Shown here in pieces: positions 1-42,938 of a stretch of DNA of 42,938 nt. Numbering within the stretch: the first letter of the stretch is position 1; every line of letters starts with the position of its first letter. The DNA lies in IMG/VR virus record IMGVR_UViG_2541047938_000003, positions 1-42,938 of that record; one strand, given 5' to 3'. The notes below the pieces were generated by a model. That model was not told the origin of the DNA. It searched no databases and saw only the letters and a list, made by a program, of their open reading frames with translations. Source of the stretch: a virus. Lineage: Duplodnaviria > Heunggongvirae > Uroviricota > Caudoviricetes. Both the position numbers and the translations under genes were made by a program.

Positions 1-1194
1 ATGATCACCGACACAAAGCTCAGGAAGGCGCTCGGCAAGAAAAGAGATGATATCGAGATTATTTCTGATTCGCACGGGCTCAACGCCAGAATCAGCCAGG
101 CCGGAAAAATATCATTTTTCTATCGGTATCGCTGGGCCGGTAAAGCGGTAAAACTCAATGTTGGTGATTATCCTGCAATGAGTATCACCCAGGCAAGAGA
201 GCGTCGCCAACAATTCAGAAACTGGTTAACTGAGGGACTGGATCCGCGAGAGCAGGTGAAGCTGGATAAGCAGACCCGACAGGAAGCGATGTCCGTTGCC
301 GAAGCGTTCAATTACTGGATTGAAAGGCACTGTATCGCTAACGGGCTAGTTAAAGTCGATTACTATCGCCAGGTGTTTGAGAAACATATCGCCGAACCGA
401 TGAAGAATGTCAAAGTCGATAACACAGCGAAAATGCACTGGATCAACGTCTTCGATTCTATAGAAAGCAGGGTGATGGCTCATTACATGCTTTCGCTGTG
501 CAAACGGGCGTTTAGGTTCTGCGTTAACAGAAGTGTGATCGCCTCAAACCCACTCGAGGGATTACTGCCATCTGATGTCGGGCAAAAGCCTAAAAAGAGA
601 ACTCGCAGGATGGACGATGACGATCTGCGCAAAATCTATCAGTGGTTGAAAAGCCATATGTCGATAGAGTCCGTTTTCCTGGTGAAATTTATTATGCTTA
701 CCGGATGCCGTACGGCTGAGATTCGACTTAGTGAGAGATCATGGTTTCGATTGGATGATAATGAGTGGGTCGTGCCTGCGGGCAGTTATAAAACTCGGGT
801 ACATATTAGAAGGGGACTCTCAGACGCCGCCGTTAACCTGGTCAGAAATCACCTCAAGAAAATAAACACCAATCACCTGGTGACTTCACAACGTAAAATT
901 GATGGCGGGATCAAAGATTCGCCCGTTCATTCACCTGTGGCATCCAATTACGCCCGTTCTATTTGGAATGGAACAGGTATGGCAGAGTGGTCGCTTCATG
1001 ATATGAGGCGGACGATAGCCACAAATCTCTCTGAGTTAGGTTGCCCGCCGCACGTAATTGAAAAGCTGCTCGGGCATCAGATGGTGGGGGTTATGGCGCA
1101 TTACAACCTTCATGACTATATCGATGATCAGAAACACTGGCTCCGCGTTTGGCAGAGCCATCTTGAAGAGATCATCGGAGAGCCCTTCAGTTAA
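1..1194 (+). CDS. int: Tyrosine-type phage integrase (P4-like N-terminus), apparently complete
   Basis: ATG at nt 1; N-terminus [10 protein letters not shown]...[10 protein letters not shown] resembles P4-family arm-binding region; C-terminal HDMRRT...LLGHQ...HY catalytic region (R-H-R-Y). Family assignment from memory. Confidence 0.85.
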
Positions 1195-1433
1195 TTTATC
1201 TTCTTTTTATCCTCCCACTCTTTGATTGACTCAGAGCGCCAGCGGTTAGGGTTGCCGGGCCAGTCAGGGGGTGGGAACGGGCATACGAAGCCCCGAGGCA
1301 TTGTGTCTGCACTTTGCCATGACCAAAGGGTTTTGCGTGAAATTTTGTAGCGACTGGTCAGGTCTGACGTTACCAAAATATCATCCATAGCTCTCTCCAG
1401 TTGCCCGTTCGGGCCATTCAAAATCTTTTTCAA
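1191..1433 (-). CDS. AlpA/Xis-like small HTH protein (putative excisionase or regulator)
   Basis: 80 aa; motif [20 protein letters not shown] typical of AlpA-family HTH; 3' end overlaps integrase 3' end by 4 nt (convergent). Confidence 0.55.
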
Positions 1434-1675
1434 CCAACCTGCCCGGGCAGGGAGCGGAGACGGCGCATGCCGGTCATCGCTGTGGCCACGTAGCTCGCCT
1501 TTCGGTTCACCACCTCCACCCAGACTTTCACGCCTTCAACCTTCACCGTATAAGTCTCTTTCATCTTGCTTCGCCCATAGTCGCCATATGTTTGCAAGTG
1601 AGCCGCCAGCGCAACATCGCAAGCGCGGCGACCAATAGGTGATTGCTTACTGCGATTAATCAGCTTCATCATCAC
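1430..1675 (-). CDS. Hypothetical protein
   Basis: 81-aa ORF tightly packed in the leftward operon (4-nt overlaps on both sides); no recognisable motif. Confidence 0.4.
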   Translation of the reverse strand: MMMKLINRSKQSPIGRRACDVALAAHLQTYGDYGRSKMKETYTVKVEGVKVWVEVVNRKASYVATAMTGMRRLRSLPGQVG

Positions 1676-2556
1676 TGCACTCCCAAAGTGGCTACGACAT
1701 CACTCGCTGTTTCGCGGTTACTGCCTTTGCTGGATATAGCCCGGCGAGCACTGACGCGGTGCAGCGTGAAGCCGTGCTGTTCGTAAAGTTCAATTACGCG
1801 CGGAGCGGTAGAATTGCTGATCACCACTTTCGCCCCCCGCTGGTGGGCTGCCACACAGCTTTCCGTAAGCTCTACCTGGCTATCCCATGAGAACCCACCA
1901 GCCGCGTAGTTAGTGAAACCCGCGGTGCCGGGCAGCGGCTCATAAGGCGGATCGCAGTAAACGACGTCACCATCACCAGCCAGCGCGAGCGTGCGCCTGA
2001 AGCCTGCATTCATGAATACGCATGTGTGAGATTTCCGCTTAAATGCCTTGATCTCTTCTTCCGGGAAATATGGCGCTTTATATTTCCCAAAGCCGACGTT
2101 AAAAAAACCGTCCAGGTTATAGCGAATCAGGCCGTTAAAGCAGTGCCGATTGAGGTAAAGGAATGCTGCTGCACGCTCGACCGCATCCAGCCGCTGCGCG
2201 TTGAATGCTTCACGAATTAACGTATAGTTTTCGGCATCATTAAGATGCCTGAATGCCTTCATTGCCTCATAGATCACCGAATCGGGGACCACCGCCAGCA
2301 TCTGATACAGGTTAATCAGGTCAGCGCTGACGTCAGCCAGAAGGAAGCGTTCGTGCTTGTCTGAGTTAAGGAACACCGAGCCGCCACCCACAAAAGGCTC
2401 AATAAGGCGTTTACCTGCGGGGATCAGGCGATCCAGTTCCGGCAGCAGCGAATATTTGCCGCCAGCCCATTTAAGGAACGGGCGCTGCCAGCTGCGCAGC
2501 GCCGGTTCTTCTATGGGCATCGCCGCAGCTCCACTGCAAACAGATCCGTATCTCAT
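1672..2556 (-). CDS. dam: Dam-family DNA N6-adenine methyltransferase
   Basis: FLKWAGGKYSLLPEL and DPPY motifs; alternative start at 2520 (MPIEEP...) has a better GGAG RBS than the ATG at 2556. Confidence 0.85.
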   Translation of the reverse strand: MRYGSVCSGAAAMPIEEPALRSWQRPFLKWAGGKYSLLPELDRLIPAGKRLIEPFVGGGSVFLNSDKHERFLLADVSADLINLYQMLAVVPDSVIYEAMKAFRHLNDAENYTLIREAFNAQRLDAVERAAAFLYLNRHCFNGLIRYNLDGFFNVGFGKYKAPYFPEEEIKAFKRKSHTCVFMNAGFRRTLALAGDGDVVYCDPPYEPLPGTAGFTNYAAGGFSWDSQVELTESCVAAHQRGAKVVISNSTAPRVIELYEQHGFTLHRVSARRAISSKGSNRETASDVVATLGVQ

Positions 2557-2711
2557 GCTGCCACCTGCTTTTCGTTAAGTTCTTCAGCCAGTCGTTGCGC
2601 CTTCAGTGGGTTGGTAACGACTTCACCCCACGGCAGCAACCATCCGTTTTTCTCTTTGAGCCAGGGAAGGCGCACCGCGCCAACCCTGATTTCGTCGTGA
2701 GCGTGAGTCAT
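2553..2711 (-). CDS. Small hypothetical ORF (52 aa), not in the supplied track
   Basis: ATG at 2711 overlaps upstream stop (ATGA) and its TGA overlaps the ATG at 2556; reads MTHAHDEIRVGAVRLPWLKEKNGWLLPWGEVVTNPLKAQRLAEELNEKQVAA. Hand translation only. Confidence 0.35.
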   Translation of the reverse strand: MTHAHDEIRVGAVRLPWLKEKNGWLLPWGEVVTNPLKAQRLAEELNEKQVAA

Positions 2712-3136
2712 AGGATGGACTCCATTTCGTCGATGTAGAGGCCCTGAGCAATCAGGCGGCTACGGCGGGCGGCACGGGCTATGCACTCCTGCCGTCTACC
2801 TTCCTGCGATTGCTCAATGGCGCGCCGGGTGAACAGGCGCGATTTGCCCTGCGGCGTCACAACCTTCGGCTTCGTGACCAGGTCGAAAGTCCGGTCGCAG
2901 ATGCCGTCCCCGTTGATCCACTTTTCCGACTCAACGATCTGCGCTATCTGTCCGGAGCCGCGGGTAATACCGTTGGCTACCCGGTTAAACTCGATGAGCG
3001 TTACGCCAAACTTCTCAGCGATTTCGCTGCCGGTTACCGGGCGGCCGCGCGTCTGAATCATCCAGATAACGCGCTCACGAAGGCCGGAGAATTGCCCGGT
3101 GCGCCCTGGCCTGCGGTAAAATGGTGTGCGTTTCAT
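2708..3136 (-). CDS. Hypothetical protein, possibly DNA-binding
   Basis: 142-aa ORF in operon context with stop/start overlaps; no confident family. Confidence 0.45.
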   Translation of the reverse strand: MKRTPFYRRPGRTGQFSGLRERVIWMIQTRGRPVTGSEIAEKFGVTLIEFNRVANGITRGSGQIAQIVESEKWINGDGICDRTFDLVTKPKVVTPQGKSRLFTRRAIEQSQEGRRQECIARAARRSRLIAQGLYIDEMESIL

Positions 3137-3750
3137 GCTGCACGCTCTGTGATTTTCTGAATTTCCGATTCCAGATCTGCAAGGAAGCTCTTAACCTCAG
3201 ATTCGATTTCGCGCGCCAGCTCTTCATCGAAATGAATCCGCTTCTTGAAATAGGCGAGGTCAGGCGGCAGGCGATCATCGAAACTAACGAAATCACACCA
3301 TTTCCGCCCGGTGCACATCATCTGTGCATGCATTTGCAGCATGTACTGGCGCTTTGGCTCACCAGTTTTCAGCGTTTCAAGATGGGTCCAGGTGTTGGGG
3401 CATTTGATTTCGATAAGCCCGTCGTCGTTGACAAGTCCGTCCGGGCTGGCTGCGAATCCGGGTATGGTTGGGTGATCGATGAGCCCAACTTCAGTGATTG
3501 CCGCATTGAACTCATTCAGCGCGTACATTTCGCGTGCCACTGGCTCAAGTTCAGTGCCGCGCATCATCGCGGCATTCGAAAACCCTTCCTCCAGCTTCCC
3601 GGTCAGCCGTTGGCAAATCAGCTCGGCCATGTAGTTCTGGCGGCTGGTGGAGTAGCCCGACTTAGTCCGGGCCATGACATCAGCCAGGCGACTGGCTGTG
3701 ACCTTGCCGCAGCGCGCAGCAAACCATTCAGGGGTGCGTTGCTCTATCAT
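3133..3750 (-). CDS. YqaJ-like phage recombination exonuclease
   Basis: N-terminus MIEQRTPEWFAARCGKVTASR is a YqaJ/lambda-exo family signature; sits immediately downstream of the bet-like gene. Confidence 0.8.
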   Translation of the reverse strand: MIEQRTPEWFAARCGKVTASRLADVMARTKSGYSTSRQNYMAELICQRLTGKLEEGFSNAAMMRGTELEPVAREMYALNEFNAAITEVGLIDHPTIPGFAASPDGLVNDDGLIEIKCPNTWTHLETLKTGEPKRQYMLQMHAQMMCTGRKWCDFVSFDDRLPPDLAYFKKRIHFDEELAREIESEVKSFLADLESEIQKITERAA

Positions 3751-4508
3751 TCAGCCTCCGTCTCTGCGACATTGACAGGTTCGGCGTTGTCGACAGCAAG
3801 ACTCATGTCATACATGCGTCGTTTCTCAACTGCGCCGATCACCTGTTTCTCTTCGGCGCTCAGAGCCACCCAGAACTCCTGATACTTAACGGTTCCAAGG
3901 CGCGCGGCGGACTCACCTTTTGCGATCAGTTCCGGGCGGCGGCTATCTGATTCATGGCCCGCATGAACCTCTGCCGTTGTTCCTTCAATTACTCGCTCTG
4001 CCTCGTCCTGGTCGAAGATGCCAGCGAAACCAAAGGCCAGACGCGCGCACTGGATCAGCGTCTTGTGGCGAAGCATGCGGGTAGGGTGGGACTGCCATGG
4101 CTGAGTGTTGCGTTTGCACTCTCCCATGTACTCGGTGACGATGGTCGGGTGCTTACGGTCTTTGCGGTAAATCTTGCAGGTACACGCGCCTTCCTCCTTG
4201 TCGTAAGAGAACTCCATGCCGTCAAACTGAGGATGCTCGTTGATAATGCGAGCCCATCCATCAACGCCGACGACCGGGACAATCCCGCCTTTATCTGGGA
4301 ATGCGTAAATCTCTTTGGTCCATGGGTTCAGGCCGTACTGGTTGGCGACGATCAACAGGGCTGTAAACTGCTCGTCCGTGACGTTGCCACCTTTGAACGC
4401 TGTATTCTTCAGCGTATTCATCAGGTCTGTACCGGCATCCATGCCGAGGCGTGCGGCCAGTTTCCCGGCCATGGTGGAAAGTGCAGTACTCATTGTTAAA
4501 TCCCTCAA
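3747..4508 (-). CDS. bet: Bet/RecT-family single-strand annealing protein
   Basis: Strong resemblance to lambda Bet from memory (TALLIVANQYGLNPWTKEIYAFPDK, VGVDGW, RMLRHKTLIQCARLAFGFAGI). Confidence 0.85.
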   Translation of the reverse strand: MRDLTMSTALSTMAGKLAARLGMDAGTDLMNTLKNTAFKGGNVTDEQFTALLIVANQYGLNPWTKEIYAFPDKGGIVPVVGVDGWARIINEHPQFDGMEFSYDKEEGACTCKIYRKDRKHPTIVTEYMGECKRNTQPWQSHPTRMLRHKTLIQCARLAFGFAGIFDQDEAERVIEGTTAEVHAGHESDSRRPELIAKGESAARLGTVKYQEFWVALSAEEKQVIGAVEKRRMYDMSLAVDNAEPVNVAETEAE

Positions 4509-4511
4509 AAA

Positions 4512-4796
4512 TTAAAACGGGCAGCCGGTACGGTGTTCCCAGTCGTATTCCGCCTGGGCGTAAGCAACTACCGAAATGAAATCGTTGTAGGCCTCGCCAG
4601 CTTTATCGCTGCGAAGCCCTTCGTATGGGCTGGAGTCTATCGGGATCGTGAAGTGGAAGAGGCCGGACGGCTCTTTAGGCATCATGTCGATGATTTTCTG
4701 CGCCCGGTCGTCGATCCACTTCTCTTTCTCGTCGGTGATCTGCTGCTCAGCCCAGCGCCGATCTTCGATGCGGTCGTAAGTGAGGTATGCGTTCAT
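4512..4796 (-). CDS. gam: Gam-like host nuclease (RecBCD) inhibitor
   Basis: N-terminus MNAYLTYDRIEDRRWAEQQ resembles the lambda Gam short form [21 protein letters not shown]; position after bet/exo. Confidence 0.65.
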   Translation of the reverse strand: MNAYLTYDRIEDRRWAEQQITDEKEKWIDDRAQKIIDMMPKEPSGLFHFTIPIDSSPYEGLRSDKAGEAYNDFISVVAYAQAEYDWEHRTGCPF

Positions 4797-4803
4797 GGTT
4801 GCC

Positions 4804-5775
4804 TCAGTAATGAATTTTCGCGCAGGGGATCAGGTTATCTTTCAGAGCGGTAAGCACTTCGATAGCCTGCTCGCGGGTTAAGCTGGTTTGGCTGGTGAGC
4901 GCGTTAACGATGTTGGTGCCGACCGTCTTGCGGTGCTTAACGTCAGCTTCACGCTTTGCCTGCTCATCGGCGAGGCGCTTCTCTTCGGCCAGGCGGGCAT
5001 CTTCGGCCTGTTTGGCCTTCAGGCGCTCGGCTTCAACCGCCGCGGCTTTTTCGCGTTCCGCCCGGGCTTCCGCTTCCTGCTTCTCGCGAGCTGCACGCTG
5101 TTCCGCTTCGACGCGCTGGCGCTCCGCCAGTTCAGCGCGGGCTTTCTCTTCGGCTTCACGGCGCGCTGCGGCTTCAATCTCCGCTTTGTGCTTCGCTTCG
5201 GCATCGCGGCGGGCTTGTTCTGCCGCTTCCTGTTTCAGCCGCTCATCACGTTCACGCTGAGCCTGTTCCGCCAGACGGCGCTGCTCTTCGCGGTCACGGT
5301 CAAAATCCTTGTTCATCAGTAGAGCCATTTCGTGGTCCGCTTCGAACTTGGCAGCCAGCTCCTGATCGAACCTGATGTTCATCTCCAGCGCTTCGGCGTG
5401 CATCGCGTTCATGGCTTCTTCAGCCTTAATGCGTTCCTGCTCGGCTTCCCATTCGGTGAGTGGGCGGCGGGTCGCATCGCGCAGCTCGTCGCAGGCATCA
5501 ACGAATCGCTTAATTTCGGCCTCAGCCGGACGCACAGCCTCTTTCAGGCGCTTCAGGTACTCACGGCCCGGCTTTTCGATTGCCGTCTTGCTGCGGGACA
5601 CCTGCGCTGCCAGAGAGGCAACACGGTCACGGCCTTTCTTCGTGGACAGGTCCGGCACTTCGTTTACAGCCTGGCGGATTTGCTCAAGGTACGCGTCAAG
5701 GCCGCCCGCTACGTAAAGCACTGGGGCCTGTTCCGGCTTGATTTCGATGACAGTTAAGTCCGTTACTTCGCTCAT
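4804..5775 (-). CDS. Hypothetical coiled-coil protein with E/R/A/K-rich repeats
   Basis: 323 aa; the long charged low-complexity stretch explains the many spurious antisense ORFs in the track. Confidence 0.5.
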   Translation of the reverse strand: MSEVTDLTVIEIKPEQAPVLYVAGGLDAYLEQIRQAVNEVPDLSTKKGRDRVASLAAQVSRSKTAIEKPGREYLKRLKEAVRPAEAEIKRFVDACDELRDATRRPLTEWEAEQERIKAEEAMNAMHAEALEMNIRFDQELAAKFEADHEMALLMNKDFDRDREEQRRLAEQAQRERDERLKQEAAEQARRDAEAKHKAEIEAAARREAEEKARAELAERQRVEAEQRAAREKQEAEARAEREKAAAVEAERLKAKQAEDARLAEEKRLADEQAKREADVKHRKTVGTNIVNALTSQTSLTREQAIEVLTALKDNLIPCAKIHY

Positions 5776-5845
5776 GGTTTCTCCTGAAATTTGGATGTGC
5801 AGATCCCGCCCGCGTAATGCCAGGCCGATCGGTTGAATAGGGTGG

Positions 5846-6043
5846 TTACTGCTGCGCGATGGATTTCGCCGGGAACTCGCCGTTGCGGATGATGCTTTCT
5901 ACCGGCCAGCACTCAGCTGACACTTTCTGCTCTGTAGCTGCCAGGCTGCATTCCTGCTGGCTGTCGTAAACGCCGAGAATGACATCCTGATAATCACCGT
6001 TGGTCATTGCCACGGTCAGGACGAGTGCGAATAAAGTTTCCAT
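5846..6043 (-). CDS. Small protein with N-terminal hydrophobic segment (likely start at internal Met)
   Basis: ATG at 6043 preceded by GGGAGGA; METLFALVLTVAMTNG... looks like a signal peptide or TM helix; 66 aa. Confidence 0.45.
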   Translation of the reverse strand: METLFALVLTVAMTNGDYQDVILGVYDSQQECSLAATEQKVSAECWPVESIIRNGEFPAKSIAQQ

Positions 6044-6171
6044 CAGTGAAGAGTCCTCCCGATGGCGACGGCGTAAAGGCGTTTTGCTTCTTCCCACGCC
6101 GGAGCATTGCGATGGAGCACCGCGAACGACGCGAGCCGTTGGGCCTCTCTGATCTGCTGCTGGTTTACCAT
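6043..6171 (-). CDS. Small hypothetical ORF (42 aa), not in the supplied track
   Basis: ATG at 6171 preceded by GAGGAA; stop overlaps the ATG at 6043 (TGATG); MVNQQQIREAQRLASFAVLHRNAPAWEEAKRLYAVAIGRTLH. Confidence 0.3.
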   Translation of the reverse strand: MVNQQQIREAQRLASFAVLHRNAPAWEEAKRLYAVAIGRTLH

Positions 6172-6503
6172 GATTTCCTCTTGGCCTTATCGCGGCGAAC
6201 GGAACGGTTAATACAAGACTTCAACGCATTTATTCAGTGTTTCAATGGGCGGTGGATGGCCGCCGGTTGTCATAAATGGGCAGACTCGAAAATCTGCCTA
6301 TGTATGGCCGATAAAAAACCCGCCGGAGCGGGTCATTCATTCTTTGGTATGCCGCAAAGGGCGTTTAGCGTTTCAACGGGAATGGCAAGTGCGGTGCTGG
6401 TCGCTTCACGGCGTTCCACCTCAGGCAAATATGGCACTGCCTCAGGCCACATCTCAGCCAGTTTTTTAACAGTTGAGACTTTGGTTAGAGCACCTTTAAC
6501 CTG

Positions 6504-7001
6504 CTATTGGAAGGCATCAACTTCATCGTAAAGAACGTTGATGGTTACCGTCGATTCAGTGAGTCGGTCGTGTAATTTTCCAACTTTCTTCAGCGTGCTG
6601 TAACTTTCAGGAACGAAACCCGAATCAATTACAGGCGCGAAGGAAGCTCCGAAGAACAGGTCGCTTTCAAGATCGTGCTTACCAATATGTTTTCCACGGT
6701 GGCGATAGCGATGATCCAAACCGTTCCTGGCTAATTCGTGATACTCACCATTAATAATGACCTTTAAAATTGCAGTTTTAGCGCCGACCTGCATCTTGAT
6801 GAAGGAGTTATCTTTGAAATCTTCCCGAGCCTTAGTTATTTGCTCATCGCTAGTGTTTTCCTGCTTGAGCAATGCCTGTCGAATTTCTTCAACAATTTTC
6901 GCCCTCTCATTAACCGCAGCTTTCGCTTTCTCAAACAATGGGGATGCGAGAAGCAGGTTATGGCATAGCTGATTTTTAATTTCGTTGTTAAGACGAATCA
7001 T
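6504..7001 (-). CDS. Hypothetical accessory protein, first ORF of the leftward early operon
   Basis: 165 aa; AT-rich by eye relative to flanks; contains RYRHRGKH (Rx4H-like). Not arginine-rich, so not N-like. Confidence 0.5.
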   Translation of the reverse strand: MIRLNNEIKNQLCHNLLLASPLFEKAKAAVNERAKIVEEIRQALLKQENTSDEQITKAREDFKDNSFIKMQVGAKTAILKVIINGEYHELARNGLDHRYRHRGKHIGKHDLESDLFFGASFAPVIDSGFVPESYSTLKKVGKLHDRLTESTVTINVLYDEVDAFQ

Positions 7002-7419
7002 TGACTTACCCTCTGTCGTTACCCGCTGATGCGGGAGAAATGCTTTGGCGATGTGGTAGGTGGGAGACCCATTTCGACCCGATTCGGCCTACTTATCTTC
7101 GGCAATAGCTCCTCGGGCCTCGCCGCTTTACGTGCGACATATTCCCGTCCATGAACCCTTCACCACATCCCATAACATTCCCTGTATTGGTCAGCGCCAA
7201 CTCCCTGCCAGTGTTGCCCGTTCTCACGCCGTTCTCGCTCTCGCGCGGGGATACTCTCTCACCGACCGGATCGCACCCGGTGATACAGCACGTTTACGTG
7301 TAGGGGTCTTAACAGGTCATTGACGCTGTAAATCTGCATGTTGTTAAAAAGCAGGCGACTTGCTGTCCGCCGCTGGCTAACTTCGCTCAGCTGTCGATGT
7401 TTCGTTTCGATGGGGTAAA

Positions 7420-7494
7420 TTTAGCGTGATGCTAAATTATGCGCAATAGCAAAATGCTAAATTGTTGAATGGTTTTATTTAGCGTATTGATTAA
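7420..7494. promoter_or_regulatory. OL-like operator cluster: three 17-bp sites of form TTTAGC-N5-GCTAAA
   Basis: 7420-7436 TTTAGCGTGATGCTAAA (perfect palindrome), 7445-7461 AATAGCAAAATGCTAAA, 7478-7494 TTTAGCGTATTGATTAA; same motif recurs right of the repressor gene. Confidence 0.55.
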
Positions 7495-7533
7495 TAAGCG
7501 ATTAAAAATTTACAGCGAAGGAATTCGGGACGT

Positions 7534-7557
7534 AAAAAAGCCCGCGCGATGGCGGGC
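7534..7557 (-). terminator. Rho-independent terminator downstream of the repressor gene
   Basis: Stem GCCCGC/GCGGGC (7540-7545 / 7552-7557) with 6-nt loop, followed on the minus strand by a six-T run. Confidence 0.6.
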
Positions 7558-7577
7558 TTGAGGGGTTTTGCGTGAGG

Positions 7578-8255
7578 TTATGGGATGTTTAGTATTTTGG
7601 CATCAACCACAACGCCGATGATTTTGCAGTTTCCATTAATTTCTAGCATTGGATATGCGGGGTTAAGGGGCTTTAGGAAGCGTCTGCCGGCATCGATTAC
7701 AAGCTTCTTAAAGGTCGCTTCGTTATCGCCTTCTAGCTTCGCGACAACCAGCTTTCCGTTGCGCGGCTCGACTTCAGGATCAACAAGTATCGCTGCTCCC
7801 TCGGGTATGCTCAGTCCAGCCGGGGAGGTCATAGAATCCCCTTTAACGTCCAGCCAGAATGAATCTTCTGAGCAGTCAACAGTCGTGTCATACCAGCGAT
7901 CTATCGCTCTTCGGTGATAAGGTTCTACAGCTTCCATCCATTGCCCCGCGCTTACCCAGCTGATTACAGGATAACTTCCTTTTGTCTCGTTCAGTCCTCG
8001 AAATGCAACGTTCGAAGGTTCTTCACTGGCGTGTAAAACATCCATCCAGCCAAAAGGCAGATCAAGCGCAGTTTCAATTTTGCGAGCCATCTTATCGCCG
8101 ATATTGCGATGAGGGTTTGGTCCCAGTAGCTGACTAAGCGCAGCCGGACTTGTCTCGATGAGCTCGGCAAACTGCGCTTTGGTCATTCCAGACTCGTGCT
8201 GACGCTTCTCGTACAGCGCTTCCAGGTTGGCTTTTCTGATTTCTTTATTTTCCAT
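7578..8255 (-). CDS. cI: cI-like repressor (HTH plus S24 LexA-type autopeptidase domain)
   Basis: Start set at ATG 8255 (MENKEIRK...); HTH region QFAELIETSPAALSQL; S24 motifs GDSM and VVAKL; operator repeats on both sides. Confidence 0.85.
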   Translation of the reverse strand: MENKEIRKANLEALYEKRQHESGMTKAQFAELIETSPAALSQLLGPNPHRNIGDKMARKIETALDLPFGWMDVLHASEEPSNVAFRGLNETKGSYPVISWVSAGQWMEAVEPYHRRAIDRWYDTTVDCSEDSFWLDVKGDSMTSPAGLSIPEGAAILVDPEVEPRNGKLVVAKLEGDNEATFKKLVIDAGRRFLKPLNPAYPMLEINGNCKIIGVVVDAKILNIP

Positions 8256-8273
8256 ACCTGCATTGTTACTGCT

Positions 8274-8339
8274 TTTAGCAAAATGATAAATGTGCAAATT
8301 GCTAAATGATGCTTGCGTAGTATTTAGCATAACGCTAAA
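8274..8339. promoter_or_regulatory. OR-like operators and candidate rightward promoter
   Basis: 8274-8290 TTTAGCAAAATGATAAA; 8323-8339 TTTAGCATAACGCTAAA (perfect palindrome); candidate promoter TTGCGT (8313-8318) - 17 nt - TAAACT (8336-8341) overlapping the operator. Confidence 0.5.
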
Positions 8340-8371
8340 CTCCAAATCAAACGACTCACCCGGAGACACCA

Positions 8372-8605
8372 ATGAGCACTGAACTACACCGCTGGCGCAA
8401 GGCCGCCACTACCGACGAATGGGCGCAGCTCGCAAAGTTGGCTAACACGACGCCAGGTTACCTGGACCAGATCGCCTACGGAAATCGCCGGGCATCTCCA
8501 GAAATGGCATCTGCTATCGAGAAAGGCACGAAGAATTTTCACCGCCAGGCTCCGGTCCTAAAAGAAAGCCTGGTATTCGCATCGCCGCGTGATACTGCGG
8601 CCTAA
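8372..8605 (+). CDS. Cro/YdaS-like small HTH regulator
   Basis: 77 aa, divergent from the repressor; GGAG RBS; HTH-like WAQLAKLANTTPGYLDQIAYG. Confidence 0.6.
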   Translation: MSTELHRWRKAATTDEWAQLAKLANTTPGYLDQIAYGNRRASPEMASAIEKGTKNFHRQAPVLKESLVFASPRDTAA

Positions 8606-8622
8606 CCACGAAAGGGAAAGCA

Positions 8623-9165
8623 ATGCATTCACTTGCGTATCAACACAATACCGGAATACACCCGGGAGCGATGATAAACCGCGCTCAAGCTAAAGCGACG
8701 CCGGACCACGAAAAGATCCGCGATGCGGTCCGTGCCTGGTCATCGGCGCTGGATAATCAGGACGTGGTGTCAGCGCTGATCATCAACGAATACCGGGAGC
8801 AGGGCGGGACCGCCATCAGCTTTCCGGACGACATCAGCCGGGCGCGCCAGAAGCTGTTCCGCTTCCTGGATAACCGCTTCGACTCTGAGCAGTACCGCGA
8901 GAACGTGCGCCAGCTGACGCCCGCAATCATGGCCGTTTTGCCGCTGGAGTATCGCCATCGACTTCTTCCAGAGGACAGTTTTATGTCCCGCTTAGCTCGA
9001 CTTGAGAAAGAAACGAGCGAGGCGAAAGTGGCCGTTGCGATGAACGCCCCGCGTCACCAGAAGCTCAAGGAACTCAGTGAGGGGATTGTAGAGATGTTCC
9101 GTGTCGACCCGGATCTGACCGCGCCGCTGATGGCTATGGTCACTTCGATGTTGGGGGTTATGTGA
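8623..9165 (+). CDS. CII-position regulatory protein (possibly YdaT-like)
   Basis: 180 aa directly after the cro-like gene; family assignment is a memory-based guess. Confidence 0.4.
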   Translation: MHSLAYQHNTGIHPGAMINRAQAKATPDHEKIRDAVRAWSSALDNQDVVSALIINEYREQGGTAISFPDDISRARQKLFRFLDNRFDSEQYRENVRQLTPAIMAVLPLEYRHRLLPEDSFMSRLARLEKETSEAKVAVAMNAPRHQKLKELSEGIVEMFRVDPDLTAPLMAMVTSMLGVM

Positions 9166-9255
9166 TGGGAAGTTTCAAAAATGGCGAAAGCCAGTCTGCG
9201 CGAACAGAACTGGCCTTCAGATGCAAATCGTGTGCACTCATTGCAGGAGGAATAA

Positions 9256-9401
9256 TGGCAAAAAATCCACGCTATTACCATACCGCTGTACATAAAAACA
9301 TAACCCGCGACCGCTTCATCCGCTCGGTTAACCCGATTGTGGCAGAGAAGATGCGCGCCATCCTGGAAGAACTGAAACGTAAGGAGAGTGGCCGTGGGTA
9401 A
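9256..9401 (+). CDS. Small hypothetical protein
   Basis: ATG at 9256 preceded by AGGAGG; 48 aa (MAKNPRYYHTAVHKNITRDRF...). Confidence 0.3.
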
Positions 9402-10293
9402 CGTATCCAATTTAGCCGAAGCCAGAGAGGCCAGAAGGCTCCAGAAACCGCGCACGAATGACGGTAAGGGGTTTGCCTTGCTGCACCGTAAAATTATGGA
9501 TGTGCCGTTCTACAAGGACGCTGAGGCGGCTCATTTATGGGTTCACATGCTCCTGCGTGCTAATCACGAACAGACACTGGTATCTACTGATGTTGGCGAT
9601 GTGATCTGCGAGCGCGGAGAGTTCATCACCGGGCGAAACACACTGGCAATGGAAACGGGTTTGACCGCTGATCGCGTTAAATCCCTTCTCCGTAAATTCC
9701 AGAATCTGGGCATGATCACCACCAAATCGAACAACCGTTTTACTGTTCTAAAAGTGGTCAAATATGACGAATATCAGTCAAATTTTTGTCCAGCAGATGT
9801 CCAGCCAGCGTCCAGCCCAAACATAGTCGTACCAATGCCTGCGGAGGTGGAGTGTCCAGCCGATGTCCAGCCAGTGTCCACAGATAACAATATATTAAAT
9901 AACTTACTACCTAACGGTAGTAAGTATGTCGCAAATGACCAGAAACCCGCTGAAGAGAAAAAGTCTCGTTTGTCATGCGATGAAGTATGGCAATGCCTGA
10001 AAGACGAACTGCCTGAAGCACGGGGATGGAGATGCCTCACTGATGAGCGACGCAATCTGATCCGCACATTCTGGGGTAAGGCTAATAAGATTGCCCGCAA
10101 CCTGGACGGCAAGCCGATGGATATGGACGGTTTCAGAAGCTATCTGCGTTACATCGCTCAGAACTGCCGCTGGATGCTTGAAGACCGACCAGACCAGAAG
10201 TCTGGGAAGACCTGGCGCCGCATGAAATTCGATAAGTTCCTGACCGAAAAGCTCTACATCGAAGTGCGCGAGGGGGATCGTGATGACCGCTGA
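9394..10293 (+). CDS. Replication initiator (lambda O-like role) with internal iterons
   Basis: Winged-helix-like N-terminus; embedded repeats and adjacent AT-rich tract; followed by DnaB helicase. Start may be GTG 9388 or 9394. Confidence 0.6.
   Translation: MGNVSNLAEAREARRLQKPRTNDGKGFALLHRKIMDVPFYKDAEAAHLWVHMLLRANHEQTLVSTDVGDVICERGEFITGRNTLAMETGLTADRVKSLLRKFQNLGMITTKSNNRFTVLKVVKYDEYQSNFCPADVQPASSPNIVVPMPAEVECPADVQPVSTDNNILNNLLPNGSKYVANDQKPAEEKKSRLSCDEVWQCLKDELPEARGWRCLTDERRNLIRTFWGKANKIARNLDGKPMDMDGFRSYLRYIAQNCRWMLEDRPDQKSGKTWRRMKFDKFLTEKLYIEVREGDRDDR
9787..9884. repeat. Candidate origin iterons (about six copies of TGTCCAGCC-like motif) inside the initiator gene
   Basis: TGTCCAGC 9787, TGTCCAGCC 9798, CGTCCAGCC 9810, TGTCCAGCC 9853, TGTCCAGCC 9865, TGTCCACA 9877; followed by AT-rich tract and palindrome CTTACTACC-TAAC-GGTAGTAAG (9904-9925). 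Confidence 0.5.
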
Positions 10294-11716
10294 TTTCATG
10301 GCTGTACCACAAAACCTCGAAGCAGAGCAGAGCGTTATCGGTGGCCTGCTGCTGGATGATGACAACAGCGAGCGAGTCCAGAAGGTTCTGGCGATGCTCA
10401 AGCCTGAATCGTTCTACAGCCGACCTCACCAGCTGATCTTTGCCGAGATGCGCCAGATGTTCCGCGACAACAAGCCAGTCGATGGTCTGACATTGTTCGA
10501 CGCGCTCGAAGGCAAAGGGCTCGCGGAGCAGGTAGGTGGCTTTGCTTACCTGGCGGAGATCGCCAAGAACACTCCCAGCGCTGCAAACATCGTGGCATAC
10601 GCTGCGTCAGTCCGGGAAGCCGCAATGGAGCGCTACGGTATCAGCCGCCTGACCGAAGCTACTGAGCTGCTGTATTCCCGCAATGGCATGAGCGCCACGC
10701 AGAAGTACGAGGCCATTCAGGGTATTTTCACCCAGCTCGCAGACCATTCAAAAACCGGTAGTCGCCGTGGGTTGCGGTCGTTCGGCGAGGTTATGGATGA
10801 CTGGGTAGCAGATCTGGAGAAACGCTTTGACCCTTCAGGCGAACAGCGCGGCATGAGCACCGGCATCCTGTCACTCGACCGGCTGCTGGCGCCGAAAGGT
10901 CTGGTTAAAGGCTCTCTGTTCGTGATTGGCGCAAGGCCAAAGATGGGCAAGACAACCCTGTACGGTCAGATGGCGATCAACTGCGCGGTTCGTGAGAAAA
11001 AGCCAGCGCTGATGTTCAGCCTCGAAATGCCGGGCGACCAGATCCTCGAAAAACTGGTTGGTCAGAAGTCTGGAGTTAACCCGAGCATTTTTTACATGCC
11101 AGCCACGGATGACGCCGATGACCAGTACCAGGGCGATTACGACGGCGACTTTAAGAAGGCGATCGCCACCGCCGGGCGATTGAGTGAAATCGACATGCTG
11201 TACATCGACGATACTCCTGGCCTGTCACTGGCGCACATCGTTAGCGAAAGCCGCCGAATCAAGCGCGAGAAGGGCTGCGTAGGAATGATTTTGGTTGACT
11301 ACCTGACTCTGATGACCGCCGAAAAAGCCGACCGTAATGACCTTGCCTACGGGATGATCACCAAAGGGTTGAAGAACCTCGCTAAAGAGCTTGGCTGCGT
11401 CGTCGTGCTGCTGACCCAGCTCAACCGCGAACTGGAGAAGCGAGTGAATAAACGCCCGTTACCGAGCGATTCCCGCGACACAGGACAGATTGAGCAGGAC
11501 TGCGACTACTGGGTTGGTATCCACCGGGAAGGTGCTTTCGATGACAGCGTGCCGCCGGGAGAAACCGAGTTAATCCTGCGACTCAATCGCCACGGCAGTA
11601 CCGGAACGGTTTATTGCAATCAGATCAACGGGGCAATTTACGACACAGACCAGCAGGCCGCCGCCGCAGAACGACGCGGGCGTGAGCAGCAGCCGAAAAA
11701 GAAAGGGGGATTCTGA
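10283..11716 (+). CDS. dnaB: Replicative DNA helicase, DnaB family
   Basis: DnaB-type N-terminus (QNLEAEQSVIGGLLLDD), Walker A GARPKMGKTT, typical RecA-like core. Confidence 0.9.
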   Translation: MTADFMAVPQNLEAEQSVIGGLLLDDDNSERVQKVLAMLKPESFYSRPHQLIFAEMRQMFRDNKPVDGLTLFDALEGKGLAEQVGGFAYLAEIAKNTPSAANIVAYAASVREAAMERYGISRLTEATELLYSRNGMSATQKYEAIQGIFTQLADHSKTGSRRGLRSFGEVMDDWVADLEKRFDPSGEQRGMSTGILSLDRLLAPKGLVKGSLFVIGARPKMGKTTLYGQMAINCAVREKKPALMFSLEMPGDQILEKLVGQKSGVNPSIFYMPATDDADDQYQGDYDGDFKKAIATAGRLSEIDMLYIDDTPGLSLAHIVSESRRIKREKGCVGMILVDYLTLMTAEKADRNDLAYGMITKGLKNLAKELGCVVVLLTQLNRELEKRVNKRPLPSDSRDTGQIEQDCDYWVGIHREGAFDDSVPPGETELILRLNRHGSTGTVYCNQINGAIYDTDQQAAAAERRGREQQPKKKGGF

Positions 11717-12060
11717 TGACCATAACAATCCGCGGGCAGATTCTTGCAGCCCTGCGTAACAACCCGGGCCTGAACAGTGCTCGTATTGCCAGCATGATCG
11801 GCATGACCACCAAAAAGATTTCCGGCCCGTTAAGTACGTTGTTTGCAGACGGCCTGATCGAGTTCGAAGGCAAGCACGGACAGCGGCTTTATCGGCTGAC
11901 CGATTACGGCATGAAATACGCACCAGAAACAATCCCGGCTATGCCGAAGGGAAATTCGAAGCTGGTGCAGCGTACAGAGGCAAACGTGATCTGCCAGGAG
12001 TGCCGCAACAGCGCGGCGATGAGAAGGGTATTGATGGTTTGGGGGAGGGTAGGGGTATGA
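11716..12060 (+). CDS. Hypothetical winged-helix protein
   Basis: 114 aa; ILAALRNNPGLNSARIASMIGMTTKKISGPLSTLFADGLIE resembles a wHTH; stop overlaps next start (ATGA). Confidence 0.45.
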   Translation: MTITIRGQILAALRNNPGLNSARIASMIGMTTKKISGPLSTLFADGLIEFEGKHGQRLYRLTDYGMKYAPETIPAMPKGNSKLVQRTEANVICQECRNSAAMRRVLMVWGRVGV

Positions 12061-12518
12061 CAAACGTAAGTGCAGTAGAAAAAATGGCTGAATTAATGCA
12101 GCAGATGGAAGAGAACTCGCCCCGAGTTGCTGCTCTCCAGTATTGCCTGACACAGGTTGCGGAAAAAGTCGAAGAAGCAGAAAAGCGCAATGCGGAGCTT
12201 GAAGCCAGATGCGCTGCGCTGAGTGCGGAGAATTCGGGACTGAAGTCAGCGATTGACGCAACTATCGGATGGCAGCAATCAACCGATCCGGAGAATGTCG
12301 AAAGCGTTCGAATGCTGGTCGACGTTAAAACCCCGGTAACCGACGCTTTCCTGGCTGAAGTTCTGGCGCATGGGGTGGAGATGGCGGCTTGCGCTCTTGA
12401 TGACGTAAACCAGTTTAATTACGCAAACATGCTTGACGATTTAGCGCAGAAACTTCGCAAGGACTCCAACACCGCAGACCCGTTAGCCGCTGGCATCATC
12501 ACTGAGGTGGGGGATTAG
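12057..12518 (+). CDS. Hypothetical protein with coiled-coil segment
   Basis: ATG 12057 with G-rich RBS; 153 aa. Confidence 0.45.
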   Translation: MTNVSAVEKMAELMQQMEENSPRVAALQYCLTQVAEKVEEAEKRNAELEARCAALSAENSGLKSAIDATIGWQQSTDPENVESVRMLVDVKTPVTDAFLAEVLAHGVEMAACALDDVNQFNYANMLDDLAQKLRKDSNTADPLAAGIITEVGD

Positions 12519-12521
12519 GGT

Positions 12522-12749
12522 ATGGCTAAGTCACAAATGAAATTGGCTAATCGCGCATGGCGTACAGAAACAAAGGCTTTGGGCTGGCATGAAGGGCGTG
12601 GGATGAATCGCAAGCAATGGAAAACTTTCTGCCGGGAAAATGCCGCCACAACCGTAGAGTCGCAAAAATACAGCGATTGTCCTGTATTTGGCGATCAGCA
12701 AGAAGCCAGAGAAATCGTTGCCGAAGAACTTACCGAATGGACACTATAG
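12522..12749 (+). CDS. Hypothetical small protein
   Basis: 75-aa ORF in operon context. Confidence 0.4.
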   Translation: MAKSQMKLANRAWRTETKALGWHEGRGMNRKQWKTFCRENAATTVESQKYSDCPVFGDQQEAREIVAEELTEWTL

Positions 12750-12758
12750 GACTAACCC

Positions 12759-13430
12759 ATGACCAAACTAACCAAAGAACGCTTGGAAGAAATCGCAGAG
12801 CTTGCAAGAAAGGCGACGTACAAGCCATGTGCAATGCACATGACGAATTTATTGGTAGTATGCGATAGCGAAGTTATCGAGGAAATGGCCCGCCAGTTGC
12901 TTGCAAGCATGGAGCAGGAGCCTGTGTCGTACACCTGTAGTGACGCGTTAGATGATGTTTACTGTGGTAGCGCAGCCATGATGGGGCCCGCTGGCGCTGT
13001 GGGAGAAGTACCACTCTACGCAGCACCACAGTTACCGCAGCCAGCGGTGTTATCAGTGTCTGAGGGCGTGCTTAAAAGCCTCTTACCCGATGTTGAGAAG
13101 TCCGAGTTCTGGTTTGAGCATAATGGGAAAATCTTTTTTGAAGGTGTGAGGTTTAACAATGCGGTATTTGAAGCCTGCCGCGCCGCCATGCTTCAGGGTG
13201 CCGAACTTGTAAGTAATCGTGATGAGTTGCCGGATGGTTGGGTGGCTTGCAGTGAGCGGATGCCGGAGAAAGCTGATGAAGTTTTGTGTGCCAAAGAATT
13301 CGATGGTCCAGGTGATTGGCGCCAAAAGGTTGGTTATTACTTAGCGGGGAAATGGACGGTGTATAGCGCATCATGGACGCCGACCCACTGGATGCCACTG
13401 CCAGCAGCACCGCGGCAGGAGGTGAAGTGA
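12759..13430 (+). CDS. DUF551-like phage protein
   Basis: C-terminal WVACSERMPE...VLCA...GYYLAGKWTVYSASWTPTHWMPLP matches the remembered DUF551 pattern. Confidence 0.55.
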   Translation: MTKLTKERLEEIAELARKATYKPCAMHMTNLLVVCDSEVIEEMARQLLASMEQEPVSYTCSDALDDVYCGSAAMMGPAGAVGEVPLYAAPQLPQPAVLSVSEGVLKSLLPDVEKSEFWFEHNGKIFFEGVRFNNAVFEACRAAMLQGAELVSNRDELPDGWVACSERMPEKADEVLCAKEFDGPGDWRQKVGYYLAGKWTVYSASWTPTHWMPLPAAPRQEVK

Positions 13431-13467
13431 CGAACAAGATGACGAGAGTTACCATAGATATAAATCA

Positions 13468-13489
13468 AGGCCCTTAGGGGCCTTTTATT
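13468..13489 (+). terminator. Rho-independent terminator
   Basis: AGGCCC-TTAG-GGGCCT perfect 6-bp stem followed by TTTTATT. Confidence 0.65.
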
Positions 13490-13523
13490 CTATGATAAAC
13501 GGACTTTGTTTGAGAGTGACGCC

Positions 13524-13850
13524 ATGAAGCCCAAGAAGCTAAATGCTGAGCAGCAATACAAATTAGACCTTGAATTGGTCAAGAAGAAGCCTGCGAACCG
13601 GACCGAGGCAAAAGCCCATTTGGCCGCACAGTTACGGATCAGCAAGTACAAGACGCAGACCTCTTCCAAAATCCGCGTAGGCAGTTTTAAGGGGCGGAAG
13701 AAGGTACATTTCAGTAAGGCGGAACAAGCAGCCAGGGCAGCACTAAATAAAGCAAATGCCATTAGATTTTCCGAAGGGGAGGTCGAGTCCGTCGATACGG
13801 ATAGAATCTCAGAAAGTAACAAACGCTGGCGCGGGAGAACTGCTGACTAA
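13524..13850 (+). CDS. Hypothetical basic protein
   Basis: K/R-rich ~108 aa ([11 protein letters not shown]...); start could also be 13506. Confidence 0.4.
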
Positions 13851-14104
13851 TGTCTGACTGGAATATTGCTGCAAAGCCGCAGGAAGAACGCGACAAGGTC
13901 AACGTTGACCTGGCAGCCTCCGGCGTAGCCTACAAAGAGCGCCTGAACATGCCGGTTATCGCTGAGGTGGTGATGCGTGAGCAGCCCGAGCATTTGCGTG
14001 ATTACTTCCTTGAGCGTCTGAAGTTTTATCGCGAGAAGTCGATAGATTTACCAAGGGCATCCGATCCGCGGTACATGGAAATGGCTGATTCTAATAAAAA
14101 ATAA
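13850..14104 (+). CDS. Hypothetical protein
   Basis: 84-aa ORF immediately following with overlapping stop/start. Confidence 0.4.
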
Positions 14105-14155
14105 GCCCTAACGTGTTGATGACCTTATCAGACCTAAACAGGAGGTTTTTCTAAA

Positions 14156-14695
14156 GTGATTAATATCATTGTTGATTCCAATGCTTGGAATTTTTTACAT
14201 GTGAGTGGGATCTCCTTAAGCAACGAGCTTCTTAGCGATTATAACTTTCAGATAACATTAGAGGTGTCTCGTGAATTGCAGGAGTTAGTGGGCAAGGAAG
14301 GGAAGGAAGCTCTTTATGAATTCTTTGTAAGTGAGACTCAGTCGCTTGAAGAGCCCTTATGCTATTTTGGTTTTTACAATGAGTCAGTGCCTGCTGATGA
14401 ACAGCGGTTTGGTGGATTTGGTGTTGGCGGGTTCGCATCTGTTCATCAAGATGATTATTTTCAGAAAACATTCCGCCAAATAAAATCATCAAAGCGTGGT
14501 ATTTATTATGGCAATGAAGCTGACATGCTGATCGGGTCAAGAGGAATTGGGAACACTTTCATACTAACAGAAGATAATAATAAGTCAGGCCCGATGAAAG
14601 AGGCTGAGAACACTATCTTTGTTTCAAGAAAATTTCCTATGACTGTGGAGCAGTTTAAGGAATATCTTGATCTTGAAACCTCAAAAACTCTTTAG
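14156..14695 (+). CDS. AT-rich accessory protein (moron), function unknown
   Basis: GTG start preceded by AGGAGG; markedly AT-rich by eye; N-terminal IIVDSNAW plus later acidic residues loosely PIN-like (speculative). Confidence 0.5.
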   Translation: MINIIVDSNAWNFLHVSGISLSNELLSDYNFQITLEVSRELQELVGKEGKEALYEFFVSETQSLEEPLCYFGFYNESVPADEQRFGGFGVGGFASVHQDDYFQKTFRQIKSSKRGIYYGNEADMLIGSRGIGNTFILTEDNNKSGPMKEAENTIFVSRKFPMTVEQFKEYLDLETSKTL

Positions 14696-14882
14696 TTACT
14701 GCGCTTTGATTTTTCATAATCACTCCGCCATAATCATGTCATCGGAGCCTGAACAACTCCGGTGACTTCTTCGCATTTAAGGGGACTTAAATGCGACCAC
14801 AATCTGAACTCATCGCCTTGTCACAGATGCAGACATGCACCTGCGATTTTCTGCATTCTGCGGTTTCCGTCAAGGAGGCCGT

Positions 14883-15338
14883 ATGATTATCCCCAAAGAC
14901 GGCATCAAGCTACACCGTGGAAATCTTGGTGCTATCACTCAGCATCTGAAGCCACTTCTCGAAAACGGTGAGTGCTTCCGGCTCCAACTCAAAGACTGGC
15001 GCGAGAAGAGAAGCCTTTCACAAAATAGTCTGAGCCACGTTTGGTACAAGGAAATAAGCGACTACCTGATCAAGTCTGGGCGCACTGACGCAACGCCTGC
15101 ATGGGTAAAGCGAAACCTCAAAAAAACTTATCTGGGTTATGAAGAGGTTGAGTACACCGATTTCGTCACCGGAATTAAGACGATTGAATTAGAACTCCGC
15201 CACACGTCCGATCTGGACACTGGCGACATGCACCATTTCATGTGCCAGGTGGAAGGCTGGTGCGCTCAGTTTGGCCTGGTGCTCACAATCCCTCAAAGCA
15301 GCGAATTTCAGGTGCTGCGCGATAAGCAGGAGGCCTGA
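14883..15338 (+). CDS. ninB: NinB-like recombination protein
   Basis: ATG 14883 after AGGAGG; SLSQNSLSHVWYKEIS resembles lambda NinB SLDQNRKLWACLGDVS. Confidence 0.7.
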   Translation: MIIPKDGIKLHRGNLGAITQHLKPLLENGECFRLQLKDWREKRSLSQNSLSHVWYKEISDYLIKSGRTDATPAWVKRNLKKTYLGYEEVEYTDFVTGIKTIELELRHTSDLDTGDMHHFMCQVEGWCAQFGLVLTIPQSSEFQVLRDKQEA

Positions 15339-15508
15339 TGTCAACTCCACTTTCCCGCGTCATCACAAACGAAATCTTTCGCGTTCCGGCGCGCCGCAAG
15401 CCTAAGCCCGCGGTTAAGCCGTCCGATATCCCGACCCTGAAAGACTACACCGCCCGCCTGGTGGATCAGAAATGGCTGCGTCTCGCAGCGAGGAGAAAAT
15501 CAGCATGA
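15338..15508 (+). CDS. ninE: NinE-like small protein (56 aa), not in the supplied track
   Basis: Hand translation [56 protein letters not shown]; C-terminus resembles lambda NinE; ATGA overlaps on both sides. Confidence 0.55.
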
Positions 15509-16173
15509 GCATGTATCAACGAATTAATGGCGCTGACTGGCGCAATATCTTCGTCGTCGGCGATCTGCATGGGTGCTACACGCTGCTGATGAATGAGCTC
15601 GAAAAGGTTTCGTTCGACCCTGCGCGTGATTTGCTGATCTCGGTTGGTGACCTTGTTGACCGCGGCGCGGAAAACGTCGAGTGCCTGGATCTGATTACTA
15701 TGCCGTGGTTCAGGGCAGTGCGCGGTAACCATGAGCAGATGATGGTTGATGGGCTTTCAGAGCATGGAAACGTCAATCACTGGCTGGTAAACGGTGGCGG
15801 TTGGTTCTTCAATCTCGACTATGACAAAGAGGTGCTGGCTAAGGCTCTGGTTCACAAGGCAGCTGAGTTACCACTCATCATCGAGCTGGTTACCTCCGAT
15901 CGGAAAATCGTAATTTGCCACGCTGACTACCCGCATAACGAATATGCGTTCGACAAGCCGGTCCCGAAAGACATGGTCATCTGGAATCGTGAGCGGGTTA
16001 GCGACGCTCAGGGCGGCATTGTCTCGCCGATAGCCGGTGCTGATCTGTTTATCTTCGGCCACACCCCTGCGCGCCAGCCCCTGAAGTATGCCAACCAGAT
16101 GTACATCGACACAGGAGCGGTGTTTTGCGGAAACCTCACGCTGGTTCAGGTGCAAGGTGGTGACCATGAGTAA
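15505..16173 (+). CDS. ninI: Ser/Thr protein phosphatase, lambda NinI-like
   Basis: Near-identical blocks to lambda NinI from memory: [84 protein letters not shown]. Confidence 0.9.
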
Positions 16174-16450
16174 AACCTACCGCAGCAAGAAGTGGCTCGC
16201 CGCAGTCGGCCAGATTGAGCAATGCGTCCTTTGCGGAGCGTGGGGCGTACAGGTAGCACACCGCAATGAAGGTAAGGGAATTGGCATGAAGACAGACGAC
16301 TGCGCCACCGCCGCTATCTGTGTCACCTGCCATTCAGAGATTGATAACGGGAAGGGGCTTAGCCGTGACGAGCGCCGCCAGTTAATGGATCGCGCCATCG
16401 TCCTGACCATTATTCAGATTGCCCGTCGTGGCTTGGTGGTGCCTGCATGA
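16166..16450 (+). CDS. YbcO-like (DUF1364) putative nuclease
   Basis: Start MSKTYRSKK...; Cys/His pattern CVLCGAW...VAH...CVTCHSEID resembles DLP12 YbcO. Confidence 0.55.
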
Positions 16451-16806
16451 AAATCTACGACATCACACCAATCGGCAAGCCTCGCATGACCCGCGCGGAT
16501 AAGTGGAAGCAGCGTCCACCTGTAATGCGTTACCGCGCTTTTTGCGATGAGGTCCGCCTGCGCAAGTTGACCATGCCTGAATCCGGATCACATGTGACAT
16601 TCGTCCTACCAATGCCACCAAGCTGGAGTAAGAAGAAACGAGCGGAGTTCGCCGGGAAGCCCCACCAGGCCAAGCCAGACTGCGACAACATGCTGAAAGC
16701 CCTGATGGATGCGCTTTATGAGGATGATGCTCACATCTGGGATTGCCGCATCACAAAGGTCTGGGGAGAGAAGGGGCAGATCATTATCGGGGAGTGCGCA
16801 CCGTGA
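16447..16806 (+). CDS. rusA: RusA-family Holliday junction resolvase
   Basis: KPDCDNMLKALMDALYEDD motif characteristic of RusA; nin-region position. Confidence 0.8.
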   Translation: MKIYDITPIGKPRMTRADKWKQRPPVMRYRAFCDEVRLRKLTMPESGSHVTFVLPMPPSWSKKKRAEFAGKPHQAKPDCDNMLKALMDALYEDDAHIWDCRITKVWGEKGQIIIGECAP

Positions 16807-16915
16807 CCAGAGACGAGATAACCCGATATCAGGCCGAAAGCGTTAAGCGCGCCAACCTGCCGCCAATAGCAAAGCACAGCCAGACCAAAACCAACCAGCC
16901 ACAGAAGGAAGCCGC

Positions 16916-17605
16916 ATGAACAGTCAGCAACTGGAATACGTACGTCAGCAGCTCATTGTGGCGACCGCAGACCTCAGCGGGGCGACGAAAGGGCAGCTGG
17001 TCGCTTTCGCCGAGAACGCTCAATTCACCGCGACGGCGCGCAGCCGGGGGCGGAAGAAAGTCTATGACGCGCAGAAAAAGCGCATGGTTAACCCCGACGG
17101 CCCGCCGATGAGCGGCAGTCAGTCACGCGCCAAGGGCTCGTCAATCGCGCTGGTGAGTCCGGTAGAGTTCGGCACCGCATCATGGCGCCGCGCTGTCCTG
17201 TCTCTGGAAGACCATCAGAGAGCATGGTTGCTCTGGACCTACAGCGACAATATCTGCTGGGAGCTCCAGGAGACGATTGTCCGCTGGGCGTGGGAGCAAT
17301 TCAACCAACAATTTGCAGGTGTGCGCATTGCAAAGAAAACGGTAGATCGCCTGCGTCAGCTCATCTGGCTGGCGGCTCAGAATGAAAAAGCAGATATTTC
17401 AGGCAGGGAAGGCTGCTTACGTTATGCGCCAGCTTCTATGATCGGAATTAAACCCGATAACTGGAGCCATAACTATTCTGGCTACTGGCGGGCTATGGGG
17501 GAAATTTTCCAAGGATTGGACAGACAAGCTTTGCTGACGGTTTCTCGATCACGTTCACAACAAAAAACGACTTTTTCGCGGCATGGTATTGCAAAAGTCA
17601 ATTAA
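16916..17605 (+). CDS. Putative late-gene antiterminator (Q-like)
   Basis: 229 aa, last gene before terminator/tRNA/lysis region; family resemblance is memory-based and weak. Confidence 0.5.
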   Translation: MNSQQLEYVRQQLIVATADLSGATKGQLVAFAENAQFTATARSRGRKKVYDAQKKRMVNPDGPPMSGSQSRAKGSSIALVSPVEFGTASWRRAVLSLEDHQRAWLLWTYSDNICWELQETIVRWAWEQFNQQFAGVRIAKKTVDRLRQLIWLAAQNEKADISGREGCLRYAPASMIGIKPDNWSHNYSGYWRAMGEIFQGLDRQALLTVSRSRSQQKTTFSRHGIAKVN

Positions 17606-17671
17606 ATAGCATATATTTCATGTAAATCTGATATCGTCGCCATAGCTTCGTAGGTCGACAAAGAATTAAGA

Positions 17672-17696
17672 GCCTCGCCATCGTGCGGGGCTTTTT
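17672..17696 (+). terminator. Rho-independent terminator (candidate tR'-like)
   Basis: GCCTCGC-CATCGT-GCGGGGC stem (one G-U pair) followed by TTTTT. Confidence 0.55.
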
Positions 17697-17703
17697 CATT
17701 TCA

Positions 17704-17778
17704 GGGTCAGAAGCACAGCGGTTGTGCGTTCGGCTGTTAACCGAATGGTCGAAGGTTCGAATCCTTCCTGTCCCGCCA
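17704..17778 (+). tRNA. tRNA-Asn-like gene (anticodon GUU), phage-encoded
   Basis: Hand-folded cloverleaf: D-stem GCAC/GTGC, anticodon stem TTCGG/CCGAA with loop CTGTTAA, T-arm GAAGG-TTCGAAT-CCTTC, 3' GCCA; one U-U mismatch in acceptor stem. Confidence 0.55.
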
Positions 17779-17813
17779 AATTCGCCGGTCTAGTTCAGTG
17801 GCAGAGGTGGTAA

Positions 17814-18239
17814 ATGCCGAGCAAAGATTACTATCTTAATCGAAGGGCTAGGCTTGCTAAGGCCGTGGAAAAGTTGGGTGGTCGTTGCGCGAGTTGCGGA
17901 TCCGAATATTCGCTTCAGTTTGACCACATAGACCCTTCCACCAAATCAGCAAATGTAAGCGAGATGCACTATCACTCAGATTCGGTGTTTTATGCTGAGG
18001 TTGAAAAGTGCCAACTACTATGTTCTGCATGCCACATTCAGAAAACCAAATTTGACCTTAGCTACTTAGTAGCTGGTGAGCTGAATGGTATGAGCAAGCT
18101 AACAATGGACAGCGTCCAGTTCATCAGAGAAAACTACATTCCACGACATAAGGTTTATGGAGCCAGAGGGCTAGGGAGAATGTTTGGTGTAACACATCAA
18201 ACAGTGCTTTCAGCCTTAAATGGCGAAACCTGGAAATAA
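17814..18239 (+). CDS. HNH homing-type endonuclease
   Basis: CASCGSEYSLQFDHIDP ... CQLLCSACH matches the HNH zinc-finger nuclease pattern; AT-rich; flanked by tRNA-like sequence. Confidence 0.75.
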   Translation: MPSKDYYLNRRARLAKAVEKLGGRCASCGSEYSLQFDHIDPSTKSANVSEMHYHSDSVFYAEVEKCQLLCSACHIQKTKFDLSYLVAGELNGMSKLTMDSVQFIRENYIPRHKVYGARGLGRMFGVTHQTVLSALNGETWK

Positions 18240-18656
18240 GCTGCGCGTCAGAGGTTCGATTCCTTTGCCCGCTCCAGTAAAAGCTTTCCAGTCTGCGATG
18301 ATGGGTTCCCCGGAGTGACTGGAAAGCGACCTGGTTTTGAATGGGCGCTGCTTTTTGCAAAATTGCTGTGTGAAAATACTGACCTTTGGGTTCAGCGCTC
18401 ATCCAAAAGCATCACGTGAATTCACCAACGCTCATGTACTCTCCAGGAAACAATAAGTGATTCTGAAAAGTTCCGGTTAGATATTGCCCCGGTCACCGGA
18501 TGATTTTATCTTTTGGTTCGTGGTGAATCCCCCTATGCGGCGGGGCGTCCAGTCAAACTTTTTTGTCCAGGTTTGTTTGCGCGGAACTAGTCGGCTGGGG
18601 CTGTTCCACCGGGAGGCACCCGGCGCCACCTCCTTGACGGTATTGTTATTTTTCAT

Positions 18657-18683
18657 GCCTGTTCGTCCGAGCAGGCTTTTTTT
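18657..18683 (+). terminator. Candidate rho-independent terminator
   Basis: GCCTG-(10 nt loop)-CAGGC followed by seven T; short stem so moderate. Confidence 0.4.
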
Positions 18684-19092
18684 GCCCGCATTATCTTCAT
18701 TGAAAACTGGCAACTCAGAGAATCATCCAAATTAAAAAAGCAGCAACGAGAGCGATTACTAATACATTCTTCGCTTTTTCTCTTCTGCTGGCCTTCACAA
18801 AAGGATTCACTATCCGGCAGTGGCTACACACAAGTGATTCTGGGTTAATTAACTTTCCGCAGTAGGGGCAGGGCTTGATAATCATTGGTACTAATTAAGT
18901 TGTGAGAACGTAGTCTCATTTAACCACATTTATCGAGTTGTTTTACTAATGGTCTAGTTATTTCAGACATATTCATCAATTTCAGGCTCACGGGAATCAT
19001 CCGCTACGTGCTTTGTTGATAAATCCAGCCCGTGAAGCCTGACCCTTTTCAAACACACACACAGCGCCATCCGAAAAATCGGAGGTGAGGCT

Positions 19093-19371
19093 ATGACCAG
19101 AATGAGCACCATTTACAGCAGACTTTCATATGGAACAGGAACCACGCTGACCGGCTGCGGTGTATCAGCGAAGGCATATGCCGAAACAGCAAAAACAGCA
19201 AAAGAGGTGTCCTGGATGTTGGCCGACAGAATTGCAGGGTTAAGCCTGAGCGACTGGGCAATTATTGTCGGTATCGCATGCACTGTTATTACCTGTGCAG
19301 TGAACTGGTATTTCCGCTGGAAAGAACGGGAGGATCGTCGCAATGGCTATGCCACCAAAGCTGAAGAATAA
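19093..19371 (+). CDS. Holin, S21-like pinholin
   Basis: GGAGGTGAGG RBS; TM segment and C-terminus resembling phage 21 S (…YF..REDRR…); dual-start-like MTRMST. Confidence 0.7.
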   Translation: MTRMSTIYSRLSYGTGTTLTGCGVSAKAYAETAKTAKEVSWMLADRIAGLSLSDWAIIVGIACTVITCAVNWYFRWKEREDRRNGYATKAEE

Positions 19372-19891
19372 ACTAAGCGCAGCGGTCGTTGGTTTGATTC
19401 TTGCCGGGGCTTCCGCCCCCGTGATTCTCGATCAGTTTCTGGATGAGAAAGAGGGTAACAGCCTGACAGCATATCGCGACGGCGGCGGAATCTGGACAAT
19501 TTGCCGTGGCGCCACGATGGTTGATGGCAAACCAGTAGTTCAGGGCATGAAGCTGTCTGCTCAGAAATGTGTCCAGGTAAACGCCATCGAACGCGACAAG
19601 GCGCTGGCGTGGGTTGAGCGAAATATCAAGTTACCACTGACCGAACCACAGAAAGCGGGTATCGCTTCTTTCTGCCCATACAACATCGGCCCCGGAAAAT
19701 GCTTCCCGTCCACGTTCTATAAGCGAATTAACGCTGGAGACCGTAAAGGTGCCTGTGAAGCTATTCGCTGGTGGATCAAAGACGGTGGCCGCGATTGTCG
19801 TCTGACCAAAGGTCAGAAGAATGGCTGCTATGGGCAGGTAGAGCGACGAGATCAGGAAAGCGCGCTGACGTGCTGGGGGATAGACCAGTGA
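19343..19891 (+). CDS. SAR endolysin (T4-lysozyme-like with N-terminal signal-anchor-release domain)
   Basis: N-terminal hydrophobic [19 protein letters not shown]; lysozyme E-D-T region [20 protein letters not shown]; resembles phage 21 R. Confidence 0.85.
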
Positions 19892-20406
19892 GTTTGCGTT
19901 ATCAGCTCATTGCTATTTTGCTGCTGGTGGCCGTCGCATTCATCGCTGGTGATGTATGGAGTAGCCGCGGTTGGGAAAAAAAGTGGGCGGAACGTGATAG
20001 CGCGGAATCATCGCAAACAGCGAACGCGCAGACCGCCGCCCGCATGATTGAACAAGGGCGAATTATTGCCCGTGATGAGGCTGTAAAAGATGCACAAGCA
20101 CAAGCCGCTAAATCTGCTGCCACTGCTGCTGGCCTGTCTGCCACTGTTAGCCAGTTGCGTACCGAAGCAACAAAGCTTGCCGCCCGGCTGGACGCCGCAA
20201 AGCACACCGCAAATCTTGCCGCTACCGTCAGAAGCAAAACAACCGACGCCGACGCCGCTATGCTCGCCGACATGCTCGGAAGTATTGCAGAAGAAGCTCA
20301 GCGATATGCTGGAATCGCTGACGAACGCTACCGCGCCGGGATGACGTGTGAGCGGATTTACGACTCGGTGAGAGAGTCAAACAATAACCCTATAGCCTCG
20401 CAATAA
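19888..20406 (+). CDS. Rz: Rz-like i-spanin
   Basis: GTG start overlapping endolysin stop (GTGA); N-terminal TM ([15 protein letters not shown]) then coiled-coil periplasmic domain. Confidence 0.7.
20090..20344 (+). CDS. Rz1: Rz1-like o-spanin lipoprotein embedded in +1 frame of Rz
   Basis: Lipobox LLASC, proline-rich mature region; entirely inside the Rz ORF. Confidence 0.7.
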
Positions 20407-20438
20407 AAGGGGTTTTAACAGCGGTGATCACTGGGCTT

Positions 20439-20467
20439 TTGACTTTGTTGTCTTTAGGTTAAAATAT
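20439..20467 (+). promoter_or_regulatory. Candidate sigma70 promoter for the downstream moron
   Basis: TTGACT (20439-20444) then 15-17 nt then TAAAAT/AAATAT; spacing not ideal. Confidence 0.35.
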
Positions 20468-20480
20468 TAGTTCTCATAAA

Positions 20481-20948
20481 ATGGAGAATTTAATGTTTAA
20501 GCAATTCAGGCGCAATATTGCCTCTGCAAAGGTAAGAAAGTATATAGCTCACTGGATGGAAGTTATGTCGCTTACATTCAGAAATTCTATGGCAGGAAAT
20601 TATATTGACCAGAAGGATTTAGACAGAATTAGCCTTGTTATTATTAGCACTGCAATCACTGAGGCAAAAGTTTGTAGTGGCATAATCATGACATGTGTTG
20701 CTGATGTGGCGGCTAGAGCAGGCATGACCGAAGAGGATTTAAGTTATCTTCCGTATCAGGTGCTTGCCATAACGAAAGGGGTGGAAGGTCGTTCCCCGTT
20801 AGAGTCTAAGAAAGGTATGCTTGGGCTCATTTCACCTGGTTATGAGTTTTCTGATCAGGATGCGGGTTGGTTCGATACTAATATTGAAATCATAACTAAG
20901 CAGCTTAAAAATGATCTGCGAAGCGTAGTTAACAAGTTGCAAGATTGA
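20481..20948 (+). CDS. AT-rich accessory protein (moron), function unknown
   Basis: 155-aa ORF between lysis cassette and terminase, with its own upstream promoter-like sequence and a strong downstream terminator. Confidence 0.5.
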   Translation: MENLMFKQFRRNIASAKVRKYIAHWMEVMSLTFRNSMAGNYIDQKDLDRISLVIISTAITEAKVCSGIIMTCVADVAARAGMTEEDLSYLPYQVLAITKGVEGRSPLESKKGMLGLISPGYEFSDQDAGWFDTNIEIITKQLKNDLRSVVNKLQD

Positions 20949-21183
20949 TTATTTTCGCGTGATGATTTCATCACCACCTCCGGTTAGTTGCTATTAGTTT
21001 AGATTTTACAACAGGCATTCACCGAGTTCCTGTGATAATGTCGAAACTCATTAATCAGGTGCGCGAGTGTCGGGTAATACCGGTCCGGACGAAGCGTGAC
21101 GCTGCTATAAGTTGGAGGATGGTGCAGACGACCAATATCTTCTGGCTCAATGGTCCGAATCCATTCCTGATTACCACACCCAA

Positions 21184-21211
21184 GCCACTGGCATCCGCTG
21201 GTGGCTTTTTT
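21184..21211 (+). terminator. Rho-independent terminator immediately upstream of terminase small subunit gene
   Basis: GCCACTGG-CATCCG-CTGGTGGC 8-bp stem (two G-U) followed by TTTTTTATT. Confidence 0.6.
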
Positions 21212-21224
21212 ATTGGAGTAAGCA

Positions 21225-22223
21225 ATGGCAAAACCGGACTGGGGCGAGCTTCAGCAACGGTTCCTGTCCGAACATGCCAAAACCGGCATTTCCCCGAAAG
21301 ATTGGTGCGAAGAGCAGGGACTGAATTACACATCTGCGCGGCGCTATATCAAAAAGCCGACTGCGCAAAAAACTGCGCAGAAGAAAGTGCGCAATGCGCA
21401 GACTGAAAAAGCCCCAACAACTGTGCAGCGTGAGCAAACACCAATTGATGCGCATGCAGATGCGCAGGAAAGTGCGCAACCCTTCAACCTGCGCAATTAC
21501 GGGCTGAACGATATGCAGGTAAGGTTTGTTGAGGAATATCTAATCGACCTCAATCGTACCGCCGCTTATCGCCGCGCCGGTTATAAAGGGGAGGGCAACA
21601 CGGCTTACGTTAACGCCTCTCGATTGCTAAGGAATGCTAAGGTCAGCCAGGCAATCCGTGACGCGCTGGACGAACGCTCGCGAAGAGTGAAAGTAACCCA
21701 GGACGAAGTGTTGAAATGGTGGTGGGACATTGCGACGGCAGACGCCACGCAGCTGACTGAACACCACCGCGGCTGTTGCCGTTACTGCTGGGGGCTCGGT
21801 CATAACTACCAATGGCGCGACGCCGTCGAATTCAAGGAAGCCGAGGAAAAGGTTGCCGGGAAGGAAGGAGCCAAGCTACCGCAGGACACTGGCGGCTATG
21901 GTTACGACGGCACCGTAGACCCGAACCCGGATTGCCCGCGCTGCAATGGCGTCGGCATCGGTCGCTCTGTATTTCACGACACGCGTGATTTAACTGGTGC
22001 GGAGCGGCGATTATTCGCTGGGATTAAAGAGGGCAAATCTGGCCTTGAGGTCATCACCCGTAATCAGGATGAAGCAATGAAGATGGTGGCCCAACACCTC
22101 GGCATGCTGAAAACAAAAACCGAACTGAGCGGGCCGAATGGTGAGCCTATCCAGCACAGCCACTCTTTAAGTGCGGAGGATCTCACTGATGAGCAACTCG
22201 CCGCAATTATCGGCGGTAAGTAA
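21225..22223 (+). CDS. terS: Terminase small subunit (Terminase_2-like) with C-terminal Cys-rich region
   Basis: N-terminal HTH-like region; central block RTAAYRRAGYKG...AYVNASRLLRNAKV; CxxC...CxxC pairs near C-terminus; precedes large terminase. Confidence 0.7.
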   Translation: MAKPDWGELQQRFLSEHAKTGISPKDWCEEQGLNYTSARRYIKKPTAQKTAQKKVRNAQTEKAPTTVQREQTPIDAHADAQESAQPFNLRNYGLNDMQVRFVEEYLIDLNRTAAYRRAGYKGEGNTAYVNASRLLRNAKVSQAIRDALDERSRRVKVTQDEVLKWWWDIATADATQLTEHHRGCCRYCWGLGHNYQWRDAVEFKEAEEKVAGKEGAKLPQDTGGYGYDGTVDPNPDCPRCNGVGIGRSVFHDTRDLTGAERRLFAGIKEGKSGLEVITRNQDEAMKMVAQHLGMLKTKTELSGPNGEPIQHSHSLSAEDLTDEQLAAIIGGK

Positions 22224-23607
22224 GCAGGCAGCAGCCAGGGAACTACTCAAGCGGCGCAATGCGCGCGCAAGCCTTCACGACTTCATTCAGTACATTAACC
22301 CCGAATACATCACCAGCAAGTTCTCTCAGACGGTTTGCGATGCTCTGGATCAGTTTTTGCTGGATATGATGAATGGAGTGCGCCCGATTCTGATTCTCGG
22401 CGCGCCGCCGCAGCATGGTAAATCAGATATCGTTTCGCGTTACCTGCCAGCGTATTTCTTCGGCAAGTACCCGGAAATGCGCGTGGGCGCGCTGTCGTAC
22501 TCTGCTGACCTGGCTGGAGACATGAACGCCGATGTTCAGCGCATTATGTCCACGCCGGAATACCGCAACATATTCCCGGGCGCATGGCTGGGTAATAAGC
22601 CCGACGATGGCGTCGCCGTAAAGCGGAACACCGACGAATTCGGCATAGCCAACCATAAGGGGACGTATGTTTGTGCTGGTGTAGGCGGCCCGTTAACGGG
22701 TAAGAAAATCGATCTCGGTATCATCGATGACCCGATAAAAAACGCCAAAGAAGCACTTAGCCCGACAACTAAGAAATCTATCTGGAACTGGTACGTATCC
22801 ACGTTCAAAACGCGTCTGTCCAAAAACAGTGGCGAAATCATCATGGCGACCCGCTGGGCGACAGATGACCTGTCCGGGCGTGTGGTGGAAATCACGCCGC
22901 GCGCTAAGGTGCTGGCGTTCCCTGCAATCAACGAGCAGGGCGAAGCGCTGGTTCCAGAGTTGCACCCAAAAGAGAAACTGCTCGAAACCAAAACTATTCT
23001 CGGGGATTACTTCTGGTCTGCGATGTATCAGCAGTCACCAAAACAGGCTGGTGGCTCCATCTTCAAAGACGAATGGATCAAGTATTACCTCCCGAAAGAC
23101 TTGCCGACCAACTTCGACATAGTCATCCACAGCTGGGATATGACGTTTAAAGACAGCGAAGGCACTGACTACGTTGTCGGTCAGGTGTGGGGTAAAAAGG
23201 GCGCCAATGCTTATCTGCTTCACCAGGTACGCGCGCGCATGAGCTTTACCGCAACGCTGAAAGCCGTTAAATGCATGGCTGACGAATACCCTAAAGGCTT
23301 ACGTAAGCTGGTGGAGGACAAAGCTAACGGCCCGGCGGTTATTGATTCACTGAAAAGCACCGTAGCAGGACTCGTCCCCGTCGAGCCGGACGGCAGCAAA
23401 GTAGCCCGTGCGCATGCAATCACCGCTGTATGGGAAGCGGGTAACGTTTTCCTTCCCCATAAAGACATCGCACCGTGGATCACCGAGACGGTCGAGGAAA
23501 TTACCACGTTCCCTGTCGGCGCGAACGATGACGTTGTCGATGCAATGACGCAGGGGCTACGCGATTTGTATCAGAGAAAAACACTCAGCCCACTGGACAT
23601 CATGTAA
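22189..23607 (+). CDS. terL: Terminase large subunit
   Basis: ATG 22189 after GGAGGA; Walker A-like LILGAPPQHGKSD; ~470 aa. Confidence 0.85.
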   Translation: MSNSPQLSAVSKQAAARELLKRRNARASLHDFIQYINPEYITSKFSQTVCDALDQFLLDMMNGVRPILILGAPPQHGKSDIVSRYLPAYFFGKYPEMRVGALSYSADLAGDMNADVQRIMSTPEYRNIFPGAWLGNKPDDGVAVKRNTDEFGIANHKGTYVCAGVGGPLTGKKIDLGIIDDPIKNAKEALSPTTKKSIWNWYVSTFKTRLSKNSGEIIMATRWATDDLSGRVVEITPRAKVLAFPAINEQGEALVPELHPKEKLLETKTILGDYFWSAMYQQSPKQAGGSIFKDEWIKYYLPKDLPTNFDIVIHSWDMTFKDSEGTDYVVGQVWGKKGANAYLLHQVRARMSFTATLKAVKCMADEYPKGLRKLVEDKANGPAVIDSLKSTVAGLVPVEPDGSKVARAHAITAVWEAGNVFLPHKDIAPWITETVEEITTFPVGANDDVVDAMTQGLRDLYQRKTLSPLDIM

Positions 23608-24950
23608 TGACGAAAAAAAATATCGTTGGTCGTCTGAATGATGGCCTGGTTAGCTTAATGACTTCGCTCGGCGAGAAGATCGGCGCGGTGCGGTATAGCA
23701 GCAGTAAACCCGACGTGCCGGATAAAGAACTGCTCGCGATGTATAAAAAATCGTGGGTGGTGAAAAAGTACATCAACAAAACCGCTGACGACATGCTGAA
23801 GTTGCCCCGTAAATTTTCGGGCGATGTCGATAGCTCCATAACCAAGCGCATCGCAGACGCTGAAAAAGAACTGAAATTAAACTCAGTCTTTCACAGCGCG
23901 CTGGGATGGGCCTCTCTGCTGGGTGACTCGCTAATCGTGGCTATCACTGATTGTGCCGATGACCAGATTGCCTTGCCGCTCAATTTGCAGAGCGAAGATA
24001 TCGTTAAATTCCTGGTGTTTCGAAAAGGTGAGTACACGCCGGACAGTAATGTCATCACCGACATACGTTCGGACTGTTTTGGTGAACCGCTGACGTATCA
24101 ACTTGACGTCGGAACGAAGCAACTCAGATTTCACCATAGCCGCTGCTGCCGAACGAAGCTTGGAAATCACAGCATTAAGGATCGCGCGAAGTTTGGCACG
24201 TCAGACCTTCAGGCGCCCTACGAGCATATCAAAACGTTCGACACTGCAATCCTGAGCACCGGCGACACCATTCAGGAAGCAAATGTCGATGTGCTGTTTA
24301 TCCCCGGCATGAATAACCAGATCGCAGCGGGTCAGGAAGGGCAGGTGCGCGAATACGCCAGGGTGATGAAGGACACCAAATCTTCAACCGGGATGTTATT
24401 GATTGATGCTGGCGATACCCAGGCGCAGGGGCGCTATGAGCAGAAAAACGCGCAATTTACCGGGCTGTCGGATGTGATCAGCAAAATGGCGATTGTACTG
24501 GCCGGGGCGCTGGACAGACCTATAACAGTTCTCTTTGGGGAGTCGGCCAGTGGGTTCAGTAGTGGCGAGGAAGACAACAAATCCTATTACGAGACGATTA
24601 ACGGCCTGCAAGAATCCCGGCTTCGCCCTATGCAGGATTTCGCCGACCAGTTCACGCTGGACAAACTCGCCATTACGGAAAGCCTTACCTACGAATACCC
24701 GACAATCGACAGCATTAACGAGGCAGACGAAGCTAACCGGTTTAGCCAGTATGCGACGGGCTTCAATACGCTGGTAACGTCGTCAATTCTGACGGAAGAA
24801 GTCGCAATCAGGGAGATGATTAACCGCGGCGTGCTGAAGACGGTCACCGAAGAAGAAATTAAGGGGATCGTCAGCACTGGCGGTAATTCTGGTTCATGGG
24901 GTGGTTATGGAACTAAAACTGCTACTGGAGCGCCAGCAGGGGCGGCGTAA
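23607..24950 (+). CDS. Portal protein
   Basis: 447 aa immediately after terminase large subunit (TAATG overlap); size and position typical. Confidence 0.65.
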   Translation: MTKKNIVGRLNDGLVSLMTSLGEKIGAVRYSSSKPDVPDKELLAMYKKSWVVKKYINKTADDMLKLPRKFSGDVDSSITKRIADAEKELKLNSVFHSALGWASLLGDSLIVAITDCADDQIALPLNLQSEDIVKFLVFRKGEYTPDSNVITDIRSDCFGEPLTYQLDVGTKQLRFHHSRCCRTKLGNHSIKDRAKFGTSDLQAPYEHIKTFDTAILSTGDTIQEANVDVLFIPGMNNQIAAGQEGQVREYARVMKDTKSSTGMLLIDAGDTQAQGRYEQKNAQFTGLSDVISKMAIVLAGALDRPITVLFGESASGFSSGEEDNKSYYETINGLQESRLRPMQDFADQFTLDKLAITESLTYEYPTIDSINEADEANRFSQYATGFNTLVTSSILTEEVAIREMINRGVLKTVTEEEIKGIVSTGGNSGSWGGYGTKTATGAPAGAA

Positions 24951-25758
24951 GCCTCGCCGCCGGAGGATGCGCCCCCCAACACCGAGTAAGCGCGCTGAGG
25001 TCTGGTACCGGGATCGGCTTACAGAGTTCATTGACGGAATGGTTCAGGCCTACATTGATGAGCTGGACAAGCCTACCCTGACTGATGCCACTGATATTAC
25101 TCCGCTGTCTGTTACGGCGCGACTTGCCGCTGTCATGCAGCGCCTGGCGAGCATTTCCATCAAGGAAGTCGCCGCCAGGCTCTCTGCCGGGTTCGTCGCG
25201 CGCGCGAACTTTCAGAACAAAGAACAGACGCAGCGCACTTTCTTCCAGGCTTTTGGAATCGACCTTACCGGCTTGCTCGGCGATGGAGCGATAAAGCCGG
25301 AAATGGAAAAGGCGGTAAGTGACAACGTTGATCTGATCACCTCCATCCATACCGATTTTATCCACGATATCGGCGAAGCGGTTTTCGCCAATATGAAGGA
25401 CGGTGGTCGGCATGAAAACCTGATCGACATTATCAAAGAGCGTGGCGGAGTTACCCGAAGCCGTGCGAAATTCATCGCGCGCGACCAGACTTCAAAACTT
25501 AACGCTGACTTCACAGAAGCCCGGAACGTTGCGCTGGGCCTTGATATTTACGAGTGGGGCGGCACAGGGGATGAGCGTGAAAGGGACAGCCATTTAGTGC
25601 TTAACGGCATGCTCTGTAAATACTCCGACCCGACAGTCTATTCAGACGACGGCGGCAAGACCTGGAAGAAGCGATCAACCATCGGGGCATTTATCGGCAA
25701 ACCTGGTGAAGATTACCAGTGCCGGTGCCTCGCTCTCCCTTACGTCTCATGGGATTAA
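24901..25758 (+). CDS. Head morphogenesis protein (Mu F / SPP1 gp7-like)
   Basis: C-terminal block YEWGGTGDERERDSHLVLNG...CRCLALPYV resembles the Mu F family minor head protein domain. Confidence 0.7.
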   Translation: MVMELKLLLERQQGRRKPRRRRMRPPTPSKRAEVWYRDRLTEFIDGMVQAYIDELDKPTLTDATDITPLSVTARLAAVMQRLASISIKEVAARLSAGFVARANFQNKEQTQRTFFQAFGIDLTGLLGDGAIKPEMEKAVSDNVDLITSIHTDFIHDIGEAVFANMKDGGRHENLIDIIKERGGVTRSRAKFIARDQTSKLNADFTEARNVALGLDIYEWGGTGDERERDSHLVLNGMLCKYSDPTVYSDDGGKTWKKRSTIGAFIGKPGEDYQCRCLALPYVSWD

Positions 25759-25761
25759 TTT

Positions 25762-26910
25762 ATGAAGTGGAAACGAACACCGCAGGGGTACGTGATTACC
25801 ACTGCGACGATAACCCGTGCCGGGCCGATTGAGTATTACGGCCACGAACTCGGGTTAACCGGCAGCGATGCCAACAAAAAAATCACCGTTATCCGCACCC
25901 TCGACGAACTGTCTAAACCCGAAACACTCGCTTCCTTCAACGGCCTCCCGTTCACCATTACTCACCCCGATGACGGGGAGGTGACCGCTGCAGACCATAA
26001 AGACAAGGCATCTGGTCACATTGCTAACACACGCATCGAAGGTGGTGAGGTGGTTTGCGACGTTTATCTGACTGATGCCGCAGCAATAGAGACGCTCGAG
26101 GAGACGGGGATACGTGAGGTTTCAGTGGGTTATGAGCCTGCGGAGCTGGTGGAGCGTGGCGGGAAGTTTTACCACATTAACATTCGCGGCAATCACGTCG
26201 CGGGCGTGGCAGAGGGGCGTTACGGACCTCAGTGTAAGTTAAACGACAAAAAAGGTAAGCCAATGTTCAAAACATTAACTGATGCCCTGCGTTTCCTGAA
26301 GGGCAAAAAACTGAAGGATGCGGAAGGCGCCGCGCTAACTCCTGATGAACTGGTCGGAATGATCGCCGCACTGGAAAAAGCTCTGGAAGATTTGAGTGGG
26401 CAGGGAACAGAAGAAGCGACGGCGCAGGCTCAGGAAGTGCTGGCGCAACTCGCAGACCTCAAGAAACAACTGGAAGGCATGACCGGGGCGCCGGTGACCA
26501 CCGATGAAGATCCAGGTACTGCTGGTGGCGATGACAAGGACACGAAAATCGCTGCGCTTGAAACCGAAAACGCCGATCTTAAAGCGAAGATTAAGGCGCT
26601 GGAAGACGAGCTTGAGCAACTGAAATCTGGCAATGAAGCCAGCACTACACTTGCTGACGCAAAAGCCCGGTTCCCGAAAGTAAATTTCAACGATGCCAAA
26701 TCAGCGCGTGACGTTCGCGCCGCTGTTCTGGTGAGCACTAAGGCATTTAACGATGCCCAGGTTAAAACAATGACCGACAGCGAAGTACGTGCCGCTTACG
26801 CAGCCATTCAGGCGACCTCTAAGCCGCGTAGTGAAATCGGTGCTCACCTGCTCAACGACTCCTCGAAACAAAGCACCAAAACCGCAACTCAACGCCTTGG
26901 GGGTAAATAA
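25762..26910 (+). CDS. Putative scaffolding/prohead core protein with C-terminal coiled coil
   Basis: 382 aa between morphogenesis and capsid genes; acidic coiled-coil C-terminal half. Confidence 0.45.
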   Translation: MKWKRTPQGYVITTATITRAGPIEYYGHELGLTGSDANKKITVIRTLDELSKPETLASFNGLPFTITHPDDGEVTAADHKDKASGHIANTRIEGGEVVCDVYLTDAAAIETLEETGIREVSVGYEPAELVERGGKFYHINIRGNHVAGVAEGRYGPQCKLNDKKGKPMFKTLTDALRFLKGKKLKDAEGAALTPDELVGMIAALEKALEDLSGQGTEEATAQAQEVLAQLADLKKQLEGMTGAPVTTDEDPGTAGGDDKDTKIAALETENADLKAKIKALEDELEQLKSGNEASTTLADAKARFPKVNFNDAKSARDVRAAVLVSTKAFNDAQVKTMTDSEVRAAYAAIQATSKPRSEIGAHLLNDSSKQSTKTATQRLGGK

Positions 26911-26912
26911 TC

Positions 26913-27395
26913 ATGGCATTTGGATTCACTGACTGGGACGGTGCCGACGGCACTATTAAACCAGGTTCAATCAAACGCGCCTCCAGCTCTAACGATAAAA
27001 TCTGGGGCGAAGAGAACCTGACGGATACACCACTGGCCTACGGTACTTTCGTGGCAGTTAACCCGCTTGGCGGAGTAATGCCACTGGCAGCTGATACCCG
27101 CATTCACGGCATTGTCGTTCGCGATATCTACGGTGAAGCGTCACCAGCTAACAAGCAGGCAAACATCGGTCACTTCTCTCACGGTGACTGCGTGGGCGCC
27201 CTGACCGTAGATGCAGCAGACTTTGCTCGCGGCGACACCGCTTACATCATCCCTGCCGGGGCAGATGCTGGCAAGGTTACCAATGTGGCAATCGGCAATA
27301 TTGATTTGGGTTACTGGGTTGAGGATGTAAGCGCAGGTAATAACTGCGTGGCGATCACCCTGGGTTACGTACAGAAAACGGCAGCAGGAGTATAA
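26913..27395 (+). CDS. Head structural protein (possible decoration protein)
   Basis: 160 aa directly upstream of the capsid gene. Confidence 0.4.
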   Translation: MAFGFTDWDGADGTIKPGSIKRASSSNDKIWGEENLTDTPLAYGTFVAVNPLGGVMPLAADTRIHGIVVRDIYGEASPANKQANIGHFSHGDCVGALTVDAADFARGDTAYIIPAGADAGKVTNVAIGNIDLGYWVEDVSAGNNCVAITLGYVQKTAAGV

Positions 27396-27398
27396 CCA

Positions 27399-28367
27399 AT
27401 GCCAATGGAAGCCGCAGATTTTGAAAACGTACTGCAAGAGGTGCTAACTGAGCGCGATATGCAGTTGCAGGAAAAAGAGTTGCCGGAAATTAACATCGGT
27501 GAAGCATTGCCGGTTAAAGAAGGGTTGGACTTCGCTCTGGAGTACGTTGATTTCGGCGTATCTAAAGTTGTCGGCTCTGTAAAAGACGGCATTATCGGTA
27601 ATAAAACCAACAGCCTGAAAACTATCGATAGCGATATCGAATGGATGAAAGCGCCTGTTGGACAGTGGGCAAAGGCCGCCACCTGGACGCAGCAGGAACT
27701 GGAGAAGATCGCCCGCCTGAACATCAACCTGCAATCCAAAAAGCAGGATGACCTGTACGCAAACGCCCTGGCAACGATTCAGTATGCTGGATACGTGGGG
27801 CATGGCGGAGTGAAGGGGCAAGAAGGGTTATTGACTGGCTCTGCTGTTCAGTTGATTACCGATCCAGCCAACAAGACCATTACTGATATGACGTCAGATG
27901 AATTCGTTAAGCTGGTGCTGGATGCTTACAACGTGGCGTGGCGCAAGTCCAGCTACCGCATTCAGCCTACGCATATTGCAATGGATGCCAGCGACTTTAT
28001 GCTCGCCATGCAGAAGTTCGACCCAACGCCAGTAATCGTAGGAACTGACCTGCTTCCTATTGCTGCGATGGATCGGATTATGGCTGCACTGCGTAAAGCG
28101 TCAGGTAACGAATCGTTCAGCATCACGTTTGTTAAGGTGCCAAGTAATTATGCGGTCGGCATCAAGGCGGGAAAAACGCGTCTGGCGGTTTACACCTACG
28201 AGGCTGATTACCTTGAAATGGAAGTTCATATGCCAGAGCTTCTGGCTGTGCGCTCCCGCGACCTGTTGACCTATGAGTGTGGCTATCGTTCTGCCTTCGG
28301 TGGTGCGATGTGGAAACAGCCGCAGTCCGCGGTGTATGTGGATTACAAATCCTCTCCGGCAGAGTAA
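27399..28367 (+). CDS. Major capsid protein (by size and position)
   Basis: 322 aa, follows scaffold and decoration candidates. Confidence 0.6.
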   Translation: MPMEAADFENVLQEVLTERDMQLQEKELPEINIGEALPVKEGLDFALEYVDFGVSKVVGSVKDGIIGNKTNSLKTIDSDIEWMKAPVGQWAKAATWTQQELEKIARLNINLQSKKQDDLYANALATIQYAGYVGHGGVKGQEGLLTGSAVQLITDPANKTITDMTSDEFVKLVLDAYNVAWRKSSYRIQPTHIAMDASDFMLAMQKFDPTPVIVGTDLLPIAAMDRIMAALRKASGNESFSITFVKVPSNYAVGIKAGKTRLAVYTYEADYLEMEVHMPELLAVRSRDLLTYECGYRSAFGGAMWKQPQSAVYVDYKSSPAE

Positions 28368-28381
28368 TCACAGGGGGTAGC

Positions 28382-28744
28382 ATGGATTTCACCGTTCGTT
28401 ACCCCGAGTTCGCCAGTGTTGCCCCTGCTCGAATAGAAGGGGCGCTACAGGATGCAGCAAACCAGATGAGCCGCAAAGTATGGAACAAGCTCTATGAGCA
28501 AGGGCTTCATGCTTTAGCGGCACATCTTCTTTATGCCTCAGGTGCGTTAACCCCTTCCGGAAATTCCAGCGGCAAAACTGCCCAGTCAATAACCAGTCGT
28601 TCAGTGGCTGGATTGTCTTTAGGGTATTCCGCCCCGGATGCCGGGTTTGGTGCAAATCACGATGGTTATGCCTCCAGTTCTTACGGCCAGGAATACATCA
28701 GGTTACGTAAGCTGGTGGGCGTCCACGTGCTGGCGATTCGTTAG
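28382..28744 (+). CDS. Head-tail connector/completion protein (putative)
   Basis: ATG 28382 (MDFTVRYPEF...), ~120 aa after capsid gene. Confidence 0.4.
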   Translation: MDFTVRYPEFASVAPARIEGALQDAANQMSRKVWNKLYEQGLHALAAHLLYASGALTPSGNSSGKTAQSITSRSVAGLSLGYSAPDAGFGANHDGYASSSYGQEYIRLRKLVGVHVLAIR

Positions 28745-28759
28745 GGCGGAGTGTTTCTC

Positions 28760-29332
28760 ATGACGCCAGAAGAAACCTTAAGACTAACCACGGAATATCT
28801 GAAGAACCTTCAGGCGATGAAAACCCATTACGTCGCCGTAGGTTTGCCAGCGGGCAAGGTGGGAAATAAAACCCACGATGACGGAACATCGATAATTGAG
28901 ATCGGGGCGGTTCACGAGTTCGGTGCTGAAATCGATCACCCTGGCGGGACGGGGTATATGGCAACCGGTGGAAAAGCTACGTTTACCCGCAAGACCTTCA
29001 TGGGTCCGGTTAGCGGATTTACAGCGGCTCACAAGATAACGATTCCTGAACGATCCTTTCTTCGCGCTCCTTTCACCCTCAAAAAGTCGGAAATTAACCG
29101 GGCAATCGAAAAGGCCTGTGAAGCCGTAGGCTCCGGGCGTATGGATGCTGACACCGCATTAAATTTGATAGGCGCGACGGCGCGAAATATCAGCGTGAAG
29201 GCCTTTGAGACTGCCGGGTATGGCACGTGGTCAGATATCACTGCTGCAACTAAAAAGGCTAAAGGATCGTCTGCGCCGTTAATTGATACAGGCGCCCTGC
29301 GTGGTGCCATAACGTGGGAGGTTCGTAAGTGA
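28760..29332 (+). CDS. Structural protein (putative head-tail joining)
   Basis: ORF in structural operon; start at MTPEETL. Confidence 0.4.
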   Translation: MTPEETLRLTTEYLKNLQAMKTHYVAVGLPAGKVGNKTHDDGTSIIEIGAVHEFGAEIDHPGGTGYMATGGKATFTRKTFMGPVSGFTAAHKITIPERSFLRAPFTLKKSEINRAIEKACEAVGSGRMDADTALNLIGATARNISVKAFETAGYGTWSDITAATKKAKGSSAPLIDTGALRGAITWEVRK

Positions 29333-29685
29333 GCGACTTATCAGACCTTGATATGAGCGACGCATTAATCGGCTGGGAACAGCCTGTAAAACTCAAAACC
29401 CGTACTGAAACCACCATCGATTTTGAACCGTCCGTGACTGTTAGCAGCCAGGACATTCTGGCGGTGGTGCAAAGTGCGAACAAAGAGAATCTGACGCTGG
29501 ATAGCCTGGACTGGTCGAAAGAATATCTGCTGATTCATGCACGGCTGAAAATTGAAACCGGTCAGTTTATTGAGAAGGGAGGCAAGGATTACAAAGTCGT
29601 GTCCCCGGCTGATTACATGGATTATGGATTCTGCGCCGTCATAGCTGAGGAAACCCGGCTCCCGCTACTGGTGCCAACGCCATGA
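29329..29685 (+). CDS. Structural protein, unknown
   Basis: 118-aa ORF with overlapping stop/start in structural operon. Confidence 0.4.
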   Translation: MSDLSDLDMSDALIGWEQPVKLKTRTETTIDFEPSVTVSSQDILAVVQSANKENLTLDSLDWSKEYLLIHARLKIETGQFIEKGGKDYKVVSPADYMDYGFCAVIAEETRLPLLVPTP

Positions 29686-30170
29686 CACAACCCCATCTGA
29701 AAGCGGTCGCGCGTTTCGTGCGTGACCTTCTGGACTACGACGAGCAACTGATCAAGTTCGACCGCCGGAACGTGCAGGCGTCCGACTTTTCCACCAGTTA
29801 TATCGTGGTAAACGGCTCACTACCGCAATCAGTGCTGGCCCGGGGCCAGCGCTTTAATGGTGACGCTGAAGTGATGACTTATAGCGCCTCAGTGAGTCAC
29901 GCGATTGCCCTGGAGTTTTACGGGGATAAGGCTTACGTCAATGCTGAAAGCTTCCTGATGCTGAGTGAAAGCCAGCACGCCAACGAACTGCGCCGCACGC
30001 ATTCACTCACCATCATGGCCGTCTCAAACATCATCGATGTGGGGCAACTCCTGGGGCAGTCCCACGGCAACCGTGTTCACCTGAGTTTCAATGTTCAGTA
30101 TGCCCCTGCGCGGGACGTGCAGACACTGCGCATCGATACGCCGCAGTTTCAATTTTTAGAGGATAAGTAA
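29682..30170 (+). CDS. Structural protein (putative tail completion/terminator)
   Basis: 162 aa immediately upstream of the sheath-like gene. Confidence 0.4.
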   Translation: MTQPHLKAVARFVRDLLDYDEQLIKFDRRNVQASDFSTSYIVVNGSLPQSVLARGQRFNGDAEVMTYSASVSHAIALEFYGDKAYVNAESFLMLSESQHANELRRTHSLTIMAVSNIIDVGQLLGQSHGNRVHLSFNVQYAPARDVQTLRIDTPQFQFLEDK

Positions 30171-31673
30171 ATGTCGGCATCAATTAATAACGTCATTAAT
30201 GTGACGCTTCTCGAAGAGGGACGGGCGGCGGCGCGAGATAACATCAACGTTTGCGCAATGCTTACCAGCCAGACGGGGGTATTGAGCACCGCTGAACGCT
30301 GGCGTTCATACAAAAGCGCATCTGCTGTCGAACAGGACTGGGGGGCTTCTTCGGTCACCGCAGCATTTGCGAATGTGTTTTTCGGGACCAGCCCTAACCC
30401 GGTATCCGCGGGCGGCACGCTGATCGTCGGTTACTGGAACGCTGCCGGGGAAACGCTGCCTGCGACCAGCGGTGTACTGCGTGGCGGTGAGATTTCTCAG
30501 GCAGTCGTACTGCCAGCGTTACGCGAGAAGTCTGACTGGTCATTCAGTATTGAGATTGACGGTACGAAGCACGATGTGACCGAAATTAATGGCATGACGG
30601 CGACGACACTGGCAGATGTAATCGCCCAAATCCAGGCGAAAATTACGCCAGATGTTGCATCGGTTGTTTTTGATGGCAGCCGTATAGCGATTACCAGCAA
30701 ATCGACAGGGACTAACTCTGTTGTTGGTTATCCGACAGTGCTGGATGGTGGCTCTTTTATTGGCGATCTGCTGGCGGTTGCGGAGGGTTCCGGCGCTTCG
30801 CTGGTAAACGGTAGCGCATCAACTGAGATTTCACCGGAAACACAACTGGAATCTCTCAGCAAACTCAAAGCGCAGGTCAACGTAAAAGGCGCGGCCTTCA
30901 TCGACAAAATTCTCGATGCGCAGGTGCCGTTGATCGCTTCATGGGCTAAAGCGAACGCGGTAATCGTGTATGAGACATTTACCGGTTCGGCAGCTCTGGA
31001 AGTTGATCCGACTAACCCGGCATGGGCGGTAACACTCGCCAGCCAGAGTAATTTCCGCATGCTCTACAGCAAATCAGGCAACCGGAAATTTAGTGTTAGC
31101 TATATGGCGCGCACGCATACCGTTAATTTCAACGGAGAACGCACTGCAATCACTTTGCACCTCAAAACGATGAACGTGCCGGCCGAAAGTTATGAGCAGA
31201 CGGAGATCGACAAAGCGAAGCGCGTAGGTCTCGACATCTACACCACGATTAAAGACGTTCCCTGCGTGCTGTCAAGCGGTGCTAATGATTTTGTCGACAA
31301 CGTCTATAACCTGATGGCCTACGTTGACGCAGTGCAGACGGATTCCTTCAACCTCCTTAAAACCACGCCGACTAAAGTCCCACAAACCTATTATGGCGTT
31401 GATCAGTTAGAGGACTGTGTAGAGAAAACCACGCATGGGTTTGTGAAGGCTGGGGTGTTCAATCCGGGTACCTGGACGCTGCCTGACTTCTTCGGGGATC
31501 GGGATATGTTTCTGCGAAATATCGAGCAAAACGGGTATTACGTGCTGGCCGGTGACCTGAAAGACCAGTCAACCGCAGACAGGCAGGAACGCAAATCCCC
31601 GGTTGTTCAGGTAGCAGTGAAGAATGCTGGTGCTGTTCACAGTGCCGATATCATCATCAATTTCAATAAATAA
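30171..31673 (+). CDS. Tail sheath protein (putative)
   Basis: 500 aa followed by a ~140-aa tube-sized protein, chaperone and tape measure; consistent with a contractile tail. Confidence 0.55.
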   Translation: MSASINNVINVTLLEEGRAAARDNINVCAMLTSQTGVLSTAERWRSYKSASAVEQDWGASSVTAAFANVFFGTSPNPVSAGGTLIVGYWNAAGETLPATSGVLRGGEISQAVVLPALREKSDWSFSIEIDGTKHDVTEINGMTATTLADVIAQIQAKITPDVASVVFDGSRIAITSKSTGTNSVVGYPTVLDGGSFIGDLLAVAEGSGASLVNGSASTEISPETQLESLSKLKAQVNVKGAAFIDKILDAQVPLIASWAKANAVIVYETFTGSAALEVDPTNPAWAVTLASQSNFRMLYSKSGNRKFSVSYMARTHTVNFNGERTAITLHLKTMNVPAESYEQTEIDKAKRVGLDIYTTIKDVPCVLSSGANDFVDNVYNLMAYVDAVQTDSFNLLKTTPTKVPQTYYGVDQLEDCVEKTTHGFVKAGVFNPGTWTLPDFFGDRDMFLRNIEQNGYYVLAGDLKDQSTADRQERKSPVVQVAVKNAGAVHSADIIINFNK

Positions 31674-31683
31674 GGAGCGGTAA

Positions 31684-32115
31684 ATGTCTAAGATTGTTAT
31701 CAGTGCAGATACCGCGACCATCGTTCTGAATGGGCGAATCATCACGGATATCGCTGCGGGGGACTACGTCACGCTGACGCCATCCAATCCTCTTACAAGC
31801 CGCGCCAATAGTGCGAATAACGGCGTCACAATCTCCGGGCGTGTTGATGCCGGGGTGCATGTGATGGTGATACGTGTCCAGAAATTTTCTAACGATGATA
31901 TCTGGCTTAACCAGCAGCGCAACGCCGCGATCCCCGTTGTCCTTAACGGCTCAGTTAAAGAGTCGTTCGTGCGCGACGGCGCGGCACTGAAGGAAACCTA
32001 CGATCTACAGGCCGGTTCTATCACTACACAACCGACGCAAACCAAAAACAACCAGGACGTTAACGCACTAATGGAATACACCATTGAGTACCGCAATGTC
32101 GTGCGTAACGTATAA
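31684..32115 (+). CDS. Tail tube protein (putative)
   Basis: 143 aa between sheath and chaperone. Confidence 0.5.
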   Translation: MSKIVISADTATIVLNGRIITDIAAGDYVTLTPSNPLTSRANSANNGVTISGRVDAGVHVMVIRVQKFSNDDIWLNQQRNAAIPVVLNGSVKESFVRDGAALKETYDLQAGSITTQPTQTKNNQDVNALMEYTIEYRNVVRNV

Positions 32116-32123
32116 GGCCAGAT

Positions 32124-32537
32124 ATGTCTAAAGAACAGCAGAAAAAAGCACTCGAGATGATCAAGGCGGTCTACGATGACGGTTTTGCTGAGATTAACGG
32201 CAACCGCTACGACTTTGCAGCGATGACGCACAAAAAACGCCGCAAGGTTTTTGCCTTCTTCACAGGCATTGCCTCTGAGTTATCGCGGCAGTCTCTTGAG
32301 TTTCTGGACTCAGAGCGATTCGAGGAAATTGAACGCCTGATGTTCGATTACGTTCTGTTTGACGGTGTGCAACTGTCCAAGCAGCCGGAACACTTCGAAT
32401 CCTACCCTGGTGATTACGTCATGCTAATCACAACAGCGCTTCAGGTTATCAGCCTGCCTTTTATGGGCGGGAGCAATATGAACTCACGTTCAGAAGCTCC
32501 AGACGTTCAGAAATTTACGTTAAAGCCTCGAACATAA
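32124..32537 (+). CDS. Tail assembly chaperone (putative)
   Basis: 137 aa immediately upstream of tape measure; a -1 frame stays open from 32414 to 32704. Confidence 0.5.
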   Translation: MSKEQQKKALEMIKAVYDDGFAEINGNRYDFAAMTHKKRRKVFAFFTGIASELSRQSLEFLDSERFEEIERLMFDYVLFDGVQLSKQPEHFESYPGDYVMLITTALQVISLPFMGGSNMNSRSEAPDVQKFTLKPRT

Positions 32538-32690
32538 GCGACGACATGAGCATGTATCTGGCGCTGTCAAAGGCCGGATACGGCCCCTATCACGAACTAG
32601 TTAAATTAGACACACCAGATCTGTTTGACATGCTTGAGTTCGAGAATATCAGCGCAGACATTCAACACTACGAGATGGAGAAGGCGCGGA

Positions 32691-34487
32691 ATGGCGATAG
32701 TTAACGAGCTTATTACCAAATTCGGTTTTATCGGTAATCTGGCGCCGCAGGAAACCTTCAATGCAAATCTGAAAGCGTCTATTGGTTTGCTTGCCGGGCT
32801 TGGAGCCGCTATCGCCGGTTCGGCTGCGGGGGTTGCTGGCTGGGTGACGTCTGTCAGTCAGTCTATTGATCCGCTGGTCCAGTTCTCCCGGGAAACGGGG
32901 GTGGCGATCGAGACCGTTCAGTCACTGGGTTACGCGGCGTCTGTAAATGGCTCAAGTGTTGATGCGTTGCAGGCTTCGCTAGGTGAGATGACAAAAAGAG
33001 TGGGGGAGTTCGTTTCCACCGGCGAGGGGGAGGCGAAAGACGTTGCGGAAAGGCTGGGCCTTCAGTTCAAGGATATGAACGGGCAGGTAAAAAACTCCGA
33101 TGTGATATTTCGTGAACTGGCCGACAAACTGCACGGCATGAGCCAGGCAGAGAAGTTTTCTGTTCTGGATAAGATGGGTATCGACCGTTCCATGGTGCAG
33201 TTGCTATCCATGACGGGCGAAGAAATATCTTCGTTGCAGAACAAGGCCGAAGCGCTTGGTGTTGTCACGCAAGACCAGGCCGATCAGTTTGCAGCCTACA
33301 ACGATTCTCTGACAACGCTGGGGAAAGGCTTTGATGGTATCAAATTTCAGGTTGCCGTCGGATTTGTGCCGGTACTGAAAGACCTGGTGGATGGGTTTAC
33401 GGACTTTCTCATTGCTAATAAGGATCTCATCAAAAACGGGCTGGCCCATCTTGGGGAAATTATCTTCTCCGTTATGGGTATGATCCGTCGCTTCCTGCCG
33501 ATTATTGGTCTTATTACCACCGGATTTGTAGCCTGGAAAATTGCTGCTATAGGACTTAGAACGGTGCTGGCAACCATATTCTCTCCTGTCGTACTGATCA
33601 CTGCCGCCATTATCGCTCTCGTTCTTGTTATCGATGATTTGCTGACGGCTATGGAAGGTGGCCAAAGCGTTATTGCTGATTTCTTCAAAGATAACTGGGG
33701 AATAGATATTGTTCCCGCACTGAAAGAGGCGAAAGCGTCGCTCATGGCTTTCATAAACTACGCCATTGGCGTGTTTAAACCGCTTGCTGATGCGATTGCC
33801 TCCATGTTCAGGATGGTGTGGCATCTCATCACAGGTGCGTTTACGGGTGATTTTCAGGATGCGATGAAGGATGCGCAGAATATCTTTGATTCTCTTATAG
33901 CGTTTATCACTGGTGCATTTGGTGTCGTTGGTGATGCGATTAAATACGTGTTTGGCGATGCCGGCTCGTTTGTCGTTGATGTATTCACTACTGCCATCGA
34001 AAACACGAAGCTGATGTTCTCAGCACTATGGAAGTTAGTCACTGGCGATTTTGAAGGTGCATGGGGGGATGTGGTAAAAATCTTCGATAACGGCGTCGAA
34101 CTGATGAAAAAACCATTCACGGCTTTTATTGACTGGGCGAAAAACATCTTTGCTGGGCTGGGGGAATACATCAGCAATATTATCAGCAACGCTGCTTCAA
34201 ATGCCTGGAATGCGACAAAGTCATTCTTCGGGGTCGGTGAGGATGAACAGCAGCAGGGAGTAACCGGCGGCGGTAACGGCGGCATGAGTCCTGGTGGTAT
34301 TCCTTACGGCATGAATGCTGCGGTGGGACTCGGTGGTGGTGGCGTGACAAGCAATTCAAGCGTCAGCCAGCAGAACACGATTCACATCAACACATCCGAT
34401 CCGGTTGTCGCCGGGAATACTGCGGCAGATAGCCTGCAACAAAACATGAAGGATGCCAACCGGTTGAGTGGCAGAGGAGGTCGGTAA
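32691..34487 (+). CDS. Tail tape measure protein
   Basis: ~600 aa; N-terminal TMP-like region, central hydrophobic segments, Gly-rich C-terminus. Confidence 0.8.
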   Translation: MAIVNELITKFGFIGNLAPQETFNANLKASIGLLAGLGAAIAGSAAGVAGWVTSVSQSIDPLVQFSRETGVAIETVQSLGYAASVNGSSVDALQASLGEMTKRVGEFVSTGEGEAKDVAERLGLQFKDMNGQVKNSDVIFRELADKLHGMSQAEKFSVLDKMGIDRSMVQLLSMTGEEISSLQNKAEALGVVTQDQADQFAAYNDSLTTLGKGFDGIKFQVAVGFVPVLKDLVDGFTDFLIANKDLIKNGLAHLGEIIFSVMGMIRRFLPIIGLITTGFVAWKIAAIGLRTVLATIFSPVVLITAAIIALVLVIDDLLTAMEGGQSVIADFFKDNWGIDIVPALKEAKASLMAFINYAIGVFKPLADAIASMFRMVWHLITGAFTGDFQDAMKDAQNIFDSLIAFITGAFGVVGDAIKYVFGDAGSFVVDVFTTAIENTKLMFSALWKLVTGDFEGAWGDVVKIFDNGVELMKKPFTAFIDWAKNIFAGLGEYISNIISNAASNAWNATKSFFGVGEDEQQQGVTGGGNGGMSPGGIPYGMNAAVGLGGGGVTSNSSVSQQNTIHINTSDPVVAGNTAADSLQQNMKDANRLSGRGGR

Positions 34488-35293
34488 TGGGGATTCTAGA
34501 CGGCCTCATGCAGGCGCAATCCTCGGGCAAAGATACTGTTAAAAAGGTAGGGATCGGCGGGTTCTCAATGTTTGCGCGAGTTAGCGACGCTACTGAATAC
34601 CCATCTCAAGTTCCGGTAGACGTGCTGGAGGACGGTAGTAACGCGTCTGACGATATTATCAATGGCCCGCTGACGATAAAAATCAGCGGTGTTGTTGCCG
34701 ATATTTTTGTCGATGCGAAACCAAACTCTTCTTTTAGCCTGATGCCAGATTATTCGAAGTATGGTGAGGTGCTGGAGTACATCCCCGCAAAGACGCAGCA
34801 GCAGTTGCAAAAAATGAATGAGATTGCCGACCGCGCAGAGCAGGCCATCTTAAAGGCAAAACGCCTGGCTGATAAAGGAGCCGACCTGTTTGGGCTGGTG
34901 GGCAACCCGTCTACTGGTGGCGCTAAAGGTATACGCGAGCAATTTCTCGACTTCATTGAGGGGGTGTACTACGGCAAGCAGCTTATTTCCGTGGAGGTGG
35001 ATTATCGCACCCATGAAAATATGGCGTTAAGCGGCCTGACCATCAGTACCGACAATCAAACGATGGAAACTAAGTTTGAAGCCAGTTTTACAAAAATCAC
35101 CTTCACGCAACTGACTACCGCACCGATTGAGCAGCACTTCAAATCCCCCTCGGCAGCTGCTAAATCAAAAACGGCGGGCGTTGCTAATAAGGGGGCGCAG
35201 ACACCCGCTGATAATTCTAAAAAAAGTAACGGGACCAGCCAGTCAAAATCAGTCATGACCTCGTTAAAAGGGGCGGCGAAATCTTTATTCTAA
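34487..35293 (+). CDS. Tail/baseplate assembly protein, unknown
   Basis: 268 aa after tape measure. Confidence 0.4.
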   Translation: MGILDGLMQAQSSGKDTVKKVGIGGFSMFARVSDATEYPSQVPVDVLEDGSNASDDIINGPLTIKISGVVADIFVDAKPNSSFSLMPDYSKYGEVLEYIPAKTQQQLQKMNEIADRAEQAILKAKRLADKGADLFGLVGNPSTGGAKGIREQFLDFIEGVYYGKQLISVEVDYRTHENMALSGLTISTDNQTMETKFEASFTKITFTQLTTAPIEQHFKSPSAAAKSKTAGVANKGAQTPADNSKKSNGTSQSKSVMTSLKGAAKSLF

Positions 35294-35305
35294 TGAGAGC
35301 AACGT

Positions 35306-35641
35306 ATGGATCCGATAACCAACATCACTGACGAACCTATCCAGCGGCATGTTCTGATTTTTGACCGTGGTGAGGCTGTGGTCACTATTCGTTATCTGCC
35401 TACGGTTGAAATGTGGAAAATGCGCGTGGAGTACAACGGTGATTACATCGACGGCGTGAAGCTGTCCCTCGGGACGCTACATTTTCGGCACAAGAACTGG
35501 CCTTTCGACGTTGTGTTACTTTGCGCTGACAATTCCGGCATTGACCCATATCGGGCTGACGACTTCGCCAGTGGTCGCATCGAAATGTATCTGGTCACGC
35601 CGGAAGAGATGATTGATATTCGCGGGGGAGACGTGCCGTGA
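35306..35641 (+). CDS. Tail/baseplate protein, unknown
   Basis: 111-aa ORF in operon. Confidence 0.4.
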   Translation: MDPITNITDEPIQRHVLIFDRGEAVVTIRYLPTVEMWKMRVEYNGDYIDGVKLSLGTLHFRHKNWPFDVVLLCADNSGIDPYRADDFASGRIEMYLVTPEEMIDIRGGDVP

Positions 35642-36585
35642 TGGATACTTTTTACCGTGATTATCGGCTGACGGTGGGGATCGGCAATCAAGCAGTGATT
35701 ATCGAGCCACCGATCACCGTGTCATTCAAGGCGCTGGAAACTGTGGACAAGAAGTCACTCGGCAAGCTGAGTGTGTCCATCAACGGGCTAAAGCCTTCCA
35801 CGCGTCTGCAATTGCTCAAGTCCGAAGATGAAGAGAAGTATATCCCCGTTCGACTCGAGGTTGGTTACGACGGCAAGCTGCGCCAGGTATTTCAGGGTTC
35901 GGTTAAAAGCGGAGCAGTAAAGCGTGAGGGGGCGATCCACATCGTCAGCCTGGAATGTGAAGACGGTGGCCACGACTATATCAACGCCTTCACATCGCGC
36001 ACGGTACGCGGGAAAGATCAGGTCGTCGATTCTGTCTTGCAGGATATGCCAAACACGAAAAAAGGCTCTGTGACGAAGCAACAAGCACTCATCAGGCCGA
36101 AGGTTCTGGTAGGTAGCTCCAGTAAAATTCTTACCGATACCCTTGCGCCCGACGAGTCATTTTTCATCAAAGATGAGCGCGTCCACATCCTCAAGGCTAA
36201 TGAGGTTACATCGGGTAACATTCCAGTCGTGAATGCGCGTAGCGGCCTGCTAAATACGCCTCAGGCTACGAAGATTAGCGCGCAGGATGACGGCGGGAAA
36301 AAGGCCAAAAAGCCGACCAATGAGCCTGATACGGATCCGGCAGGCAAAAAAGATACTGACTCGAGTACCTTAGCCAAATCCTCGAAAGGGCAGATCGTAT
36401 TCGATACGAAACTGAATCCTATGCTGGTGATCGGTGGGCTTTGCGCTGTTGAAAGCGTGACGAACCCCGCGTTAAACGGGGTTTATAAGATATACCAGAT
36501 TGAAACCAGCGGGCAGAACAACGGGGCAGCCTGGTATCAGAAGGTGGTATGCCAGCCTGCCGGAAATTACTCAGTTGTTAACTGA
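35638..36585 (+). CDS. Baseplate hub-like protein (putative)
   Basis: 315 aa; position between tape measure and spike/baseplate genes. Confidence 0.45.
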   Translation: MMDTFYRDYRLTVGIGNQAVIIEPPITVSFKALETVDKKSLGKLSVSINGLKPSTRLQLLKSEDEEKYIPVRLEVGYDGKLRQVFQGSVKSGAVKREGAIHIVSLECEDGGHDYINAFTSRTVRGKDQVVDSVLQDMPNTKKGSVTKQQALIRPKVLVGSSSKILTDTLAPDESFFIKDERVHILKANEVTSGNIPVVNARSGLLNTPQATKISAQDDGGKKAKKPTNEPDTDPAGKKDTDSSTLAKSSKGQIVFDTKLNPMLVIGGLCAVESVTNPALNGVYKIYQIETSGQNNGAAWYQKVVCQPAGNYSVVN

Positions 36586-37104
36586 AGATTTTACTTCTTG
36601 CGTTACGCTGGAATTGGTTTTTTCTGGTGGGTGACGATCTGAAAGCCAGCCAAGAGCAAAAATAATGACTGTGAGAATAAAAATTTTCTCGCCTATTGAA
36701 AACTTCACCTTACCACCTGCATTTTTAAATGCCGTTTTCTCCTCGGTTGATAGTTTTCTAAATTGCTTATGGGTTAATACCATGACCAATGGGCGAGGTG
36801 GTTGAATATCTTCCTGACCATCCTCTAACAACGTTGAGTCCGAAAAGAAACCAAGCCGCTCAGGTGCTTGTTCCTCTACGTTCTCAGCGTGTTTACCGGT
36901 GGAGTTCTTTTGACCCGCGAGCAAGTTTCCACTCGTGTAAGACAAACCGGTACCGGGAATGCCTGCGGTTGCCTTTACCCCTTTTTTACCAACGTTCAGG
37001 GTAGCACCAGCCTTACCAATTGATGCGCTAGTAATGCCTGTTTTACCTATGTTTATATGAATGCCTGGTGCAATTTTGATGCGCTGTCTGAATTTGAATC
37101 CCAT
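36571..37104 (-). CDS. Reverse-strand accessory gene: DUF4236-like N-terminus with C-terminal TM helix
   Basis: MGFKFRQRIKIAPGIHINIGKTGITSASIGKAG...GIPGTGLSY matches the remembered DUF4236 pattern; hydrophobic IFILTVIIFALGWL; strong RBS AAGGAGAG; AT-rich; opposite strand to all flanking tail genes. Confidence 0.6.
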   Translation of the reverse strand: MGFKFRQRIKIAPGIHINIGKTGITSASIGKAGATLNVGKKGVKATAGIPGTGLSYTSGNLLAGQKNSTGKHAENVEEQAPERLGFFSDSTLLEDGQEDIQPPRPLVMVLTHKQFRKLSTEEKTAFKNAGGKVKFSIGEKIFILTVIIFALGWLSDRHPPEKTNSSVTQEVKSSVNN

Positions 37105-37219
37105 GAGTGACTCTCCTTAGTATTAAACGCTGGCGCAGGTTCGCTCTACGGCGATTAGTATGAGTATTTATCTAGCCATCCATTGAACCCACTCTGGCGG
37201 TTTTTTATGGGCTTAATTT

Positions 37220-37837
37220 ATGATCGAAGAACTTCACGACACTATCGGCCTGGGTGTTGAATTTGCTCTGGCCGATGTTCACACCATTGTTGTCGCAAAA
37301 ATAACGTCTGTAAATGACAAAACAATCAGTTGCGTCCCCGTTATCAATCGGGTTGTGAAAGGGAGCAGCAAGCAACTCCCAGAGTTCATTGAAGTCCCCC
37401 CGGTAATTTTGCAAGGCGGTGATAGTTATATCGCCGAACCAATTGCGGCTGGTGACTATTGCCTCGTCCTTATCTCTGAGCGTTGTTATGACGCTTGGTA
37501 TGCGGGTAGCGACTTTGTTTCACCACTTGAAATGCGTATGCACGATTATTCAGATGGCTTCGCTCTGTGTGGGGTTAACCCACAGGCTACCGCGATCAAT
37601 ATCCCTAAGAAGAACAGGATGATGAAGGGGGATTCTGACCACGAGGGTGATTTAAACCTCACAGGAAATATTACCCAGAAAGATGGTAAGACGACTCTGG
37701 AAGAATGCGATGTTCTGAATGTACTTCAATATTCCCAGGTAAAGACAGGCGGTAAGTCTGGGGTGTCTGGTTCATTTCGAAGCGATGACGGGAAAACAAT
37801 CACAGTTACCAACGGTATTGTCACGGAGATCTCATGA
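37220..37837 (+). CDS. Baseplate spike/gpV-like protein (putative)
   Basis: 205 aa at the start of the baseplate gene block. Confidence 0.45.
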   Translation: MIEELHDTIGLGVEFALADVHTIVVAKITSVNDKTISCVPVINRVVKGSSKQLPEFIEVPPVILQGGDSYIAEPIAAGDYCLVLISERCYDAWYAGSDFVSPLEMRMHDYSDGFALCGVNPQATAINIPKKNRMMKGDSDHEGDLNLTGNITQKDGKTTLEECDVLNVLQYSQVKTGGKSGVSGSFRSDDGKTITVTNGIVTEIS

Positions 37838-38214
37838 TTGTTTCAGCACTTGATAAAAATGACGACTGGGGATTTGGGCGCGGGAAGGCAAACTATATAA
37901 CTGGCGGTGCTGCTATCGCGCAGAAAGCCAAATGCCGGATCCGCTCGTTCAAAAACGATAATCCTCTCCACATGGATGACAACATCGACTGGCTTTACCT
38001 GTTATCAGAGAAAAACACCGAGCAGGAGATTCTGCGGGAGATAGAGCGCGTGACGCTGGCGACGGATGGGGTTATGCGCATTACCGCTCTGGCGATGGAG
38101 GTCAATAAGGCCACCCGGTCACAAAAAATCGAACTCAGCATTGAGACCGTCTATGACCAGCAGACGATCACCTTCCCGGTCAACGGAGCGTTGAAGAATG
38201 GCACTACAGTTTAG
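37834..38214 (+). CDS. Baseplate protein (gpW/gp25-like, putative)
   Basis: 126 aa immediately upstream of the J-like gene. Confidence 0.4.
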   Translation: MIVSALDKNDDWGFGRGKANYITGGAAIAQKAKCRIRSFKNDNPLHMDDNIDWLYLLSEKNTEQEILREIERVTLATDGVMRITALAMEVNKATRSQKIELSIETVYDQQTITFPVNGALKNGTTV

Positions 38215-39379
38215 CGACAACGGCCTTGAGACAAGCACTCTCCGGGAGTTATTTCAGGAACTGAGCGACGGATATAAGGGAATTTATGGTCAGGATATCG
38301 ATTTAGACCAGGAATCTCCCGACGGTCAACGCGTGGCAATCGAAGCTCAGGCTCGGGCAGATATTGAAGCCGCGCTGCAATGGCTTTATTCCCAAATGGA
38401 CCCCGATTTTAATACTGGTGATATGCAGCAGATTATCGCCAAACTTCACGGGCTTTTCCTTCGCCCCGGCTCCCGGTCTCAGCGTGACCTTAAAGTCACA
38501 ACAGACAGGCCGGTGCTTCTCTATAGCGGGTACAAGATACGGGACCAGGCAAATCAGGTCTGGGCTATCCGACAGGACGTGACCGTTCCGGCGGGCGTCA
38601 CAACAGCCACCTTTTTTGCTCAAAACTTTGGGAAAGTTACTGGGCTTGTGAATGACACCTTCACTCAACTCACACCAGAACCAGGGATTGTGAGCATTAT
38701 CTCTGATTCCGCGGTTGTGGTCGGTCGGGATGAGGAAACGCCTGAAGAATTCAGGCAACGCCGGAACCGGTCGCTTGAGAACCCGGCAACAGGTAGCACT
38801 GGGGCGGTTTTCGCTAAAGTTGCTCAACTGACAGGTGTAATTGATCTGAATATCGGAGAGAACGACACAAAAATTGATAATCCGACGACGGGTATCCCGG
38901 CCAATTCAATATGGCTGGTCGTTGAGGGGGGAGCGATTTCAGAAATTGTGGAGGTGATGGTTAAACAGAAAGGCGGTGGAACGGGAACGAAAGGCAGCAT
39001 AACCGGACGTTTTACCGAGACCCTGATTCGGCCTGACGGCACTTCATTTCTGATAGCCCATGAACTTCAGTTTGATCGGCCCATCTATAAGCCGCTTCAT
39101 ATCAGGCTTAATGCCCGCCGGAAGATTCAAAGCGAACCGATAGATATCGATACTCTCAAAAAATCTCTTGCATCACGCACCATGCATATTGGTGAGTCTG
39201 TGGATGCCAATGAATTTTATGAGAATGGGTATGGGGTAGGACGGGTAAATTTTGTGCTGACCAATCTGCAAATTAGCAGTAATGGGGCAGATTACACCGA
39301 TGCTGAGTTATCGCCAGGCTTTCAGGGAAAGTTCACGTTGAGTGTGGAAAATATAGACGTTAACGAGGTGGTCCAGTGA
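38198..39379 (+). CDS. Baseplate J-like protein
   Basis: 393 aa; size and order (W-J-I-fibre) typical of contractile-tail baseplates. Confidence 0.55.
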   Translation: MALQFSDNGLETSTLRELFQELSDGYKGIYGQDIDLDQESPDGQRVAIEAQARADIEAALQWLYSQMDPDFNTGDMQQIIAKLHGLFLRPGSRSQRDLKVTTDRPVLLYSGYKIRDQANQVWAIRQDVTVPAGVTTATFFAQNFGKVTGLVNDTFTQLTPEPGIVSIISDSAVVVGRDEETPEEFRQRRNRSLENPATGSTGAVFAKVAQLTGVIDLNIGENDTKIDNPTTGIPANSIWLVVEGGAISEIVEVMVKQKGGGTGTKGSITGRFTETLIRPDGTSFLIAHELQFDRPIYKPLHIRLNARRKIQSEPIDIDTLKKSLASRTMHIGESVDANEFYENGYGVGRVNFVLTNLQISSNGADYTDAELSPGFQGKFTLSVENIDVNEVVQ

Positions 39380-40098
39380 ATGACGACATCATTAACCGCT
39401 ACACGCTAATGCTCATCAAACAATATTGGGAAAAGAAAAAAGCAAGATCAGAGATACAGGCCATGCTCAGGCACTGGCAAATCATCGCCGATTTTATTCG
39501 TAACCCAGATAACTTTGATCTCGACCGGGTTACCGGATACCGGCTTGATGTCATTGGCCGGATAGTCGGCCTTCACCGTAGTGTGCCTGCTGTTATTGCC
39601 CGTGTATTTTTCGGGTTTGACGGACATCTGAATACCGCAGGCTTCGACAGTAAATCTAATGCGGCGTATGTCGGCGCACCTTTCTACAGCAAGTTTTCGC
39701 CGGCATATGGTGACTATCAACTGGCTGACAATGAGTATCGCAGGTTCCTTCGGGTCAAAATTGCGCGAAACGCCGCAGGTGCAACGATAGCGTCAGACGA
39801 TCGGGTCAGCCTGCAGGATGTTATACAGACGGCTTTCAACGGCGAAGCTTACGTGACCGACAGAAAAGACATGACGCTTGCTTTGAACGTTTCGCCGCGG
39901 GTATCAGTTGAAGAGTTACGCCTGATTGTGAAGCTTGGCCTGCTGCCGAAACCTGCGGGCGTTCGATACGATTATTTTTATCAGGTGACTCCTGGTCTGA
40001 CATTCGGTTTCTCGCGAAACCCTTCGGCCAGAGGATTCGCCAGCAAGTTTAATACCGCCTACCAGGGCGGTTTTTTTTCGAGGAAAATCCATGTCTAA
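39376..40098 (+). CDS. Baseplate/tail protein I-like (putative)
   Basis: 240 aa between J-like and tail-fibre genes. Confidence 0.45.
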   Translation: MNDDIINRYTLMLIKQYWEKKKARSEIQAMLRHWQIIADFIRNPDNFDLDRVTGYRLDVIGRIVGLHRSVPAVIARVFFGFDGHLNTAGFDSKSNAAYVGAPFYSKFSPAYGDYQLADNEYRRFLRVKIARNAAGATIASDDRVSLQDVIQTAFNGEAYVTDRKDMTLALNVSPRVSVEELRLIVKLGLLPKPAGVRYDYFYQVTPGLTFGFSRNPSARGFASKFNTAYQGGFFSRKIHV

Positions 40099-40981
40099 GA
40101 TTGTACGATATCAGGGAGATGTTCGGGCTTTTGCCTCTGATGCACAGGGAATGGAAAGAACCGTGTTTGGTGGAACAAATCAGGCGGATGACCTGACCTC
40201 GCAAATTACGGCATCTTTCCTTCGCGGATGGGGCATTGTTGGCGCTTCCGAACACCCCTCGCTTGAGGACTTCAATGCGGCAATGTATGCAATGAGTCAG
40301 TTCATTGCGTATCAGCACCAAATGGGGGTTCCAGAGTGGCATGCAGAACAGGAATATCATATCGGTTCGATCTGCACACATAACGGTGAATCTTATCAGT
40401 CCTTACAAAATGCAAATATTGGTAGCCAGCCGCCATCAGCAAAATGGACTCCTGTATTAACGTCAAAAAACGGTCTCGCAAACCTTGGTTTGGGAGAAGG
40501 CTCAGCGTTACCCGTTGGTGTACCTGTACCATATCCACTGGCTACACCACCAACAGGATGGATGAAGTGCAACGGTTCATCTTTCAATAAAACGTTACTA
40601 CCTGCGTTGGCTGCTGTTTATCCATCCGGCGTCCTTCCAGACCTGCGGGGTGAATTCATTCGTGGTTGGGATGATGGGCGAGGTGTAGATAGCGGGCGCA
40701 AGCTAATGAGCGCCCAGGAAGATGCCATAAGAAATATCTCCGGAACAGTTCGCATAGTATCCAACTCATATAATCAAAACACAGCAAGGCAAATGACTGG
40801 GGTATTTGGATGGAGTGAGTCATCGGCTGGAGATACCACTAATTTTGTACTTACAGCCGCATCAAACACATCCGGGTATAAAAATGGTGGGTTTACATTT
40901 GATGCTTCATCACAGGTTCCAACGGCCCTGGAGAATCGACCGAGAAACATTGCGTTTAACTACATTGTGAGGACCGCATAA
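40091..40981 (+). CDS. Tail fibre protein (constant N-terminal part plus current-orientation variable C-terminus)
   Basis: Crossover repeat lies inside the ORF near codon 130 (GLANLGLGEG); followed by a tail-fibre assembly gene. Confidence 0.7.
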   Translation: MSKIVRYQGDVRAFASDAQGMERTVFGGTNQADDLTSQITASFLRGWGIVGASEHPSLEDFNAAMYAMSQFIAYQHQMGVPEWHAEQEYHIGSICTHNGESYQSLQNANIGSQPPSAKWTPVLTSKNGLANLGLGEGSALPVGVPVPYPLATPPTGWMKCNGSSFNKTLLPALAAVYPSGVLPDLRGEFIRGWDDGRGVDSGRKLMSAQEDAIRNISGTVRIVSNSYNQNTARQMTGVFGWSESSAGDTTNFVLTAASNTSGYKNGGFTFDASSQVPTALENRPRNIAFNYIVRTA

Positions 40982-41584
40982 ATGGAACAGGTGATTTTAG
41001 ACGAAAACGGATATGCAACAACAGATGGTCAGATAACGGTCTACAACTATGATGGAGAAACGCGCGAATACATGACGTTATCAGTTGAGTATCTTGTTGC
41101 TGGTTTTGGTATCCCTGCGCATTCCAGCACTGATGCACCGGGTGAGCACAAGGACGGTTTTGCAATCTGCCGCAATGCAGATTCAACCGGGTGGGAATAT
41201 GTTGCAGACCATCGCGGTGAAATCATCTATAGCACCGAAACAGGAGAATCGAAAGAAATCACAGCTCTGGGTGATTACCCTGAAAATACAACCACTATCG
41301 CCCCGTTAACGCCATATGATAAATGGGATGGTGAGAAATGGGTGACGGATACTGAGGCACAGCATAGCGCCGCAGTAGAAGCGGCAGAAGCACAGCGCCA
41401 GTCACTGATTGATGCAGCAATGGCTTCCATCAGTCTGATTCAACTGAAATTACAGGCCGGACGGAAGCTGACGCAGGCAGAAACAACCAGGCTTAACGCT
41501 GTGCTGGATTACATTGACGCGGTGACGGCAACAGATACCAGCACCGCGCCGGATGTCATCTGGCCTGAACTGCCGGAGGCGTAG
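40982..41584 (+). CDS. Tail fibre assembly protein (Tfa/U-like)
   Basis: C-terminal …LDYIDAVTATDTSTAPDVIWPELPEA typical of Tfa chaperones. Confidence 0.7.
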   Translation: MEQVILDENGYATTDGQITVYNYDGETREYMTLSVEYLVAGFGIPAHSSTDAPGEHKDGFAICRNADSTGWEYVADHRGEIIYSTETGESKEITALGDYPENTTTIAPLTPYDKWDGEKWVTDTEAQHSAAVEAAEAQRQSLIDAAMASISLIQLKLQAGRKLTQAETTRLNAVLDYIDAVTATDTSTAPDVIWPELPEA

Positions 41585-42014
41585 GCCATTCAATATCTGG
41601 CGCACTGGAGGTATCAACCAGTTCCAGTGCGTTCAGATAATCCAGCCACAAATTATATTGCGCCAGTTCCTCACCTTTCAGACGACCAATAGCCGCTTTA
41701 CCAGGCCATTGTTTACTGTTCATGTATTCGTTGGCATGGTTAATCAATAATTGCCTCTCTGATTCGGCCTGTTCAATAAGTTCCTCATGTGATGGTGGAG
41801 GTATTTCAACCCATGTAGGATTGCCATAACCGTCCGACCCTCTGATTTTTCCAGTCGGCGGGAATCCTAAAAACTGGGTTGCATCCTCCTCGCTAATATC
41901 AGTGAATGTGGCGATTTCATCTTCGCTCAATTTATAATCGGAAATTGACGCAGCAGGATAGAATAATGCATTCTTTGGATCAAATTTATACATTTCAATT
42001 ACCCCGCTATCCAT
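41556..42014 (-). CDS. Alternative tail fibre assembly protein (inverted orientation)
   Basis: C-terminal …LDYLNALELVDTSSAPDIEWPTPP parallels the + strand Tfa; convergent and overlapping its 3' end. Confidence 0.7.
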   Translation of the reverse strand: MDSGVIEMYKFDPKNALFYPAASISDYKLSEDEIATFTDISEEDATQFLGFPPTGKIRGSDGYGNPTWVEIPPPSHEELIEQAESERQLLINHANEYMNSKQWPGKAAIGRLKGEELAQYNLWLDYLNALELVDTSSAPDIEWPTPPAVQAR

Positions 42015-42337
42015 CTGTATGCGACTGGCATACTTCCAACCTGTGAAACATCAAACCCCTGCCTCGATTTTCGCAACACATTTACGGCCCCTTTATTTGC
42101 TCCGGAATCTGATGCACAAACGATAACTTCGAAATCGTCATACGGAAATGGTATCGGGAATAAAATGTTAGTTTGATTTGATGCCATAGCAAATCCCCGC
42201 TGTATTATTCTCCCCGACGGGTCTCTATTCCATCCTGTCCCAGATGTCCATTCTGACATACTAGGTATCTGATTTTCCCCTGTTCCCACATTCCGTTTTG
42301 CCGCTTCTCCCAAACCAACCTTTTTTATAACCATCAA
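41999..42337 (-). CDS. Alternative tail-fibre C-terminal variable segment (promoterless, expressed only after inversion)
   Basis: Minus-strand ORF whose 5' end is at the right crossover repeat; begins …VGLGEAAKRNVGTGENQIP, in register with GLANLGLGEG of the + strand fibre at the left repeat. Confidence 0.6.
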   Translation of the reverse strand: MMVIKKVGLGEAAKRNVGTGENQIPSMSEWTSGTGWNRDPSGRIIQRGFAMASNQTNILFPIPFPYDDFEVIVCASDSGANKGAVNVLRKSRQGFDVSQVGSMPVAYRWIAG

Positions 42338-42389
42338 AAATCTGGTGATGCTTCGCCGTTTCTCCTGTTTTCATAACAGGAGAAATCCC

Positions 42390-42938
42390 ATGATTTACGG
42401 TTATGCCCGAGTATCAACAAACCACCAGGATACTGAATTGCAACTAACGGCGCTCAAGTCAGCGGGTTGTGAGAAAATTTTTGAAGAGCATGCCAGCGGG
42501 AGGAAATCGAATCGGCCGGTTCTAAAACGGCTGATCGCCACTATGCAGCCGGGGGATGAACTGGTGGTCTGGAAGCTGGACAGGATAGGCCGCAACGTTC
42601 TGCATGCGCTGTTGATGTTCCAGCAGTTACAGGAAAAGGGTATCAACTTCCGCAGTATTACCGATGGCGTGGATCTCAAAACAGCCAGCGGCCGCTATAA
42701 CTTTCGTAACATCCTTTCCGCAGCACAATATGAATCTGATCTTAATAGCGAACGTACCTTAGCAGGGCTGGCCGTAGCCAGGGCAAAAGGGCGAGTTGGT
42801 GGTCGCAGGCCTAAGTTCACGAATGAGCAATGGCGGGAAATGGGGGAGCGGATGGCAACCGGTGAATCACGACAAAGCGTATCAAAAACGTATGGAGTAG
42901 GGCTCTCAACTCTGTATAAAAAGTTTCCAGCTAGCTGA
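42390..42938 (+). CDS. Serine DNA invertase (Hin/Gin/Cin/Pin family)
   Basis: MIYGYARVSTNHQDTELQ... catalytic Ser region; AGGAG RBS; C-terminal HTH; immediately outside the invertible segment. Confidence 0.9.
   Translation: MIYGYARVSTNHQDTELQLTALKSAGCEKIFEEHASGRKSNRPVLKRLIATMQPGDELVVWKLDRIGRNVLHALLMFQQLQEKGINFRSITDGVDLKTASGRYNFRNILSAAQYESDLNSERTLAGLAVARAKGRVGGRRPKFTNEQWREMGERMATGESRQSVSKTYGVGLSTLYKKFPAS

Follow-up and report, generated by a model that had tools for sequence, protein, structure and literature searches.

Invertible tail-fibre segments have been known since the work on phages Mu and P1 and on the prophage e14, and sequencing has shown switching in E. coli prophages. The Mu G and P1 C segments share one logic: a constant 5' part of the fibre gene is followed by two inverted arms, each with its own chaperone, the segment is bounded by 26-bp sites, and a serine invertase (Gin and Cin, respectively) is encoded outside it. 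These segments measure 3-4.2 kb, and the core of the Mu sites is TC/GA. In e14, a cryptic prophage of strain K-12, the P segment (stfP-tfaP / tfaE-stfE) spans 1,797 bp and is accompanied by the invertase PinE; its inversion was demonstrated experimentally at the repeat TTGGTTTGGGAGAAGG, which is nearly identical to the one described below (PMC12529663; PMC4272514). The prophages Phi1, Phi2 and Phi4 of EC958 also contain 26-bp sites and collar-domain arms, and their inversion was seen as alternative contigs (PMC4134206; PMC4272514). E. coli prophage segments with such sites switch often, and approximately 50% of the PacBio reads of Phi1 were in the alternative orientation (PMC4134206).

The stretch of DNA analysed here, referred to as the window, is a 42.9-kb (42,938 nucleotides) E. 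coli prophage at the yciI-tonB locus. We consider its right end to be a tail-fibre switch of the e14/Mu/P1 (Din) kind with two states, driven by an invertase and carried on a complete prophage whose early genes are lambdoid and whose tail is contractile; we assign this reading a probability of roughly 0.88. The lambdoid character of the early region, proposed in the initial annotation, was borne out by PHROG hits, which revealed Int, Exo, Bet, CI, CII, an O-like protein, DnaB and Q in the order of lambda in 1-17605. The late genes specify a contractile tail with sheath, baseplate hub, baseplate J and wedge proteins, and the baseplate of this backbone is of the wedge-1/DUF2612 type. The prophage looks complete, with terminase, portal, capsid, sheath, tape measure, baseplate and lysis genes. 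An assembly artefact was ruled out, as an independent Logan assembly of SRR958752 was 100% identical over 37000-42938. The features of the switch are listed in Table 1.

Table 1. Components of the fibre switch at the right end of the window.
Feature	Position	Strand	Evidence or remarks
Fibre, constant N-terminal part (codons 1-131)	40091-40484	+	Outside the invertible segment; ORF 40091-40981
Left 26-bp crossover site	40473-40498	+	GTCTCGCAAACC-TT-GGTTTGGGAGAA; core TT 40485-40486; inside the fibre ORF
Variable arm 1, collar-domain C-terminus of the 296-aa fibre	40487-40981	+	PF07484 (Collar), E = 7.9e-13
Chaperone 1, Tfa, 200 aa, TfaE-like	40982-41584	+	PF02413 (Caudo_TAP), E = 7e-33
Chaperone 2, Tfa, 152 aa, TfaP-like	41556-42014	-	PF02413 (Caudo_TAP), E = 1e-30
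Variable arm 2, gp53-like C-terminus	41999-42316	-	PF21882 (Gp53-like_C), E = 6e-8, above cut-off
Right 26-bp crossover site	42305-42330	+	TTCTCCCAAACC-AA-CCTTTTTTATAA; core AA 42317-42318
Perfect 12-bp hairpin	42357-42385	+	RNA fold; 3' arm holds the invertase Shine-Dalgarno AGGAGAA
Serine DNA invertase, 182 aa, PinL type	42390-42938	+	PF00239 (Resolvase), E = 3.6e-39, and PF02796 (HTH_7)

The inverted repeats reported earlier, 40480-40499 and 42304-42323, are present as two arms of 20 nt, 1,804 nt apart and complementary at 18 of 20 positions. Their perfect part comprises 15 bp (TTGGTTTGGGAGAAG, at 40485-40499 and 42304-42318), and the two mismatches, CC versus GG, are located next to the core in the outer half-sites. 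By our own estimate, an 18/20 inverted repeat would in itself not be unusual in a window this large; the pair is significant because it matches the crossover sites of e14, P1 and Mu and because of its position. As in Din-type segments (Mu G, P1 C, e14 P and p15B Min), the repeats form part of paired, imperfectly palindromic sites of ~26 bp in inverted orientation with equal 2-bp cores. Both sites have the inner half-site GGTTTGGGAGAA and a TT core, the right one reading TTATAAAAAAGG-TT-GGTTTGGGAGAA when reverse-complemented. The left site is identical to the e14 site within stfP at 24 of 26 positions and has the same form as cixL of P1 and gixL of Mu. The inner half-site of 12 nt is found exactly twice in the window, on opposite strands, against 0.28 copies expected by chance, and two copies were obtained in 3 of 100 shuffles. 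A search for a third or quasi site revealed none in the 42.9-kb window. With two sites in all, the locus is therefore a simple two-state switch and not a shufflon. From core to core, the invertible unit measures 1,834 bp, and its junctions as found are at 40460-40520 and 42285-42345. The outer half of the right site contains AAGG, whereas the consensus is AACC. The same variant is found in a relic site of phage phi80 and in the prophages L009, L012 and L015, in each case adjoining a PinL-type invertase.

The fibre gene follows the genes for baseplate J and a wedge protein (DUF2612), as identified with Pfam. As had been proposed, the left repeat is situated within this ORF; the crossover site covers about codons 128-136 (ANLGLGE). 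The constant N-terminal part, presumably the baseplate-attachment part, is 100% identical in six complete E. coli genomes with differing C-terminal arms. In the orientation found, arm 1 is the expressed arm, and chaperone 1 starts directly next to the fibre stop codon, whereas arm 2 is not joined to the fibre gene. The initial annotation had already recognized two opposite-strand fibre arms, each with a Tfa chaperone, which agrees with the Pfam matches: each arm is followed by its own PF02413 chaperone, and the two sets are on opposite strands, as is typical of Din-type segments. That the minus-strand segment is a fibre C-terminus follows not only from PF21882 but also from its identity to the C-terminus of a 455-aa P2 gpH-type fibre in the P2-like prophage L008. 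The 3' ends of the two chaperone genes overlap convergently by 29 nt, and for chaperone 2 an alternative start (ATG at 41993) would yield a protein of 145 aa.

When the segment was inverted in silico between the cores, fibre codons 1-135 were joined in frame, via the shared GLGE, to the minus-strand arm, which results in a fibre of 237 aa followed by its own chaperone. The junctions then become const+IR+CGGCAAAACGG and CCAACGGGTAACGCTGAGCC+IR+TTTTTTATAACC. This predicted fusion, and thereby the expected exchange of the C-terminus, is encoded in nature: it is 100% identical to the fibre of the related E. coli prophage L009 and is also found exactly in a public protein collection (P0001, from a 62.8-kb Logan contig). 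Two complete E. coli genomes, EC17CM13 and EcE.CRE.COL, carry prophages at the same yciI-tonB locus in which 37000-40499 and 42304-42938 are 100% identical to the window, while 40898-42318 aligns on the opposite strand; colinearity breaks at the left site, and the right crossover site of EC17CM13 is identical to that of the window. Among nine complete E. coli genomes with the same fibre N-terminus, each arm is expressed in some. As judged from these genomes, both orientations exist in the prophage lineage, as seen between different isolates.

The orientation differences might instead have arisen when recombination with other phages, in which the cassette is present in either orientation, exchanged the entire cassette. 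In the flipped relatives, the interior is 89.5-93.5% identical to that of the window and the flanks 94-100%; in EC17CM13 and EcE.CRE.COL, the interior is about 90% identical despite flanks of 100%, and the collar arm has been partly replaced. Thus, cassette replacement has taken place alongside, or conceivably instead of, simple inversion, and copies of 99.5-99.9% identity demonstrate that the cassette moves between backbones. However, replacement would itself need the crossover sites, as no other sequence is shared, and both processes are to be expected. Moreover, switching within cultures is documented for e14 and EC958 (PMC4272514, PMC4134206), and the expressed arm and chaperone of L009 are identical at the protein level to the silent ones of the window. 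We regard replacement as the sole source of the differences as highly improbable.

Alternatively, the switch could be a fossil, locked in this strain by the degenerate AAGG half-site or by a missing enhancer. The right site indeed departs from the consensus beside its core, and the invertase gene lacks a conserved distal Fis core (see below). Furthermore, phi80 has the same invertase with a single relic site, and the gp53-like arm of EcE.CRE.COL is frameshifted, which indicates that decay does happen in the lineage. We nevertheless regard a locked state as very unlikely. The opposite orientation occurs in genomes whose two sites match those of the window exactly and whose invertase is 100% identical. 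In addition, AAGG has been kept across all PinL-type modules, including ones in either orientation, and in the window the reading frames of the two arms and of their chaperones are unbroken.

An invertase of the Hin/Gin family immediately outside the segment had been noted before. The gene is indeed Gin-like and located 59 bp from the cassette; its true start is ATG 42390, not GTG 42345. The protein has the make-up of the Din subfamily, i.e., a resolvase domain with a nucleophilic Ser at position ~9-10 and an HTH_7 domain in a chain of ~180-195 aa. It contains YARVS with Ser9, which aligns to Ser9 of Gin, as well as GGRRPK and the recognition helix LSTLYKK, and it matches the solved Gin structures 3UJ3 and 4M6F with E = 1e-56, as compared to 1e-25 for γδ resolvase. 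Recombinases of the Din subfamily invert DNA only between inverted sites in cis on supercoiled molecules. Its identity amounts to 52-55% with Gin, Cin and PinE and to 99.4% with PinL of phi80. As Gin, Cin, PinE and the invertase of L008 are mutually 74-85% identical, the window invertase falls outside this group; together with phi80 PinL and the L015 and L012 enzymes, it forms a clade of its own. Also its E-helix segment, GRYNFRNILSAAQYESDL, differs from GRFFFHVMGALAEMEREL. Judged by sequence, the enzyme is Din-like in function and site type, yet outside the tight classical cluster. Points that speak against an active switch are AAGG at the invertase-proximal site, the identity of only 52-55% between the invertase and the characterised enzymes, the unrecognizable distal Fis core and the lack of an invertase promoter that exceeds chance level.

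The adjacent invertase is plausibly, but not necessarily, cognate to the sites, since Din invertases act in trans (PMC12529663, PMC4134206). The switch could be real but depend mainly or entirely on another Din-type invertase acting in trans, such as e14 PinE or one of a P2-like prophage, with the adjacent PinL-type gene being weak or inactive. The inner half-sites and cores are the same as those of e14, and there are precedents: the e14 P segment is inverted in trans by PinQ, although PinQ and PinE are only 38% identical (PMC12529663), and the Phi4 segment of EC958 inverts although its own invertase is truncated (PMC4134206). Moreover, the invertase that accompanies the identical cassette is of the classical clade in L008 but of the PinL clade in the window and in L012, and a search of the open-access literature yielded no functional study of PinL-type invertases. 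Against this stand the intact adjacent gene with its catalytic Ser9, GGRRPK and LSTLYKK, and the retention of the clade beside invertible fibre cassettes on three phage backbones, with 402 members in the protein cluster. Together, these features suggest selection for function, and a switch served mainly from elsewhere appears unlikely.

The hairpin upstream of the invertase gene has a predicted stability of -25.5 kcal/mol (z = -4.2), which was equalled in none of 200 shuffles, and the equivalent hairpin of phi80 has been annotated as IR3. We infer that it could possibly act as a translational throttle on the invertase. A promoter and terminator scan of 39900-42938 yielded counts at chance level, with no invertase promoter above chance. 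In the Din subfamily, the 5' end of the invertase gene typically contains a Fis-bound recombinational enhancer that acts in cis; Fis sites are degenerate. A scan of the 5' end of the invertase gene with the strict Fis consensus gave no convincing pair of sites. A 15-mer of the form G...C that gin, pinE and cin have in common (nt 71-85) reads CAGCGGGTTGTGAGA in the window invertase gene, with both ends lost, so that the distal Fis-site core of these genes is unrecognizable here. The proximal G22...C36 is kept, but it overlaps codons of the catalytic motif. In both invertase clades, conservation at third codon positions peaks at nt 1-90, which, given the few sequences compared, is weakly suggestive; the cin enhancer is annotated at nt 19-90. 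Any dependence of inversion on Fis and an enhancer is presumptive.

The earlier assignment to the Mu G / P1 C / e14 P architecture is correct for all three, although, as far as sequence can tell, the e14 P segment is the closest known system, far nearer than Mu G or P1 C. Gene order and strands are the same, the segments are of similar size, the inner half-sites and TT core are identical at both ends, the two tfa genes show the same convergent overlap, the invertase is located directly outside the segment on the same side, and the early genes are lambdoid in both. TfaE is 81.5% identical to chaperone 1 over 200 aa, TfaP is 68% identical to the C-terminal half of chaperone 2, and the StfE arm is 47% identical to arm 1, with the same GLGE|GSALPVG junction. 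The two systems differ in the invertase-proximal outer half-site (AACG in e14) and in the invertase, PinE being 55% identical and of a different clade; besides, the gp53-like arm and the constant N-terminus of the window have no match to an e14 fibre in BLASTP, and the e14 prophage is defective. As for Mu and P1, Gin is the closest solved structure to the window invertase, with 52% identity to the Mu and P1 enzymes, but the segments of both phages are larger and the Mu core is different. The arms and chaperones of the window showed no similarity to S/U or S'/U' of Mu or P1 at E < 1e-3; hence, the locus is Mu G-like in architecture only. The invertase genes of phi80, mEp237 and HK225 are 93.5-99.5% identical in DNA to that of the window. 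Phi80 also shares the upstream hairpin and the AAGG-TT-GGTTTGGGAGAA site with the window, but it keeps only this relic site and a pseudogene fragment of a collar domain where the window has a full two-site cassette, and it cannot, therefore, invert. The EC958 and P2-like prophages differ from the window in fibre N-termini, baseplates and outer half-sites.

The cassette is shared between phage backbones. On P2-like prophages, it is found at the high identity mentioned above, flipped in L008 and in the as-found orientation in L012, whereas their fibre N-termini have no similarity to that of the window and their invertase genes have at most ~68% DNA identity. In a prophage with a Mu-like baseplate, the DNA between the cores (40480-42318) is ~94.5% identical to that of the window and is accompanied by a PinL-type invertase. 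In every case compared, the homology stops at most a few bases from the 2-bp core; the inner half-sites move with the cassette, and the outer half-sites remain with the backbone. Perhaps, the crossover sites double as docking points at which unrelated phages exchange cassettes by an invertase-catalysed intermolecular double exchange. Such a natural form of recombinase-mediated cassette exchange would explain why homology ends at the cores, and the PinL-type clade, with an E-helix and enhancer region unlike those of the Fis-gated classical enzymes, might favour it. We put this forward as a tentative and rather unlikely idea.

By analogy with Gin and Hin, dimers of the invertase would occupy the two 26-bp sites and cleave the TT/AA cores through Ser9 with a 2-bp stagger, and one pair of half-sites would rotate before religation, turning over the segment. 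An inversion would result, given the asymmetric core and the inverted orientation of the sites. Late transcripts would cover the constant 5' region of the fibre gene and continue into the arm facing it, giving the collar-domain fibre with the TfaE-like chaperone as found, and the gp53-like fibre with the TfaP-like chaperone after inversion. If the two arms differ in receptor, as would be expected, a population of lysogens would release virions with two receptor specificities, a form of bet-hedging.

In the lysogen, the switch could also mainly benefit the host, if the "headless" arm next to the invertase were expressed from a short leader outside the segment and blocked receptors against superinfecting phages, as does the equivalent chimeric StfE2 of e14, which was reported to block T2 adsorption (PMC12529663). 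An ORF on the minus strand (41999-42337) with a short MVIKKV leader starts outside the right site, at ATG 42334, and in either orientation the leader reads via GLGE into the facing arm. A weak promoter-like match at 42417-42390 points leftwards, but such matches are at chance level (6 found versus 4.3 expected), and on reading the sequence, no obvious Shine-Dalgarno precedes ATG 42334. As the prophage looks complete, a role in the host range of the virion is more straightforward, and a switch kept mainly for host defence is improbable. The two roles are, however, not mutually exclusive.

Conceptually, the switch is nothing new. Its value is that of a clean and intact example on a complete prophage that combines lambdoid early genes with a contractile tail, and its alternative state, predicted from the sequence, was confirmed residue for residue in another genome. 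For annotators, it implies that "gp53-like" and "phage tail protein" fragments beside an invertase are alternative fibre arms rather than separate genes. If the crossover sites indeed serve in the transfer of cassettes between P2-like, Mu-like and window-type phages, this would bear on the evolution of host range and on the engineering of swappable fibre modules.

Two 20-nt inverted repeats, at 40480-40499 and 42304-42323, had been noticed in the prophage, and their presence is confirmed: 18 of the 20 positions are complementary, and 1,804 nt separate the arms. By our own estimate, an 18/20 repeat by itself would be unremarkable in 43 kb, and the pair is significant through its form and position. 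Read base by base, each repeat forms the inner part of a 26-bp site. The two sites agree in their 12-nt inner half-sites and in their 2-bp core, but not in their outer half-sites. Shuffles predict 0.28 copies of the inner half-site in the 42.9-kb window, which has exactly two, one on each strand. An assembly artefact can be discounted, since a Logan assembly made independently (SRR958752) matches the window at 100% identity across 37000-42938. The 296-aa fibre protein is also on record from E. coli UMEA 3329-1.

Coordinates of the switch components in the window and of related modules in other prophages
Feature	Position	Strand	Remarks
Left 26-bp site	40473-40498		GTCTCGCAAACC-TT-GGTTTGGGAGAA
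Right 26-bp site	42305-42330		TTCTCCCAAACC-AA-CCTTTTTTATAA; reverse complement TTATAAAAAAGG-TT-GGTTTGGGAGAA
Fibre gene, 296 aa	40091-40981	+	Left site at codons about 128-136 (…ANLGLGE…)
200-aa gene abutting fibre gene	40982-41584	+	Caudo_TAP PF02413
152-aa gene (145 aa from second ATG)	41556-42014	-	Caudo_TAP PF02413
112-aa ORF	41999-42337	-	Start just beyond right site
Recombinase gene, 182 aa, PinL type	42390-42938	+	Likely ATG 42390; ends together with window
PinL-type invertase, P2-like prophage L012	7004-7564
PinL-type invertase, Mu-like-baseplate prophage L015	6409-6960
PinL-type invertase, phi80 (L001)	4127-4645
Window 40480-42318 in P2-like prophage L008	3676-5514		Flipped; 99.9% identical
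Window 40480-42318 in L012	4493-6342		As found; 99.5% identical
Window 40480-42318 in L015	4488-6951		About 94.5% identical

The initial annotation had placed two alternative fibre C-termini on opposite strands between the repeats, each with a Tfa-type chaperone, and had proposed that inversion swaps the C-terminus of the fibre gene holding the left repeat. The open reading frames are as described. In Pfam, residues 143-190 of the as-found fibre match Collar (PF07484), and both small genes match Caudo_TAP (E = 7e-33 and 1e-30). When 40485-42318 is inverted in silico, codons 1-135 run on in frame into the minus-strand arm, with GLGE, common to both, at the junction. The predicted fibre of 237 aa is followed by the second chaperone gene, and its C-terminus matches Gp53-like_C (PF21882) above the Pfam cut-off, in agreement with the minus-strand segment being a tail-fibre C-terminus. 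Another inverted repeat (41503-41520 and 41629-41646) may be due to the two chaperones having similar C-termini, …LDYIDAV… and …LDYLNAL…, encoded on opposite strands. Beyond the right site lies a MVIKKV leader (ATG 42334, minus strand), from which whichever arm faces the invertase could be translated, in either orientation, into a 'headless' fibre fragment; the layout is the same as in e14 stfE. StfE2, the chimeric product of e14 stfE, was reported to block adsorption of phage T2 (PMC12529663), and a similar role in host defence would be possible in the window, where the corresponding ORF is present.

The gene immediately outside the segment encodes, as had been proposed, an invertase of the Hin/Gin family, with Resolvase and HTH_7 domains (Pfam), a YARVS motif containing Ser9, a GGRRPK arm and an LSTLYKK recognition helix. 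Among solved structures, it is closest to those of Gin, 3UJ3 and 4M6F (E = 1e-56), with gamma-delta resolvase far behind (1e-25). The window's enzyme is only 52-55% identical to Gin, Cin and PinE (49-56% for its clade), whereas these three are 74-85% identical to each other; PinQ and PinR are more distant (36%). Closer partners are phi80 PinL (99.4%) and the invertases of a Mu-like-baseplate prophage (87%) and a P2-like prophage (71%). The E-helix stretch is markedly divergent, GRYNFRNILSAAQYESDL as opposed to GRFFFHVMGALAEMEREL in the classical enzymes. Judged from these alignments, the invertase is a member of a distinct PinL-type clade, for which a literature search found no functional study. 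The invertase-proximal site reads AAGG-TT in all PinL-type modules examined and AACG-TT in classical ones, a difference that amounts to linked DNA and need not be functional co-variation. At nt 71-85, gin, pinE and cin have in common a 15-mer with G and C ends, which falls within the annotated cin enhancer; this distal Fis core is unrecognisable in the window's invertase gene. Conservation at third codon positions nonetheless peaks in nt 1-90 in both clades, as judged from few sequences. The invertase ATG is immediately preceded by a hairpin with a perfect 12-bp stem (42357-42385; z = -4.2 versus shuffles), labelled just 'IR3' in phi80. It sequesters the Shine-Dalgarno sequence, which lies in its 3' arm, and could throttle translation of the invertase. 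A promoter scan gave no candidate above chance for this gene.

The segment had been likened to Mu G, P1 C and the e14 P segment. When annotated crossover sites extracted from these elements were compared, the site inside e14 stfP was identical to the window's left site at 24 of 26 positions, and the inner half-site and TT core of e14 equalled the window's at both ends. The TT core is also found in P1, in contrast to TC/GA in Mu. The e14 P segment was shown to invert at a repeat equal to the window's TTGGTTTGGGAGAAG at 15 of 16 positions (PMC12529663). In BLASTP comparisons, e14 TfaE is 81.5% identical to the 200-aa chaperone, StfE is 47% identical to the collar arm, with the same junction of GLGE and GSALPVG, and TfaP is 68% identical to the C-terminal half of the second chaperone, whereas S/U of Mu and P1 gave no match to the window's fibre arms or chaperones. 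The convergent chaperone genes share a 29-nt 3' overlap (41556-41584), exactly as e14 tfaP and tfaE do. Because of these sites, protein matches and overlap, the e14 P segment is, at the sequence level, the homologue; the resemblance to Mu G and P1 C lies in the architecture, which all share.

For E. coli prophage fibre switches, published work describes 26-bp sites, invertases that act in trans and a locus at which about 50% of reads show the alternative orientation (PMC4134206); switching has also been quantified from whole-genome sequencing data (PMC4272514). Here, flipping was assessed from natural variation among genomes: the two junctions inverted in silico served as queries against complete E. 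coli genomes. The flipped left junction is matched over all its 600 nt by EC17CM13 at 98.8% and by EcE.CRE.COL at 98.0%, and both genomes also match the flipped right junction. Exactly up to the repeats, the flanks of these two genomes (37000-40499 and 42304-42938) show 100.000% identity to the window, whilst window 40898-42318 aligns to them on the opposite strand; both 26-bp sites, including the unusual right one, equal the window's. In the annotation of EC17CM13, a gp53-like fibre gene of 237 aa precedes a 145-aa Tfa; the opposite strand carries a 200-aa Tfa and a collar fragment adjoining the recombinase. At the same locus, a third flipped genome (GCA_025312395.1) encodes a fibre 100% identical to the predicted fusion, a sequence also recorded in a collection of 15 billion proteins. 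This fibre N-terminus occurs in only 9 of 5,426 complete E. coli genomes; according to annotation and junction matches, most of the nine express a gp53-like arm, and TUM9803 expresses a collar arm, like the window. Thus, the lineage contains both orientation states. A locked fossil is unlikely, since sites and invertase in flipped genomes are the same as the window's. Between their flanks, EC17CM13 and EcE.CRE.COL are just about 90% identical to the window, with the collar arm partly replaced; therefore, cassette replacement has occurred in addition to in-situ inversion, conceivably in its place, but replacement as the sole source of the orientation differences would itself need crossover sites. 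In flipped EcE.CRE.COL (positions 3407-4042 of locus L007), the expressed gp53-like arm is frameshifted to 211 aa with a scrambled C-terminus, so arms can decay even in the expressed position.

The sites, frames, domains, enzyme family and both natural orientations, all observed, suggest how an invertible switch would work; its chemistry, the enzyme acting in this strain, rates, receptors and any Fis requirement are inferred. Late transcription would run through the constant fibre part into the arm facing it, with translation then continuing into the chaperone that belongs to this arm. If the invertase acts like Gin and Hin, it would occupy the two sites and use Ser9 for cleavage at the TT/AA cores, after which rotation and religation would leave 1,834 bp inverted. 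A good-looking intrinsic terminator (40054-40071; 7-bp stem with five G-C pairs, then T8) is found 20 nt ahead of the fibre start codon, where the wedge (DUF2612) gene has its 3' end; transcription of the fibre genes might be attenuated here unless the polymerase is Q-modified and passes the terminator. Overall, terminator-like matches occur at chance frequency across the region.

The window is an entire prophage, ending in related E. coli genomes directly past the invertase, adjoining yciI-tonB. The description as lambdoid-early holds, the early genes following the lambda order (integrase, methyltransferase, Exo, Bet, CI-type repressor, CII, O-like initiator, DnaB-type helicase and Q). The late genes (lysis, terminase, portal, major head, tail sheath, tape measure, baseplate hub, spike, baseplate J and wedge protein) give the virion a contractile tail. 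The DNA methyltransferase gene adjoining integrase (1672-2556, minus strand) is intact; in phi80, the equivalent region between int and exo has damL, annotated as a dam-like pseudogene with a frameshift. A 177-aa DUF4236 gene (36571-37104, minus strand) amid the plus-strand tail/baseplate operon resembles a moron insertion and is kept at the same position in E. coli relatives.

Exact-protein look-ups located the same cassette on three tail backbones. The fibre N-termini of the P2-like prophages show no similarity to the window's, and their invertase genes are at most about 68% identical in DNA to that of the window. The shared cassette fits horizontal exchange of fibre modules, a long-standing idea (Sandmeier 1994, as cited in PMC4134206). 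Cassette homology extends to within a few bases of each crossover core and no further; the inner half-sites move with the cassette, and the outer ones are backbone-specific, which suggests cassette exchange at the sites. Site-specific exchange by an invertase would nevertheless be a rather improbable route, because wild-type Din invertases strongly prefer inverted sites within one molecule, and short-homology recombination at conserved sites would give the same picture. Since the same cassette is coupled to both invertase clades and trans action is documented (PMC12529663; PMC4134206), inversion by trans-acting invertases is plausible, and compatible with an invertible fibre switch. The reading as such a switch is supported, and the cassette is an intact further example of a well-documented switch type, closest to the e14 P segment, with the divergent PinL-type invertase and the high portability of the cassette as minor points of interest.
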